DNA of 60,496 nucleotides, filler included, from Candidatus Woesearchaeota archaeon (GCA_046538795.1; 5 parts of 5 records of this genome joined end to end with filler, not necessarily neighbours in it); one strand, 5' to 3'. Shown: positions 1-60,496, counted from the whole stretch's first letter. The notes: generated from the letters alone by a model not told the origin. Translations and numbers: made by a program.

Positions 1-3
1 GGC

Positions 4-966
4 ATGATTTTCATAGTAGTTAATCTTGTTGTATCTCTTATAAATATGTTCAGGCTTCCTGATGCTCAATCCGGAGTTGCGCCTGTTCTTCCTATACCTG
101 TTGAAGGAGCTGTGTATGTTCCTTTCTTCTACTGGATATTATGCATATTCATAATCGCAATAGTTCATGAGATGTCACATGGCATTGTTGCAAGGCATTA
201 TGGCATACGGATTAAATCATCAGGATTTGCTTTTCTTAATGTAATACTCCCTATTGTACCTGCTGCGTTTGTAGAACCTGATGAAAACCAGCTAGAAAAA
301 AAGAAACTGCACAAGCAGCTTGGAGTTTTTGCAGCAGGGCCATTCTCAAATATAATTCTGGGATTTATTGCATTAGCCATATTGGCACTTGTAATAAATC
401 CATTAGCTCTTCAAGCAGTAGATCAAAAAGGCATATTGATAACAAATGTCATAAACGGAACACCTGCATATGAGGCAGGATTGATTGAGAATGATCTAAT
501 AAACATGAGCGATGATGTAAAGATAAATACAATACAGGATTTTACATCTTATATAGATACAAAAGATCCAGGAGACGAGATAACGTTATACTCCAATCGC
601 ACAAGTTATACTGTTACTCTTGGAGAACGTCCTGATTCATCTGAAGAAGCATATATGGGTATCAATTTTGCACAAAAAAATGAGATTAAACAGTCATTCA
701 TAGATAAGTATGGAGAATTTGCTCCAAAATTAATGTACTGGATTTATGATTTTTTCTACTGGCTTTTCCTTCTTAACTTAGGAATTGGTTTATTCAATCT
801 TGTGCCTTTAGGTCCTGTTGATGGAGGAAGGATGATAAGAGCAACCCTTTTAAAATATCTTCCTCCGGAAAAGGCATCAAAGATATGGAAATGGATAAGC
901 TACATATTCCTTGCAATAATTCTTTACATGGTCTTCAGTCCTTGGTTAAGAGGCTTAATATTCTAA
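4..966 (+). CDS. Site-2 (M50) membrane metalloprotease with PDZ domain; probably 5'-truncated by the window edge
   Basis: HEMSH zinc motif, AGPFSN, FNLVPLGPVDGG (NxxPxxxxDG), PDZ-like segment, several TM helices. Confidence 0.92.
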   Translation: MIFIVVNLVVSLINMFRLPDAQSGVAPVLPIPVEGAVYVPFFYWILCIFIIAIVHEMSHGIVARHYGIRIKSSGFAFLNVILPIVPAAFVEPDENQLEKKKLHKQLGVFAAGPFSNIILGFIALAILALVINPLALQAVDQKGILITNVINGTPAYEAGLIENDLINMSDDVKINTIQDFTSYIDTKDPGDEITLYSNRTSYTVTLGERPDSSEEAYMGINFAQKNEIKQSFIDKYGEFAPKLMYWIYDFFYWLFLLNLGIGLFNLVPLGPVDGGRMIRATLLKYLPPEKASKIWKWISYIFLAIILYMVFSPWLRGLIF

Positions 967-1040
967 AATTTCAGCAAATAAGACTTTTTTTATTTTATTT
1001 TTACAATAGATTTAAAAGAGAGTATTGAATACTTATCTAT

Positions 1041-3449
1041 ATGGCTGTGGGTACAGTTAAGGATGTTGATTCTGAAAACCAAATTATGATCAAAGATGAA
1101 AGCAGAGCTCTCTATGAGCTGTCTCCTGACAGATTAAGTGCTTTTGTAGATCCGGCCATGTTTCCTTTTGAATCTACAAGGGAAGTGCTTCCTCTTGAAG
1201 ATATTGTTGGAAATGATAGGGCAAAAGAGGCCATGAGGACTGGACTGAACATAGATTCTCCTGGATACAACATATATATTACGCGAAAAGATATACCTGA
1301 TGATGTACTTAAGAAATTCATACGAGAAAATCTTCCTGAAAATAAAACATTGCCTAAAGATCATGTGTATGTTCACAATTTTGATGAACCTGATCGTCCT
1401 ATTTTATTAGACCTTGAAAGAGGACAAGGCAGGTTTTTTAGGCAAAGGGTGAGGGAAACACTCAAAGTCATAAGAGACAAGGCACATCAGAAATTAGATC
1501 ATTATAATTTTTCAAGAAGAAGTAAATATGATCGGCTGGAAAAAGAATCCCTTGATCCCCTGGAAAAAAGAATAACACAATTAAATGAATATCTTAACTC
1601 AAAAAATGGAACAAATTTAAGTGCTGGTGCTTCTGAAAGACGTTCTAAGGTGCTTTCTATCCTTCCTTCGCTAAAGAATAACTATCTCAAGAAGAAAATG
1701 TCGATGGAAAGAGATAAAAAAAATGATGACAGACAATTTGAACAATCAGTGATTGATGAAATAATGCGTCCTGAGATGGAAAATCTTTCTTCAGAATTTG
1801 TATCGCAAGATGCAAAAATATACCTGGATAATCTTTGCCATGACATTTGCAAAAATTACCATATTTTCTTATCTAAATCTGTAGATCTGTTTGATGAGGA
1901 TGGCACAATAGAGGTGAAAAAATATGATATAAATCTTTTTGTAGATAATTCTGATACAGATGAAGTGCCAATCATATTTGAAAAAGATCCTGATTTCAAG
2001 AACCTGTTCGGACAGATCAATGTGTACATTGATAAGATGAACAGACCAAGATCAGATCATACAGATATAAACGCAGGTTCTCTTCACAGATCAAAGGGAG
2101 GTGTAATCGTTCTTGATATGGAATCTGTCTTGTCTGAAAGAGGCGTACTTAGAGAACTTTTGTCATCTTTAAGATCAGGGAGATTATCTGTAGGAAATCC
2201 TTATACAATATTCAGTTCTCCAATTGATCCGTATGGATCCTGTGCAGACATGAAAGTCATACTCAAAGGAGATGTAAGAATATATCATGCACTTCTGGAT
2301 TCATCTTCTGGTTTCAGGGATAATTTCAGGATAAAGGCTGATTTTGATGAAAAAGTTTTCGTATCTAAAGAAAGTGCAGATGATTTTTCAGGACTTGTTT
2401 CAAAGATTGTTTCTGGTGAAAATATAAGACATTTTGACAGGTCAGCAGTCTTGGCCCTGTTTGGTTACCAGATAAGGAAATCCGGAAACCAAAAAGAAGT
2501 AAGCCTTGAGATTTCCGGATTAAGAGAGATTGCTCTTGAGGCAGATTATGTTTCACGGATGGCTGAATCTGAAAGACAGGATGATATATCTTTGCTTGTT
2601 ACAGACTGTGATGTGAAACAGGCGATTGAAAGAAAAAGAGAAAGATCTGCAAAGATTGATGATTACATACGAAAACTCATTAAAGAGAACAAAATCATGA
2701 TCGATACGACAGATTCAAAGATAGGTCAGGTAAACGGCTTGAGTGTGATGTCTGAAGAAGATTATTGTTTTGGAACTCCTATGAAGATAACATCGAGTTC
2801 AGGTGTAGGGAACAATTCAGGCGGGCTGGTGCACATAGAGAGAAAGACAAGAAAAAGCGGAAGCATACACGACAAAGGATTTTGGGAAATCGAAGGATAT
2901 CTTACAAAAAAATATGGTCAGGATAGGAGCCTTCTTCTTAATTCGTTTATAACCTTTGAGCAAAGATATGGATATATAGATGGGGATAGCGCCTCTTCGG
3001 CTGAGCTTTATTCTCTTTTGTCAGATCTTTCAGACGTTCCTGTCAATCAAGGGATTGCAGTCACAGGAAGCGTGAATCAACATGGGGGGATTCAGCCTAT
3101 AGGTGGTGTAAATGAGAAAATAGAAGGCTTCTATCATGTCTGCAAACAAAGTAAAGAAGGTTTAACCGGAAACCAGGGAGTAATGATACCTGTACAGAAT
3201 GTTTCAGAACTTTTGCTTGATGATGAGGTAATTGATGCGGTGATCAAAAAACAATTTCACATATATGCGGTAAGCAAAGTTGATGAAGGCATAGAGGTCC
3301 TTACAGGTGTGCCTGCAGGTGAAATCGATGAGCAGGGAAGCATCAATTATCTGGTTAATGAAAAACTAAAAGCATACAATTCAAGGGCATATAAGATGCC
3401 TGAAAGAAAAGGCTTTTTCTCAGGATTGTTCAAAAAAAACACTGATTAA
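1041..3449 (+). CDS. Lon-like S16 protease (LonC/AAA_32 type)
   Basis: DGDSASSAEL (catalytic Ser), TGSVNQHG, PIGGVNEKIEGF (catalytic Lys); coiled-coil insert; no intact Walker A visible. Confidence 0.88.
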   Translation: MAVGTVKDVDSENQIMIKDESRALYELSPDRLSAFVDPAMFPFESTREVLPLEDIVGNDRAKEAMRTGLNIDSPGYNIYITRKDIPDDVLKKFIRENLPENKTLPKDHVYVHNFDEPDRPILLDLERGQGRFFRQRVRETLKVIRDKAHQKLDHYNFSRRSKYDRLEKESLDPLEKRITQLNEYLNSKNGTNLSAGASERRSKVLSILPSLKNNYLKKKMSMERDKKNDDRQFEQSVIDEIMRPEMENLSSEFVSQDAKIYLDNLCHDICKNYHIFLSKSVDLFDEDGTIEVKKYDINLFVDNSDTDEVPIIFEKDPDFKNLFGQINVYIDKMNRPRSDHTDINAGSLHRSKGGVIVLDMESVLSERGVLRELLSSLRSGRLSVGNPYTIFSSPIDPYGSCADMKVILKGDVRIYHALLDSSSGFRDNFRIKADFDEKVFVSKESADDFSGLVSKIVSGENIRHFDRSAVLALFGYQIRKSGNQKEVSLEISGLREIALEADYVSRMAESERQDDISLLVTDCDVKQAIERKRERSAKIDDYIRKLIKENKIMIDTTDSKIGQVNGLSVMSEEDYCFGTPMKITSSSGVGNNSGGLVHIERKTRKSGSIHDKGFWEIEGYLTKKYGQDRSLLLNSFITFEQRYGYIDGDSASSAELYSLLSDLSDVPVNQGIAVTGSVNQHGGIQPIGGVNEKIEGFYHVCKQSKEGLTGNQGVMIPVQNVSELLLDDEVIDAVIKKQFHIYAVSKVDEGIEVLTGVPAGEIDEQGSINYLVNEKLKAYNSRAYKMPERKGFFSGLFKKNTD

Positions 3450-3813
3450 ACGCAATACTCTTTCAAATAGATAAGGACAAAACAAATCTTACATAAAAAT
3501 AGCCCTTTTCAATTTAATGCCTTAGGGCATAAATACCCAAGAGGCACAAGTGGCTGAAAAATTATATGGTTTGCCTTTGTCTGCTATTAAAAACCGAAAG
3601 ATTTAAGAAATAGTTATCGATTCAAAATAGTCATAAGAGAAATATTTATAAAAGGCAACAAAACTCCTGACTCAAAGATGGCACGATAATCTTTCTTTAC
3701 GGCAAAAATCAAAAAGACCTAGTCAAACTGCTGTAGAGTCCGATAGCACTTTAATCCTGCCATATGATAACAACAATTGTTAAACACAACATATAAAACA
3801 TGTTCACTATAAT

Positions 3814-3888
3814 GCCTTGGTGGTGTAGTCTGGCCTATCATGAAGCCCTGTCGAGGCTTCGACTCGGGTTCAAATCCCGGCCAGGGCG
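3814..3888 (+). tRNA. tRNA-Asp (GTC), no intron
   Basis: Acceptor GCCTTGG/CCAGGGC, anticodon arm AAGCC-CTGTCGA-GGCTT, T-loop TTCAAAT, discriminator G. Confidence 0.97.
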
Positions 3889-3933
3889 TTTACTTAGTGC
3901 CTTAATGGCTTTGAATGAAAGATCAATTGAATT

Positions 3934-4026
3934 TGAACCCGAGACTCGGGTTCATGCTTGAAATTTTTTCAAATTTCAGCACCAACGTTGGCGCTTATGG
4001 AATCCTGACAAGAGCGTTTACTTAAT
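3934..4026 (+). repeat. Degenerate duplicate of the tRNA-Asp 3' end with a hairpin insertion in the T-loop
   Basis: GACTCGGGTTCA + 46-nt insert + AATCCTGACAAGAGCGTTTACTTAAT, versus AATCCCGGCCAGGGCGTTTACTTAGT in the tRNA (21/26 identical). Confidence 0.75.
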
Positions 4027-4057
4027 ATTCACAGATTACATATATGATATTTATCAA

Positions 4058-4212
4058 GAGCCGGTAGCTCAGCCTGGCTAGAGCACTTGACTTTTAATGG
4101 GTGTGCGAAATTTTCGTACTATCCTGAAGCAATCAAGTGGCCGCGGGTTCAAAATGATTTATGGGTCGTTCGTATAAACCCTTGGATTATGAAAGTCCCG
4201 TCCGGCTCGCCA
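4058..4212 (+). tRNA. tRNA-Lys (TTT) with two BHB introns: 4097-4131 (37/38) and 4154-4195 (59/60); CCA encoded
   Basis: Acceptor GAGCCGG/CCGGCTC. Removing both inserts restores anticodon loop CTTTTAA and T-loop TTCAAAT. BHB central helices are CTTT/GAAG and TTCA/TGAA with 3-nt bulges. Confidence 0.93.
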
Positions 4213-4240
4213 TTTTCATTAAATTAAGTGGGTTGGTATA

Positions 4241-4504
4241 ATGGTGAAAAAAAGTCCCAAGACAAAGACCTCAACAGAGGAACTGAAACATTCTATAATA
4301 CCTAAGCATGAGATAGCTAAAGGTCCTGAAATAAAGGCTGTCTTTGAGAAATATAACATAACTGTGAATGAACTGCCAAAGATACTTATTTCTGATCCGG
4401 GAATAAGACATCTGGGTGCAAAGCCAGGAGATATCATAAAGATAACAAGAATTTCTCCTACTTCAGGCAAGAGTATATATTATAGAGGTGTGGTAAGTGA
4501 TTAA
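4241..4504 (+). CDS. rpoH: RNA polymerase subunit H (Rpo5)
   Basis: HSIIPKHEI...LPKILISDP...GDIIKITRISPTSG..YYRGVV; first gene of the RNAP operon. Confidence 0.97.
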   Translation: MVKKSPKTKTSTEELKHSIIPKHEIAKGPEIKAVFEKYNITVNELPKILISDPGIRHLGAKPGDIIKITRISPTSGKSIYYRGVVSD

Positions 4505-5993
4505 GAAGAACTATAAGGCTGTAATGGATTCGTATTTTAGCAATTATTCATTTGTCCAGTCTAACATAGAATCATTCAATAACTTCATTGAAAAAGAGCT
4601 CCAGAATATAATTGATGACAACAAAGAGATTGAGCCTACAATAATACCTCATAATATAGATGAGTTCAAGATAAGGCTGGACAAGATATGGATTAAAAAG
4701 CCAGAGCTTATAGAAGCAGACGGTGCCAGAAGAGATATATATCCTGTAGAAGCACGACTGAGAAAGATATCGTATGCAGCTCCTATATATATGGAAGTAT
4801 CTGCGCACATAGATGGTATACAAAGAGAATCTTTTACAGCTCAGATAGGAAGTATGCCTATTATGATAAAATCAAACTTCTGCCACTTAAACAAGCTTTC
4901 AAAAGACGAACTTATTTCAAAAGGCGAAGATCCAGATGATCCTGGCGGATATTTTATAATAAACGGAACTGAAAAAGTTCTTGTGACTGTAGAAGATCTT
5001 GCACCAAATACACTTCTTGTTGAAGAGGCATCGACAGGTGTTTCACAATTTGTAGGAAAATTATTTTCTGAACATGGAAGCTACAAGATACCTCACACAA
5101 TTGAGAAGATGAAAGATGGTATTTTTTATCTCACTTTCACAAGAGTCAAGAGAATACCTATTGTAGTTATGCTTAAAGCTCTTGGAATGACGAAAGATGA
5201 AGATATTATGAAATTCATAGATGTGCCATCAGACATGCAGGATGAGATTTTCATAAATCTATTTGAATTCGTGAACACCAAGACTCCTGATGATGCTCTT
5301 GATACTGTCGCGAAAAAGATAGGCATAACACAATCAAAAGAGATAAGGATTGAGAGGATGTCTGAAATACTTGACAAATATCTTCTTCCGCATCTTGGAA
5401 CTTCTTTGGAAGACAGGAAGTTCAAAGCATACAATTTGTGCAAGCTTCTTAAGAAATTCATTCTTGTTTCTAAAGGAAAACTTGCAACAGATGATAAGGA
5501 CCATTTCAAAAACAAAAGACTTAAACAAGCAGGGGATCTTCTTGCTGATCTTTTTAGAGTAAATCTTAATGTCCTTATAGGAGATATGCTCTATAATTTT
5601 CAAAGGATCGTAAAGAGAGGAAAGTTCCCTTCAATAAAAGTCGTAATAAGGGATAAGCTGCTTACATCAAGGTTGTACAGTTCAATGGCAACAGGAAACT
5701 GGGTGGGAGACAGAAAAGGTATCTCGCAGAGGATACAAAGGCTTAATTTTCTTGACACAATGTCTCATCTCCAGAGAGTCGTAAGTCCGCTTTCGTCCTC
5801 ACAGGAAAATTTCGAGGCAAGAAGTCTTCATGCAACACACTTGGGACGATTGTGCCCTGTTGAGACTCCTGAAGGTACTAATATAGGACTTAGAAAAAAC
5901 CTTTCACTCCTTACAAAGGTTTCAGAGATGGAAGATGAAGAAGAAATCGTAAAGAGCCTGAAAAATATTGGGCTTAAGCCAGTCAAAAGCTAA
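4497..5993 (+). CDS. rpoB2: RNA polymerase subunit B'' (Rpo2N)
   Basis: DPGGYFIINGTEKV, GRLCPVETPEGTNIGLRKNL. Confidence 0.97.
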   Translation: MIKKNYKAVMDSYFSNYSFVQSNIESFNNFIEKELQNIIDDNKEIEPTIIPHNIDEFKIRLDKIWIKKPELIEADGARRDIYPVEARLRKISYAAPIYMEVSAHIDGIQRESFTAQIGSMPIMIKSNFCHLNKLSKDELISKGEDPDDPGGYFIINGTEKVLVTVEDLAPNTLLVEEASTGVSQFVGKLFSEHGSYKIPHTIEKMKDGIFYLTFTRVKRIPIVVMLKALGMTKDEDIMKFIDVPSDMQDEIFINLFEFVNTKTPDDALDTVAKKIGITQSKEIRIERMSEILDKYLLPHLGTSLEDRKFKAYNLCKLLKKFILVSKGKLATDDKDHFKNKRLKQAGDLLADLFRVNLNVLIGDMLYNFQRIVKRGKFPSIKVVIRDKLLTSRLYSSMATGNWVGDRKGISQRIQRLNFLDTMSHLQRVVSPLSSSQENFEARSLHATHLGRLCPVETPEGTNIGLRKNLSLLTKVSEMEDEEEIVKSLKNIGLKPVKS

Positions 5994-6010
5994 CTTTGGT
6001 GATATTTAAA

Positions 6011-7813
6011 ATGTCAGACGTATATATAAACGGAAAATTCATTGGAACTGTAAAAGATGCGAAAGAATTCACAAATCAGCTCCTAACAGAAAGAAGAAAA
6101 GGAACATTATCAAAGAATATAAATTTTTTCAGGGATGATGAGCTTGATGAGATTCACATAGAAAGTTCAAAAGGAAGAGCAAGAAGACCATTGATCGTAG
6201 TGAAAGATGGTGTTCCAACACTTACTCCTGATCATGTGAAGCAGATTAAGAAAGGAGAGCTTAGCTGGGATGATCTTGTTAACAAAGGTATCATTGAATA
6301 TCTTGATGCTTTGGAAGAAGAGAATGCTCTTGTTGCATTCAGGGAAGGCGATCTTACGCCGAATCACACCCATCTGCAGATATCTCCAATGGACATGGTG
6401 GGTCTATGTACCGGCCTTGTTCCTTACGGTCACCATAACCAGCTTACAAAACTTAATGCAGGTTCCAAGAACCAGAAGCAGGGAATAGGATTCTATGCTG
6501 CAAATTTTGCAGTCAGGATGGATATGGATGTGAACCTTCTTCATACACCTCAGCTTCCTATTGTAAGGACTGCTGTTAATGATATTTCAGATTATGACAA
6601 GCATCCTTCCGGTCAGAATATAGTTGTTGCAATAATGAGTTATGAAGGATATAACATGGAAGATTCAATCATTATAAATAAAGGTTCTATAGAACGCGGT
6701 CTTGGTAGATCAAGCTATTTTAGACCTTGTGTCGCTGAAGAACTTAGGTACACAGGAGGTCTTGTAGATGAGATTTCAGTTCCTGATAAAGATGTCAAGG
6801 GTTACAGGTCTGAAATAGACTACAGGTATCTTGAAGGTGACGGCATAGTGTATGCAGAATCTCCTGTGAAAGAAGGGGATGTTGTGATCGGAAAGACTTC
6901 TCCTCCAAGATTCCTTAGCGGTGCTGATGAGTATAATCTTGCATCTAATATTAGGCGTGAATCATCTGTTGCGATGAAGCACGGGGAAAGCGGTGTTGTT
7001 GATTTTGTTCTTATGACTGAAAATGAAGAAGGAAACAAGCTTGTTCAGGTGCGCCTTAGGGATCAGAGAATACCTGAGATAGGAGATAAGTTTACTTCAA
7101 GGCATGGACAGAAAGGAGTTATAGGTCTTATAGTTAATCAGACAGATGTTCCTTATACTGCAAATGGTATAATACCTGATCTTATATTTTCACCGCACTC
7201 AGTCCCTTCAAGAATGACTATGTCACACTTAATTGAACTTGTAGGTGGAAAGGTGGGTTCTCTTTCAGGAAGGTTCATTGATGGAACACTTTTTGATTCA
7301 GAAAATGAGACTGACTTGAGAAAAGAGCTTTTAGGCATGGGATTCAGAGAAAACGGAACCGAAACTATGTATAATGGTATCACAGGTGAAAGATACACTG
7401 CAAGAATATATGTTGGGAACCAGTATTATCTGAAGCTTAAGCACATGGTTGCAAACAAGATCCATTCAAGAGCAAGAGGTCCTATACAGCTCCTTACAAG
7501 ACAGCCTACAGAAGGTCGTGCAAAAGAAGGCGGACTTAGGCTTGGAGAGATGGAAAAGGATACTTTTGTTGCTCACGGTGCATCACTTCTTCTCAAGGAG
7601 AGGTTTGATGCAGACAGGACTATAGTTCCTGTGAGCGAGAAGAGCGGACTTATCGCTGTAGATGATGCATATAATAGGAAGCTTTTTGATCCTGTTTATG
7701 GTGATGATGCAGACATAAATAAGATTGAGATGAGCTATGCTTTCAAGCTGTTCCTTGACGAGATCAAATCACTGGGAATATATCCAAAGCTTAAGCTTAA
7801 GAATAAGTATTAA
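6011..7813 (+). CDS. rpoB1: RNA polymerase subunit B' (Rpo2C)
   Basis: GYNMEDS, GDKFTSRHGQKG, PSRMT, GGLRLGEMEKD; start placed at the ATG after a GGTGA RBS. Confidence 0.97.
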   Translation: MSDVYINGKFIGTVKDAKEFTNQLLTERRKGTLSKNINFFRDDELDEIHIESSKGRARRPLIVVKDGVPTLTPDHVKQIKKGELSWDDLVNKGIIEYLDALEEENALVAFREGDLTPNHTHLQISPMDMVGLCTGLVPYGHHNQLTKLNAGSKNQKQGIGFYAANFAVRMDMDVNLLHTPQLPIVRTAVNDISDYDKHPSGQNIVVAIMSYEGYNMEDSIIINKGSIERGLGRSSYFRPCVAEELRYTGGLVDEISVPDKDVKGYRSEIDYRYLEGDGIVYAESPVKEGDVVIGKTSPPRFLSGADEYNLASNIRRESSVAMKHGESGVVDFVLMTENEEGNKLVQVRLRDQRIPEIGDKFTSRHGQKGVIGLIVNQTDVPYTANGIIPDLIFSPHSVPSRMTMSHLIELVGGKVGSLSGRFIDGTLFDSENETDLRKELLGMGFRENGTETMYNGITGERYTARIYVGNQYYLKLKHMVANKIHSRARGPIQLLTRQPTEGRAKEGGLRLGEMEKDTFVAHGASLLLKERFDADRTIVPVSEKSGLIAVDDAYNRKLFDPVYGDDADINKIEMSYAFKLFLDEIKSLGIYPKLKLKNKY

Positions 7814-7903
7814 ATGAAACTTAAGACCAATAATCCGGTCTTTTATTATCTTTTTTATTAAATAAATATTTTAGGTTGCAAAAAATAAGATCAAAGGTGC
7901 ATA

Positions 7904-10528
7904 ATGATGATGATGGATGAATCAGATTTCGTACATAAAGAGGTTGAGAGTATAACATTCGGTCTGTTCAGCCCGAAGATGATAAAAAGGTTGGCTGCCG
8001 CAAAAGTGGTGACTCCAGAACTGTATGATAAGGAAGGATACCCTGTAGATGGCGGACTTATGGATACAAGGATGGGTGTCATAGATCCAGGTCTTGTCTG
8101 TAGGACAGATGGACGAAAGCTTAAGGATTGTTTGGGGCATTTCGGATATATAGAGCTTGCAAGACCAATAGTTCATATAAAATTCATAAATGTAATACTC
8201 AATATACTTAGGTGCACCTGTCAGGAATGTGGGCGTGTTCTTACAAAAAATCCTGAATCTCTGGTCGTAGAAGATGAGCCTGAATCAGATTCTGATGATG
8301 AATCTGGCGAAGACGTTGATGTTCAGACGACTTTTCTTAGCCGTGGAGCAAAAGGAAGGCAGATTAAATCTGTGATCGCTGATCTTAAAAGCGTTTCCAA
8401 GTGTCCTCATTGCGGTGCAAAGCAGGGCAAGATAACAATCGAAAAGCCTACAACATTCCTTGAGAATGAGAAGAGAATATCTCCTATAGAGATAAGGACA
8501 AGGCTTGAAAGGGTATCTGATGATGATCTAAAAGTATTTGGTCTTGATGGCTCAAGGATGAGGCCTGAGTGGATGGTTTTGACTATTATGGCAATACCAC
8601 CTGTAACCATGAGACCTTCAATAACTCTTGAATCAGGAGAGAGAAGTGAAGACGATCTAACCCATAAGTTGGGTGACATAGTAAGGATAAATCAAAGATT
8701 GTTTGAAAACATCAATGCAGGAGCACCAGAGATAATAATTGAAGATCTCTGGGATCTTCTTCAATATCACGTTACAACTTTCTTTGATAATGCTGTAGCA
8801 CAACTTCCGCCTGCAAGACACAGGAGCGGACAGCCTCTTAAGACTATAACAGAAAGGATAAAGAGTAAAGAAGGAAGGATAAGGCATAATCTTGCAGGAA
8901 AAAGAACAAACTTCTGTGCAAGAACTGTTATTTCCCCTGATCCAAAACTTGAGTTCAACGAAGTAGGGGTTCCTAAGGAGATCGCTATGAACCTCACTGT
9001 TCCTGAACAGATAACTGAATGGAATGTTGATTATCTTAAGAAATTCATACTAAACGGTGCAAAAAAATATCCTGGTGCTAATTATATATTAAGACCGGAT
9101 GGAAAGAGGAAGAAGATAACTGATGAGACAAAAGAGCAATTCCTTGAAGAGATACAGCCTGGATATATTGTAGAAAGGCATCTTCTTGATGGTGATATCG
9201 CTCTTTTCAACAGACAGCCTAGTCTTCACAGGATGAGCATGATGTGCCACAAGGTAAGAGTTCTTCCTCACAGGACTTTGAGGATGAATCCTGCTGTATG
9301 TCACCCATATAACGCTGACTTTGATGGAGACGAAATGAATCTTCATATACCTCAGACTCCTGAGGCAAGAGCAGAAGCAGAGATTCTCATGCAGGTACAG
9401 ACACAACTGATAAGTCCTGCTTATGGTCTTTCTATAATAGGATGCATGCAGGATTCTATTTCAGGAAACTATATACTTACAAAAAAACTTGAGTTTAACA
9501 AGGAAAATGCAATAGCCATACTTTCGGCAATCGGCATGACTGATTTTTCAAAGATAACAAGTCTCAAGAAAGATACTGTTACTGGAAAAGAAGTCTTTTC
9601 AGCGACTCTGCCAAATGATTTTAACTTTAGAGGCAAATCAAAAGCTGACAACGATGAGGTAATCATTAAGGATGGTGTGTTGATATCAGGTTGCATGGAC
9701 AAGAAAAATCTTGGAGAAGGTTCAGGACTCATGCTTAGGAACCTTCACAAGCAGTATGGTCCTGATAAAGCCATAGAAATAATTGGAAACATATTCAGGC
9801 TGGGAATCGAGATACTTCTTAGATATGGTTTCTCTATGGCAATCTCAGATGTGGATCTTCCAAAGAATGCACGTGAAAAGGTTGAAGAAGTGCTTTCAAA
9901 AGCAGAAGATCAGGTTGACATGCTTATTGAGGAATTCAACAAAGGTCTTCTTGAAGCGATTCCAGGAAGATCAGAGAAAGAGACCCTTGAACTTAAGATA
10001 CTTGAGATACTTAATCGTGCGAGAAACGAGGCTGGTAAAGCGGTTCAGGAAAATGTCGATAAGACCACAAATACTATCATCATGATAGATTCCGGAGCAA
10101 GAGGTAACCTTATCAACCCTGCTCAGATGTCTGCATGTGTAGGACAGCAGGCTTTCAGAGGAAGAAGGATTGAGAAAGGATATTCTGGAAGGACACTTTC
10201 GTGTTTTGAAAAGGGAGATCTTAAACCTCATGCGCATGGGTTTGTAAGAGGAGGATATAAAAGCGGACTTAAGCCTCATGAATTCTTCTTTGCAGCCATG
10301 ACTGGAAGGGACAGCCTGATGGATACTGCACTACGAACTCCTAAATCGGGTTATCTTTATAGAAGGCTTGCAAATGCTCTTCAGGACATGAGAGTAGATT
10401 ATGATGGTACAGTCAGAGATGCTAACCAGAGGATCGTCCAGTTTGAATACGGTGAAGATAGCATAGATGTCTCAAGAAGTGAAGGCGGCAAGATCAACGT
10501 TAAGAAGATAATCCAGGAACAAAGCTAG
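7904..10528 (+). CDS. rpoA1: RNA polymerase subunit A' (Rpo1N)
   Basis: NADFDGDEMN catalytic motif, NRQPSLH, bridge helix DTALRTPKSGYLYRRL. Confidence 0.98.
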   Translation: MMMMDESDFVHKEVESITFGLFSPKMIKRLAAAKVVTPELYDKEGYPVDGGLMDTRMGVIDPGLVCRTDGRKLKDCLGHFGYIELARPIVHIKFINVILNILRCTCQECGRVLTKNPESLVVEDEPESDSDDESGEDVDVQTTFLSRGAKGRQIKSVIADLKSVSKCPHCGAKQGKITIEKPTTFLENEKRISPIEIRTRLERVSDDDLKVFGLDGSRMRPEWMVLTIMAIPPVTMRPSITLESGERSEDDLTHKLGDIVRINQRLFENINAGAPEIIIEDLWDLLQYHVTTFFDNAVAQLPPARHRSGQPLKTITERIKSKEGRIRHNLAGKRTNFCARTVISPDPKLEFNEVGVPKEIAMNLTVPEQITEWNVDYLKKFILNGAKKYPGANYILRPDGKRKKITDETKEQFLEEIQPGYIVERHLLDGDIALFNRQPSLHRMSMMCHKVRVLPHRTLRMNPAVCHPYNADFDGDEMNLHIPQTPEARAEAEILMQVQTQLISPAYGLSIIGCMQDSISGNYILTKKLEFNKENAIAILSAIGMTDFSKITSLKKDTVTGKEVFSATLPNDFNFRGKSKADNDEVIIKDGVLISGCMDKKNLGEGSGLMLRNLHKQYGPDKAIEIIGNIFRLGIEILLRYGFSMAISDVDLPKNAREKVEEVLSKAEDQVDMLIEEFNKGLLEAIPGRSEKETLELKILEILNRARNEAGKAVQENVDKTTNTIIMIDSGARGNLINPAQMSACVGQQAFRGRRIEKGYSGRTLSCFEKGDLKPHAHGFVRGGYKSGLKPHEFFFAAMTGRDSLMDTALRTPKSGYLYRRLANALQDMRVDYDGTVRDANQRIVQFEYGEDSIDVSRSEGGKINVKKIIQEQS

Positions 10529-10561
10529 ATTATATGATCACAATCTTTCAGGTGAATTATA

Positions 10562-11692
10562 ATGAATGAAAAAATCTTTAATGAATATGAAGGAAAGCTT
10601 CCACAAAGCATACTTGATGACGTCAAAGAAAATATTGACGAGAATATCACAGATGCAAAACTAAAGAAGATTCTTGAAATTGTATATGATGACTATGAGC
10701 AGGCTAAGATAGATGCAGGAGAAAGCGTAGGTCTTGTTGCTGCTGAATCCATAGGTGAACCAGGTACCCAGATGACCCTTAACACCAAGAATTTTCAGGG
10801 AGTTGCAGAAATGCAGGTTACTATGGGTCTTCCAAGAATAATAGAGATATTTGACTGCAGGAAAAAACTTTCCACACCGCTTATGGAGATTTTTCTGAAA
10901 GAACCATATAACAAGGGCAAAGACATTAAAAAACTCGCTATGCTTGTAAAAGAGACAAAGCTTGGAGATCTTTCTCAGGAATTTTCTATAAATCTTGCAG
11001 AGATGACTATTGAAATAAAATTAGATGATAAGAAAATACAGAAGCTTGATGTTGACAAGGATAAGATAGTCAAAAACATCAATAAAGCTCTTACAAATTT
11101 CACTGTAAAAGAAAAAGATGAAAAAATTATCCTTAAACCAAAAGGAAAAGATGATGATATAAACAATGTCTACAAGGTAAAAGAAAAACTTAAACAGCTT
11201 TATGTATTTGGCATAAAAGGCATAACTCAGGTACTCCCTGTAAAAAGAGGAGATGAGTTTGTTATACTTACTGCAGGAAGCAATCTTAAAGAAGCGCTTA
11301 AGCTTGACTTTGTCGATCCAGAAAGGATACTCACAAATGATATCCATGAAATGGAAGCTATATTTGGAATTGAAGCTGCAAGACAGGTCATAATAAATGA
11401 AGTCTTCAAGGTTATTGAGACACAGGGTCTTGATGTTGATATAAGGCACATAATGCTGGTTTCAGATACAATGTGCGCATCAGGAAGAATGAAAGGTATA
11501 ACAAGAGTTGGTGTTGTATCAGAAAAATCTTCTGTTCTTGCAAGGGCATCATTTGAGACCCCATTAAAACACATAATAAGGGCAGCTCTATATGGTGAGG
11601 AAGACAAGCTTAATTCAGTCATCGAGAACGTAATGATGAACCAGGTTGTCCCTGTAGGTACAGGCATGACCAAGCTTAAATCGAAGATCTGA
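10562..11692 (+). CDS. rpoA2: RNA polymerase subunit A'' (Rpo1C)
   Basis: AAESIGEPGTQMTL, GLPRIIEI, SVLARASFET, VPVGTG. Confidence 0.97.
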   Translation: MNEKIFNEYEGKLPQSILDDVKENIDENITDAKLKKILEIVYDDYEQAKIDAGESVGLVAAESIGEPGTQMTLNTKNFQGVAEMQVTMGLPRIIEIFDCRKKLSTPLMEIFLKEPYNKGKDIKKLAMLVKETKLGDLSQEFSINLAEMTIEIKLDDKKIQKLDVDKDKIVKNINKALTNFTVKEKDEKIILKPKGKDDDINNVYKVKEKLKQLYVFGIKGITQVLPVKRGDEFVILTAGSNLKEALKLDFVDPERILTNDIHEMEAIFGIEAARQVIINEVFKVIETQGLDVDIRHIMLVSDTMCASGRMKGITRVGVVSEKSSVLARASFETPLKHIIRAALYGEEDKLNSVIENVMMNQVVPVGTGMTKLKSKI

Positions 11693-11759
11693 GAGAAAGC
11701 TTTTTAAATCATTTATTATTTTTTTGAAGAATATTATTATAATAGGAGCTGTATGAAAA

Positions 11760-12026
11760 ATGGCAGATGAAATAACAGAAATAAGAAATGCGTTAGGAAA
11801 AGATACGCTTGTGATAGGTAATGACAGGGTTCTTAAATTGCTTAAGAACGATAAGCTTTCAAAAGTATTGCTAAGTTCAAATGTTTCAGAGGAAATGGAA
11901 ACTGAAATAAATACTTATGCTAAGATAGCTAATGTTCCTGTAGTTAAACTTGATATCCCGAATGATGAGATTAAGGTTATGTGCAAGAAACAATTCCTTA
12001 TCTCTGTATTAGGAATACTAAAATAG
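11760..12026 (+). CDS. rpl30e: 50S ribosomal protein eL30
   Basis: L7Ae/L30e-like sequence in the conserved position after rpoA''. Confidence 0.85.
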   Translation: MADEITEIRNALGKDTLVIGNDRVLKLLKNDKLSKVLLSSNVSEEMETEINTYAKIANVPVVKLDIPNDEIKVMCKKQFLISVLGILK

Positions 12027-12038
12027 ATTGTTTTGCAA

Positions 12039-12464
12039 ATGGAAAAACGAATATTATCTTCTGATCTGATGAAATATATCGCACTTTTTCAGGCGATCAC
12101 AAGGACTGATGTGAAGGATTGCTTTGAGCAGAATAATCAGATAATCTTTGTGGTTATGGAAAACCAGCTTGGAAAAGCAGTTGGAAAAGGAGCTTCAAAA
12201 GTCAAGCTTATCCAGAACAAGCTAAACAAACAGGTGCGTGTCATTGAATACAAGTCTGAAGTCAAAAGCTTTATAAAGAGCTTGTTATTTCCTTTGAGAA
12301 TACGCGATATTACAGAGCAGGATGGCATAATTGAAGTAACTCCGGAAGACATAAAAACAAGGGGTCTCATGATTGGCCGAAATGCTCAGAATCTTAGAAA
12401 TACTGAAAAAATTGTGCAACGATTTTTTGATGTGACTGAGATAAAGATCAAAAATCCTCAATGA
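12039..12464 (+). CDS. nusA: Archaeal NusA (two KH domains)
   Basis: GKAVGKGA and GLMIGRNAQN KH motifs; synteny. Confidence 0.93.
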   Translation: MEKRILSSDLMKYIALFQAITRTDVKDCFEQNNQIIFVVMENQLGKAVGKGASKVKLIQNKLNKQVRVIEYKSEVKSFIKSLLFPLRIRDITEQDGIIEVTPEDIKTRGLMIGRNAQNLRNTEKIVQRFFDVTEIKIKNPQ

Positions 12465-12499
12465 TTGGATTTGATAAAAAATATGAAGGTAATACTAAA

Positions 12500-12537
12500 A
12501 TGGCAAAAACGTTGAAATTTCTTTGAAATTTCAGGCT
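12500..12537 (+). other. Probable start of ribosomal protein uS12, interrupted by a hairpin and cut by the contig end
   Basis: Synteny only (nusA is normally followed by rps12). GAAGGT RBS, then ATG GCA AAA, then a hairpin with an in-frame TGA. Confidence 0.4.
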
Positions 12538-12637
12538 NNNNNNNNNNNNNNNNNNNNNNNNNNNNNNNNNNNNNNNNNNNNTTAATTAATTAANNNNNNN
12601 NNNNNNNNNNNNNNNNNNNNNNNNNNNNNNNNNNNNN
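12538..12637. other. Artificial contig linker
   Basis: 44 N + TTAATTAATTAA + 44 N. Confidence 0.99.
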
Positions 12638-13077
12638 CCTTGAAAAACAACAATATATGCCCTGTGTGCAAAAAGCCTCTTACAATAGGAGTCTTGAACC
12701 GTGTTGAAGAATTAGCAGACAGAGAAGAAGGTGAAAGATCTCCAAATGCAAGGCCAAACAAGCATCTCATTCCGTTAGCAGAAGTGATTTCAGGAGTTTC
12801 CGGAGGATCAGTTACCTCAAAAAAGAATTTCTCAACATATTTTGATCTTATCAAAAAGCATGAAAACGAATTCAACATCCTTCTTAATGTTCCAAAAGAA
12901 GAGCTTGCAAAAACAGTTGACGAAAAGATAGCAGATGCGATAATTGCAAACAGAAACGAGAAAATAAAGATGAAACCCGGCTATGACGGCGTCTATGGAG
13001 TTCCTGTGTTTGGTGATCAAAGGGTTGAAGAAGAATCTCCTGTGGTTGGTTCGCAAAAATCATTGTCTGAATTCTAG
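12638..13077 (+). CDS. Endonuclease Q / TIGR00375-like PHP protein, C-terminal fragment
   Basis: CPVCKKPLTIGVLNRVEELADR, LIPLAEVI, PGYDGVYG. Confidence 0.85.
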
Positions 13078-13805
13078 TTTCTCTTTACTATAACTAAAGA
13101 CACATCATCATAACGATCATCTTTTGGAAGAAAACAACTGCCAAAGCCATCTACATCTGTTATCAAAGACACGAGTTTTTCTGACGTCATATGCCTATTT
13201 TCATAAAGAAAATGGTCAAGTCTGTAATCTTCATCATCAGGTGAAGTATTGTTCACATGATACATGTTATCGTGCATGCCATCGCTTCTTAGAAGTATCA
13301 TTTCTCCACTATCCATCAATTTCTCATAAAGAGAAGAATGAACTGTCCTGTTGTAGAACTCAAGATGGCCTTTAAGATCAAGATATTCTATATTTCCTGT
13401 CCTGTCCATTAAAATAGGCTTTTCAATTCCTGCATTAGCTAAATTGATATATTCATTGTCAACCCTTACCTGAAGAAGCGCGCCTACCGGCTGCCATGGA
13501 GAAAGCTCAAGATCTTTATCTCGTCTTGGAAAGTTTCTTGAAAGAAAAGAAAGCTCTTTTTCAGAATCAGCCCTTGTCCCCCAGCCATATTTTCTAACGC
13601 GATTCATGTATCTGCTAAAATCAGACCCAAGGTCTTTGTCATGCCCCATAGTATCTGCAAGAAATATACCCACAGAATCACCGTCTTTTCCAGGAAAGAA
13701 TTTGATAATATCACCATAAGAACAAAGAGCATAAGCTATCTGATAATCTCCAAAACCAAAGCTTCCGATTTCCAGTTCACGTCCGTCTTCTGATATATAG
13801 GTCAT
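13074..13805 (-). CDS. PP2C-type (SpoIIE/RsbU-like) phosphatase domain protein
   Basis: IFLADTMGH, NAG..P, LLRSDGM, C-terminal DDVSLVIV. Confidence 0.8.
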   Translation of the reverse strand: MTYISEDGRELEIGSFGFGDYQIAYALCSYGDIIKFFPGKDGDSVGIFLADTMGHDKDLGSDFSRYMNRVRKYGWGTRADSEKELSFLSRNFPRRDKDLELSPWQPVGALLQVRVDNEYINLANAGIEKPILMDRTGNIEYLDLKGHLEFYNRTVHSSLYEKLMDSGEMILLRSDGMHDNMYHVNNTSPDDEDYRLDHFLYENRHMTSEKLVSLITDVDGFGSCFLPKDDRYDDVSLVIVKRN

Positions 13806-13920
13806 TTTTCCTATTATTAAGGCACAAACCATCTACATGTTTTTATAAAACTTTCGTTACTGGGCAGTAGATTAAAAACAGTAAGCTTTAAATACTGCTC
13901 TTATTTCCTCAGGAATTACA

Positions 13921-15216
13921 ATGAAAATTGCAGTTTTTGGTACAGGATATGTAGGATTAACCGTCGGAACATGCTTTTCTAATCTTGGAAATGATGTTGT
14001 TTGTGTTGACATTGACAAAGAAAAGGTAGAGAACCTGAAAAAAGGAATAATTCCTATATATGAACCAGGCCTTTCTGAGATGGTAGTAAGAAACCATGAA
14101 GAAGGAAGACTTATTTTCACACTTAATGCTGAAAAGGCAGTAAAAGAAAATGATATAATTTTCATAGGTGTCGGAACACCACAAGATGAGACAGGAAAAG
14201 CTGATTTAAGATTTATTGAAGCTGTTGCTGAAACCATCGGAAAAAATATGGATTCTTACAAGGTTGTTGTTACAAAGAGCACAGTTCCTGTAGGAACAAA
14301 CCATAAGGTAAAAAAGATAATCAAAAAATTCTATAAAGGCGATTTTGATGTTGTATCAAATCCAGAATTCCTAAAAGAAGGTTCTGCAGTAAGAGATTTT
14401 CTTTCTCCTGACAGGGTTGTTATAGGAGTTGAGTCTGAAAAAGCAGAAAAGATCATGAGAACACTTTACAAGGATATTGAAAGGATCAATAGACCGGTAG
14501 TTGTTACTGATGTTAAAAGCGCAGAACTCATAAAATATGCATCAAATTCATTTTTAGCAATGAAAATCTCATTCATGAATGAGATCGCTAATCTTTCTGA
14601 GAGAGTAGGAGCAGATGTCAAAGAGATAATCAAAGGCGTAGGTCTTGATACAAGGATAGGTTTTAGGTTCCTTCAGCCAGGTGTTGGTTATGGAGGAAGT
14701 TGTTTTCCAAAAGATCTAAGAGCACTAATAAAGACAGGAGAGTTTCATGGCTGTGATTTCTTCTTGCTTGAAGCTGCTGAAAAGGTCAACAGAAAACAGA
14801 AGATATCAGTTATTCCTAAAGCAGAAAAGATGCTTGGTGACTTTGAAGGAAAGACTGTCGCTGTTTTAGGTCTTGCATTCAAGCCAAAGACAGACGATAT
14901 GAGAGAAGCTCCTGCAATCGATATAATCAATAATCTTCTTGAAAGAGGAGCAGATGTAAGAACATTTGATCCAACTGCAATGGAAAATGCAAAAAAAATC
15001 TTTGGAAACAAGATATATTATGCAAAAAATCCATATGACACTCTTGAAGGTGCTGACTGCATGATTCTTGCAACTGAATGGGATGAGTTCAGAGCGCTTG
15101 ACAGGAGAAAGATTAAGAAACTCATGAAAAAACCTTATGTTGTTGATGGAAGAAACATCTATGACAAAGATGCATTCCTAAAAGACGGTTTCAGATATGC
15201 AGGCGTCGGTAGATAA
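13921..15216 (+). CDS. ugd: UDP-glucose 6-dehydrogenase
   Basis: GTGYVG, KSTVPVGT, SNPEFLKEG, GYGGSCFPKD. Confidence 0.95.
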   Translation: MKIAVFGTGYVGLTVGTCFSNLGNDVVCVDIDKEKVENLKKGIIPIYEPGLSEMVVRNHEEGRLIFTLNAEKAVKENDIIFIGVGTPQDETGKADLRFIEAVAETIGKNMDSYKVVVTKSTVPVGTNHKVKKIIKKFYKGDFDVVSNPEFLKEGSAVRDFLSPDRVVIGVESEKAEKIMRTLYKDIERINRPVVVTDVKSAELIKYASNSFLAMKISFMNEIANLSERVGADVKEIIKGVGLDTRIGFRFLQPGVGYGGSCFPKDLRALIKTGEFHGCDFFLLEAAEKVNRKQKISVIPKAEKMLGDFEGKTVAVLGLAFKPKTDDMREAPAIDIINNLLERGADVRTFDPTAMENAKKIFGNKIYYAKNPYDTLEGADCMILATEWDEFRALDRRKIKKLMKKPYVVDGRNIYDKDAFLKDGFRYAGVGR

Positions 15217-15251
15217 GAAGTTTTATAAAGAAAATATTATTATTCTTTTTT

Positions 15252-16211
15252 ATGCATGATACAATACTTGTTACAGGCTGTGCTGGATTTATTGGCTTCC
15301 ATACAGCAATGAGGCTTCTTGAAGAAGATAAGTTGGTTATAGGAATAGACAACCTTAATGAATACTATGATCCTGAACTTAAGAAAAAACGGCTTAAAGA
15401 ACTCCAGATATTTGATGATTTCAGGTTCTTTAAAGGCGATCTTTCTGATTCTGCATTTATCGACAAGATATTTTCAGAAAACAAAATAAGCAAGGTATGT
15501 CATCTTGGAGCCCAGGCAGGAGTAAGATATTCTATAGATAACCCTCATGTATATGCAAGATCAAATATTGAAGGAACTGCAAACATCCTTGAATCATGCA
15601 GAAAACATGGAGTAAAAGACGTTGTTTTAGCATCATCATCAAGTGTCTATGGAAACAGCGAAAACATGCCTCTTTCTGAAGACCAAAGAGCAGATAAGCC
15701 TGTTTCATTGTATGCTGCGACAAAAAAATCAAATGAAGATATGGCTTTTACATATCATCATCTTTTCGGGCTTAACTGCACTTGCTTGAGGTTTTTCACA
15801 GTATATGGCCCATGGGGACGGCCTGACATGGCGCTTTTTAAGTTTACAAAAAACATCCTTGAAAAAAAACCGATACAGGTATTCAATGATGGAGATATGT
15901 ACAGGGATTTTACATATATTACTGATATTGTTTCAGGAGTGCTTTTTGCAATAGAAAAACCCTTAGGGTATGAAGTTATTAATCTTGCAAGAGGAGAACC
16001 AGTAAAACTTCTTGATTTTGTTTCTGAAATAGAAAATAATCTTGGAATAAAAGCAGAAAAAGATCTGCTTCCTATGCAGCCTGGTGATGTATATAAGACA
16101 TTTGGAGACATAACTAAAGCCAAAAAACTTCTTAATTATGAACCAAAAGTCTCTCTTTCTGAAGGGGTAAAACAATTTGTAAACTGGTATAAAAACCATT
16201 ATTCTACTTAA
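15252..16211 (+). CDS. NAD-dependent epimerase (UDP-glucuronate 4-epimerase type)
   Basis: GCAGFIG, AQAGVRYS, YAATKK, RFFTVYGPWGRPDMA. Confidence 0.92.
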   Translation: MHDTILVTGCAGFIGFHTAMRLLEEDKLVIGIDNLNEYYDPELKKKRLKELQIFDDFRFFKGDLSDSAFIDKIFSENKISKVCHLGAQAGVRYSIDNPHVYARSNIEGTANILESCRKHGVKDVVLASSSSVYGNSENMPLSEDQRADKPVSLYAATKKSNEDMAFTYHHLFGLNCTCLRFFTVYGPWGRPDMALFKFTKNILEKKPIQVFNDGDMYRDFTYITDIVSGVLFAIEKPLGYEVINLARGEPVKLLDFVSEIENNLGIKAEKDLLPMQPGDVYKTFGDITKAKKLLNYEPKVSLSEGVKQFVNWYKNHYST

Positions 16212-16238
16212 TCTTTTTAAATACATAATGATTATTTC

Positions 16239-17084
16239 ATGAAAATGTCCGGACTTGATATTTATTTGAAAGAGATTAGAAAAATTCCAGTACCGAATCA
16301 TGAAGAACAGATTGAGCTTTCTAAGAAAATTTCTGAAGGTGATCCTGAAAGCAAGAAACGGATGATTGAAGGAAATCTTGGTCTTGTCGTAAGCATTGCA
16401 AAAAAATATTATGGAAGTGATGATCTTGAGGATCTTATTAATGAAGGGAATAAAGGGTTGATGAGAGCTGTTGAAAAATTTGATCATACAAAAGGATTTA
16501 GATTCAGCACTTATGCAACATGCTTAATAAAGCAAAAGATATCCCGTTATCTTTCTTCTAAGAGTATGATAAGAGATCCTGAACAGGTCAAATCTGAAAA
16601 AAAGCGAATATTCAGATATGTTGAAGATTATGAAAAACAAAATAGCAGAAAACCAAGCTATTATGAGATAGCCAATCATATGAACAGGTTTTCAAAAAAA
16701 GCATATTCAGAAAAAGATGTTGAATATATATTAATGACAGATATTAAAACAAGCACGATTTCTCTTGACAATGTTATAGGAGAAGATGAAAACGCCAATC
16801 TGATTGACTTCATTAAAGGATATGACGGAAGGGATCTTGCAGATGATGTGCATAAAAATCATCTTTATCAGATAATATCTGATGAGATCACTGATCTGGA
16901 TTGCAGTGATGATATTAAAAAGGTTCTAAGAAAAAGGCTCTATGACAACAGGAGCGTTTCAGAAATATCTACTGATCTTGGAATAATGCCTGAAAGAGTA
17001 AAAAGCAGATATTCAAAAGGGCTTCGTATCCTAAGAAATTCTCTTGAAACAAAGGGATTTGATGAAAATTTTTTTAAATCATGA
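16239..17084 (+). CDS. Sigma-70 family factor (RpoD/RpoS-like regions 1.2, 2, 3, 4)
   Basis: [53 protein letters not shown]-terminal HTH. Confidence 0.92.
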
Positions 17085-17099
17085 AAATATTCTTTTTTT

Positions 17100-17342
17100 A
17101 TGGATTGCTTTCTTACAGAAAAACAGCAAAAAGATCTTCTTGAACTGATTATTAAAACAGAAGTAGAGCTTCTGCATAGCAAGGAAAGACCACACAGGAC
17201 AGCAGTAGTAGATCTTCCTGACAATTTTGATTTTTCAGGCAATGTCTATTCAGGACTTATTGAACATTTTGATAATTACAGGATAATGCCTGAAAATTCA
17301 ATATATGGAAAAAAGCTTATTTTATATTGTGATGGTTTATAA
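17100..17342 (+). CDS. Hypothetical protein
   Basis: 80-aa ORF directly after the sigma gene; no motif recognised. Confidence 0.5.
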   Translation: MDCFLTEKQQKDLLELIIKTEVELLHSKERPHRTAVVDLPDNFDFSGNVYSGLIEHFDNYRIMPENSIYGKKLILYCDGL

Positions 17343-17347
17343 AAAAA

Positions 17348-17731
17348 TCATAGATCTAACAATTTCAAAGATTTTATAGTGCTAAAGTGTTTCTTATTAT
17401 CTGTAACAAGAATACAATTCACATCGATGCAAGATGCTGCAATTAGTATATCGTTTTCATTTATCATGCTACCTGAATTCTTAAGATTATTATGTAATTT
17501 TGCTGCAATCTTAGATGTGCTTTCACCAAAAGGAACTATTTCAATATTTTTCATAAATTCATCGAGAAGAGACTTATTTTTAATATAATTTTTTGACTGG
17601 TAACATCCTTTTGTCAATTCATACAAATTGATAGAGCCTGTAAAGATTCTATCCTTAATTAGTTCTTGCATAACTGTTTTATGTTTTCCTCTAAAAAAGT
17701 TAATAACAAAATCAGTATCCAGGAAATACAT
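17348..17731 (-). CDS. vapC: VapC/PIN toxin
   Basis: FLDTDFVI, ELTKG, DILIAAS, LVTDNKKHF. Confidence 0.92.
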   Translation of the reverse strand: MYFLDTDFVINFFRGKHKTVMQELIKDRIFTGSINLYELTKGCYQSKNYIKNKSLLDEFMKNIEIVPFGESTSKIAAKLHNNLKNSGSMINENDILIAASCIDVNCILVTDNKKHFSTIKSLKLLDL

Positions 17732-17732
17732 T

Positions 17733-17960
17733 TTAATCAAATTTAGGAGATTTGTATTTTGTCAAATTCCTATCCCTCACAATCTTATCAACTTCTCTCC
17801 CAAAACTTTCATCTTTCAAAGCACCTGAAAGAGATAAAAGTTTTTTCCTGTCACGAATTGGTCTCATTTTTTTAATTACTTTTGAAAAAGATTCATCTTT
17901 TTCTTTGAACGATTTCAAATAATCATACGCATCATCTGAAATGGAAATAACTTTAGTCAT
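17733..17960 (-). CDS. VapB-type antitoxin
   Basis: MTKVISISDDAY..L...K...ESFSKVI; directly upstream of the PIN gene. Confidence 0.88.
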   Translation of the reverse strand: MTKVISISDDAYDYLKSFKEKDESFSKVIKKMRPIRDRKKLLSLSGALKDESFGREVDKIVRDRNLTKYKSPKFD

Positions 17961-18019
17961 ATATACACATACACATGTACAAATATATAAATCTATGGTT
18001 TATAAAAAAATAAAAAAAA

Positions 18020-18403
18020 TCAATTTCTTTTTGCAAGAAATAGTCCAAGACAGCCAACGACTGCAACACATGCACCTATGAATGAAAACTCAGGAACTTC
18101 TGTTAATCCTTCAAAATCCATATCAAAATCACAAAGATCTGATTCTGCTGTCTTTTCTTCTATCATTGTCTCACCAAGATAAAGCTCTCCTGTGAGTGTT
18201 CCTTCGCAATAGTCTAAGGTTCTTTGATAGTTGCCATACTTGCTTATGATATTTTTATAATCCACATAAGTTCCATCGCAATAGAACTTTACGTGCATAT
18301 CATCTGCATGGTTTTCAACATTGCCTGAGACTACGCTTTTTTCGCATGCTGCAGCTGATACTGCAAGCAGCACAAATATTGCCAGATAAATTGTTGTTTT
18401 CAT
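18020..18403 (-). CDS. Small secreted protein with a PEF-CTERM-like sorting signal
   Basis: Signal peptide; C-terminal VPEF + TM helix + KR. Confidence 0.8.
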   Translation of the reverse strand: MKTTIYLAIFVLLAVSAAACEKSVVSGNVENHADDMHVKFYCDGTYVDYKNIISKYGNYQRTLDYCEGTLTGELYLGETMIEEKTAESDLCDFDMDFEGLTEVPEFSFIGACVAVVGCLGLFLAKRN

Positions 18404-18561
18404 AAGAAAAGGTAAGAAAATATGTTTAAAATGAATTTCTCACAAATTTTTGTACAGATTTCAGAATTTATAGAAGAATTTCCGGAATCAATGGTTGTTT
18501 TTTCAGAAAATAATTCTTTTTTCGGATAATATTCAGAAGAAGCGGATGATATTCATTCAAA

Positions 18562-18787
18562 TTAGTACTTAAATATGTGTTTATGCACTCTCCCATGCTT
18601 AAGATCCTCAAAAGAATGCTTAAGCTGGCTTAAGAAATCAGTTTGCTCTTTAAGTTCTTTTTTCGTTTCATCTATCTTATTTTTCATTTTTTATTGACAT
18701 TCTTTTTTCTATGCCATATATGAACAAACTACATTCTTCTAATAGTTCATTGCGTTTTTTCAAAAGCTCTGATATATTTAGATCCAT
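18562..18787 (-). pseudogene. Putative antitoxin, split or frameshifted (36-aa and 41-aa ORFs)
   Basis: Manual translation gives MDLNISELLK...NEK* and, in a shifted frame, MKNKIDE...SFEDLKHGRV; the latter tail resembles archaeal RelE-partner antitoxins. Confidence 0.45.
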
Positions 18788-18813
18788 ATACAAAATGATT
18801 GTAATTTTAGTAT

Positions 18814-19137
18814 TTAACTCTTTTGCTGATCAGATGTATTGGAAGCCATCTTGTCAACATTTCTTAGTATAAAATCAATTATTTTTTGTTGGTTTTTCTT
18901 TTCTGATATACCAACGAGCACAATAATTACTTTATCTTCAAATATCATATAATACGCCCTGTACTTCTGGTTTTTTATCTCTCTAAACCATCTTCGCCCA
19001 TGGATTGGGTCTCCTATGGAGAAAGGATCAGTCAACAGTTTTCTGAATTGGCAGTCAAATCTTTTCTGAATCTCTTTTGTGAGTTTTGAAAATGCCTTTG
19101 AAAAATTTTCAGTTTCCAGCAATTCATATTTAGGCAT
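18814..19137 (-). CDS. RelE/ParE-family toxin
   Basis: ETENFSKAFSKL...DPFSIGDPI..WFREIK..KYRAYY. Confidence 0.75.
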   Translation of the reverse strand: MPKYELLETENFSKAFSKLTKEIQKRFDCQFRKLLTDPFSIGDPIHGRRWFREIKNQKYRAYYMIFEDKVIIVLVGISEKKNQQKIIDFILRNVDKMASNTSDQQKS

Positions 19138-19317
19138 GGCTTAATTAACAGCTATTGTCTAAAATGAATTTCTCACAAATTTTTGTACAGATTTCAGAAT
19201 TTATAGAAGAATTTCCGGAATCAATGGTTGTTTTTTCAGAAAATAATTCTTTTTTCGGATAATATTCAGAAGAAGCGGATGATAATCTTGATTCCTGTCA
19301 TAATACTAATTAAGTGC

Positions 19318-20773
19318 CAAATACTAATTTATTACTAATTTCTACTAAATTAGTAGAAACATTTAAATAAACATACGCAACATCAAATACTAATTAAGCA
19401 ATAATTAGTAGAAAATGAAAATTCCTGAAAAACCAATTGATTGGAAAAAGACTCTGGAGAATGAAGGCAACAATGTTTTCAAGCTTATCCAGGATAAGAG
19501 TCTTTTCAAGAAAATTATCGAATTTAACAAGAGATACTTATATTGGGATGAACTTAAATACAGGGTAAAAGACAAGACAGAACAAAAATATATATGGACA
19601 TTGATAAAGTTTATACGTTCTGAAAAATTTGAAGATATGCCCTTTAGTCACAAAAAGATAAAATATGTAAATCTTCCTATGGTAAATAAGTTTCTTCACA
19701 GGATAGATAAATTCCTGGCCGGAAATATTGAAGTTCAAAGCAAAAATCTAGGGCTTCAGAAAAAATACGTTATAAGTTCTCTTATGGAAGAGGCAATAGC
19801 TTCAAGCATGATAGAAGGTGCAGCTACAACAAGAAAAGCAGCAAAAAGAATGTTAAAGCAAAAACTAAGACCCAAAGATATAAGCGAACAGATGGTACTA
19901 AATGGTTATGAAACCATGCAAATGATAGTTAAAAGAAAAGATGAAGCACTTACTCCAGATTTTCTTTTGGAAATACAGACTGCAATAACCAAAGAGACTC
20001 TAAAAGAACCAAAAGATGTAGGTAATTTTCGAAACAATGATGAAATTGTAGTAGGAGATGATACAAAAGCTGAATTGATATATCATGTCCCGCCGTCACA
20101 CACCAAGATAAAAAAAATGATTAAAGAGTTGTGTGATTTTGCAAATAATGATTGCGATGACGAATTTATACACCCAGTCATAAAAGGTATTGCGCTTCAT
20201 TTTCTTATCGGATTCATACATCCATTCAATGACGGTAACGGAAGAACTGCAAGAAGTATTTTCTACTGGTATGTACTTTCAAGAGGCTATTGGTTATTTG
20301 AATATATGGCTGTTTCAAGAAGAATTCTGCGTTCAAAAAAAGGATACGGCCTGGCATATCTTTTTACAGAATTCGATGAATTTGACCTTACTTATTTCAT
20401 AAAATATAATCTTGAAGCAATAGATGATTCTCTAAACGATCTCCTTGAGTATATCAAATCAAAGCAAAAAGAACAAGAAGAAACAAGAAAAATAATACAA
20501 AAAATCAATAAGATAAACTACAGACAGGCAGATATTCTGGAAGATATGATGAAAAACCCAGATAAGACATTTACCATACAGGAAATTTCTGAAACATATC
20601 GTGTGGTCTATCAAACAGCAAGAACAGATCTTTTAACACTGCACAAGATGGGCTACGCCAAGATGTATAAGATTTCAAAAAAGTTTGTATTTCAATTTGA
20701 TGAGAAAAATAGGCCTGATCTTGAAGATTAGATTTCAAATACTAATTTATTACTAATTTCTACTAAATTAGTA
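19318..20773 (+). repeat. 38-bp perfect direct repeat (19318-19355, 20736-20773) flanking the fic gene
   Basis: CAAATACTAATTTATTACTAATTTCTACTAAATTAGTA in both copies. Confidence 0.93.
19415..20731 (+). CDS. Fic-domain protein (class II) with C-terminal wHTH
   Basis: HPFNDGNGRTAR; inhibitory SSMIEG motif; HTH-like tail. Confidence 0.93.
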   Translation: MKIPEKPIDWKKTLENEGNNVFKLIQDKSLFKKIIEFNKRYLYWDELKYRVKDKTEQKYIWTLIKFIRSEKFEDMPFSHKKIKYVNLPMVNKFLHRIDKFLAGNIEVQSKNLGLQKKYVISSLMEEAIASSMIEGAATTRKAAKRMLKQKLRPKDISEQMVLNGYETMQMIVKRKDEALTPDFLLEIQTAITKETLKEPKDVGNFRNNDEIVVGDDTKAELIYHVPPSHTKIKKMIKELCDFANNDCDDEFIHPVIKGIALHFLIGFIHPFNDGNGRTARSIFYWYVLSRGYWLFEYMAVSRRILRSKKGYGLAYLFTEFDEFDLTYFIKYNLEAIDDSLNDLLEYIKSKQKEQEETRKIIQKINKINYRQADILEDMMKNPDKTFTIQEISETYRVVYQTARTDLLTLHKMGYAKMYKISKKFVFQFDEKNRPDLED

Positions 20774-20782
20774 TTTGGAGGA

Positions 20783-21166
20783 TTATTCATGTTTTGTTTT
20801 CTTATGCTTTTTTTTAGATTTTTTATCCTTGAATTTCCTGTAATAGAGTTTTTGTTCAATATCATCAAAGAAATCTCTTATCTTCTCATGATCGCGGTAG
20901 ATAAGAATACCTCCGAAAATAGCTGAGATTGATAAAAGAGCAATCCAGAGGTTAAGCGCAGTTATTCCTCCTGTGATATTTTTTGTTGTCTCGTTATAGC
21001 CTAAGATCAATCCTACTATTATGTCAAGGCATACGCTTAATATGAACCCTAGTGTTATCTTTTCAAGAGGCTTAAGCTCTTTGAAGAATGTGAGAGTTAT
21101 AAGATATCCTGGTATGAAAAGACCAAAAGCAAACCCTGCTAAGGCATGCAATATGTCAAGGATCAT
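20783..21166 (-). CDS. Membrane protein, DUF1616 N-terminal-like
   Basis: LFIPGY...F......LEKITLGFILS; three TM helices. Confidence 0.65.
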   Translation of the reverse strand: MILDILHALAGFAFGLFIPGYLITLTFFKELKPLEKITLGFILSVCLDIIVGLILGYNETTKNITGGITALNLWIALLSISAIFGGILIYRDHEKIRDFFDDIEQKLYYRKFKDKKSKKKHKKTKHE

Positions 21167-22839
21167 ATATCCATCACCCAGAAATAAACCTCCTGGTCAA
21201 GGTTGTCAAGGCTAAATGCAATCTTTGCATAGTCATACTCATCTTCTATTGAGACTGTGTAGTTAATGGTCTCATTATAGTCATGAGGTATTGTTATTGT
21301 GCTGTTTTCAGAAATTACTTTGTATGGTTCAGGGTTGCATGTTTCTTCATCAAAGCGCTCATAGTATTCTCCATCTCTTATATAGACATTCTTTGTTATG
21401 GCTCCTGTAGAATTGTATTCGACCATCGGAGTGTAATCAAATGTAGTATTCAGGTTTGCTATTATATCTCCATTATGGTATATTATCGTATTTTCCCTTG
21501 ATTCCAGATGGAAATTGTTCCAGTCCCTGTTCTGTGTGATCGGGTAAGTGTTGTTGTTTATCTTTAATGAGCCTTTCCTGATTGTTATGTTGAATGGATC
21601 AAGAAGCTGTATGCTGATCTCAGGATTTTCTCCTTCCAAAAGATAGTTAAGAGAAAATGTTATGTCTCGTTCAATATCTTCAAGTATCTCAAGATATATC
21701 CTTCTTAATTCTTCTTCAGGGATGTTTATTATAGAAAATTCCTCAATAAGCTCATCAAAAGACTGGGGCTGTTCTGTTCCCAAGTAAAAACTTTTGTGTA
21801 GGTTGTCTGTATAGACAGAAACAGTCCTCATCCTTGTGTTTTTTTCTTTTATGGTCACGTTTACAGATTCCTGTGCATCTGTAAAGAATTCTGCCTTGAG
21901 CTGATTGTTCTTGTATAGCTCTAAAGTATTGTTTTTTCTGAAGACTTTCAGGTTTCCGTTGTTCTCAAATGGTATTATGATATCATTTATCCTGATTTCA
22001 GCAGTTCCGTTTATGGATATGGGAATGCTTGTTTCTAACAGGAAATCGTCTGCGTCAAAATCAAATGAATATTTGTTTTCATCTTCTCTTATGGTTTTTC
22101 TTTCATATTCTACATCTGAGTTTATTATCCTGTAATCAGTTATCTTATTGTTCTGTCTTGTTTTTACATTATAAAATGTTGAAAGGCCGTTTTCTTGCGC
22201 AAAGTCAAAGTAGCCTTTTGTTGCGTTAGCTATGCTTGTTTCTGATATTAACTCGTTGTTTATATATAGCTGTAATGTTGGATTATCATATATGATCATG
22301 ATATTTTTGTTGGTGAAATCCATGAATTCGTATTCAGTTTCAGTTATTTCAGGGTTTTTTGGAAGAGGGTTTAATTTTATTATCCTTGTCTTGTTTTGCC
22401 TTTCATCTATTTCTATCTCATAGATATCTGAAAACAAGATTCTTATTACCGGGTCTTTGGTTTTTGGCGAATAAGAGAATTCTAATTCATAATAATCTTC
22501 TTTTATTATCTGGCCAGGGTCAAGATGATATGTTTTGGTTTTATTGTCTGTCATATAGAGTGTTGGTTCATTGCAGTAATTGACCTTGTATAGTTCTTTT
22601 CTTAATGAGTAGTTGTATGTGAAATTGTTATTTTCTAGATTGTGTATGGTTACTGAAAAATTTGTATTTTGGTTTTGGCTTAGGAATTTTGGCAAGTTCT
22701 GAAAATCATTTATGTATAGTTCTGTGAATGATTCTGGTTCAGGTCTTGCAAGAAATAATGTTGTTATGACTATTATTATCCCAAGAATCAATGAAATTAT
22801 CATTGAATTGTACAAGTCTAGCTTGAATTTCGTTTTCAT
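21163..22839 (-). CDS. Membrane-anchored extracellular protein, DUF1616 C-terminal-like domain with a large beta-rich insert
   Basis: N-terminal TM, ESFTELY..., C-terminal VYFWV, many N-x-S/T sequons. Confidence 0.6.
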   Translation of the reverse strand: MKTKFKLDLYNSMIISLILGIIIVITTLFLARPEPESFTELYINDFQNLPKFLSQNQNTNFSVTIHNLENNNFTYNYSLRKELYKVNYCNEPTLYMTDNKTKTYHLDPGQIIKEDYYELEFSYSPKTKDPVIRILFSDIYEIEIDERQNKTRIIKLNPLPKNPEITETEYEFMDFTNKNIMIIYDNPTLQLYINNELISETSIANATKGYFDFAQENGLSTFYNVKTRQNNKITDYRIINSDVEYERKTIREDENKYSFDFDADDFLLETSIPISINGTAEIRINDIIIPFENNGNLKVFRKNNTLELYKNNQLKAEFFTDAQESVNVTIKEKNTRMRTVSVYTDNLHKSFYLGTEQPQSFDELIEEFSIINIPEEELRRIYLEILEDIERDITFSLNYLLEGENPEISIQLLDPFNITIRKGSLKINNNTYPITQNRDWNNFHLESRENTIIYHNGDIIANLNTTFDYTPMVEYNSTGAITKNVYIRDGEYYERFDEETCNPEPYKVISENSTITIPHDYNETINYTVSIEDEYDYAKIAFSLDNLDQEVYFWVMDI

Positions 22840-22991
22840 AATTTAGTTTATAATTATTCTTTATTTTTAAATGTTGAGTATATTTGAGTTATTTTTAGTT
22901 GTTCGCTCGTTCGCTTGGCAATCGATACTCGCTCACAGTCGAATTTGTCTTGTTTTTCTTGAAACTATTTTTGGATTTTGTTTAGTAATGA

Positions 22992-23426
22992 TTATTTCTT
23001 AAGAAGAGAATATATCTTTTTTGTGAAACTTATCACTTTTTCAGCATATTCTTTGTCAAGGCTTGTTCCATAATAAAGCATACCATTCCTAAAATATCTC
23101 AACTGATCTGCAAACTGGATATCTATTTCGGTTTTGCTTATTTTTCTAAGATAAGATACCTCTGCCTCGTGGGCATGACTTCCTGAAGCATTATATCCTT
23201 CTTTTAGCATCCTTGATCTTATGCATTCCATCAAGATATCATAGCAGGATTTTACAAAATCATTTGCATTGTCATTTCTTAATCCAATTTTGTTTATTTT
23301 TTCAAGAAGAAAAGAATAGCTTTTTTCTGCTTCATTTTGAAGGAATTCATATCTTGACTTGTCCGGCGATTGTTTTTTGACAATGCCACCTTCAAGAAAT
23401 TCTTCAAATTGTCTTACTGCCCTCAT
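22992..23426 (-). CDS. HEPN-domain protein
   Basis: AHEAEVSY and RNGMLYYG; overlaps the MNT gene. Confidence 0.75.
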   Translation of the reverse strand: MRAVRQFEEFLEGGIVKKQSPDKSRYEFLQNEAEKSYSFLLEKINKIGLRNDNANDFVKSCYDILMECIRSRMLKEGYNASGSHAHEAEVSYLRKISKTEIDIQFADQLRYFRNGMLYYGTSLDKEYAEKVISFTKKIYSLLKK

Positions 23427-23980
23427 AGCTCTATGCCTCCTGAAAGCACGATGCCGTTGCAGAGGTTTTCTTTTAGATGTTTATGTATCTTATCAAATGA
23501 TTCATAGCATTGTATGCTTATTTTTCTTTCAAGTGCAAATTCATATTTTTCAAGTTTTAACATCTTGTCTTTTCGCCCTATTATTGCTATATCTATATCT
23601 GAATTTTCAGTATCATCTCCCCTTGAATAACTGCCAAAGAGTATTATTGAAGATCCGGCAAATTCATGCTCAAGATATTCAATCAGATCAGATTCATATA
23701 TCTGCTCAAGATTATCTGCTCTTTTTAACTGCATAACTCTTCTGTTTTCCTTGTTCAGGCGTATTTCCCACCTGCCAGAATCTTCATCCTGAAAAGATAC
23801 CAGATAACTTTGTTTTTCTAATTCAGGCAGCGCTTTTTTTATGGCAGGAGGACTTACTTCCAAAGCTTTTGCTATATTTCTCTGATTAAGTCCAGATGTG
23901 TTTTTTATGAAAAAAAACCTTAATATCCTTCTTTGAAGATTAGTTAACCCAGGTTTATTTATGTTTACCATAGTTAACAT
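23423..23980 (-). CDS. HTH + minimal nucleotidyltransferase (MNT)
   Basis: LFGSYSRGDD.ENSDIDIAI; N-terminal HTH. Confidence 0.88.
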   Translation of the reverse strand: MLTMVNINKPGLTNLQRRILRFFFIKNTSGLNQRNIAKALEVSPPAIKKALPELEKQSYLVSFQDEDSGRWEIRLNKENRRVMQLKRADNLEQIYESDLIEYLEHEFAGSSIILFGSYSRGDDTENSDIDIAIIGRKDKMLKLEKYEFALERKISIQCYESFDKIHKHLKENLCNGIVLSGGIEL

Positions 23981-23990
23981 TAGTTAACTA
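23941..23990. promoter_or_regulatory. TAGTTAAC operator-like repeats over the HTH-MNT start
   Basis: Copies at 23941, 23971 and 23981; TAGTTAACTA palindrome next to the TATA box. Confidence 0.55.
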
Positions 23991-24165
23991 AAGTTTATAA
24001 ATATTTTGTTAATTTATGCTAAGAAGAAATATTTGATAAGCTTTTCTTATGAATTTACGAATAGTTTTTATTTTTCTTGAAAACATTTCGGAATTTCTTA
24101 AGTAATATTTTTTAATGATAAGTGAAACACAAATAATAAATAGTTTACAATATTATTTAGTACAT

Positions 24166-24408
24166 ATGGGTACGCAAATAAGTCTTAAACTATCTGAAAA
24201 GATGATAAAAGCTGCAAAAGAATATTCAGAAAGCCATGGATATGACAATCTTCAGGACTTCATACGAGAAGTTTTAAGAGAGAGGTTATTTGAAAAAGAG
24301 TCTTTGAAGGGATTATACACATATCTTGCCAGCGAAGATTCTCTTAAAAAGGCGTGGCTTAGTAAAGAGGAGGATAAAGCATGGGACTATTTGCAAAAGG
24401 AGACATAG
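24166..24408 (+). CDS. RHH-type antitoxin
   Basis: QISLKLSE..., LASEDSLKKAWLSKEEDKAW tail; overlaps the toxin gene. Confidence 0.8.
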   Translation: MGTQISLKLSEKMIKAAKEYSESHGYDNLQDFIREVLRERLFEKESLKGLYTYLASEDSLKKAWLSKEEDKAWDYLQKET

Positions 24409-24695
24409 TAATATTTCCATTTCCATACACAGATCTTAAAGATAGGAAATTAAGGCCGTGTCTTGTTCTATCATCAGAGATGCATGATGATATTCTCTTG
24501 TGCCAGATCACATCATCCGTTATTAAAAAAGATGAGTTTTCTGTTGAAATAGATAATCTAAGAGTTAAAAGTTATATAAGAGCAAATATGCTTTTCACAG
24601 CAGACAAAAATCAGATTTCAAAAAAAATAGCATCTGTTTCTTCATACAAATATGATGAAGTTGTTTCTAAAATAATAAAAGCAATAACAAGATAA
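24381..24695 (+). CDS. PemK/MazF-family toxin
   Basis: KGDIVIFPFPYTD..RKLRPCLVLS...CQITS. Confidence 0.9.
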   Translation: MGLFAKGDIVIFPFPYTDLKDRKLRPCLVLSSEMHDDILLCQITSSVIKKDEFSVEIDNLRVKSYIRANMLFTADKNQISKKIASVSSYKYDEVVSKIIKAITR

Positions 24696-24815
24696 GTATT
24701 TGTTCACTAGATATTTCATTATAGTCGAATTTGTTTTAGTTTATCTGAAAATATTTCTGTTATTGTTTTTTAATGATAAGAAAATGGTTAAAATGGTTTC
24801 TAGATTGTAATTGTT

Positions 24816-24915
24816 NNNNNNNNNNNNNNNNNNNNNNNNNNNNNNNNNNNNNNNNNNNNTTAATTAATTAANNNNNNNNNNNNNNNNNNNNNNNNNNNNN
24901 NNNNNNNNNNNNNNN
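24816..24915. other. Artificial contig linker
   Basis: N-TTAATTAATTAA-N. Confidence 0.99.
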
Positions 24916-25143
24916 AAAGAAGAACAGATAGGATTTCATAAAGGATCATTATCGACCCTTGCAAAAGAAAGGGCAGAACTTGCTAAACTACTTAATATAG
25001 TTGAGCAACTTATGCAGATGCATGTCCAGTCGCTAAAACAGCTTGGCGTTGATCTTGAAGCACAGGCTCAGCAGCAGCCTCAGGGAACACAAGCTCAGCA
25101 GCAGAACAAGCCTATTGAAGATCTTGTAAACAGACCCCAATGA
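24916..25143 (+). CDS. Hypothetical protein, 5'-partial (not in the ORF track)
   Basis: Open frame KEEQIGFHKGSLSTLAKERAEL...QQQ...RPQ*. Confidence 0.7.
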   Translation, partial: KEEQIGFHKGSLSTLAKERAELAKLLNIVEQLMQMHVQSLKQLGVDLEAQAQQQPQGTQAQQQNKPIEDLVNRPQ

Positions 25144-25238
25144 ATCTTTTTATCCTTATTTAACCTTTTTCTTTTATTTGATTTTGCAGAATCGATCTTT
25201 TATTAATGATCCATGATTTGTACAAATAGTTCAATAAC

Positions 25239-25769
25239 ATGATTATCGCAATCTCATTATCGATAATGCTTGCATTATACACTATATTCATATTAAGCCA
25301 GGGACAAGACGCATTCATAAAACAAGATGAATCATCATTCTATAAGCATTCTGCAAACAACATATCAACTTCAGTCACAGGATATGCTCTTGCAGGTGAT
25401 GATAACTCAAGGGCAACAAGGATCATGCCGGCAGGATCAATCTATTATGGAGACCAATTCTCAGTGGATATAGATGTGTATGTAGATTCTGACTATGAAC
25501 ATACATACTATGCTGTTGAAGAAACATATCCTGAAGATTTCACTATCGATAGTTCAGGAGAACTTGATGAATCAGAAGGAACTTATGAGGTAAACTCAGT
25601 ATTCTATGAAAAAGGAGAAAAAATCAACGAAAAATCAGATCCTGTCGAAATAATTCTTGGCGGTGAAAGAAAGCCGATCAACGTAAGGATCTTATCTTAT
25701 GCACTATTATCAATCCTATTTACTGCAACAATGATATTCTATTTCAGGGAGCTAAGCGTATTTGACTAA
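25239..25769 (+). CDS. Hypothetical membrane protein
   Basis: N- and C-terminal hydrophobic helices. Confidence 0.6.
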   Translation: MIIAISLSIMLALYTIFILSQGQDAFIKQDESSFYKHSANNISTSVTGYALAGDDNSRATRIMPAGSIYYGDQFSVDIDVYVDSDYEHTYYAVEETYPEDFTIDSSGELDESEGTYEVNSVFYEKGEKINEKSDPVEIILGGERKPINVRILSYALLSILFTATMIFYFRELSVFD

Positions 25770-25830
25770 AAAACAAAAATACACTCATTTATAGTAAGTT
25801 TTATATGTCTTTTGTCTCCTAGAAACCTTT

Positions 25831-26955
25831 ATGAAATTCAACGCAACAGGTCATAAAAACATCAAAGCGACCCATAAAACAACGCTTGAGTTTACAAAAG
25901 AAGATTTTCTGACTCCAAAGGGAGATTGCATAATAGGTATAGATGCAGATATAGATTTTGCAAAAGATATTCCTGTTTTCAGGAAAAGCCTGGACTTAAG
26001 AGCAAGAAAATTAAGAAAAATAAAAATAAACCTAAAACACGGCAGACATTCTGATTCAGTCATTGCCTTTTTCAATCCGCAATTCTCACATAAAGAAGCG
26101 ATGGTCGTAAGAAAATCAGCATTTATAGACAAGAGAACATTTGCATATAAGGCAAACAAAAGCTCTAAAGAACTAAAAAGAGATATTTTTGAAAGCCTAA
26201 GGAAAAAAGAAGAAAAGGGAAAACTCAGCGTAGAAATCGTTCCTGTCAGGATAAGGAATATCATATTTGATTTTGATGATACTCTTGAAGAATGGACTGA
26301 ATCTCAGCATGCGATGGAAGATGATCTTTCATCAGAGATCTGGAAAAGATACAGGATACCTAAAAAAAAATTTATGAAAGAATTCGTAAAAGCAGAAAAA
26401 AAATACATACTTAAGACTAAAAACCCAAAAAAATATTCAAGGGCCATATGGATAAAAGATGCTCTTGACGCGTTAAGCATAAAAAGCACAAAGAACGATA
26501 TCTTTGAACTGGTAGATTCTTACTGGAAGAACTGTGAGTATGCAATTAAGCTTGAAAAACATGTTATACCAACTCTTGAAGCTCTCAAAAAAGAATTCAA
26601 GCTTTTCATACTGTCTGATTCTGACGGGGGCAAAGAGCTTAAGATGGCACGAATAAGAAAGCTTGGACTTGAAAAATATTTCAAGGACATAATAACTTCA
26701 GATGACACGAAAGCAAACAAGCCATCTCCGGAAGGGTTCAAATATCTACTTAAAAAGCATGATCTGAAACCAGAAGAATGCATCTCGGTCGGGGATCATG
26801 CTGAAACAGACCTTTACACACCAAAAAATCTCGGCATGACAACTGTCTGGATAAAGCAGGGACATTGGAAAGACGCAAAAGTAGATTATAATTATATAGA
26901 TTTTGAGATAAACGACATAAAAAGCCTTCTTACAATTGCTAAGAAGTTCTCTTAA
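25831..26955 (+). CDS. DUF371 + HAD-superfamily hydrolase fusion
   Basis: GHKNIKATHKTTLEFTKE..LTPKGDCIIG; then FDFDDTL, KP, VGDH..TD. Confidence 0.85.
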   Translation: MKFNATGHKNIKATHKTTLEFTKEDFLTPKGDCIIGIDADIDFAKDIPVFRKSLDLRARKLRKIKINLKHGRHSDSVIAFFNPQFSHKEAMVVRKSAFIDKRTFAYKANKSSKELKRDIFESLRKKEEKGKLSVEIVPVRIRNIIFDFDDTLEEWTESQHAMEDDLSSEIWKRYRIPKKKFMKEFVKAEKKYILKTKNPKKYSRAIWIKDALDALSIKSTKNDIFELVDSYWKNCEYAIKLEKHVIPTLEALKKEFKLFILSDSDGGKELKMARIRKLGLEKYFKDIITSDDTKANKPSPEGFKYLLKKHDLKPEECISVGDHAETDLYTPKNLGMTTVWIKQGHWKDAKVDYNYIDFEINDIKSLLTIAKKFS

Positions 26956-27632
26956 GCTTCAGCAGGACCTATATAGCCTTTCAAGAGCATGCGACCTAAG
27001 GTCGTAAGAGAAATCATTGTCTTGCCTTTATTATCTTTTGTCTCTATGAGACCCAGCTTTTTTAATCCTTCTGATTTAAGATTTCCGTTAATATGATAGC
27101 TAACAAGAGGAAGGCTCATCTTTGTCTTCTTGCTAAGCTCTTCAAAAGAAGTTTCTTTTTCTTCTCCCAGAAGCTTTAGTATCTGCATCTTCTTGTCTGT
27201 AAGAAGACTGTAATATGAAAACTTTAGTACAGGAAGAAGGAACAATTTTTGATCATCATCTACTGAAAATGCTTTGAGTCCATTCACAAAAGCAGCACAT
27301 GTCGCAGCACATCTTGAATTGAAATCTCCTATGGCGACATTCACTATGACCTCAAACTTATTTTCAAAGGAAGCAACCTCTCCAACAATCCTGAAAATCT
27401 CTTCCCAGATGTTTCCCTTTATTATGTGTATCTTGACAGGAATATTGAATTTTTCAAGATCGGATTTTGCACGTTCAGCATGGACAGCATCCTTATCAGT
27501 AGATATGAGATGGATACGTTCTGTTGAAAATTCCTTTAAACTTACAAATAAAGGATTCATGTTCTCTGAAACAGGCGCAACGATTACTTTTTTACCCAAT
27601 TTTATAAACCCCCGATCATCAAATATAAACAA
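26952..27632 (-). CDS. CARF-like/Rossmann + wHTH transcriptional regulator (HFX_2341/DUF6293-like)
   Basis: Rossmann-like N-terminus, LP..K linker, SLPLVSYHI HTH; true start probably near 27599. Confidence 0.7.
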   Translation of the reverse strand: MFIFDDRGFIKLGKKVIVAPVSENMNPLFVSLKEFSTERIHLISTDKDAVHAERAKSDLEKFNIPVKIHIIKGNIWEEIFRIVGEVASFENKFEVIVNVAIGDFNSRCAATCAAFVNGLKAFSVDDDQKLFLLPVLKFSYYSLLTDKKMQILKLLGEEKETSFEELSKKTKMSLPLVSYHINGNLKSEGLKKLGLIETKDNKGKTMISLTTLGRMLLKGYIGPAEA

Positions 27633-27771
27633 TCTGATAACAAGATACCCTTATGAGGGTTGTTCTTATTTATAAAAGTTTTCAAATAAAATTTTCATTT
27701 TAAACAAAATATTTTTAAACCATACCTTGAATCTTAAATTTATCTTTAAAAAACAAACAAGGTGAATACAA

Positions 27772-28011
27772 ATGTCAAAAATAATAGTCTATTCTACACC
27801 AACGTGCCCGCATTGCCATCATGTCAAGGATTTCCTTGCAGAACACAATGTAGAGTTTGATGATATTAATGTGGCTTCTGACCGTGAAAAAGCTCAGGAG
27901 ATGGTCAATAAATCAGGCCAGATGGGAGTTCCTGTAATCGAGATTGACGGAGAAATCATAATCGGAGCAGATTTTCCTAAAATAAAACAGATACTGGGAC
28001 TAAAAGACTAG
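27772..28011 (+). CDS. Glutaredoxin (NrdH/YruB-like)
   Basis: CPHC, GVPVI. Confidence 0.92.
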   Translation: MSKIIVYSTPTCPHCHHVKDFLAEHNVEFDDINVASDREKAQEMVNKSGQMGVPVIEIDGEIIIGADFPKIKQILGLKD

Positions 28012-28104
28012 GCAAAACCCAATCAATTTTTTTATTTTTTAGAGTAAACTTTTTAAGTGCCTTGGAATTCTCAAAGGAATAAAATAAACAGGTGAACATT
28101 CTCG

Positions 28105-28656
28105 ATGGAATTTACTTTGTCTGAAATTCAAAGCATAAGAAAGCATCTTGGTATAACCCAAAGCAGGCTCGCTATGCTTTCAGGAGTATCTCAGTCGCTT
28201 ATCGCAAAGATTGAAGCAGGCAAAATAGATCCGACTTATTCTAATGCAGAAAAGATATTATCTACATTAAAAAAACTAACCAGAAAAGAAGAAAAAAAAA
28301 TAAAGGATCTTATAAATAACAAGCTTATTACAGTAGAGATGGAAAGCACGATCGAGGAAACCACGCAAAAGATGAAAAAGCATGGAATATCTCAGGTTCC
28401 TGTTCTTGACAAATCCAGACATCCAGTGGGTCTCATTACAGAAAACAGCCTTCTTGATGCGCTTATAAATGGTAATCCTAAGACAACCCTGATAAAAGAA
28501 ATTATGCTTGAATGCCCTCCTATATTGAATTCTGACGCAAACATGAATGCAGCATTTTCGCTCCTCAGATATTATCCGATAATACTTGTAAACGAGAAAA
28601 ACAAGCTAAAAGGAATACTTACAAAAAGCGACGTAATAACCAGCATATACAAGTGA
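28105..28656 (+). CDS. XRE-HTH + CBS-pair regulator
   Basis: ITQSRLA..SGVSQSLIAKIEAG; ISQVPV; GILTKSD. Confidence 0.92.
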   Translation: MEFTLSEIQSIRKHLGITQSRLAMLSGVSQSLIAKIEAGKIDPTYSNAEKILSTLKKLTRKEEKKIKDLINNKLITVEMESTIEETTQKMKKHGISQVPVLDKSRHPVGLITENSLLDALINGNPKTTLIKEIMLECPPILNSDANMNAAFSLLRYYPIILVNEKNKLKGILTKSDVITSIYK

Positions 28657-28664
28657 ACCAACTA

Positions 28665-29393
28665 TCATGTTTCTCTTATTTTTCCAAGCTTCCCAAAAGA
28701 ATATATCTTATCGCCGCATACAAAAACTTCAAAAGAATCCACGTTATTTTTCTTCAAAAAAGGAGACAGAAGCTTTTCTTTAGAAACATCAGTTCCTTTG
28801 CTGATTGGTGAAAAACAAGGTATGACAATAAGTCTCTTATCATCATATTGTCCATCTAAAAAACACTTGTAGCGTTCTCTTCTGTATTCGTCACCAATAG
28901 TTATTGCCGGATGCTGGTGCCCGATCAAAATAGTATGCGCTTTTTTGAAATCATCATCTGAATGAACATTGTTGCCATGGCAAAAATAGTATCCATCCTT
29001 AAAATAGTAATCAAGAATCTTAAGATTCTTTTTTCCGGCCAAAGGACCAAGGATAGTATCATGGTTTCCCTTGATCAATATAATCTCTTTGGTTCGTTCC
29101 TGAAAAAAATCAATCATATCAAGAGTGTCTTTCCACTCCTGTTTTGAGATTTTTCCAAACTCATGCTTAAGATCTCCTAGTATCACTATCTCATCTGGTT
29201 TTATTTTTGAGATTATCCTTCTTAATTTTTCCTTCATGTCTTTATGCTGCTGCCTCGGAACAAGAAAACCTTGCGAATTCAGCGCCTCTTCAAGACCTAT
29301 ATGAAGATCAGTTACTACAAGCATCTTTTGCTTTTTAAGATACAAAGAAAGATCCAATAGACCGATATTACAATCAAGATCAAACATTTCCAT
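28665..29393 (-). CDS. Calcineurin-like metallophosphoesterase (SbcD/Mre11-related)
   Basis: DLHIG, GDLKH, GNHD, HG, GHQHP. Confidence 0.9.
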   Translation of the reverse strand: MEMFDLDCNIGLLDLSLYLKKQKMLVVTDLHIGLEEALNSQGFLVPRQQHKDMKEKLRRIISKIKPDEIVILGDLKHEFGKISKQEWKDTLDMIDFFQERTKEIILIKGNHDTILGPLAGKKNLKILDYYFKDGYYFCHGNNVHSDDDFKKAHTILIGHQHPAITIGDEYRRERYKCFLDGQYDDKRLIVIPCFSPISKGTDVSKEKLLSPFLKKNNVDSFEVFVCGDKIYSFGKLGKIRET

Positions 29394-29529
29394 GAAACAG
29401 AAAAAATAACCTTTTTTTATAAACTCTTTGTAAATAATCCGGCATATTATCATTGGTTCAGAGTCTAACTTTTCACTGCTGAATCAAAACAAAAATTTTA
29501 TATAAGAAATTTCCTTCACAAGTTTTACG

Positions 29530-30117
29530 ATGTGGAAGTGTCTTGTTGATTCTGAGGAACTGATAGCTTATGAGAAAGTAAAAAGCAATCTCATGGTACG
29601 TATCGAAGCAAGGCTTTCTGAAAAGATGTGGGAGATATATAAGACATATCACTCTATGACCGGAAAACTCAATTTTACAGAAGAGTATGAAGCAAACGAC
29701 CGAAAAAATGCAGTTCAGATAATAACAAAGATCAAAAAAGAAATACTAGATGAAGATAAGATAAAAAAGATACAGGCATTAAAAAAGAACTTAAGCATAA
29801 AAATAAAAAGACTCTATAAGGAGCAAAATGTCGAAAAATGGTCTTTTTCTATAAATGATGAGGATTATTCCAACTTCATAATAGTAAGATATTCTACAGA
29901 TATTGAGATGGATATACTTTCAGATGAACGCTATAAGTATGTCGAAACAGAAATACTTGACGAGATAAACAAGGTTCTTGGAATAAACGAATTTGAAACA
30001 GATATAGTCCAGAACATTTTCTTTTTCTCTAAAAAATCAGCATTCTATACATGCGACGATAATAACGATTCATTAGGCAAAGTTGAGTTGGGACTTGAAT
30101 TCAGTAAAGAAGAATAA
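29530..30117 (+). CDS. Hypothetical protein
   Basis: 195-aa ORF. Confidence 0.65.
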   Translation: MWKCLVDSEELIAYEKVKSNLMVRIEARLSEKMWEIYKTYHSMTGKLNFTEEYEANDRKNAVQIITKIKKEILDEDKIKKIQALKKNLSIKIKRLYKEQNVEKWSFSINDEDYSNFIIVRYSTDIEMDILSDERYKYVETEILDEINKVLGINEFETDIVQNIFFFSKKSAFYTCDDNNDSLGKVELGLEFSKEE

Positions 30118-30166
30118 AATATTTATTCTGGAATTAAAAAAAATCGAAATTAGAAAAAACAAATTA

Positions 30167-30448
30167 TTAACTGAAAAGTTCTAAATCAGATTCAAGATCA
30201 TCAAATTCAGACATATTAAGTTCTGAATCAAGGTTCTCAATCTCTTCTAATTCACCCATAACTTCATCTATCTCTAAATCAGTTTCATCAGATTCTTCTT
30301 TGCCGTCTTCATAATCGCCATCATCACTCATCGAAGGCGATCCATCTTCATATTCATCGTCAGAATCAGTATAATCATCTATTGGACCCATTGCACATCC
30401 TGCTGCAAAAGCCAAAATCAAAACCAATATAGGCGAAATCAATTTCAT
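30167..30448 (-). CDS. Acidic lipoprotein
   Basis: Signal peptide with AAGC lipobox; D/E-rich. Confidence 0.65.
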   Translation of the reverse strand: MKLISPILVLILAFAAGCAMGPIDDYTDSDDEYEDGSPSMSDDGDYEDGKEESDETDLEIDEVMGELEEIENLDSELNMSEFDDLESDLELFS

Positions 30449-30620
30449 AGGTAAACACCTCTTTTAATATACAAAAAAGTATATTAGAATACATAAATTA
30501 ATTTAATGTTATTTAAATGTTTCTTTTTGGTTTTTAAAGATAAGCCAAAAACAAAAGATTGATCAAGAATGAGAAAGATTAATATATGAAAAAGACCATA
30601 TTATAAATTGTTGTGAGAAT

Positions 30621-31250
30621 ATGCAGGATAAAACATTTAGCACAATTATCGCATCTATACTCATATTATTCATTACAGGTTGCTCTATTACAGGAAATGC
30701 TGTTTTTTCTCATGAGAAAGAAGATTCAAAAGAGATTGCAGAAAAATGGTTAAGATACGAGAGCCCGACATATACATTTGACGGCAGAAAAATAACATAC
30801 TTATCTTCACAGAAGATAGACAACTGCAATAATTGCTATGCTCATCATTTTTCTTTCATATCAGAACATATAGGTTACGGCAACAGGTCTGATGAACTTG
30901 ACCTTTCTGAGTTTCTTGTATCTCATCATATAGTTATCGCAACAAAAGAAAACAAGGTTATATCAGCAATTATCGATGATTCATGGGATGATCTAAGAAG
31001 CAAGGAATATGTTTTGAACACAAGGCCAGATAATGAAAAAATCTCTAAAGGCAAGGAAAATCCGCTAGAAGAAGAAATGGATATGGCAAACAGGCTAATG
31101 AAGCAGAAGCTTCTTTGCAAAATGAGAAACATGGACTGTCCTGAAACAGATAAACCTGTGTGCGCAGACACGGGAGTTACATATAAAAATGAATGCTATG
31201 CATGCAGAGACAGTGATGTAAGCTATTATTCTTATGGAGAATGCAGTTGA
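30621..31250 (+). CDS. Lipoprotein with C-terminal Kazal-like domain
   Basis: ITGC lipobox; CPETDKPVCADTGVTYKNECYAC...GEC. Confidence 0.75.
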   Translation: MQDKTFSTIIASILILFITGCSITGNAVFSHEKEDSKEIAEKWLRYESPTYTFDGRKITYLSSQKIDNCNNCYAHHFSFISEHIGYGNRSDELDLSEFLVSHHIVIATKENKVISAIIDDSWDDLRSKEYVLNTRPDNEKISKGKENPLEEEMDMANRLMKQKLLCKMRNMDCPETDKPVCADTGVTYKNECYACRDSDVSYYSYGECS

Positions 31251-31307
31251 GTTATAATCTGCACACTTCAAAATATTTAAAAACTAGACATCATTTTCTT
31301 ATATAAA

Positions 31308-33095
31308 ATGAATACAAATGGCATTAAAACACGTGAACTAAAAGAAAAATACATATCCTTTTTTCAAAGCAAAGGACACAAGAAAATAGAATCAGCTTCG
31401 CTTATTCCTGAAAACGATCCTACTGTTTTATTTACGACTGCAGGTATGCATCCTTTAGTACCGTTTCTTATGGGACAGCCTCATCCATTGGGAAAAAGAC
31501 TTACAGATGTTCAAAAATGCATAAGAACAGGAGATATTGACGAAGTTGGCGATGAATGCCACCTGACTTTTTTTGAGATGCTTGGAAACTGGAGTCTTGG
31601 AGATTATTTCAAGAAAGAAGCAATTGAAATGAGTTTTGAATTTCTTACAAAAGAACTTGAACTTCCAAAAGAAAAGCTTGCAGTAACATGTTTTGCAGGT
31701 GATTCTGATGCTCCTAAAGATGAAGAAGCATTCAATGTTTGGAAATCTCTTGGAATATCAGAAAAAAGAATAGCATTCCTTCCAAAAAAAGATAATTGGT
31801 GGGGACCTGCCGGTGAAACAGGACCATGCGGACCTGACACAGAGATGTTTTACTGGACAGGATCAGGAAATGCTCCTGAAACATTCGATCCTGAAGACAA
31901 AAAATGGGTTGAGATCTGGAACGATGTTTTCATGCAGTACAACAAGACAAAAGATGGTAAATATGCTCCTCTTGAACAAAAGAATGTTGACACAGGTCTT
32001 GGTGTGGAACGTGTTACAATGATTCTCAACCAAAAAAACAATGTCTATGAGATAGATTCTTTCCTAAACATCGTAGATAAGATAAAAGAGGTTGCAAAAA
32101 TAAGTAAAATTCGCCCTGAACATGAAAAATCAATCAGAGTTATTGCTGATCACATGAGAGCAGCCGTATTTATCTTGGGTGATGAACGAACAGTCACACC
32201 CTCAAATGTCGATCAGGGTTATATCTTAAGAAGGTTCATAAGAAGAAGCATAAGACACTTAAGATTGTTGGGAGTTGATTTCACAAGTTCAGAAAACAAT
32301 AGAACCACACAAAAGATCGCTGATGTTATCATATCACAATACAGCGAAGATTACCCTCAGATGATCGAGAAAAAAGACTACATACTTGCAGAACTTTCAA
32401 AAGAAGAGGAAAAATTCATAAGGACACTTGATAAAGGCCTCAAGGAATTTGAAAAGATATCTGGAAACAATAATATAAACGGGAAAGAGGCATTCCTTCT
32501 TTTCCAGAGCTATGGATTTCCTATCGAGATGATAGAAGAACTTGCAATTGAGAGAAATATTTCTCTTGACAAGTCTGGCTTTGAAAAAGAATATGAAAAA
32601 CATCAGGTAATCTCAAGGCAGGGTGCTGAAAATAAGTTCAAAGGAGGATTGTCAGAAGCATCTGATGTTACTAAAAAACTCCATACAGCAACACATCTTC
32701 TTAACGAAGCATTAAGAACAGTTTTAGGTCCTGATATTAAGCAGAAAGGATCAAACATTACTCCTGAAAGGTTAAGATTTGATTTTAATTTTGACCGCAA
32801 GATGACTGATGAAGAAAAAAAGAAAGTTGAAAATCTTGTAAATCAAAAGATTCAGGAAGAAATACCTGTAAAAAAAGAGCTTATGCCTCTTAAGAAAGCT
32901 CTTGATTCAGGAGCGCAGGCAGAATTTGGAGCAAGGTATCCTGAAGAGGTATGGGTATATTCAGTAGGAGATTTCTCAAAAGAGATCTGTATGGGTCCTC
33001 ATGTTGAAAATACAAAAGAATTAGGCCATTTCAGGATCAAAAAAGAAGAAAGCTCAGCTGCAGGCGTAAGAAGGATAAAAGCTGTTCTTGATTAA
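31308..33095 (+). CDS. alaS: Alanyl-tRNA ligase (short form lacking C-Ala)
   Basis: DPTVLFTTAGM, FFEMLGNWS, DTGLGVER, editing motifs HTATH and CMGPH. Confidence 0.96.
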   Translation: MNTNGIKTRELKEKYISFFQSKGHKKIESASLIPENDPTVLFTTAGMHPLVPFLMGQPHPLGKRLTDVQKCIRTGDIDEVGDECHLTFFEMLGNWSLGDYFKKEAIEMSFEFLTKELELPKEKLAVTCFAGDSDAPKDEEAFNVWKSLGISEKRIAFLPKKDNWWGPAGETGPCGPDTEMFYWTGSGNAPETFDPEDKKWVEIWNDVFMQYNKTKDGKYAPLEQKNVDTGLGVERVTMILNQKNNVYEIDSFLNIVDKIKEVAKISKIRPEHEKSIRVIADHMRAAVFILGDERTVTPSNVDQGYILRRFIRRSIRHLRLLGVDFTSSENNRTTQKIADVIISQYSEDYPQMIEKKDYILAELSKEEEKFIRTLDKGLKEFEKISGNNNINGKEAFLLFQSYGFPIEMIEELAIERNISLDKSGFEKEYEKHQVISRQGAENKFKGGLSEASDVTKKLHTATHLLNEALRTVLGPDIKQKGSNITPERLRFDFNFDRKMTDEEKKKVENLVNQKIQEEIPVKKELMPLKKALDSGAQAEFGARYPEEVWVYSVGDFSKEICMGPHVENTKELGHFRIKKEESSAAGVRRIKAVLD

Positions 33096-33841
33096 GAATA
33101 TTCAGGGAAATGATCATTTATCATATTATCAAGATATCTTGTTATTCCTTTTAAACCTAGATCATGATATTCAACTTCAAGATGTGAAAGGACAATATTT
33201 TGAGTATCTAAATAAGATTTTTCTTTTTTAACTTTTTTTTCTTTTTTCAGTTCAGAAATTCTTTCGGTTGAATCTTTTAAAAGAATCAGATCATCTATGC
33301 TTGCACCTCTCATAAGACATTTTGCAAGTCGATCTTCATTTTCCCAGAAATATTCAAAAGCCAGAAGATCTGCAACAGCTTCTTCAGAAGGCAGCCAGAT
33401 ATGTTCATATCCGGGTGCTGATTTAAATCCAGGTGTATGGGCAAACCTGTAATGCTCAAAAATAAAATCATGCCCCATTTCATGAAGTGAAGCATGCTGG
33501 ATCACCTGGCGCAGATAAAGATCAGGTATTCCATGCTCAATCTCATCATCAGTATAAGATGAATTTCTTTCATTCATTGCCAAAGCAATGTTATCTGTTC
33601 TTACATTTATTTTTCTGCCAAATCCAAAAAAGGTCATAAGACCATCTTTATAGGCCTCTTTCAATATAGGAACAAGTTCAGGAATCTCTTCCTCAATCAC
33701 ATTTATATCAGGAAAACAATCTTCAAATTTTTCCTCTACAACCTTAAAACCTTCAAGATCAAGATCATAGAGTTTTGACATAGAATTTTTGTTCTGTTCA
33801 AATGTCTCTTCGGCAAAATCAAGCATTTCTTTTCGCTGCAT
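33092..33841 (-). CDS. Hypothetical protein with a zincin-like HExxH motif
   Basis: LHEMGH ... EEAVAD. Confidence 0.55.
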   Translation of the reverse strand: MQRKEMLDFAEETFEQNKNSMSKLYDLDLEGFKVVEEKFEDCFPDINVIEEEIPELVPILKEAYKDGLMTFFGFGRKINVRTDNIALAMNERNSSYTDDEIEHGIPDLYLRQVIQHASLHEMGHDFIFEHYRFAHTPGFKSAPGYEHIWLPSEEAVADLLAFEYFWENEDRLAKCLMRGASIDDLILLKDSTERISELKKEKKVKKEKSYLDTQNIVLSHLEVEYHDLGLKGITRYLDNMINDHFPEYS

Positions 33842-33928
33842 AATGGATAAAGAATAAACATCTATTTAAATATTAATTCCAAAAAAATCGCATAATAATT
33901 AAATATAACCAAACAATTCCCTTATTTT

Positions 33929-34285
33929 ATGGAAGAAACAGAAATTTATGACCGAATTGTAAATTATCTAAGAAGACTTGATTCTCCAAAAGAGAATGAT
34001 CCAATCAGTTCTGTAAGTGAACTTAACCCAAAACAAGGCGGCCTTTGGAGAATTGTCGGCGGGATTGTTGGAGAAAATTTTCCAAACAACAGGTATGAGA
34101 TTAATGAATTTTATAATGGAAGAATGCTTGATGCAATCAGAATAGCTGTACAAATGCCTGAATTTTATTTAAGAAAAGATATTTCTCAGGATCCAGGAGA
34201 TAAAAGAAGTGGATATGTTGCACCGCTTGAGATAAAAGGACTTGGCTACGATCCAGAACTAGACACAATTGTTCTTAAAGTTTAA
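33929..34285 (+). CDS. Hypothetical protein
   Basis: 118-aa ORF with an upstream TATA-like box. Confidence 0.6.
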   Translation: MEETEIYDRIVNYLRRLDSPKENDPISSVSELNPKQGGLWRIVGGIVGENFPNNRYEINEFYNGRMLDAIRIAVQMPEFYLRKDISQDPGDKRSGYVAPLEIKGLGYDPELDTIVLKV

Positions 34286-34292
34286 ATTAGTT

Positions 34293-35477
34293 TTAATTTC
34301 TCAATATTTTTTCAAAAATATCCAGATGTTTTTCTGCAATACGATCCCACCTGTAATCTTTTGTTTTTTCGACAATATATTTCATCTTGCCTTTCACTTC
34401 AGCGTCAGAAAATATGCTTAAGACATATTTTTTTATCTGAGAAACTATGTCTTCCTGCATATTTATAGGATGACCCCCTATATCTTTTAAAACATACTTA
34501 AGTCCCCCCATATCTGCAAGTACACAAGGAACACCAAGACTCATGGCTTCGACAGCTGAAAGTCCAAAACCTTCTCCTCTTGAAGCAAGGACAAATGCAT
34601 CTGCAATATTGTAATAACCAGAGACAGAATCAACAACCCCTGTAAAGATGCAATTTTCATAAACTCCAAGTTCTCTTGCGAGATCTTTTAGTTCTGCTGC
34701 ATATCCCTGGTCAGGTCCTACAACAACAAATTTTGTCATCGGATATTGTCTTATTATTTCTGGAAGTGCTCTTATGACATATTGGCATCCCTTATATTCC
34801 ACTATGCGACCTGTATAAAGTATTATTTTTTCTGGATTGCCTAAAAAAGCAAGCAGGTCTTTTCTTTTTTCATCAGATAGTTTTTTTGGTTTTTCAATAC
34901 CATTTGGAATTGTTCTTACCTTATTTTCACATCTGTTATCAATATCAAGATATTGAGATTTATTTTCAGGAGTTAAAGCAATAAGTGCTTTTGCTTTTTT
35001 CAGGATCTTTTTTCCGAAGAAAACATCAAAAATCTTTTTAATTAATCCGAGTATGCCTCCATAATGCGCAATCACATCATGAGCAGTAAGAACATAGGGA
35101 ATATCAAGTTTTGATACAAGAACAGCCTCATAAGCCTGATATCCGTGAACATGAACAATATCAAATCTAGTCTTGTTTTTTTTGAAAAAATCAGCCATAT
35201 TTTTGTTAAGTGCAAAAGGCCAGAACTGAAAATCCGGTTTAAATCGATAGACAGGTATCCAGTCATGCTTTTCAGCATATGAATCATGATTAGTAGATTT
35301 TAAAGTAAAACCCCTGCCTGTAGAAAAACCTCTTGTATCGAGATGATTCATCGAAGTTGTTGTGACAACAGTTACCTTATGCCCTTTCTTCTTGAACTCA
35401 TGGGCAAGATTATAGCAGACCTTTTCAGAACCACCTAATGCAGGGGGATATCTGTGAGTGAGTATGCAGATTCTCAT
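34293..35477 (-). CDS. GT4 family glycosyltransferase
   Basis: YPPALGGSE, GRIVEYKG, EGFGLSAVEAM. Confidence 0.92.
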   Translation of the reverse strand: MRICILTHRYPPALGGSEKVCYNLAHEFKKKGHKVTVVTTTSMNHLDTRGFSTGRGFTLKSTNHDSYAEKHDWIPVYRFKPDFQFWPFALNKNMADFFKKNKTRFDIVHVHGYQAYEAVLVSKLDIPYVLTAHDVIAHYGGILGLIKKIFDVFFGKKILKKAKALIALTPENKSQYLDIDNRCENKVRTIPNGIEKPKKLSDEKRKDLLAFLGNPEKIILYTGRIVEYKGCQYVIRALPEIIRQYPMTKFVVVGPDQGYAAELKDLARELGVYENCIFTGVVDSVSGYYNIADAFVLASRGEGFGLSAVEAMSLGVPCVLADMGGLKYVLKDIGGHPINMQEDIVSQIKKYVLSIFSDAEVKGKMKYIVEKTKDYRWDRIAEKHLDIFEKILRN

Positions 35478-35546
35478 AATAAAGAAAAAAATCAAAGATA
35501 TTTTAAATATGTATCTGATAAAATTAGATAAAAATAGAAGTAAAGA

Positions 35547-36557
35547 TCATTTCTTCTTAGAAGATTTCTTTGCTTTGGGTTTTTCTTCTGAAGTTTCTTT
35601 TTTTGGTTCTTCTGATTTAGGAGCAAGCGATGCGCTCATCTCGCACTTCATCTTAAGCTCTTTGAATTTAAGATCAACATCTGCTTGTATCTTCTCTACG
35701 ATATCTTTTTTGTCTTCTTTCATAAGATGCTTGAATCTTCCCTGCATGCTCATCCATTCTGTTATTGGCTTTCTTTCTTTAGGTTCGTAATTAAGTTTCC
35801 AGACACCATTTTCAATCTCAAACAAAGGCCAGAAATTAGTCTCAGTAGCCATTTTTGAAAGCTTTATAGCCATATTATCAGGAGTTCTCCATCCAGGTAT
35901 GCAAGGACTCATTATGACGACAAAAGCAGGACCAGGAGTTTCTATTGCCTTTTTTGCCTTTGCTACAAGATCAATAATATTTCCAACAGATGCCTGAGCA
36001 ACATAAGGTATATGATGTGCTGCTGCTATAGCTGCTATATCTTTCTTAAACTCCTCTTTACCAGGATGCACTTTTCCTGCAGGAGTAGTCTTTGTGTCTG
36101 CACCATATGGTGTTGCAGAACTTCTTTGTATTCCTGTATTCATGTATCCTTCATTATCAAAACAGAAATAAGCAAAATCATGACCTCTTTCCATCGCACC
36201 GGAAAGGCTCTGAAGACCTATATCATAAGTTCCTCCATCTCCGCCGAAAGCTATGAACTTTACCTCTTTATCAGAAGGTATTTTTCCCTGTTTTTTAAGC
36301 GACCTGTATGCTGTCTCCACTCCGGAAATAGTGGCTCCTGCATTTTCAAAAGCATTATGTATCCATGGAACAGCCCATGCAGAGAAAGGATAAATACTAG
36401 TGCTAACTTCAAGGCAGCCTGTTGCATTTGCTACGACAACAGGATAGTCTGTCGATTTTATAACAAGGCGTGCTGCTGTCGCCTGACCGCATCCAGGGCA
36501 CATCCTGTGACCAACAGTCATCCTTTCAGGTTTTGCTGCCATCTCTTTAAAATTCAT
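35547..36557 (-). CDS. porB: Pyruvate:ferredoxin oxidoreductase beta subunit
   Basis: GHRMCPGCG, GGDGGTYDIG, DNEGYMNTGIQRS, SPC. Confidence 0.95.
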   Translation of the reverse strand: MNFKEMAAKPERMTVGHRMCPGCGQATAARLVIKSTDYPVVVANATGCLEVSTSIYPFSAWAVPWIHNAFENAGATISGVETAYRSLKKQGKIPSDKEVKFIAFGGDGGTYDIGLQSLSGAMERGHDFAYFCFDNEGYMNTGIQRSSATPYGADTKTTPAGKVHPGKEEFKKDIAAIAAAHHIPYVAQASVGNIIDLVAKAKKAIETPGPAFVVIMSPCIPGWRTPDNMAIKLSKMATETNFWPLFEIENGVWKLNYEPKERKPITEWMSMQGRFKHLMKEDKKDIVEKIQADVDLKFKELKMKCEMSASLAPKSEEPKKETSEEKPKAKKSSKKK

Positions 36558-36957
36558 TCTCTTACACCTAAATATTTGACTTTCTCAGGAATCTCTTCTT
36601 CATCCTGCATTGATTCAAGCTCAGAAAATACACCCTTTATCATCTCAGGGTTTATCTCACGCCCTCCAAGACCATATATATATTCAACAAGCTTTGGCCT
36701 GTCTTTGGATTCATAAAGCGAGCTTCTTATCTCATTAAATAACGCAGCACCCATAGCACCAAAACTTTCGCTTCTTTCAAGAACACCTACGATCTTCTTT
36801 CCAGAAAGTGCATCTATGATATGTGCTACAGGGAAAGGTCTGAAAACAGTGATCTTTAGAAGACCAACCTTTTTGCCTTCTTTCCTAAGCTCATCAACAA
36901 CATCTTTTGTTGTTCCTGCTGTTGAAGACATAGTAACTATGACAACATCGGCATCAT
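36554..36957 (-). CDS. porA: Pyruvate:ferredoxin oxidoreductase alpha subunit, C-terminal part
   Basis: KVGLLKITVFRPFP, YGLGGRE; cut by the contig end. Confidence 0.92.
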
Positions 36958-37057
36958 NNNNNNNNNNNNNNNNNNNNNNNNNNNNNNNNNNNNNNNNNNN
37001 NTTAATTAATTAANNNNNNNNNNNNNNNNNNNNNNNNNNNNNNNNNNNNNNNNNNNN
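36958..37057. other. Artificial contig linker
   Basis: N-TTAATTAATTAA-N. Confidence 0.99.
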
Positions 37058-37283
37058 AAACTAGATACATTTGTTACTCGCCAACGTGATATATTCATTA
37101 TCGATATAAATAGTTTTGATGTATTTGAAGTGGGTTTGTAAGCTGAAATATAAGTCTATCTAGTTATGGAATATATTTTGGATTTATGACTTAAAGAGGG
37201 ATTTCAAAGAAATCAAGTTGACAAAACCTGTTTAAAACATAAATTTAAATATTACATAAAATTATTCTACACAGGTGATTATC

Positions 37284-37475
37284 ATGAGTTCATTAACTAT
37301 AGAACAACTTCACGAAGATATGCTTGGTTTGAAAAAAGAAGTTAAACATTTACGTAAAGTTATTGAAGAAGACTATGAACTTGCTGATGATGTTATTGAT
37401 GATATTGAAAATTCCAAATCCCGTGACTCTAAAGAAATGATTTCTCACGAAGAAATGCGAAATGAGTTTGCTTAA
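37284..37475 (+). CDS. Putative antitoxin
   Basis: Acidic 63-aa ORF ending ISHEEMRNEF, upstream of RelE. Confidence 0.7.
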   Translation: MSSLTIEQLHEDMLGLKKEVKHLRKVIEEDYELADDVIDDIENSKSRDSKEMISHEEMRNEFA

Positions 37476-37476
37476 G

Positions 37477-37731
37477 ATGACATCTGTTGAATGGGATCCC
37501 AAAGCAAGAGAATTTCTTCGTAAACTACCCAAACATGTTTCTAGTTTTATCTTTAATAAAGTCGATAAAGAAATAATTTTGAACGTAGAAAGACACTTAG
37601 AATCTCTAGTTAAAAGAGAGGAAAAGAAGATTAGATGTGGGGATTATCGACTTTTTGTATACTATAATAAAAATAATGATCACCTCATAATACGTGCGAT
37701 AAGACATAGAAAAAATGCTTATAAAAGGTAG
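37477..37731 (+). CDS. RelE/ParE-family toxin
   Basis: KAREFLRKL, KIRCGDYRL, IRHRKNAY. Confidence 0.88.
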   Translation: MTSVEWDPKAREFLRKLPKHVSSFIFNKVDKEIILNVERHLESLVKREEKKIRCGDYRLFVYYNKNNDHLIIRAIRHRKNAYKR

Positions 37732-38115
37732 CAAGTTTTCTCGATTTTGTATAATTTGGATTATATGCGTTTGCAAATATTGTCATAGGTAAAGTATTAC
37801 TTAAAATCTATCTAAAATAGCAGGTTATATTAACAAGTATTAATAGAGTACTATTTTATGGTTCAAATAATAAACCTAAAAAACAAACTTATCGATTTTT
37901 CTCTTGAAATTGATGCAGATGCAATTGCGACAATTTTGACGATTTTAATCGTGATGATTGCCACAATAAGGGTTTTAAATCAACTGATTTAAAGCTAACG
38001 GGCACGTTCAGGGCCCATTCTATTTCTAATTGAAATTCTGAGTAATGAAGAAAATAATTAAATTGTAACTGGTCTATGATTGAAAAAGATAAGAGCTTTA
38101 AACCAGAAGTAAGAA

Positions 38116-38211
38116 AGCCTTTGGAGGGACTTGAACCCCCGATCTCCTGATTACTTTTTCAACTTTAGTTGAAATACAAGTCAGGTGCATTAGCCACTAT
38201 GCTACAAAGGC
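38116..38211 (-). tRNA. tRNA-Thr (TGT) with a 23-nt intron at 37/38 (38152-38174)
   Basis: Acceptor GCCTTTG/CAAAGGC; CCTGA-CTTGTA|A-TCAGG after splicing; intron hairpin TTCAAC-TAAA-GTTGAA. Confidence 0.93.
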
Positions 38212-38259
38212 GTAATAAGTCCAAAGAACTCGTATTTCTTTTATAAAGTTTTCTACAGT

Positions 38260-39981
38260 TCACTTGTGTTTTTCGTGTTTGGGATGTTCGTGTCCTGCTT
38301 TTTTTCTTTTTTGAAGATGATTGATGTGAGCTATCTTTTCTTTTAAGAACTTGTTTGTGCTTAGCCTGTTGTTTTCAATCATTGTTGAAAAATGCTTTCC
38401 TCCTAAAAAATGAGGCATGATTACATATGTTGCTCCTTCATCATAAAGTCTTACTGCATCATCTATCTGGTGGGATACTACAGAGATCATTGCTTTTGAG
38501 TTTGTTTCTTTAACCTTGTTTATGATAAGCAGATTTGTATCTATTTCAGGGATTGTTGAAATCACCATCTTTACATTTGAAAAATTAAGCTCATCCAAAA
38601 GCTCTGAATCATTTGCATCACCATACATGCAGTCATAGTCTTCATTCATGAGACTGGTGATAACCTCAGGATCATAATCTATTATCAGGAATTTTTTCTT
38701 GATTTTTTTCAATGATTCAAGGATATCAAAACCAATCCTATTGTATCCGAATAGTATTATTTCATGATTTAGAGGATTATGATGCTTGCGCTGATCAACT
38801 TTTTGTCCTTTTCTTTCAAATATAGATAGGTATTTTGATATGGCAGGATATATTTTATTAGAATAAAGTATCATGTAGGTAGAGCCTGCAAATGTTATGA
38901 GGCCAACTGCAGTTACAAGTGATAGTGTCTCGTTTGTAAGGTGGCCTACAGAAACACCCATGGTTATGACTATAAGAGAAAATTCGCTTATTTGTGCAAC
39001 AGTTAGTCCTGCAAGAAAACTGTTTCTTTTTGTGTATCCAAAAAGTCCCATCAAGGTCATGACGATTAGAGGATTTCCAATCAGTACGAAAAGAGATAAG
39101 AGGATGATTATGCCTATATTTTGAAGGATATTTGAAAATATCATCTGAGATCCGAGCATTATGAAAAACAGTATGAGGAAGAAATCCCTTAATGGTTTCA
39201 TCTTTGAACTTATCTCAAAATGATAAGGAGACATGGATAATGTGATTCCTGCAAGAAGAGCTCCTGCTTCTATTGAAAAATTAAGATAATGGAATGCTGA
39301 TGCAACAAAGAAACACCACGCAAGAGAAAAAAGCAGGAGAAATTCCTGTGATCTTGCAATCACTTTCGTAAGTTTTGGAAGAACATATATTGTTATTATG
39401 AAAAGAACAAGTATTCCTCCCACACCTTTCAGAAGCGTATCTACAGCCATTCTTGTAAGATTCACTCCTGAATTAAGTGATGAGATTACAAGAAGAATTA
39501 GTATTGCGACAAAATCCTGTATTATAAGAAATCCAATTGATATTTTTCCATAAAGAGATTCAAGATCCTTCTTGTCAGACAAGAGTTTCATTATTACGAT
39601 TGTGCTGCTGAATGCAAGAGCTATCGCAACATATAATGAGACAGTGTTTGAAAAACCAAGGGCTTTTGCGATAAAGAATCCTATGGAAGTTGTAAATATG
39701 ACCTGTCCAAGTCCTGTGATCAATGATATCTTTCCTACTTCTTTTATGACTTTTGGATTTAGGTTAAGTCCAACCAAAAAAAGAAGAAGCGCAACACCTA
39801 TGTGAGAAAAAGCAGTGAGAGTATCAGTCGAATTAATAATGTTGAATACTACAGGTCCTGCAATTATTCCGCTTAATATGTAACCAATCACAGCAGGCTG
39901 CTTTAGAAATCCCAATATTCCTGTAGTTATTACTGTTATTACAAGTATCTTGCTAAGCTCAATAAAAATCTCTGGATTCAT
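38260..39981 (-). CDS. CPA2 cation:proton antiporter with RCK (TrkA-N) domain
   Basis: About 13 TM helices, SSTIV, QD, QISEFS; C-terminal GYNRIG. Confidence 0.92.
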   Translation of the reverse strand: MNPEIFIELSKILVITVITTGILGFLKQPAVIGYILSGIIAGPVVFNIINSTDTLTAFSHIGVALLLFLVGLNLNPKVIKEVGKISLITGLGQVIFTTSIGFFIAKALGFSNTVSLYVAIALAFSSTIVIMKLLSDKKDLESLYGKISIGFLIIQDFVAILILLVISSLNSGVNLTRMAVDTLLKGVGGILVLFIITIYVLPKLTKVIARSQEFLLLFSLAWCFFVASAFHYLNFSIEAGALLAGITLSMSPYHFEISSKMKPLRDFFLILFFIMLGSQMIFSNILQNIGIIILLSLFVLIGNPLIVMTLMGLFGYTKRNSFLAGLTVAQISEFSLIVITMGVSVGHLTNETLSLVTAVGLITFAGSTYMILYSNKIYPAISKYLSIFERKGQKVDQRKHHNPLNHEIILFGYNRIGFDILESLKKIKKKFLIIDYDPEVITSLMNEDYDCMYGDANDSELLDELNFSNVKMVISTIPEIDTNLLIINKVKETNSKAMISVVSHQIDDAVRLYDEGATYVIMPHFLGGKHFSTMIENNRLSTNKFLKEKIAHINHLQKRKKAGHEHPKHEKHK

Positions 39982-40069
39982 TCAATATATTTTACAAGGA
40001 AGCCTTATATAAATTTTTCCAGATTGCTGCACAATTTATATAAAGAATCACTACATTTCCAAACTCAAA

Positions 40070-40369
40070 ATGGCATTCAGCAAATCATTTCCAAGGAGAG
40101 GAGAAGGATCATATCCTGTTTGGGAGGATATATATCTTACTAAAGAGGAAGAAACAGAATCTGAAAACAAGGCAAGAAAAGAGAACTACAAGATCATGGC
40201 AGAATGCATAAAGGATGCACAGTTGATGTTTGAGAAAATGAATCTTACAAGATATCAGCCCGATATCATGAATGTTGCAACCTCATTGTTCGAAAAAAGA
40301 GCATCTCATGAGATATTCTTCAAGGAAGCCTTATGCAAGGAAAAATTCGACAAGAAGTACAATGAGTGA
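40070..40369 (+). CDS. Hypothetical protein
   Basis: 99-aa ORF with an upstream TATA box. Confidence 0.7.
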   Translation: MAFSKSFPRRGEGSYPVWEDIYLTKEEETESENKARKENYKIMAECIKDAQLMFEKMNLTRYQPDIMNVATSLFEKRASHEIFFKEALCKEKFDKKYNE

Positions 40370-40763
40370 TTATAGACGAAAAAGCAAGCAGAAGAATATT
40401 CCTAATCTTTATCTTTTTACACAGTTGTCTCTTATAGCCTATGGTGCATTTGCAAACACTACTGTATTCTTAAGCGAAAATCCTGTCTTGAGAAACAAGA
40501 TAAGCAACATAAACATAATAATAACAATCATATGGATGCTTTCAAATCTTATACTTTTCATATTTTTTAATACATTTAACTATGAAAAAGAAGCAAGGAT
40601 CTTTTCAGGGTACAACTTTCTGATAAATGCATTCAACCTAAGCAACATATTGTTCCAGTATATAGATAACTGGAGATTGTTGTTTTATTTTTCTGTAACT
40701 GTCAAGCTTTTTGAACTTACTGCATGCATAATACTTCTAAGGAAGAACAAGAACGAAAAATGA
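40362..40763 (+). CDS. Hypothetical membrane protein
   Basis: Four hydrophobic segments; overlaps the upstream stop. Confidence 0.6.
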   Translation: MSDYRRKSKQKNIPNLYLFTQLSLIAYGAFANTTVFLSENPVLRNKISNINIIITIIWMLSNLILFIFFNTFNYEKEARIFSGYNFLINAFNLSNILFQYIDNWRLLFYFSVTVKLFELTACIILLRKNKNEK

Positions 40764-41048
40764 TCATTTCTTATTGATATGAAGAAGCTTTTCTACTTCT
40801 TTTTCTGTCTTTGATTCAACAATATGCCCATCCTTGTTTGTCCTTTCAAACTTATCAAGCGCAAATATTGCTTCTGCATCTGCTCTTGCCATGGATATGA
40901 AAGAAGATATTCCCATCATGATGAAAACTATCATGAATGCAAAAGCCATGGAAGGCCATCTGTTCATCAGGTAAACAGTCGATATGAAAAATCCAAATAT
41001 CGCGATAAGAAGAGTTGAACTTGGTAGCGGTGCGTATTTTAATGCCAT
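40764..41048 (-). CDS. Small membrane protein
   Basis: Two TM helices. Confidence 0.65.
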   Translation of the reverse strand: MALKYAPLPSSTLLIAIFGFFISTVYLMNRWPSMAFAFMIVFIMMGISSFISMARADAEAIFALDKFERTNKDGHIVESKTEKEVEKLLHINKK

Positions 41049-41083
41049 AGTATGTTTTTGGAAGGCTGGATATTTATATTTTT

Positions 41084-42217
41084 CTACTTTGCTTTCAAAA
41101 TAAACTTATCTAAATCGTTTTTGGCAGCTTCACGTTTCTTTTGATGTTCTTCCAAAAATCTGGTAACTTTATCTATAAGAATGTTTTTTAGTTCTCCTGT
41201 AAGTAATTTCCCTGACTTGTAATCATCATATATTTTTTTAAGCTTTGAATCATTGTCTTCTAAGAAGGTAAGCCATTGGTAAGAGACATCGATATCAGGA
41301 TTTCCTCCTAATTCCCTGTGTTTTTCAATACTTTCCTGTCCTCCGGAAAATGCATACTTGTAGATCTTTTTCTTGACAGTTTTTGGATCATCTGTCGTGA
41401 ATATGGTTGCATTCTCGCCTGAAGATGTTGACATCTTTCCGTCTGAATCCATGCCTCCAAGACCTGGAAGAAATCTGCACTGTATAGATGCCGGCTTGTA
41501 ATATCCTAATTTAGGGATGACATCTCTTGAAACCCTGAAGTGAGGATCCTGGTCTATTGCATGAGGAATCAGGCATGGCATCTTTTTTCCCTTGATAATA
41601 CAAGGAAGAAATGCAGGAACAGCCTGAAATGATGTAAAGAATATTGAGCCGATGTTTGTTTCATTTGTAAAACCAAAACTTGATTTGACTGTGCTAAATG
41701 TGATCTTTTTTGCAACCTTCAAAGCTTCCTTGTACATTAGATCAGCATGCTCTGTATCGATTATTATATGCGTTTTCTTTGGATCAAAGCCCAGTGCAAT
41801 CAGGTCAAGAGCATTTTCTTTTGCCATGTTGTTTGTATCTTCTAAAGTCAGGTCTGGCTTGAAGAGGAATTTTTCATCGTCAGTCATCTGAAAGTATAAT
41901 TCAACATCAAAAACATCCTGAAGCCATTTTGTAAAAAACCAAGGAATCATGTGTCCTATGTGGGTATTTCCAGATGGTCCTCTTCCTGTATAAAGAAAAA
42001 ACTTGTTGCCTTTCTCATATTCGTCAAGTATGAACTTAAGATCCCTGTGCGCAAAAAAAATATTTCTTTTGAGATAATAGTGCGGCTCTTTTCCTGTTAT
42101 TTTTTTAATCCTTCCAACAAGAGCGTCATCTATCTTTGATACCCCAAACTCTTTGATTAGCTTGTCATAATCTATGTTTCCTTTCACTTCCCAGGGTGTT
42201 ACTATTGTTTTTGCCAT
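41084..42217 (-). CDS. trpS: Tryptophanyl-tRNA ligase (archaeal/eukaryotic type)
   Basis: VTPW, YTGRGPS..HIGH, IDQDPHFR, KMSTS, AFSGG. Confidence 0.96.
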   Translation of the reverse strand: MAKTIVTPWEVKGNIDYDKLIKEFGVSKIDDALVGRIKKITGKEPHYYLKRNIFFAHRDLKFILDEYEKGNKFFLYTGRGPSGNTHIGHMIPWFFTKWLQDVFDVELYFQMTDDEKFLFKPDLTLEDTNNMAKENALDLIALGFDPKKTHIIIDTEHADLMYKEALKVAKKITFSTVKSSFGFTNETNIGSIFFTSFQAVPAFLPCIIKGKKMPCLIPHAIDQDPHFRVSRDVIPKLGYYKPASIQCRFLPGLGGMDSDGKMSTSSGENATIFTTDDPKTVKKKIYKYAFSGGQESIEKHRELGGNPDIDVSYQWLTFLEDNDSKLKKIYDDYKSGKLLTGELKNILIDKVTRFLEEHQKKREAAKNDLDKFILKAK

Positions 42218-42227
42218 CTTTATCTAA

Positions 42228-42689
42228 TTACCTTGTTTCTTTATTTAAAAGTTTCTCAATAATAGCTTTTGCATTATCTCTTGTCGCAGGGAATGCAGCC
42301 ACTGATATCTTTATGTGATAGCAGTTTCCTTTGTCTGTAATTTTTGTCTTTTTTTCAAGCCAATTTTTTTTGTCAAATCTTATGAAAAAATGGTTGTGAT
42401 CGTCAAGTCTTGACTCAAGCTGCTTTTTAACCATCTCAATATCAATTTTGTCCATTAAAGAAACAAGATTTTCCAAAAATTGTTTGGTGTGCCTGTTTTT
42501 TGAAAGTATTGCCTTGTATATCTTAATTTTTTTCTCGTTAAAACCTAAAGCAGTGTCTTCTAAGAGTTTCACTTTTTCTGAAGAAAGATCAAACGGAAAC
42601 AATCTTAGAAATCCTTTTTTGATCTGCTCACCATCTTCATCTTCTTTTGAAAATACGGTTACCTCAATCTGATGTGCTATCTTTTCCAT
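42228..42689 (-). CDS. DUF54/COG1325-like RNA-binding protein
   Basis: ED...I, RLDD...FFIRFDK pattern. Confidence 0.75.
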   Translation of the reverse strand: MEKIAHQIEVTVFSKEDEDGEQIKKGFLRLFPFDLSSEKVKLLEDTALGFNEKKIKIYKAILSKNRHTKQFLENLVSLMDKIDIEMVKKQLESRLDDHNHFFIRFDKKNWLEKKTKITDKGNCYHIKISVAAFPATRDNAKAIIEKLLNKETR

Positions 42690-42743
42690 TGCATGTTGTA
42701 ATCCTTTTTGATATTTAACATTAATGATTTTTTAATCTTATTT

Positions 42744-42824
42744 AGTTTCGTATTTCTATAAATAATTATATGTTGTTATTTTATGCTGTATTTTCAGGAA
42801 TATTTATAAATGAGTTTCGTATTT
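42744..42824 (+). promoter_or_regulatory. Paired AGTTTCGTATTT sites (42744, 42813) around the TATA box of the first recombinase-like gene
   Basis: Exact 12-mer twice; the second copy is 2 nt after TTTATAAA. Confidence 0.6.
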
Positions 42825-42875
42825 AATTAACTAGTTCGTGTGAAAGTGTTTTTTATTTGTTTTTGGTTGTAGACA

Positions 42876-43916
42876 ATGAGGTTTGATTCCAGGGAAAAAG
42901 ATAGAGCCAGTACTATTTCTGATAGTCCTGAGAATCTTAGGAAAATATCTAAAGAGATTGAAGATCTCATTTCATCAGTTTCAGACCAAAGAGACTTTCT
43001 TATTCTTGAATTATTGTGGAAATTAGGGCTTAACGCGAACGAACTTGTAAACCTGAAAATATCAGATATATCTTTTTCTGAAAAAACACTTGAGATAAGA
43101 GCTGAAAATACTAAGAACAAGCAGGCACGAACACTTATTCTCGACGAAAAGCTCTTGCACGAACTAAGATCTTATGTTGAAAAAAATAATGTTTCTGGAT
43201 TTCTTTTCTCGACCAGGCAGAGTCCCAGATTCTCTGTAAGAAGGCTTGAACAGATAGTTGGCAATTATTTTCTTTCTGGAAATGCAAGACTCACCCCTCG
43301 TCTTTTAAGAAAAATATTCATTGAGAAAAGTCTTTCAGATGGAAAAGACAAAGAAGAGATCGCAAGAAAAGCAGGCATAAAAGACATAGCCAAAAAGAAC
43401 TATCTTACAGAAGATGAATACAAGAAATTAATCTCCAACATATATGAGAAAAAACATATTCTGTTAACAGAGATATTATGGCGTACAGGAATAACTGTAA
43501 ACGAACTGGTAAATCTGAAAAAATCAGATTTCTCATTTTCCCAAAACATCCTTATAATACGTCCTGAGATTACCAAGTCTGGGCTTCCGAGAGCAATTAT
43601 TCTTCCAGAAAAACTTTCACAGGATATTAAGTCATACACAAAAGATTTCCCGCTAAGATCATTTATTTTCTCTTCACAAAAATCACAGCAGATATCACCT
43701 TTGAGAGTAAGACAGATACTATCATACTACTCAGAAAAATCAGGGCTTGAAACTATTGCAACACCTCAGGTTCTTAGGAATTCTCACATAGCGAACGCTC
43801 ACACGAACGGCGAATCTCTTTCTTCGATTGGAGAGCGCCTTGGAATCAAGCAGATGAACACGAACACCTATGCAAGCCTCCTCTATCCTGAGGAGAGGAG
43901 GGCAAGAGGGACATGA
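42876..43916 (+). CDS. Tandem tyrosine-recombinase catalytic-domain protein, predicted inactive
   Basis: Two copies of L...G....ELVNLK..D and TP..LR; box I Arg is N/T, HxxR His is R/Q; no core-binding domain. Confidence 0.85.
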   Translation: MRFDSREKDRASTISDSPENLRKISKEIEDLISSVSDQRDFLILELLWKLGLNANELVNLKISDISFSEKTLEIRAENTKNKQARTLILDEKLLHELRSYVEKNNVSGFLFSTRQSPRFSVRRLEQIVGNYFLSGNARLTPRLLRKIFIEKSLSDGKDKEEIARKAGIKDIAKKNYLTEDEYKKLISNIYEKKHILLTEILWRTGITVNELVNLKKSDFSFSQNILIIRPEITKSGLPRAIILPEKLSQDIKSYTKDFPLRSFIFSSQKSQQISPLRVRQILSYYSEKSGLETIATPQVLRNSHIANAHTNGESLSSIGERLGIKQMNTNTYASLLYPEERRARGT

Positions 43917-46900
43917 GACACAAGGAAAATTATGAGGAATGTGTAAGAAAAGATTATTGCAGGCAGAGCCATATCCTGCCTGTAATCTTCTTTGTATTCT
44001 TTATGATGATCTCGACAGCTCAAGCTCTGCCTGGAATTAATCTTGAGACAGAATCTAATTCCCACTCTTTTGATACTCTTCCAATCCTCGGAACTACGAC
44101 TCTTCAGCATGTGGTTAACACAACCTACAATGGATCTGCTTTAGGAACAAGGCTTGATGTTGACTTTGTGAAAGGAGACTATCCAGAGACAAAGTGGTGG
44201 AACGAAAACTACAGGTATAGAAAGCCCATAAGCTTTACATTGCCTTCTGGATTTGATAATCGCTTTGCAGCAGTCATAAGGCTCAACATATCAGGTCTTG
44301 TCAATCAGGGAAGGATGAGATCTGATTATGGCGATCTAAGGCTTATAGAAAATGATGAATCAATACCTTTCATAATCGAGGATTCAAGCGAAGATGGCTA
44401 CATCAAGATAGTTATGAGGCTTCCAGATTCTTCCAGAGCAAGGAACATGGACATGTATTTTGGAAATCCGTCTTCTTCACAATTCACAGATACACAGACA
44501 GAGAGCATATACAGGTTTATCGATCATTTCACAAGCCTTTTCAAGTGGAACATAACTAAAGGAACATTTGCTAATCCTGGCGAGGTATTGACATCAGCAA
44601 TAAACACAGAAAGCATGATAATTTTAAACAACCTGTCCGGCTACTATGATGAAAGCAGTGCAAAGACTGAAGATAAGCCTTATGCATTCATGTACAGGAT
44701 GAGGCTTGGTGTTAACTCATCCTCAAGCTTCTTATTATCACAGAACCCGAACTTTTCAGGAAGCAAGGCAAATATCACATTCCATTCAGACACAGGAAAT
44801 GCAACAATTTGCATAGCCTCAAGCTGTACTGATCATATCCTTGAAATAGCTCCGGATACATGGTATGACGTGCTGATCAACGCCACAGGATCTAATATCG
44901 AGATTAATCTTGACGGAGATGCAATTACAGAACAGACATACAATTTTGATGATGTATACATGGCATTTGCAGCAAATAATAGATCCTATGTAGATGACTT
45001 TAAGATATACAAGAGATTATCGACAACAACAACTGCATCTGAAGATAAAGAACAGGAGATTTTGAGAAAACATTCAACAGTCACTGCAAACGGAATATTC
45101 GGCTGGAGCTATGGACTTACAGGAATGGCAACAGATACATTTTATGTAAGGACAACTGCTGAAAAGAACAACTACATTTCAAACTCAAGCGTAGATATCA
45201 TAAATACTGAATATAAAAAGATTAGGATATCTGTATCTGAAGAAGGAACTGTGACATCGATTGCTGCAAGACATATGGCCATGGCCGATGGTTCAATCAC
45301 ATTCAGGAATCCTAATTCAAGAAATGTCTCATTGTCAGTCGATTATGATACTGAACTGAACCTGGTTGATTTCTCTGATGAATATTTCACAGATAGCACT
45401 ATAGTCTTCTCTCCTTTGGAAGCAGACTCTTCAGTAAAAATCAATTATTATCTGCATGGAGTGAGTACAGAAAATCCTGTTTCAGGAATTAATTCAATAC
45501 TTGGAACTGCCATAAAAAACGCAGGAGGACTAAGCAATTATTATGAGTTCTACGAGAATTCATTCACTACCATAAAAGATGTAAAGAAAGTAGAGGTCGA
45601 AAAAGATTCTACAGGAAAAACTATTGAGACAACCAGAGAAAATACATTTGTCCTTGAAGGTCTTACTGAAGAGTATGCCGGATTATCTTTCCAGGTAAAG
45701 AAGACTGTGTCCAGAACAAGGGTAGAGCCTGGAGATATAATTGAAGTCAGCATAAAGGTAGATAATGTAGATGTTGTTTCAAGAAAGATCAATCTATACG
45801 ACAGGATACCTGATGAATTCGTCTATGTCGAAGGAGTAAACAGGGTGATAAGGGACAAGGTGAACTTATCATGGAACTTTGATATAAACAGGAAATCTTC
45901 AAGGCTTGTGAAATACCGCATGATGTATACCGGAAATTCAACAGGTCATAAGATATTTGAGGCTGCAAGGCTTGAATCTCTCATAGGAAATATAACTTCA
46001 CAAAATATAACGCTTTTCAGAGATGTACCAAGAAGCACGTCTGCGTATGTGCAAAAGAATATAGTTTATATTGATCAGGATACGGCAAAGATAAAGATTA
46101 CTGTTGTAAACACAGGAGATTACACTCTTAAGAACCTGAGAATTACAGAGATGATAGGAAATGCAGATGTGCATGAGGAGTCAAAACTTTCATTGCTTCC
46201 AGGAGAATGGATCATAAGAGAGCTTGCGCCAGGACAAATATGGACGCTTGAATATGTTTCAGAAAATCATGAGCTTATCGAGAATACGCCTCAGGTTATA
46301 TCTGAATATGTCAATGTCGATACTGTGCAGAACCTGATTATTGAAAATGAAGAACATTCTATTCTGTCCTCTGAATCTATATGGAAAGAAGAGCGCTCAA
46401 GCATGTTATCCTGGATCATATTTATAATACTTGCTTCAGAACTTGCAGCCATGTTTGCCTACATTTACAGAAATGTGACAGTCGAAGACATGAAAGGCGG
46501 AATCAATAAATTCTTTGTCGAGATTGCAATAATATGGATGAAGTTCAGAGGGCGGTTCAGCAAGCTCTATGAAAGGTTGCCTGCAATACCTAAGAAAATA
46601 TTGCTTATGATAAAGAGAATCGGAATGCTTGCCGTATTTGCGTTTAAGCATGTGGTGATATTTACAAGACTCTTCTTTGTCTGGCTTGCAGAGACCGTGC
46701 CATTCTTATGGAAGATATTTGACAAGCTAAGAAAGCTTAATCCTTCAGAAAAGCTTCTGTTCTTTAAAATGATGACTGACTTTGCCAAAGACAAGATTAA
46801 AAAGATGATCGACTCAATCAAGAAATTCTTTAATAGGGGCATCTATGATAATAAGATTAATGTAGAGAAGATAAAGAGCAGCACTCAGAAACCAGACACT

Positions 46901-47062
46901 GGCAAAAATAATAATCCTGGCAAGGGAACCGCAGAAACAAATGAAAATAATAAGGAAAGTTCATTGTCTGAATTTGATGTTAAAATGCAGAAAGAAGCCT
47001 ATGAGCGCTATAAGGAAAGCCAGAGATTGATAGAAGAGATGATGAAAGACATGAAGAAATGA
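43913..47062 (+). CDS. Large membrane-anchored surface protein (DUF2341-like, lectin-like and DUF11-like domains)
   Basis: Signal peptide; WWNENYRYRKPI...DYGDLRL...YFGNP; KTVSRTRVEPGD...YDRIP; C-terminal TM and tail. Confidence 0.8.
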   Translation: MRHKENYEECVRKDYCRQSHILPVIFFVFFMMISTAQALPGINLETESNSHSFDTLPILGTTTLQHVVNTTYNGSALGTRLDVDFVKGDYPETKWWNENYRYRKPISFTLPSGFDNRFAAVIRLNISGLVNQGRMRSDYGDLRLIENDESIPFIIEDSSEDGYIKIVMRLPDSSRARNMDMYFGNPSSSQFTDTQTESIYRFIDHFTSLFKWNITKGTFANPGEVLTSAINTESMIILNNLSGYYDESSAKTEDKPYAFMYRMRLGVNSSSSFLLSQNPNFSGSKANITFHSDTGNATICIASSCTDHILEIAPDTWYDVLINATGSNIEINLDGDAITEQTYNFDDVYMAFAANNRSYVDDFKIYKRLSTTTTASEDKEQEILRKHSTVTANGIFGWSYGLTGMATDTFYVRTTAEKNNYISNSSVDIINTEYKKIRISVSEEGTVTSIAARHMAMADGSITFRNPNSRNVSLSVDYDTELNLVDFSDEYFTDSTIVFSPLEADSSVKINYYLHGVSTENPVSGINSILGTAIKNAGGLSNYYEFYENSFTTIKDVKKVEVEKDSTGKTIETTRENTFVLEGLTEEYAGLSFQVKKTVSRTRVEPGDIIEVSIKVDNVDVVSRKINLYDRIPDEFVYVEGVNRVIRDKVNLSWNFDINRKSSRLVKYRMMYTGNSTGHKIFEAARLESLIGNITSQNITLFRDVPRSTSAYVQKNIVYIDQDTAKIKITVVNTGDYTLKNLRITEMIGNADVHEESKLSLLPGEWIIRELAPGQIWTLEYVSENHELIENTPQVISEYVNVDTVQNLIIENEEHSILSSESIWKEERSSMLSWIIFIILASELAAMFAYIYRNVTVEDMKGGINKFFVEIAIIWMKFRGRFSKLYERLPAIPKKILLMIKRIGMLAVFAFKHVVIFTRLFFVWLAETVPFLWKIFDKLRKLNPSEKLLFFKMMTDFAKDKIKKMIDSIKKFFNRGIYDNKINVEKIKSSTQKPDTGKNNNPGKGTAETNENNKESSLSEFDVKMQKEAYERYKESQRLIEEMMKDMKK

Positions 47063-47078
47063 TCTTAATAAATGTTTC

Positions 47079-47164
47079 AGTTTCTTATTTTTACTAAAAA
47101 AAGCTATTTGCTTTTTTATTTTTCTGTTTATATTTGATAATATTTAAATAGTAGTTTCTTATTT
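47079..47164 (+). promoter_or_regulatory. Paired AGTTTCTTATTT sites (47079, 47153) around the TATA box of the second recombinase-like gene
   Basis: Exact 12-mer twice; the second copy is 2 nt after TTTAAATA. Confidence 0.6.
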
Positions 47165-47183
47165 TTAATAATTAAGGTAAATA

Positions 47184-47705
47184 ATGTCTTTGGAGTATCT
47201 GGATTTTAATACATGGATCAGTTTATATCATTCTATTGAGGATTTTCGAGACAGAGTCATCTTTGGAATATTATATGGTGCAGGCTGCTGCGAGAAAGAG
47301 CTTGTAAATCTAAAGATAAATGATATTGATTTTAAGAATAGATGTTTATCTTTTCGCTCATCAGGCAAAAAAAGGATTTCTTATCTGAATAAAGAAATAC
47401 TCGAAAACATCAGATGTTATCTTAAAGAGAATAAGAATGCAAAGAAAGATGATCTTTTATTTGTGACAAGACAGGGAAGAGGGTTGAGCGAAAAAAGAGT
47501 GCAGCAGATAGTCTCTGAAGTTTCTCAAAAAATTATTAGAAAAAAAATCGTTCCAAAGACATTAAGATATACGCACATAGCTCATGCTTTATGCAAGAAA
47601 GTTCCAGTATATTCCATTTGCTGCCAGACAGGTCTTAAATCTCAGAGAATAATACAGATAGCTGAATATGTAAATACAGGAAGGGAACAAAGATATGAAC
47701 TATAA
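47184..47705 (+). CDS. Single tyrosine-recombinase catalytic-domain protein, predicted inactive
   Basis: RDRVIFGILYGAGCCEKELVNLKINDI (Arg to Cys), PKTLRYTH, QTGLKS. Confidence 0.82.
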   Translation: MSLEYLDFNTWISLYHSIEDFRDRVIFGILYGAGCCEKELVNLKINDIDFKNRCLSFRSSGKKRISYLNKEILENIRCYLKENKNAKKDDLLFVTRQGRGLSEKRVQQIVSEVSQKIIRKKIVPKTLRYTHIAHALCKKVPVYSICCQTGLKSQRIIQIAEYVNTGREQRYEL

Positions 47706-48986
47706 GAAACATAGATTTAGCGGAAAAGAAATATTTGGATATGTGTTCATGATAGTTGTTGCAATCCTTCTATTGATTTCTTCCGGAAATATAACTGCTG
47801 ATAATAATTCCACTTTCAATTCAAGCATCAACACAACAATCAATAAGAGCAACATGACTTTGCCTGATGAAGTAAACAAAACTGTGAAAGATTATGATAA
47901 TGAATCACAGGCTGATTTGACAGATCCTGGATTCAAAATAGATGTTGTGATATTAAACCAAAGCACTGTGAATTATGATGTTAATGAGACAATATTTTTC
48001 GATGTGAACATAACGCTTAACGATATAAAGATATATTCGATAAATTCATTTGTTAGAATTTATCTTCCTGACAACACTTCTTTGAATATTACCAGGACGA
48101 ATTTTACTGAGAAATTCAGATTTTCTCCAGAATATGAAGGAGAATACACAATAAATGCAGAATCTGTTTTCATGAACATGACTTATAATGATTCAAAATC
48201 TTTTTATGCAAAGATAATGCCTGCTCAAAATAATACATATTATATTGAGAATAATTCTCTGAATAAAACCAAAAATAATCTATCAGCACAAAACATTACA
48301 GAAGAAATAATAAATGTCACTAAAAATAGCTCTGCTAACATATCATCAACAATAAATCAGACAAATAATGATTCCTTGCCAAACTTAAAAGATGAACCAG
48401 ATCAAAATATTTCAGAATCTATTTCAGAGATATCAAAAAATAAAACTATGAACATCTATCATGATGGAGAATATAATTTTTCAATTGAATTTGCCGATCA
48501 ATATTTTTATGAACATGGTCCTATAATAATTACAGGAAATGCTTCTTCTTATCTTGAAAGCAGATATTATCCTAAGGATGTTAAAATAAGCATGTATACA
48601 TTAGATAATCCTAAGAAAAAAACTGTCTGCAACATACTCGTAAATGGAACAAATCAGTTTTATTGTGAAATGAAATCAAGCCTTATAGAACTTACTGATT
48701 ATGTAGTGGAGATCGAGGCTGAACATGATGGAAAAAAGATATATTTTGAGGATTATTTTGAACTTAAGCTTTTTGAAGAAAAAAAGATTAATCTTGAAAT
48801 ACTCCTTTCACAAAAAGTTGAATCTGCTGAAAAGCAGGAAATATATGTGAATGCTACAAAGGATGAAAAAACCTTATCTGAAGCTCTTGTAGGCATACAG
48901 ATAACAGATCCTGATGGTGTTGTTTACAGCTTGTCATCTGAAGAGGTAAGAGATGGTTTATACAAGGCTGAATTTTTTGGCCTTGT
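47695..48986 (+). CDS. Secreted/surface glycoprotein, 3'-truncated by the contig end
   Basis: Signal/TM helix, dense N-x-S/T sequons, Ig-like beta segments. Confidence 0.75.
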
Positions 48987-49086
48987 NNNNNNNNNNNNNN
49001 NNNNNNNNNNNNNNNNNNNNNNNNNNNNNNTTAATTAATTAANNNNNNNNNNNNNNNNNNNNNNNNNNNNNNNNNNNNNNNNNNNN
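48987..49086. other. Artificial contig linker
   Basis: N-TTAATTAATTAA-N. Confidence 0.99.
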
Positions 49087-49629
49087 TTAAGATTATTCGC
49101 TAAATCCCAAGCTAAAGGATAGTATTTGTTTTTAATATATATGTTTTTAATTAAAATGACTAGTTTAGCATTTTTTTTAAGAGACTTTTTGATTTCTAGA
49201 AAAATTTTTATTAAATTTTTTAAATATATTTTGTAATTTCTTTGTTTTGAAAGATCTTTTTTATTTCTATCTAAATTAGTCTCTGTTAGATAAAAAGGTG
49301 GTGATGTAATACATAAATCAATTTTTGGAAGATTTATGTTATCTATTTTTAAAATGTTCTCGCAAATGATATTTAGAATTTTATTTTTACTATAATTAAC
49401 TTTATTTTTATTTATTTCAATACCCACTGTCTCTCGACCTAATTTTTTTGCTTCAATAAGAAATGTGCCAAATCCGCAAAAAGGATCCAATACAACATTT
49501 TTTTTTTGAAAAAGTATTTATCAATCTTTTAGCAGTTTCATTAGGAGTACTAATTCTTAAGGGATCATATTTAACAGGTACTCCGGAAAAATCATTTTTA
49601 TTTTTAAACCATGATAAATCAAGCTTCAT
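49087..49629 (-). pseudogene. SAM-dependent amino-methyltransferase (N4C/N6A or Trm11-like), frameshifted at an A10 run and truncated by the contig end
   Basis: LDPFCGFGT (motif I), ITSPPFY (motif IV); the ATG at 49629 is out of frame with the motifs across the run at 49498-49507. Confidence 0.75.
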
Positions 49630-50723
49630 TCTTTGGTCCCATAAACAATTTTTTTAGCGATTAATCTATTTTTCTTAACTTTTTCTTGATGTTCTCTTAA
49701 AAAATCTGTAAGGAAGTCAATACAAATTTTTTTAAGTTCTCCTGTTAACAGTTCTCCACTATTGTATTTTGTATAAACTTCTTTTACAAAATCATCATTT
49801 GGATGGTGGTAAAATAATATCTCATACGCTTTATCTTTTTCAGGTATGCCGCCTAATTTTTTATGGAGTTCCACAGTTTCTCTCCCTCCAGAAAAAGCTT
49901 TATTGATTTTTTTTCGCATATTTTCAATTGAATCATCTAAAAAAATAGCAGTATCAGGAATTGATGCACTCATCTTACTTCCTTCTTGTAATCCTGATTG
50001 ATGCAAAAAATAAAAAAAGGATGGTAATTTTAGATTGTAAGACAGTCTTCTTGCTAAATCTCTGCAAGCTCTTGCGTGAGGATCTTGTTCAACGCCAACT
50101 CCTGTAATCGTAGGTGTTGGTCCAAAATATTCTTTCAATTGTAAATGTAGGATATCTGAATATTGTAATAAATTTGCAGAAATTTTTCCAAGATTCATAT
50201 GCCCATATATTGCCTTAAAAGAGTTTTCAGTTATTTTTTTTGAAAGTTCAAAAGCAAACTCATAATATCTTGACTCTTTTCTACTTTGAACATATATTTC
50301 TTCTTTGGAGATTCCTAATGCTAACAGATGTGCTATTAAATTAGTAGCATTTTCTTTTGCTACCTCTAAACTAGAAACTTTTGTATCGGGTCGTGAAACG
50401 TAAGCATCTATATCTGAAACAACAAAAAAACTTTTTGCACCTAGTGATTTGAATAATAAGAATGCGTCTATGTCTACTTTATGACCAAGATGTAATGGAC
50501 CTGACGAAGCAATTCCTGTAAGTTGAATAAAATCCTTTTTATCATTTATGTGTTTTTTAATTATCTCAAAATCACGATGAGCTATGATAATATTTCTGGT
50601 AAAAAGATAGTGTTTAGAAGGAATTTCTGATTTTTTAAACCTTTTTAAACCAAATTGTTTGATTAACTTATCATCTATTTTAACTTCTTTTGATCCCCAA
50701 GGATCTATTTCTTTGTTTGACAT
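49626..50723 (-). CDS. trpS: Second tryptophanyl-tRNA ligase (divergent paralogue)
   Basis: IDPWG, IAHRD, TGIASSGPLHLGH, EQDPH, KMSAS, AFSGG. Confidence 0.88.
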   Translation of the reverse strand: MSNKEIDPWGSKEVKIDDKLIKQFGLKRFKKSEIPSKHYLFTRNIIIAHRDFEIIKKHINDKKDFIQLTGIASSGPLHLGHKVDIDAFLLFKSLGAKSFFVVSDIDAYVSRPDTKVSSLEVAKENATNLIAHLLALGISKEEIYVQSRKESRYYEFAFELSKKITENSFKAIYGHMNLGKISANLLQYSDILHLQLKEYFGPTPTITGVGVEQDPHARACRDLARRLSYNLKLPSFFYFLHQSGLQEGSKMSASIPDTAIFLDDSIENMRKKINKAFSGGRETVELHKKLGGIPEKDKAYEILFYHHPNDDFVKEVYTKYNSGELLTGELKKICIDFLTDFLREHQEKVKKNRLIAKKIVYGTKE

Positions 50724-50860
50724 AAATTGATAAAATTATTTTAAGTTTATAAATCTGTTTAATAATTATTAATCCTGTTTTTTACAAACTAAAAGGCGAC
50801 TGTTGTTAGTGGATTTTCTCTTGATTTTTGCTTTTTAAAAAAATAATAAAATAAAAAATT

Positions 50861-52273
50861 CTAATACCTGTAATGTTCTGGTTTGTATGGACCTTCTACT
50901 GGAACACCAATATAATCTGCCTGCTTTTGAGTGAGTTTTGTAAGCCTCACACCCAACTTGTCAATATGTAATCTTGCAACCTCTTCGTCAAGCTTCTTTG
51001 GAAGTCTATAAACCTTGTTCTCAAGATCGTTTTGCCAAAGTTCAAGCTGTGCTAAAGTCTGGTTTGTAAATGATATGCTCATAACAAAACTTGGATGTCC
51101 TGTTGCACATCCTAAATTTACAAGCCTTCCTTCTGCAAGAAGTATTATTGAATGTCCATCAGGGAATACAAATTGATCTACCTGAGGCTTTATGTTGATG
51201 TGCTTTATGCCCTTATAATTTTTTAGCTTGTCAACCTGTATCTCATTGTCAAAATGTCCTATGTTGCAGACTATTGCTTCATCTTTCATCTTTTCCATGT
51301 GTTCAACAGTAATTATGTCTGTATTTCCTGTTGTAGTTACATATATATCGGCAAGAGGAAGAGCATCTTCCATTGTAACAACTTTGTAGCCTTCCATTGT
51401 TGCCTGAAGTGCATTTATTGGATCTATTTCTGAAACAAGAATCCTGCATCCAAGGCTTTTTAAGCTTTGTACTGATCCTTTTCCAACATCTCCATAGCCG
51501 CAGATCATCGCTGTCTTTCCTGCTACCATGACATCAGTTGCGCGTTTTATTCCGTCAAGAAGTGATTCCCTGCACCCGTATAGATTGTCGAATTTTGATT
51601 TTGTGACAGAGTCATTTACATTTATTGCAGGAAATTGCAGTGAACTATCCTTTTCCATCTGGTAAAGCCTGTGAACGCCTGTTGTTGTTTCTTCAGAAAC
51701 ACCTCTTATCTTTTCAGCCATCCTTGTCCATTTGCTTTTGTCAACAGAATATGATTCCTTAAGCCTTGCCATGAGTTCTCTTAGATCTTCAGATTCTTTT
51801 GAATAATCTTTTTCAAGAAGTGATGGATTTTCTTCTGCATCTTTTCCCTTGTGAACCATAAGGGTAGCATCTCCGCCATCATCAACAATCAAGTCAGGAC
51901 CTGAACCGTCAGGAAATGTGAGTGCTTTTTCTGTACACCACCAGTAATCCTTGAGGGTTTCTCCTTTCCATGCATAGACAGGAACACCAGCTTCTGCAAT
52001 TGCTGCTGCTGCATGATCCTGTGTTGAGAATATGTTGCATGACGCCCACCTTACATCTGCGCCAAGTTCAACTAATGTCTCGATAAGAACAGCTGTCTGG
52101 ATCGTCATATGCAGTGATCCTGATATCTTTGCTCCCTTAAGAGGTTTTGACGTGCCATATTTTGATCTTAAAGCCATGAGGCCTGGCATCTCTTTTTCAG
52201 CCAGATTGATTTCTTTTCGTCCGAATTCAGCAAGAGAAATATCTTTTACCTTGTAATTTTCAGTTTCATCCAT
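50861..52273 (-). CDS. ahcY: Adenosylhomocysteinase
   Basis: [41 protein letters not shown]. Confidence 0.97.
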
Positions 52274-52365
52274 GAATGACCCCTCCTGTAATTATTAGAT
52301 TTTAGTTAAGAAAAAGGATGAGAGATACTTTATATATTTAATTGTTAGGATAGATTAAAGGTTGT

Positions 52366-52734
52366 TTACTTAATAAATCTTACAAAAGGTCTTCCTTTGA
52401 ATTCTTTGTCTCCAGTTACAAAATCAATCTTATTTTCAAAGGCATACATATATCCAACAGCATCAAAAAATGAAATATTTTTTTTCTTGTTTTCATGCTT
52501 GAATTCAATTGCCTTGATCAGTGTTTCCATTTTTACAGAAACAGCGTAAGGATTAAATTTTTTATACCAGAACTGGGCAGTAGCCTTATTTTGATTCCTT
52601 AACATAACCTGATATAACTCTGCAAGTGTTATTTCTGTCAAAAGAAAATTCTCTGAGATAATACCGGTTAGTTCGGGATTTTGCTGAAATATTTCAAAAA
52701 TTGCATATGTATCAAGGCAGATCATCTTACTCAT
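52366..52734 (-). CDS. vapC: VapC/PIN toxin
   Basis: CLDTYA, TLAE, SFFDA, VTGDKEF. Confidence 0.88.
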   Translation of the reverse strand: MSKMICLDTYAIFEIFQQNPELTGIISENFLLTEITLAELYQVMLRNQNKATAQFWYKKFNPYAVSVKMETLIKAIEFKHENKKKNISFFDAVGYMYAFENKIDFVTGDKEFKGRPFVRFIK

Positions 52735-52948
52735 ACTTACTCTTGTTTTCCTCTCTTATTTCTTTAAGTAGTTCTCTTGTTGGTTTTGAGAACTTTACTG
52801 CACCGAATGCTTCTTTCAACACATTATTTTTTTTCTTGATTTCAATCATGATCTCATCGCCTTCCTTAAGATTGTTTTTCCTTACTGTTTCTGATGATAT
52901 AATTATACCCATTGAATTACCCCATTTTTTTAGCTTACATTTAATCAT
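52727..52948 (-). CDS. AbrB/MazE-type antitoxin
   Basis: KKWGNSMGIII...LKEGDEI. Confidence 0.9.
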   Translation of the reverse strand: MIKCKLKKWGNSMGIIISSETVRKNNLKEGDEIMIEIKKKNNVLKEAFGAVKFSKPTRELLKEIREENKSKYE

Positions 52949-53138
52949 ATTTACACCTAAATGTATAACTTAGATGTATAATTTTTTATAAATTTTTTGT
53001 TGTTATATGGTGTTTTTATTTTTTAATAAGTTTTACTTACACTTTTCCGGAATATTTTCGAAAAGACTATGCTGGTTCCACATCTTTCCCAAAACTTATA
53101 AAAAGAATTGTGTATTATCTTACAAAAAGGTGAAGTTC

Positions 53139-54209
53139 ATGGATATTGAAGAGAAGATCAAACTTGTAAAAGAAGTCGGTGAAGAAATTATTGATGATTC
53201 AGAATTAAAAGATGTACTTTCTAAAAAAAATCTTATTGCTTATGACGGTTTTGAGCCTTCAGGAAGGATCCATATTGCGCAGGGTATTATGCGTTCTATA
53301 AATGTCAATAAGATGACTAAAGCAGGTGTTAAGTTTAAGATGCTTGTTGCTGACTGGCATGCGCTTGCAAACGATAAGTTTGGCGGAGACATGGACAAGA
53401 TAAGAAAATGCGGTAAATATTTTATCGAGGTCTGGAAGGCGTGTGGAATGGATCTTGAGAATGTTGAGTTTGTCTGGGGAACAGATCTTATCAATGATGA
53501 GGATTACTGGCTTAAGGTTATGAACATAGCAAGAGCAAACACTATAAAAAGAATGACACGATGCGCGCAGATTATGGGACGAAGTGAATCAGATGCTCTT
53601 TCTGCAGCACAGATATTCTATCCTGCAATGCAGTGCGCTGACATATTCCATCTTGATGCAGATATATGCCAGTTAGGACTTGACCAGAGAAAAGTAAATG
53701 TCCTTGCAAGAGAGGTTGCACCAAAACTTGGATTCAAGAAGCCGATAGTTGTTTCGCATCACATGCTAATGGGGCTTACTGAACCAGATCATGATGCAAC
53801 AGGAACTGATGCAGCTATCGCTAAAAAGATGTCTAAATCAAACCCTGATTCCGCAATATTCATGACAGATTCAGAAGAAGATGTAAACAGAAAGATCAAG
53901 AAAGCATATTGTCCTGAAAAGCAAGTTAAAGATAATCCTATACTTGAATATTGTGAATACATGATATTTGAAAGATTTGATAAAGTACTTGTAGAACGTC
54001 CTGAAAAGTTCGGTGGAAATCTTGAATTTAATTCTTATAAAGAACTTGAGACGAGTTTTGAATCAGGAAGCCTACATCCGTTGGATCTTAAGAACACTGT
54101 ATCTAAATATATTATTGAAATGATCAAGCCTGTCAATGAGTATTTTGAAAAGAATAAGGACGCAAAAAAACTTAAAGAAGAGGTTGAAAGCTTCAGTGTT
54201 ACAAGATAA
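53139..54209 (+). CDS. tyrS: Tyrosyl-tRNA ligase (archaeal type)
   Basis: YDGFEPSGRIHIAQG, YPAMQCAD, GLDQRK, KMSKS; start after a GGTGA RBS. Confidence 0.96.
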   Translation: MDIEEKIKLVKEVGEEIIDDSELKDVLSKKNLIAYDGFEPSGRIHIAQGIMRSINVNKMTKAGVKFKMLVADWHALANDKFGGDMDKIRKCGKYFIEVWKACGMDLENVEFVWGTDLINDEDYWLKVMNIARANTIKRMTRCAQIMGRSESDALSAAQIFYPAMQCADIFHLDADICQLGLDQRKVNVLAREVAPKLGFKKPIVVSHHMLMGLTEPDHDATGTDAAIAKKMSKSNPDSAIFMTDSEEDVNRKIKKAYCPEKQVKDNPILEYCEYMIFERFDKVLVERPEKFGGNLEFNSYKELETSFESGSLHPLDLKNTVSKYIIEMIKPVNEYFEKNKDAKKLKEEVESFSVTR

Positions 54210-54256
54210 GGATTGTTTTAGATCAGGGGAATTTTTAACAAAATAGCTTAAGCTTC

Positions 54257-54889
54257 TCAGAGTTTCCCGGAATTAGCATCTGATCTTTGTTTCATGTGGT
54301 TAAGAAGCTCAAAATCTATTTTTTGCCTTTTCATTATATAATCAATAGGATTTTTAGAGACATTTTCAACATCTTCCCAATCTACTATGCATGGGCTTTT
54401 TCCCAATATAAGTACATTATGCGTGAAATCCTGAGGCATGACATAACCTGCAGAATGTACTTTGTATATAATTTCTTCAAGTTCATCAAAAAATCTAGCT
54501 GACATTGAGCCCTTTTCATAATCATACTGTTTGATATCTGGCAAATATTGTCTCATGAAAGCTCCACCATAATTTAAGCTGTGTCCTTCTTTTTCTTTGA
54601 TATCGCTAAGATCCAGCCCTGTTTTTTCAAGATACAAATTTTCAAGTTTTCCTTTAAACCCCTGTATAAACCCTATTGGTCTTGGAACTCCTTTTATATC
54701 TTTGATCGAGCTTATGGAACTTAGATTTTCATACTCTTTTTTAGCTATTTTTTCGAGAAAGTCAGGTGATTCAGTGCCATATATCAGCTTTAGAGCTACA
54801 TCCTGAGATGAATCATCATGATAATATCTTGCTTTAAAGACGATCCCACAGTTTCCATGTCCGAGATAATCACATATTTCCAGGCTCAT
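54257..54889 (-). CDS. Protein kinase-like fold protein
   Basis: LGHGNCGIVF, VALK, KKEY, QD...NV, VDW. Confidence 0.7.
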   Translation of the reverse strand: MSLEICDYLGHGNCGIVFKARYYHDDSSQDVALKLIYGTESPDFLEKIAKKEYENLSSISSIKDIKGVPRPIGFIQGFKGKLENLYLEKTGLDLSDIKEKEGHSLNYGGAFMRQYLPDIKQYDYEKGSMSARFFDELEEIIYKVHSAGYVMPQDFTHNVLILGKSPCIVDWEDVENVSKNPIDYIMKRQKIDFELLNHMKQRSDANSGKL

Positions 54890-55092
54890 CTTTCAGACAA
54901 TTGATGAAGTTTTTATAAAATTTGCGCAATTTTTATTGAAAATTTCGCATAAACTTTTTTGTGGGGTTTGCCCTGAAAGGGTACTCTTCGAGCAGGTTGG
55001 GGGTATAGCCATCGGTTTGAGTTATATCTTATACGCAAATATCTTGCTTTACAACAAAATCTTTTTAAACAAAGAACATAATTATTACATTT

Positions 55093-57204
55093 ATGTCTTA
55101 TTTCAATAATTTTGATCGACAGTATGGTCATCCTTTAGGGAATTATTATGAGAACAGTGAGTCTTCTAAAGTAGATAATATGCTTGATCAGCCAATTGAA
55201 TCTACAGGAATTACTATAAAAGAAATGGGTGCAAGTGCAAACCCTTTTGAGCACCAGACAAAAGCCCTTATGGCAAGGATAAAAGAAGGAGCATCTCGTG
55301 TTGAGTTTTCTTTTATGGGACAAGGAAAAGGAAACAAGCAGTCTTTTACTCCTGAAACATTTGGTAATGTAGAACGTCAGGAAATGAGAGATCTTGCAAG
55401 GATTAATGAAGTTGAAACAAGCACGCATGCATCGCCAAACGTGGGTCCTTTATCTGGATTAGGACAACAGGGTTTTAATGATGAGCAGAGAAAGACTGTT
55501 ATAACTGAGATCAAAAAAGCTATTGATTTTGCAGCTGAAGCTACAACTGGCGGAGCAATAGTTTTTCACACAGGTGAATGGCAAAGATCAATAGAAGAAG
55601 AACGGTTTGGTGGAAATTTCAGGAAATTTAATACAACAGATGTGTACAAGAAACGTGAAGAGGACGGAATTCAAAAATGGGATAAGATTGATCCAAGAGA
55701 AGCAGACAAACTCAGTCAAAAAGACTGGAATTCAGGCATGTACAGACATGGCTCTGAACAGGATTCAATGCCTTACATGCTTGCAGATGCTGACACAGGA
55801 AAAGTTCAGGCAATAAGCCGTGACATGAAATTTTTTATGCCGGAAATTGATGCTAAAGCCACCGAAGAACTAAACAAGGGAAAACCTAAACAAGATCATA
55901 TTGACATATACAAAATAGAGGAAAGCGGTCCTGATAAGGGACAGGTGAAGGTTAAGGAATATACTTTTGATGATGTTTATGATGAGATAAGACGACGCAT
56001 GATGTCTGAAGGGCGTGAAGATGAAATAAGGGGGAAATCTAAAGGAGAGATTGTTCTAAGAGCATATCTTGATAAGGAAATCTCTCAGGCAAAGGGAGAT
56101 GCTCTTAGATGGTCTTATGGTGTTCCTGAAGAAAGAAAGTTTTACGAGAATCTTGTAAACATTGAATCTGTATTCAAGGAAAAACTTGATGAAGTGAGTA
56201 AAAATCCACAGTATCAGGGTCTTGACCAAAGCAATAAGATAAACGCAGCAAGAGCAGAAATGGACAGAGAATTAAGACAATTCATAAAATCTGATGGTAC
56301 TGTTGATAATGAAGAGCTCGATGGGATGAAAGAACGTCTTTTATCACAGATAAGAAGCGGTCAGTCAACAGGTTCAGCTTTAATGCAGCGTGCTGCAGAA
56401 TACCAAAAGCAGCTTAAGAACATGAGACCTATTGAGGAAGTTGGTCTAAAAAGGACAAGCGACACAATTGCAGAAGCTGCTGTTCATGCAATGGAGATGA
56501 ACAAGAAACACAGGAAAAATCTTAATCATGATCTTTATGTTGCTCCTGAAAGCTATGATACAAATCTTTACGGAGGACATCCTGATGAGATAAGGAATAT
56601 AATTGATAAGTCAAGAGAGGCATTTGTGCAGAAACTTATCAATAATAACAGGTATTCAAAAAAAGAGGCAGAAGAACTTGCTAAAAAGCATATCAAGGGA
56701 ACTCTTGATATTGGGCATCTTAACATGTGGAAGCAATATTTTGTAAAAAAAGACAATGAAACAAGAGAACAACATGACAAGAGATTCAACAACTGGATTC
56801 TTGATGAGACAGAGAAACTTGCAAAAGATGGCTACATAGGACATGCGCACGTTTCTGATAATTTTGGTTATGATGATGAGCATCTTGTTCCAGGTGAAGG
56901 AAATGCTCCTGTTGCTGAATTTATTCGAAGAATGAAAGGTGCTGGAATAAATGAATTCATACAGGAACCAGGAAGCTTCAATTATGAATATGCCTTAAGG
57001 CAGACCTGGAGAAATATGGGTATTGATATAGGAGGAGAATACAGGCCTATGGGACGAGAACGCGCTGTTCCAGGACGGGTTGATAAGTTTCTTAATTCTT
57101 ATTTTGGGCATACTGCAAAGCCTTCATATGTTTTCGGAAAATATAAGCCTAACACTTCAAACAATGACAAATCATGGACTCCGTGGTCAGGGACTCCTTT
57201 ATAG
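55093..57204 (+). CDS. Xylose-isomerase/AP-endonuclease-2 TIM-barrel protein with a large helical insertion
   Basis: STHA, VFH, APE, TLDIGH, HAHVSDNFGYDDEHLVPGEGN. Confidence 0.8.
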   Translation: MSYFNNFDRQYGHPLGNYYENSESSKVDNMLDQPIESTGITIKEMGASANPFEHQTKALMARIKEGASRVEFSFMGQGKGNKQSFTPETFGNVERQEMRDLARINEVETSTHASPNVGPLSGLGQQGFNDEQRKTVITEIKKAIDFAAEATTGGAIVFHTGEWQRSIEEERFGGNFRKFNTTDVYKKREEDGIQKWDKIDPREADKLSQKDWNSGMYRHGSEQDSMPYMLADADTGKVQAISRDMKFFMPEIDAKATEELNKGKPKQDHIDIYKIEESGPDKGQVKVKEYTFDDVYDEIRRRMMSEGREDEIRGKSKGEIVLRAYLDKEISQAKGDALRWSYGVPEERKFYENLVNIESVFKEKLDEVSKNPQYQGLDQSNKINAARAEMDRELRQFIKSDGTVDNEELDGMKERLLSQIRSGQSTGSALMQRAAEYQKQLKNMRPIEEVGLKRTSDTIAEAAVHAMEMNKKHRKNLNHDLYVAPESYDTNLYGGHPDEIRNIIDKSREAFVQKLINNNRYSKKEAEELAKKHIKGTLDIGHLNMWKQYFVKKDNETREQHDKRFNNWILDETEKLAKDGYIGHAHVSDNFGYDDEHLVPGEGNAPVAEFIRRMKGAGINEFIQEPGSFNYEYALRQTWRNMGIDIGGEYRPMGRERAVPGRVDKFLNSYFGHTAKPSYVFGKYKPNTSNNDKSWTPWSGTPL

Positions 57205-57209
57205 AAATT

Positions 57210-58016
57210 TTATTTTTTTGAAAGGATTTCTTTCATATCATTGATGAATTCGTATGCTTTATGGTAATATTCATCAAATTGTTTTCCAGGCATATCTTTA
57301 ATTTCTCTGTGTAGAATCTTTTTTGATAATGTAAAGAATTCTTGTACTGTATCAATATGTTTTCTTTTTATTATCTTTTCAGGAAGAAGCTTATCCTGCA
57401 TAACTATTCCAAGCATTTCTGGTGCAGGAGGGAATTCTCCATGTCTCATGAGAACTGCCTGAGCAGAATCAATAACAGCCCAGTAAAGATCTAAAGAGGC
57501 TTGCATTATATGCCATTTGGAATTAAGAAGAGTCGATGGCGCTCTTGAAAAATATATCCAGACTGATTCAGGTGATGGTTTTATCCGTCCTTCTTTTAAA
57601 AGCAGTTGATTTGTCTTGAAAAATCCTGTATCAATTATTGCAACTCCTTCTCTTAATATATTAAGACCGACTGAATCTCCTACTCTGATATATTCCCAGA
57701 ATGTCGTGTATTTCAGGCTTGTTATGTGAAGCCTTGTATCGACTTCGTTTATTATTCTTTCAACAATTATCCTGTATGTTTCTACAATTTCTGAAGTAAG
57801 CTTAATGTTTACATCATCAATTATTATTAGTATGTCTATGTCACTTTTTTCTTTATCAGGATTATTTTTTGCATAGCTTCCGAAAAGAACTACTGCGCGA
57901 ACAAAGTCCTGAAATTCCTTCTTGAGCTTTTTCGTGAATTCAAGTGCAATATCAAATTCCTCGTTAGTGTATTTTTCCTTGTTTGGCTGAGGAATCTTCT
58001 CAATATCTGCTTCCAT
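57210..58016 (-). CDS. Nucleotidyltransferase + HEPN-like fusion
   Basis: LFGSYAK...SDIDILIIIDD; C-terminal helical bundle with KKILHRE. Confidence 0.8.
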   Translation of the reverse strand: MEADIEKIPQPNKEKYTNEEFDIALEFTKKLKKEFQDFVRAVVLFGSYAKNNPDKEKSDIDILIIIDDVNIKLTSEIVETYRIIVERIINEVDTRLHITSLKYTTFWEYIRVGDSVGLNILREGVAIIDTGFFKTNQLLLKEGRIKPSPESVWIYFSRAPSTLLNSKWHIMQASLDLYWAVIDSAQAVLMRHGEFPPAPEMLGIVMQDKLLPEKIIKRKHIDTVQEFFTLSKKILHREIKDMPGKQFDEYYHKAYEFINDMKEILSKK

Positions 58017-58100
58017 AGTTACCCCTTTATAGATAAATCTAGTCTTGTGAGTTTATTAAATTTGTTTACTTTTTATGAGAAGTTACACTCATTACAAAAA

Positions 58101-58763
58101 TTACTTTTTTACTGGGATTATATAGGCATCAGTGGAAACTGTTAGTGTATTGTCATTTTTGCTTACATCTAATCCATCTCCATAGAATAGATTAAAATAA
58201 GCAGGTTGAATTTCTGCCTGAATCTTTTGCGAAGAAATATTATTTTTTCTTAGCTGATTATCTATCGAAGGATTTGTAAATATTTTTGGAATTATTATGT
58301 CTGCGTTAACTTTCTGCCCAAATTGAATAAGATAATCTAACCATGAAATTCCAATATCATAATCTGAGCCATTATTATAAAATCGTGTGCATAAAAATCC
58401 TTTGTCTGTTAAAACTGTCCTGTTTCGTCCAATATAATTTCCTTGTGAATCTTTTGCATAGATTACATTTTTATTTGAATCCATTACCTGAACAACACTT
58501 GCCTAGCCGTTCATTCCGCCATATTGTTTTACTAAACTCAAACATGAACTAAAATACTCTCCCATGTGAAGTGCTTCAAAAGGATCTGTGCTTACGTAGA
58601 ATTCAACTATTTCATCAATATTGTTTTTTCTTTTACCACTCAGGCTTTTTATTGTGTGGATATGTCCCTGAATTTCTTTTTTAATTTCAATATTTTCTTT
58701 TTCAAATTCATATTCATAAAGAAGTTCTTCTAAATCATATCTTTGTTCAGATCTACTAAACAT
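58101..58763 (-). pseudogene. One 220-codon gene with an internal TAG at 58503-58505
   Basis: ORFs 58503-58763 and 58101-58484 are in the same frame: ...GGMNG*ASVVQVMDSNKNVIY... Confidence 0.7.
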
Positions 58764-58876
58764 GCTTTTTGGGAATGTATCTTTATTTAAATGTATTATT
58801 GATTTTTGTTGTTGATTAGTTATAACTTACCTTTTCGACTAAAGATTTTTATAATGATAAGTGTTTTAATCTATAC

Positions 58877-59515
58877 ATGACAAAGGATGATCTTGAGGAA
58901 GTCATAGGAAAAAGAAGGCGTGTTGTTGAAACTGTGATGCACAAGTTTCTTGGTGTTTCAATAAAAGAACTTAATGATGATATTACATCAAGATTAGGTT
59001 ATCCTTTTGAATACATTGTTGATACTAGTATTCCTTTTAAGAAAGCAAAAAAGCTTTTCATAAAATCTTATATTGAAAAAGTTCTCAAAAAGAATCTTGG
59101 AAATATTTCTGAAGCTTCAAAAGAGGCAGGAATAAACAGAAGGACAATGCATCGCATGATAACAGAATTTGATATTGATATAGATTCGATAAGAGGATTT
59201 CTTGAGCGTCCTGATTACATGAAAAAGGATGAAGTAAATAGGATTATTGAAGGCTCTTTGAAGAAATATGATGAATACATCCATCCTTCAAAACTTGGGG
59301 AAATGTACAAGCATGTTTCAGATGTTTCAACAGACATAATCCAAATTCTTCCGGATAAATCAATGACACTTAAAGAGGCAGAAGAAAATTTTGAGAGAGC
59401 TTATCTTAAGGAGACACTTAAAGAAAATAACATGGATGAGAAGAAAGCTGCTGAAAAGATCGGCATAAGATATGAGACGCTTCACAGGAAACTGCAGGCT
59501 TTTAGAAAATCATGA
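58877..59515 (+). CDS. Protein with two Fis-type HTH domains
   Basis: F..SYIEKVL....GNISEASKEAGINRRTMHR and FERAYLKETL...AAEKIGIRYETLHRKL. Confidence 0.82.
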   Translation: MTKDDLEEVIGKRRRVVETVMHKFLGVSIKELNDDITSRLGYPFEYIVDTSIPFKKAKKLFIKSYIEKVLKKNLGNISEASKEAGINRRTMHRMITEFDIDIDSIRGFLERPDYMKKDEVNRIIEGSLKKYDEYIHPSKLGEMYKHVSDVSTDIIQILPDKSMTLKEAEENFERAYLKETLKENNMDEKKAAEKIGIRYETLHRKLQAFRKS

Positions 59516-59575
59516 TTTTTTAGATAACTCTGCAAACCAAAACATATTTAAGTCATTTCGATTTAATCATTTTCT

Positions 59576-60364
59576 ATGGATAAGAGGTCTTGTTTTGTGT
59601 TGTGCATGTTGTTATTTCTTGGCATGATATCCATGGCCTTTGCAGATACTCTTCCTGAGGGCCTTGAGGAGATATCAAGCCACGGAACTAAGAAATTATT
59701 CTATCTTGAAGACGATGACAGGATAGAGATATATAGTTGCAGCGTGATAAGCTTAGAAAAAGAAAACAATGAAGCTGCACAAGAGAATGCAGAAACAGAC
59801 GATGATAGTACAAGTGATTCTGATGAGGAGTTTAATGCTGATTTCGACGATTCTCTTGAGATTATGTCGGTTATAGATAATCCGTCTCAGGAAAATAATT
59901 TTCGCAGAAATGAGAGCAAAGAAAATGAGGCAGATGTTCTTATTTCAGGAAATGTTGTTGATTCATCAACAATAGACAAAAATGACATCTCCAATGAGGC
60001 TCTTCTTGATTCAGGTTGCAATGCAGAATGGTTTTGCAGCAAGTGGAAGGATTGTTTCAAAGATGAGATTGAATGCTTAAGGCTTGCAAGAGACAATGAC
60101 TGTAACTATAATAAGCTTTATTCCCATGTTCTTGATTGCGATAACGATGATGATAATTCAACAAGGGTTTCAGGAGCAGTTACAACTGATACTCTTGAGC
60201 CAAAGAAAAGATTCTCCTGGAAACTGCTTCTTTTGGCAGGAGGCATTCCGATAATCGCTCTTTTTGGTGTTGAGCGCTATATGAGATATAAGGAATCTAT
60301 CCAGAAAAAGGCCCAAGAAGACAAAAAGATTGAAGAGATCAAGAGAAAATATTCTGAGTTCTAG
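59576..60364 (+). CDS. Acidic, Cys-containing membrane-anchored secreted protein
   Basis: Signal peptide, C..EWFCSKWKDC, C-terminal TM and basic tail. Confidence 0.7.
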   Translation: MDKRSCFVLCMLLFLGMISMAFADTLPEGLEEISSHGTKKLFYLEDDDRIEIYSCSVISLEKENNEAAQENAETDDDSTSDSDEEFNADFDDSLEIMSVIDNPSQENNFRRNESKENEADVLISGNVVDSSTIDKNDISNEALLDSGCNAEWFCSKWKDCFKDEIECLRLARDNDCNYNKLYSHVLDCDNDDDNSTRVSGAVTTDTLEPKKRFSWKLLLLAGGIPIIALFGVERYMRYKESIQKKAQEDKKIEEIKRKYSEF

Positions 60365-60496
60365 TATTTCTTTTTTAATATTTGAAATGCAGGAAGTTCA
60401 ATTATTATAAGTGCGAATATATTAAGAAAAATGATTTGAATATTTTGCATGAAACACGATTGAAACCTTGTTTCAATGTGCGCAGAAATTTAAAAA

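Follow-up and report, generated by a model that had tools for sequence, protein, structure and literature searches.

What does a bacterial-type sigma-70 gene do in an archaeal cell that contains no bacterial RNA polymerase? Archaeal polymerases start transcription with TBP, TFB and TFE, yet sigma genes are found in over a third of Woesearchaeales, a puzzle known from the literature since 2021. We address this question for a gene located in a 60,496-nucleotide stretch of DNA (hereafter, the window) from a Candidatus Woesearchaeota archaeon (GCA_046538795.1). The gene is of a known kind. As the original prediction had surmised, sigma-like genes are already annotated in related genomes; they have been published as fam00359, a sigma-70 family of DPANN archaea with 221 sequences and a length of 280 (Castelle et al. 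2021, Front Microbiol 12:660052, PMC8204110). Of 196 Woesearchaeota, 39.3% encode a member, and the authors ruled out mis-binning. In its account of this family, the same paper reports no anti-sigma factors and calls the mechanism unclear. The new part is small, namely, a short subfamily with a variable wedge, and a native promoter.

The gene, its contig and its likely promoter

The gene is an intact 281-codon open reading frame (ORF) at positions 16239-17084 (+) that encodes a sigma-70 family protein with regions 1.2, 2, 3 and 4. The start originally placed at 16239 yields 281 aa, whereas the ATG at 16245 yields 279 aa, the length of the public gene call P0001. Relative to the ATG at 16245, a TATA-like hexamer is located at -30/-29, as is typical of this genome, and relative to 16239 at -24/-23; we therefore favour 16245-17084 (+) as the likely true coding sequence.

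Three of the four sigma regions match Pfam models above the cut-offs: region 1.2 (residues 6-36; 16254-16346, +; PF00140, 37.5 bits versus 22; pLDDT 80-97), region 2 (residues 42-108; 16362-16562, +; PF04542, 63.8 bits versus 24, E 1.2e-17), where the match takes in helix 2.2 (core binding) as well as regions 2.3 and 2.4, and the helix-turn-helix of region 4 (residues 227-266; 16917-17036, +; PF04545, 26.6 bits versus 24.1; pLDDT 87-95). Region 3 with the 3.2 linker (residues 126-199; 16614-16835, +) scores just under the cut-off (PF04539, 24.1 versus 25.3 bits); helices are modelled at residues 115-171, the low confidence at 170-195 is expected of a 3.2 linker, and the motif in this linker can be aligned with SigA. 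TIGR02937, the superfamily model, is the only NCBIfam sigma model passed (80.9 bits versus 42.9). The AlphaFold model, built from 28 sequences, has a mean pLDDT of 81.4 (sigma2, 85-97; sigma4, 87-95), and a Foldseek search with this model placed SigA and sigma-S chains on top with probability 1.00, the best 50 matches all being sigma factors or sigma-containing structures. Thus, the gene product is predicted to adopt a sigma fold, and the initial identification of a bacterial-type sigma-70 gene with regions 1.2 to 4 holds. By eye, the protein has no signal-peptide-like stretch at the N-terminus and no membrane span.

The window consists of five contigs of one MAG (denoted G000; 1.34 Mb in 97 contigs, 97.6% complete, 1.6% contamination), which occupy positions 1-12537, 12638-24815, 24916-36957, 37058-48986 and 49087-60496 and are joined at 12538-12637, 24816-24915, 36958-37057 and 48987-49086 by N44-TTAATTAATTAA-N44 spacers, so that arguments from the 'same contig' are invalid across the joins. 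The only RNA polymerase of the MAG is the split archaeal B''/B'/A'/A'' enzyme, with a single, archaeal Rpb2_6 match, and the MAG also encodes TBP, TFB and two TFE genes. Among the RpoA' relatives that carry a name, all come from Candidatus Woesearchaeota or Nanoarchaeota archaeon (65-83% identity). However, the polymerase operon (split B''/B', A', A'' and NusA-KH) is on the contig at 1-12537, and the sigma gene is on its own contig, G000:C18 (12,178 bp; 12638-24815, bounded by N runs); the archaeal origin of the latter was therefore tested separately. A small contig, G000:C23 (L138), overlaps the start of the sigma contig by 54 nt and bears a HEPN-nucleotidyltransferase pair.

The sigma contig matches DNA of genomes of the same family and order with 64-69% identity over the genes for UDP-glucose dehydrogenase, epimerase and MarR-nucleotidyltransferase. 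When the 27 contigs between 8 and 16 kb are ordered by tetranucleotide distance from the genome, it is 22nd and the polymerase contig 26th. In run X2, a microbial mat metagenome from another study, one contig spans 15834-18485 with one difference and one gap, covering the end of the epimerase gene, the sigma gene, a downstream ORF (orf80, see below), VapBC and the PEF-like gene, and in run X1, a possible source run, one contig spans 12638-18454; the dyad codons discussed below show no variant in these two independent assemblies. None of the six sequencing runs listed as containing the stretch is an RNA run. The codon-fit score of the sigma gene falls in the 83rd percentile of the ORFs of the genome, and its GC and GC3 in the 10th, that is, the gene is AT-richer than most.

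The original prediction had also inferred an archaeal setting from PEF-CTERM and DUF1616 genes and TATA boxes on the sigma contig. The genes in question do share this contig, but their assignments are weak: the two DUF1616 matches (27.2 and 19.3 bits) are under the Pfam cut-off of 31.6, and the PEF-CTERM-like tail of the gene at 18020-18403 (-) was recognized by eye, with no such NCBIfam match at E <= 0.01. The TATA boxes, in contrast, are statistically clear genome-wide. A TATA-like hexamer starts at -32 to -28 in 230 of the 747 ORFs of at least 200 aa in G000, compared to 21-50 of 747 for control 5-nt windows, and this sharp peak 30 nt before the starts indicates that mRNAs in this genome are mostly leaderless. 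In front of the sigma gene, a TATA-box-like element (a T-rich run, then AAATA; 16215-16224, +) likely forms such a leaderless archaeal promoter, and the same layout precedes the epimerase, VapB, orf80, the PEF-like gene and one DUF1616-like gene on this contig. Given this textbook promoter, the archaeon's own machinery would be expected to express the sigma gene. Bacterial promoter motifs are not in excess around the gene (9 sigma-70-like sites versus 8.2 +/- 3.0 in shuffled sequences), nor was a terminator-like site found there. The TATA-at-minus-30 layout is also useful for telling native genes from foreign ones, with 15222 (epimerase) and 16215 (sigma) as examples.

We consider it very improbable that bacterial or viral DNA was binned here by mistake, in which case there would be no archaeal sigma gene to explain. 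The contig is short (12 kb), lacks universal archaeal markers and is AT-richer than the MAG mean, and two rpoS-like genes on DPANN viruses have been published (Nat Commun 2025, PMC12647753). The tetranucleotides, the same-order DNA matches, the second-study contig and the TATA layout all speak for native DNA, however, no virion or phage-structural family has a match on the contig, and the nearest relatives of the gene reside in woesearchaeal genomes beside archaeal genes. As far as tested, the sigma contig looks archaeal and native, in line with the initial assignment of the contig to archaea.

The published viral genes resemble ours in that a sigma homologue is tied to DPANN archaea, but the contig of our gene bears no viral hallmark gene. 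A viral origin was rejected after a comparison with 382 viral stretches that contain sigma relatives: the 80 kept were 30-46% identical to the query, no closer than bacterial RpoD, and no subfamily-level relative on a viral contig was found among these 80 loci.

An orphan ORF of 80 aa (orf80; 17100-17342, +) begins 15 nt 3' of the sigma gene and has its own TATA-like hexamer at -28/-27. Searches against Pfam, NCBIfam and PHROG gave no match for it, and no homologue was found in 200 further genomes from the order; whether it is tied to sigma function is uncertain. On the other side, 2.4 kb upstream of the sigma gene, is a gene for a SpoIIE/PP2C-type phosphatase (13074-13832, -). The idea of partner switching that this gene prompted was dropped: the genome yielded no STAS domain and, for anti-sigma kinases, nothing above the cut-off, the single HATPase_c_2 match (in a 498-aa frame) being weaker than that, and because both components are missing, G000 appears to have no bacterial partner-switching module. 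A low-GC stretch beside the sigma gene (17348-20731) is crowded with toxin-antitoxin-type genes, which encode VapBC, a ParE/RelE-like protein and a Fic protein.

Relatives and distribution

A search of 301 genomes from the order detected sigma-70 region 2 in 115 of them (111 of 297 when four unpublished matching genomes are set aside), spread over 100 of 208 genera; genomes assembled into one and three contigs (G022 and G034) are among the matches. The number of copies per genome reaches four to seven. G000 itself has four copies on three contigs, and the other three paralogues bear Trp at the dyad. Within the same family, no sigma was found in six genomes by protein search or in four by the family model.

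By description, our gene resembles fam00359 in its length (279-281 aa versus 280), in what appears by eye to be the lack of a signal peptide or membrane span, and in its occurrence in a woesearchaeal genome, and both the count for the order and the missing anti-sigma partners agree with the paper. The difference lies in the Trp dyad and in a short subfamily with indels of its own, neither of which is mentioned in the passages of Castelle 2021 (PMC8204110) cited here.

A word-indexed search of 5.8 billion proteins retrieved the query itself alone at high identity, followed by RpoD of Clostridia and Halanaerobiales at ~41%. No close orthologue was found, the nearest having 37% identity. Phylogenetic trees were built from 61 rows (quick tree, after removal of three rows that came from unpublished genomes and of one that aligned poorly) and from 55 rows (careful tree; six long or unstable rows also dropped). 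In both trees, the query groups with a gene from the woesearchaeal genome G123 and a metagenome protein, P0005, and the next neighbours are archaeal; the quick tree supports this grouping with an SH-aLRT of 99, and the careful tree, whose bootstrap was not fully settled, with 100/99 (bootstrap/SH-aLRT). Branches are long in both trees. The three proteins are 31-36% identical to one another and have common indels, which define the subfamily. The G123 gene is flanked by a 241-aa ORF that by eye resembles an archaeal-type triosephosphate isomerase and by a 121-aa ORF resembling a winged-helix regulator. At G123:C8 49396-52682 (L141), two short-subfamily sigma genes are found 2.7 kb apart on opposite strands.

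An exhaustive profile search of 1.84 billion representatives brought up further members; scores descended from 304 to ~200 bits, the general sigma level being near 180. From the top 38 sequences, 23 short forms with the subfamily indels were picked by judgement as the subfamily set, and the remaining 15 (long, duplicated, fragmentary or group-1-like) were left out. The profile of these 23 rows matched, at 240 bits or more, 5 of 401 genomes of the order, none of them unpublished: G000, G123 (two genes), G056, G219 and G177. By these sequence comparisons, the gene belongs to a sparse, short (~275 aa), fast-evolving woesearchaeal subfamily and is not a recent import, given its grouping with archaeal sequences, the common indels and the codon fit. 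The phylogeny that had been called for in the original prediction thus puts the query beside a woesearchaeal gene, with archaeal rows next, and lends no support to a recent transfer.

Sigma-like regions also turned up in very long frames, one of 1763 aa in the woesearchaeal G114:C5 (L017) and, in the representative library, in proteins of 2571 and 7852 aa (P0369 and P0430).

The tryptophan dyad and known sigma factors

The place of the region 2.3 Trp dyad, W433/W434 of E. coli RpoD (K-12), is taken by Cys95-Leu96 (16521-16526, +). The codons TGC (C95; 16521-16523) and TTA (L96; 16524-16526), within the region 2.3 stretch 16506-16535, align to the two tryptophans, confirming the loss of the WW dyad noticed at the outset. 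Among 40 archaeal rows of the order (query excluded), the dyad is WW in 31, FW and HW in two each, and WN, YW, WK, QW and SK in one each. In the 23-row subfamily, WW is found in 14, a single Trp in four (PW, WF, WY, WQ) and no Trp in five (CL in the query, KG, LL, FF and CR); two further genomic members have IW and KI. The notion that CL is unique, which the order sample would allow (0 of 40 with CL, one row without Trp), was overturned by the exhaustive search, given KG, LL, FF and CR.

The other sigma-70 positions compared (e.g. R385, D403, H455, R584) are ones of functional weight in sigma-70. In region 2, D403, E407, N409, Y430, Q437 and R441 are kept, and R385G, Q406N and T440S are changed; in region 4, E585 and R586 are kept, and R584P, R588K and Q589S are changed. 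R385G, H455Q, E458S and R584P set the query apart from most of its relatives.

The query is colinear with group 1 sigmas (RpoD/SigA) across regions 1.2, 2.1-2.4, 3.0-3.2 and 4.1-4.2, at 36-41% identity, with hardly any difference in region 2.2 or in the motif of the 3.2 linker. Closest by sequence are Firmicutes SigA proteins (PDB 7l7b, 7ckq and 8x6f; E ~1e-38), which are also the best solved relatives. In contrast to group 1, the query lacks region 1.1 (no PF03979) and starts at region 1.2, whereas its bacterial top matches carry PF03979; it differs further in Cys-Leu for the Trp dyad and in the four substitutions just listed, misses the NCBIfam RpoD cut-offs (151 versus 572 and 146 versus 354 bits), and resides in a host without a bacterial core polymerase. 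The RpoS and RpoD models head the NCBIfam ranking; the best-scoring one is TIGR02394 for group 2 (RpoS), yet at 174.8 bits versus a cut-off of 378.7.

With group 3 sigmas (E. coli FliA and RpoH, and the SigB/F/G type), the query shares the combination of regions 2-4, no region 1.1 and a dyad that is not conserved: E. coli FliA has Q-R and RpoH has H-W at these positions. By score, the query is not a member of this group (SigBFG, 94 versus 234 bits; RpoH, 88 versus 323), and in the tree it is located among woesearchaeal sequences near the group 1 cluster. By analogy, we nevertheless think that it may work like a group 3 alternative sigma. According to Bae et al. 2015, all housekeeping sigmas carry the dyad, but not all alternative sigmas do; the latter tend to have bulky hydrophobic residues there and to melt DNA more weakly. 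Wedge activity has been ranked WW > HW > QR (Lu et al. 2023). In this literature, alternative sigmas rarely retain the dyad, and group 3 wedges are associated with weaker melting and a narrower choice of promoters (Bae 2015, Lu 2023). Taken together, the FliA and RpoH dyads, the published ranking and the variability within the subfamily imply that loss of the dyad does not equal loss of melting, and the earlier proposal of a protein that acts without opening promoters does not follow. By comparison with these wedges, Cys-Leu would be at the weak end of wedge strength.

The same losses could also mark the gene as a functionless relic, an old transferred paralogue that has been drifting, with the changes in the dyad and the contact residues as early decay. 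Among the 41 order-level rows (the 40 and the query), the query is the only one to have lost W433 and W434 together with R385, and it has long branches, no close orthologue in 5.8 billion proteins and none in the six same-family genomes. We regard this reading as doubtful: the 281-codon frame is intact in AT-rich DNA, an identical sequence is present in samples of two studies, the domain folds are predicted with confidence, the TATA box has exactly the spacing that is typical of the genome, codon usage matches that of the genome as a whole, and the other subfamily members without Trp are intact as well.

Polymerase contact and possible roles

In three members of the subfamily (31-36% identical), the invariant residues include D65, L66, I67, G70, N71, G73, L74, A77 and F81 in region 2.2 and G86, R88, F89, S90, T91 and Y92 in region 2.3. 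Across the 23 subfamily rows, the nearly invariant columns again fall mostly within regions 2.2-2.3, and the wedge is variable. A wedge that is free to vary next to a polymerase-binding helix that is not would make binding, rather than melting, the selected activity. This pattern, the main clue to function, suggests that selection acts on the face of the protein that bacterial sigmas use to contact the beta' clamp helices and the non-template strand, here in cells whose sole polymerase is archaeal. The 281-codon frame, which stays open in 32% GC DNA, likewise points to selection.

The RpoA' coiled-coil of this archaeon aligns with residues 233-352 of E. coli beta', gapless through the coiled-coil, at 34% identity. 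At the positions of beta' R275, E295 and A302, which we take to be critical for sigma-70 binding, the archaeal protein has I, L and H. Because these contact positions are changed, bacterial-style docking is not simply transferable, and any docking would not be a copy of the bacterial one.

The explanation that we favour, at somewhat less than an even chance, is a native regulator of the alternative-sigma kind that acts inside the archaeon, binding both DNA and the polymerase of its own cell but melting promoters poorly. Regions 4 and 2 would read DNA, the conserved region 2.2 would grip a surface of the polymerase, most plausibly the clamp coiled-coil of RpoA', and the Cys-Leu wedge would contribute little melting power of its own. 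We infer, accordingly graded, expression of the gene, DNA binding, contact with the archaeal polymerase, and melting that is weak but not absent. The losses of W433, W434, R385, H455, E458 and R584 could equally reflect relaxed constraint, and the low GC and the toxin-antitoxin neighbours are what accessory DNA would have; both count against this explanation, as do the changed contact positions in RpoA' and the lack of a sigma in the six same-family genomes searched. The 'repurposed regulator' considered in the original prediction is compatible with the data and close to our best reading.

A DNA-binding regulator that works independently of the polymerase, in which region 4 through its helix-turn-helix, possibly along with region 2, would serve as a repressor or activator at archaeal promoters, seems unlikely to us. 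Bacterial-type regulators are common in archaea, region 4 is a confident helix-turn-helix, and the presumed sigma contacts of beta' are not kept in RpoA'. The part that is best conserved, though, is region 2.2-2.3, needless for a plain repressor, and not region 4.

Still less probable is the effector or decoy put forward in the original prediction, a protein that would be delivered into a bacterial partner, where its region 2.2 would attach to the core enzyme and transcription would be blocked or redirected. It could draw on a region 2.2 near the bacterial consensus (D403, E407 and N409 kept), on a clamp coiled-coil in the archaeon that lacks the contact residues presumed for beta', and on the view of DPANN archaea as symbionts (PMC8204110). 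The idea finds no support: there is neither a signal-peptide-like N-terminus by eye nor an adjoining secretion gene, and fam00359 stands at 0.0 in the signalP and TMHMM columns of Table S3 of Castelle (PMC8204110). The promoter, moreover, is of the genome-typical archaeal type, and up to four to seven copies per genome fit regulators better than one effector. We know of no DPANN archaeon with a bacterial host that could serve as the partner.

To return to the native regulator, a more specific version of it, which we offer as a long shot, is that the short woesearchaeal sigmas dock on the archaeal clamp coiled-coil, the site of TFE and Spt4/5, and that the Trp-less copy is a non-melting brake that competes with its paralogues or with TFE. 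If this were true, docking sigmas would constitute a hybrid bacterial-archaeal layer of transcription control. The subfamily does not solve the puzzle, but it supplies natural pairs of 'wedge-less' and 'wedge-bearing' proteins in which binding and melting can be compared.

Several observations concern other contigs of the window. A 209-aa protein (30621-31250, +) has a weak match to Kazal-type protease inhibitors (E 1.6e-4), unusual in an archaeon. Class Ib aminoacyl-tRNA synthetases of the TrpRS/TyrRS type are encoded three times (41084-42217, -; 49626-50723, -; 53007-54209, +), so that two contigs, over 13 kb of the window, contribute the expected pair and one more. Between two phage-integrase-family genes is a 1049-aa ORF without a Pfam match (43913-47062), and the whole region (42876-47705, +) may be an integrated element.

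What the first reader, a model, noticed from the sequence alone, without database searches (positions are those of the whole stretch)
42744..48986. Tandem units of an inactive tyrosine-recombinase-like gene coupled to a large surface-protein gene
Seen: the unit occurs twice in a row. Each is a Xer/integrase-fold gene whose stop overlaps the start of a big exported protein (ATGA overlap at 43913; 11-nt overlap at 47695). All three recombinase domains lack the box I Arg (GLNANEL, GITVNEL, GCCEKEL versus the usual GxRxxEL), the HxxR His (R, Q, K) and the LGH His (AGI, LGI, TGL), and there is no N-terminal core-binding domain. Known: tyrosine recombinases need the R-K-H-R-H/W-Y set for catalysis. 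Inference: these are recombinase folds repurposed as DNA-binding regulators or architectural proteins for surface/adhesin genes, not a mobile element. I do not recall this system being described.
Basis: partly seen in the sequence, partly recalled or inferred. Interest (0 to 1): 0.82.

Follow-up and report, generated by a model that had tools for sequence, protein, structure and literature searches.

The report
Dead recombinase regulating archaeal surface genes
In a group of tiny symbiotic archaea, a DNA-cutting recombinase has lost its cutting chemistry and now sits directly in front of large surface-protein genes, behind a promoter carrying a copy of its old target site, so it most likely acts as a new kind of switch for these genes.

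Summary
Observation confirmed. Both units are real, and a third lies elsewhere in the genome, which keeps a separate intact XerA. The proteins are Xer catalytic domains without a core-binding domain, single or fused in tandem. None of 238 family domains keeps more than 4 of 6 catalytic residues, the DNA-reading helix is the best-conserved part, and close pairs show purifying selection. In 37 of 38 loci from 17 families of the order (Woesearchaeota-like) the next gene is an abutting exported protein, usually giant; 2 of 5 held-out genome loci lack one. New here: a dif-like inverted repeat lies just behind the TATA box. It is 29 bp long before 16 of 17 double-domain genes and 30-32 bp before 18 of 20 single-domain genes. 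The nearest active lineage has the same layout with a true 11-6-11 dif site. Best reading: an autoregulatory repressor descended from XerA and its dif site, setting the dose of costly surface proteins. Binding and repression are inferred, and the window's first gene has only half-sites. Phage MrpR/SroF is the functional precedent. The scan noted the gene pairing before on another genome.

The parts
42744..42755 (+). Upstream copy of the operator left arm (AGTTTCGTATTT), no right arm
   Evidence: 4 of 5 genome copies of AGTTTC[GT]TATTT lie before genes A and B
42803..42810 (+). TATA box (TTTATAAA) of unit 1
   Evidence: Top TATA-plus-half-site score among the upstream regions of the genome's called genes; sequence
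42813..42824 (+). Operator left arm directly behind the TATA box; the right arm is degenerate here
   Evidence: the two-arm model scores this region only 3.1, below background
42876..43916 (+). Gene A: two fused, catalytically dead Xer catalytic domains, no core-binding domain (346 aa)
   Evidence: Pfam, XerA alignments, residue counts, AlphaFold pLDDT 93.5, pTM 0.86, second domain matches XerA 5hxy at Z 20.3, rmsd 2.5, 164 aligned
43913..47062 (+). S1: 1049-aa exported, membrane-anchored protein, start overlapping A's stop (ATGA)
   Evidence: Hydrophobic segments and sequons; DUF11/DUF7507 below cut-off; DUF11 paralogue on contig C35; DUF2341 clusters as a lead under 0.9
47079..47090 (+). Upstream copy of the operator left arm (AGTTTCTTATTT) of unit 2
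47143..47150 (+). TATA box (TTTAAATA) of unit 2
47153..47183 (.). 31-bp imperfect inverted repeat (candidate operator) between TATA box and start codon of B
   Evidence: Second-best genome-wide hit of a palindrome model trained without this genome; two-arm score 13.0 against a background 95th percentile of 11.3
47184..47705 (+). Gene B: single dead Xer catalytic domain (173 aa)
   Evidence: groups with single-domain members of the same host family
47695..48986 (+). S2: N-terminal 430 aa of an exported, sequon-rich protein, 11-nt overlap with B, cut by the contig end
   Evidence: distant similarity to the giant partners at L032, L036, L041; a record of run X2 runs about 2.5 kb further

Best explanation
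Each unit is a small autoregulated operon: promoter, operator, dead recombinase, surface-protein gene. The dead recombinase binds a dif-like inverted repeat that begins a few bases behind the TATA box and so covers the expected transcription start. The single-domain form would bind as a homodimer (30-32 bp site), the fused two-domain form as a one-chain pseudo-dimer (29 bp site). Binding blocks initiation; because the surface gene is translationally coupled behind the regulator, this negative feedback sets or switches the dose of a very costly glycoprotein. The module descends from an Xer recombinase with a dif site in its own promoter, through loss of the core-binding domain, loss of catalysis and domain duplication. 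Shown: fold, loss of catalytic residues, selection, gene coupling, the motif, its position and its length covariation. Inferred: that the protein binds the motif, that binding represses, the dimer state, the order of evolutionary steps. Any inducing signal is unknown.
For: (1) Of 238 family domains, none keeps more than 4 of 6 catalytic residues even with a lenient Tyr rule; the LGH His is kept in 0 of 105 first and 0 of 105 second domains. (2) The most conserved columns (0.92 each) are an Arg and a Gln in the helix that aligns with the XerD TRQ stretch; Cortez et al. say the outer dif bases are read by a motif in the C-terminal domain (PMC2958812, passages). The motif's information is in the outer arm, TTTC...GAAA, while the inner positions are only A/T. 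(3) Unseeded motif sampling on 38 upstream regions gave TATA plus left arm in 8 of 12 restarts and the palindrome in 3; 28 of 38 regions beat the 95th percentile of local shuffles. (4) Against 285 AT-rich, TATA-containing upstream regions of this genome, 17 of 19 double-domain and 20 of 27 single-domain genes pass the 95th percentile; site length is 29 bp in 16 of 17 doubles and 30-32 bp in 18 of 20 singles; 10 of each lie right behind a TATA match. (5) In this genome the top two palindrome hits are in front of family genes. (6) Next gene has a hydrophobic segment within its first 100 residues in 37 of 38 loci and lies within 30 nt or overlaps in 37 of 38; 24 are at least 1000 aa. Background: 228 of 1195 genes of this genome have such a segment; 0 of 7 active recombinases with a next gene are followed by one. 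(7) dN/dS 0.10-0.43 in 9 pairs, synonymous sites saturated in 12 more. (8) Dead domains form one side of a branch (support 98-99), next to active recombinases without core-binding domain that carry an 11-6-11 site behind their TATA box. (9) Precedent: MrpR/SroF.
Against: No binding or expression data. The window's gene A, and one other double-domain gene whose upstream is partly masked, lack a scoring two-arm site. The left 'AGTT' is partly the general strong-promoter sequence of this genome: other genes score up to 26 on the TATA-plus-half-site model. 3 of 12 ordinary active recombinases also pass the motif threshold. The site model was trained on most of the loci it scores (leave-one-out); held-out singles passed in 3 of 6. 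Two held-out genes (L057, L059) have no exported gene behind them and one (L055) has a nuclease gene in between. Related genomes are not independent, so site length and domain number may each have changed only once. None of the dN/dS pairs includes the window's own genes. Trees are quick searches of 185 columns with long branches; the careful search did not finish.
Confidence: 0.66

Rival explanations
1. The repeats are recombination sites for the intact XerA acting in trans. The dead protein is an accessory or gatekeeper that occupies the site, and units are cassettes that can be excised, inverted or exchanged (phase or cassette variation of surface proteins).
For: The repeat resembles dif in arms and size (dif as 11+6+11 in PMC8371274, passages). 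Units occur in tandem here and some upstream regions carry two or three site copies. Partner genes are mosaic and mostly not orthologous; the three partners in this genome do not match each other at E 1e-10. An intact XerA is present.
Against: Site length is 29-32 bp rather than 28 and the inner ATAA/TTAT bases next to the cleavage points are not conserved. No joints at the sites in contigs of four runs, though contigs drop rare forms. No matching site was found behind the partner genes in this genome. Single-domain genes group by host family, as for vertical descent. No viral relatives.
Confidence: 0.12
2. The protein is a DNA-binding activator or a DNA-bending architectural factor that helps transcription through a very long gene, not a repressor.
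For: The same fold, helix conservation and site conservation fit any sequence-specific binder. Several loci have a second site upstream of the TATA box.
Against: Half of the scoring sites start within a few bases behind the TATA box and cover the expected start site, a position that blocks rather than recruits polymerase in archaeal promoters (general knowledge, recalled). In unit B the site ends one base before the start codon.
Confidence: 0.13
3. The protein acts on the mRNA or on the nascent surface protein (translation or export helper), and the upstream motif is just a lineage-typical promoter.
For: Strict translational coupling (gaps mostly -4 or -8). The TATA-plus-AGTT part is generic in this genome. 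Gene A lacks a full site.
Against: The right arm is specific to family genes and its distance follows the domain number. Two members without a surface gene persist. The conserved residues are the DNA-reading ones.
Confidence: 0.06
4. Decaying remnants of integrases from old mobile elements that carried surface genes.
For: Patchy distribution: 34 of 401 genomes of the order at a strict threshold. One member appears split by stops (L035). Long branches.
Against: Open frames in more than 100 clusters at 50% identity with a conserved non-catalytic signature; dN/dS well below 1; confident fold; housekeeping flanks.
Confidence: 0.03

Closest known systems
Archaeal XerA with dif (PDB 4a8e, 5hxy; PF00589)
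   Same: Catalytic-domain fold (Z 20.3 and 19.4), nearest solved sequences, inverted-repeat target of similar size; some active xerA genes in this order carry a dif-like site near their promoter.
   Different: No core-binding domain, catalytic set lost, domain often duplicated in one chain, site 29-32 bp with degenerate inner bases, gene coupled to a surface protein; the genome keeps a separate intact XerA.
MrpR/YopR and SroF, master repressors of SPbeta-like Bacillus phages (PF22823; PDB 8a0a, 8bpz, 9rd5)
   Same: Tyrosine-recombinase fold that lost recombination and works as a sequence-specific repressor (PMC10516654 and bioRxiv 2025.11.27.690993, passages); structural matches at Z 12-14.
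   Different: MrpR/SroF keep the core-binding domain, bind as a monomeric clamp and control a prophage at many sites. This family is catalytic-domain-only, chromosomal, archaeal, closer to XerA, and seems to control only its own operon through a palindrome.
TnsF of Tn6022-like transposons
   Same: An inactivated tyrosine-recombinase derivative used for DNA recognition, with an active relative as apparent ancestor (PMC10293859, passages).
   Different: TnsF binds through tandem core-binding domains and selects transposon targets; here the catalytic domain is what is kept and duplicated, and no transposition genes are near.
FimB/FimE-type invertases of fimbrial promoters (recalled, not tested against sequences)
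   Same: Short tyrosine recombinases beside surface-structure genes that control their expression.
   Different: They are catalytically active and flip a promoter; this family lacks the catalytic set, and no inversion was seen.

Membership tests
Active tyrosine recombinases (Xer/integrase) | Catalytic-domain fold | tested here: met
   PF00589 above cut-off; second domain of A matches XerA at Z 20.3; first domain matched by sequence only
Active tyrosine recombinases (Xer/integrase) | Catalytic set R-K-H-R-H/W-Y | tested here: not met
   No domain of 238 keeps more than 4 of 6; window domains lack R1, H and H/W
Active tyrosine recombinases (Xer/integrase) | N-terminal core-binding domain | tested here: not met
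   No such Pfam family; catalytic domains start within about 20 residues of the N-terminus
Active tyrosine recombinases (Xer/integrase) | DNA cleavage and strand exchange | not testable with these tools
   Needs an assay; no rearranged joints in contigs of four runs
XerA/dif system | Site of two 11-bp arms and a 6-bp spacer, single copy | tested here: not met
   Sites are 29-32 bp and occur at each unit; a dif-like pattern found nothing in this genome at 2 mismatches
MrpR/SroF repressors | Recombinase fold with lost catalysis | tested here: met
MrpR/SroF repressors | Core-binding plus catalytic domain clamp | tested here: not met
   No core-binding domain; MrpR architecture from PMC10516654
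MrpR/SroF repressors | Prophage context | tested here: not met
   Housekeeping flanks; no relative in viral contigs with alignment A5
MrpR/SroF repressors | Sequence-specific binding that represses promoters | not testable with these tools
   A candidate operator behind the TATA box is the indirect sign
TnsF target selectors | Tandem core-binding domains, zinc fingers, Tn7/Tsy gene context | tested here: not met
   Architecture and neighbourhoods differ from PMC10293859
FimB/FimE-type promoter invertases | Intact catalytic set and an invertible promoter segment | tested here: not met
   Catalytic set absent; the family definition is recalled

The most novel reading that the evidence does not exclude
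Promoter, dif-derived site and dead recombinase form a portable control cassette for host-attachment proteins in which the site is both operator and Xer recombination point. The dead protein would mask the site from the intact XerA and, when released, allow both expression and exchange of the giant surface gene, giving these symbionts a programmed way to vary their surface.
Probability: 0.12. Interest if true: 0.92.

Novelty: new variant of a known kind. Interest (0 to 1): 0.74.

Why it matters
Giant surface proteins are thought to mediate host contact in DPANN archaea (PMC10266531, passages, for nanohaloarchaea), and my searches found no paper on a recombinase-derived regulator for them. This family gives a named candidate regulator, a predicted operator and a sharp prediction (29 bp for the fused form, 30-32 bp for the single form) that can be tested with small soluble proteins without culturing the organism. 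It would be a cellular, archaeal and independent case of a recombinase turned transcription factor, with what look like intermediates (active without core-binding domain, dead single, fused double) alive in one order. The genes are currently labelled 'XerD' or 'integrase' in databases, so they would be misread as signs of mobile elements; they are instead a marker for large surface-protein loci.

Tried and rejected
Compensated active site: rejected, the Tyr near the C-terminus is offset and exchanges with His/Phe. Wider regulon: a palindrome scan of the genome gave only the family's own sites above background. TATA-plus-repeat pattern in 185,579 genomes: 9 matches; 6 carry the family gene but were already among the loci used to design the pattern, 3 bacterial ones do not carry it, so the scan adds no independent support. 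Orthologues of gene A with DNA context: none among 6 same-family genomes or 80 metagenome loci, of which only 5 were dead-class; A's missing right arm is therefore unexplained. Viral contigs: none. Homodimer prediction for B: no verdict, score 0.10. Fold of the small 215-aa partner: pLDDT 48, unusable, not searched. ESM Atlas: only generic integrase clusters for A, sub-threshold DUF2341 leads for S1. No RNA holder listed. Careful tree did not finish in two runs. Literature: no paper held all terms; some searches gave the precedents cited and, in listings, nothing on this family. The review PMC8371274 has 0 hits for DPANN or Woesearchaeota and PMC8138268 0 for 'inactiv'. All papers were seen as search listings or passages only; supplements were not read and might list these proteins. 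Most subscription papers are not in the library.

Full report
Setting. The window is five contigs of one 1.34-Mb, 97.6% complete genome joined by N linkers; the finding lies on contig C21, window 37058-48986. Family members with names are labelled Candidatus Woesearchaeota (one protein; 3 of the 6 gene-bearing records, the other 3 being titled uncultured Methanosarcinales by their depositors although all six repeat stretches already held from genomes of the window's own order). I therefore read the host as Woesearchaeota-like (inference). Runs holding the DNA are microbial mat metagenomes of two studies.

Observation. S2 is cut by the contig end. The genome has six PF00589 matches: one intact XerA on C95 and five dead domains, the two of A, the one of B and two in a third gene on C63 that overlaps an 1100-aa exported protein. 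AlphaFold with 89 sequences gives a confident two-domain model of A (pLDDT 93.5, pTM 0.86). Its second domain matches XerA best (5hxy Z 20.3, rmsd 2.5, 164 aligned), with SroF and MrpR/YopR at Z 12-14; the first domain was barely tested by that search and rests on sequence matches.

The family. A profile search of 1.84 billion representatives returned 119 proteins at E 1e-30 or better. From its best 150 plus earlier hits (155 proteins) I classed 105 double-domain and 30 single-domain proteins, including this genome's; 22 partial domains and 13 domains of long proteins were set aside. Against XerA columns: first Arg kept in 5 of 105 first domains, 12 of 105 second domains and 1 of 30 singles; HxxR His in 2, 0 and 4; second Arg in 100, 81 and 29; LGH His in 0, 0 and 2. 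The two singles with the LGH His look like ordinary recombinases and were dropped; of the remaining 238 domains none has more than 4 of 6 residues. The best-conserved columns are an Arg and a Gln (0.92 each) in the helix that aligns with the XerD TRQ stretch, behind an F-x-x-R-Q-S loop. Among 39 genes with DNA, 21 pairs are at least 50% identical: dN/dS is 0.10-0.43 in 9 and synonymous sites are saturated in 12; none of the pairs includes the window's genes.

Range. The double-domain profile hits 34 of 401 genomes of the order at E 1e-30 (the count includes one genome flagged unpublished and one hit that I took for an ordinary XerA; neither was fetched). All 6 other genomes of the family have a match. 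In a phylum sample of 401, short-frame matches to the single-domain profile came only from the same order. None was found in viral contigs with a close alignment. These are samples at strict thresholds, not proof of absence.

Coupling. Of 39 genes from 32 genomes in 17 families, 38 have downstream sequence. In 37 the next gene overlaps or lies within 30 nt, and in 37 it has a hydrophobic segment in its first 100 residues; 24 are at least 1000 aa, 6 more are cut by locus ends, 8 are 174-907 aa. Of 19 partners scanned, 15 carry Ig-like, LamG, DUF2341, MG2, Golvesin or CARDB-type domains. Partners share modules but are mostly not orthologous, and this genome's three do not match one another. Held-out loci: of 5 further genome singles, 2 have an exported next gene, 1 has a YhcG nuclease gene and then a giant protein, 2 have none; of 5 dead-class genes in 80 metagenome loci, the 3 with downstream sequence all have one. 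Controls: of 16 active recombinases 7 had a next gene and none was exported; 228 of 1195 genes of this genome have such a segment. A's and B's closest homologues (56% and 57%) are both recorded with a longest contig of 83,068 bases, which suggests the tandem recurs elsewhere (inference, DNA not seen).

The operator. Four of five genome copies of AGTTTC[GT]TATTT lie before A and B, and the C63 gene has a near-perfect palindrome behind its TATA box. Unseeded sampling on 38 upstream regions found TATA plus left arm in 8 of 12 restarts and the palindrome in 3. A symmetrical model passes 28 of 38 regions against local shuffles, and, trained without this genome, ranks the C63 site and B's site (47153) first and second in the genome. 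A caveat came: the sequence around the TATA box up to 'AGTT' is the general strong promoter here, so only the full repeat is specific. A two-arm model with free spacing, scored against 285 AT-rich TATA-containing upstream regions, passes 17 of 19 doubles and 20 of 27 singles, but also 3 of 12 ordinary active recombinases. Site length is 29 bp in 16 of 17 doubles (28 in one) and 30, 31, 32 bp in 8, 6, 4 of 20 singles; the two singles with 29 bp are the two that fall outside the single-domain group in the tree. Gene A is an exception: it has two left arms and no scoring right arm, and its second recognition helix differs from the consensus. I could not fetch orthologues to test whether these two facts are linked. 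A collection scan with a strict pattern gave no new loci.

Origin. In a quick tree of 113 domains the 63 dead ones form one side of a branch (SH-aLRT 98), the next lineage being three active recombinases (L060, L061, L063); the split holds with long branches removed (99 for 25 singles, 91 for the other actives). L060 and L061 are about 200 aa with the full catalytic set and no core-binding domain, lie at a shared chromosomal position, and carry an 11-6-11 repeat, in L061 directly behind the TATA box; 8 of 401 genomes match this type at a strict threshold, 6 strongly, not this genome. Some full-length xerA genes also have dif-like repeats upstream. The series XerA with promoter dif, then loss of the core-binding domain, loss of catalysis and fusion is an inference from an unrooted tree. 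Single-domain genes group by host family, which fits vertical descent.

Mechanism. A catalytic domain that keeps the recognition helix and drops the core-binding domain and the chemistry should read the outer arms of a dif-like site and ignore the inner bases, which is the pattern of conservation seen. A fixed spacing for the fused form and a looser one for the single form fits one chain versus two. A site over the transcription start points to repression (recalled principle), and translational coupling makes the regulator report on synthesis of its partner. I put autorepression at 0.66, other DNA-binding roles at 0.13, a recombination-cassette role at 0.12, non-DNA roles at 0.06 and decay at 0.03. 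Contigs of four runs showed no joints at the sites, which is weak evidence as contigs drop rare forms.

Comparison and novelty. It works like MrpR/SroF but is not a member: those keep the core-binding domain, bind as monomers and control prophages. It is not an active Xer or TnsF. Nine literature searches, read as listings and passages only, showed no description of this family; supplements were not seen. Verdict: real, conserved, a new variant of a known kind, interest 0.74.

Noticed in passing
window 12538-12637, 24816-24915, 36958-37057, 48987-49086: N runs with a TTAATTAATTAA linker join five separate contigs; ORFs and neighbourhoods across them are artefacts.
   Followed up: yes
G000:C63:4582-5685 (L007): Third unit of the same kind with the best palindrome, beside a cluster of large exported-protein genes and a sigma-70 region 4-like HTH gene (C63:6648-7232).
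   Followed up: partly
L060:1190-1793, L061:1216-1825, L063: Catalytically intact tyrosine recombinases without a core-binding domain at a shared chromosomal position (near ftsZ in L060), with an 11-6-11 dif-like repeat upstream; 8 of 401 genomes match at a strict threshold.
   Followed up: partly
L068, L069, L074 upstream of xerA: dif-like repeats close to the xerA promoter, unlike Thermococcales where dif is away from xerA; suggests autoregulation of xerA.
   Followed up: partly
L055: A YhcG/DUF1016 nuclease gene sits between the dead recombinase and its giant partner, and the upstream site is present in three tandem copies.
   Followed up: partly
L057, L059: Single-domain members with promoter but no exported gene behind them; relatives in the same host family have a small secreted partner.
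   Followed up: no
L021, L024, L031, L034, L056, L144: A 215-aa secreted partner without Pfam match that is a stand-alone copy of the C-terminal domain of giant partners at L010, L012 and L020; possible filament or anchoring subunit; model unusable.
   Followed up: partly
G000, many upstream regions: A strong promoter consensus of the form CGAAAC-ATTTATATA-TGAGTT before an ftsZ-like gene, an archaellin-like gene and surface genes (gene names from sequence appearance).
   Followed up: no
P0237, P0241, P0253, P0259, P0268: Proteins of 540-660 aa with two integrase catalytic domains, at least one apparently intact in each; a different tandem architecture.
   Followed up: no
window 41084-42217 and 49626-50723: Two tryptophanyl-tRNA-synthetase-like genes (PF00579) on different contigs, besides a tyrosyl-like one at 53007-54209.
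   Followed up: no
window 37462-37731, 52366-52734, 49135-49490: ParE-like gene, PIN-domain gene and a DNA methylase fragment at a contig end.
   Followed up: no
window 55093-57204: 703-aa protein with a split xylose-isomerase/AP-endonuclease-2 TIM barrel around a long helical insert.
   Followed up: no
one search match list: Many xerA genes in the order start within a few hundred bases of a contig end, hinting at a repeat or integration point upstream.
   Followed up: no
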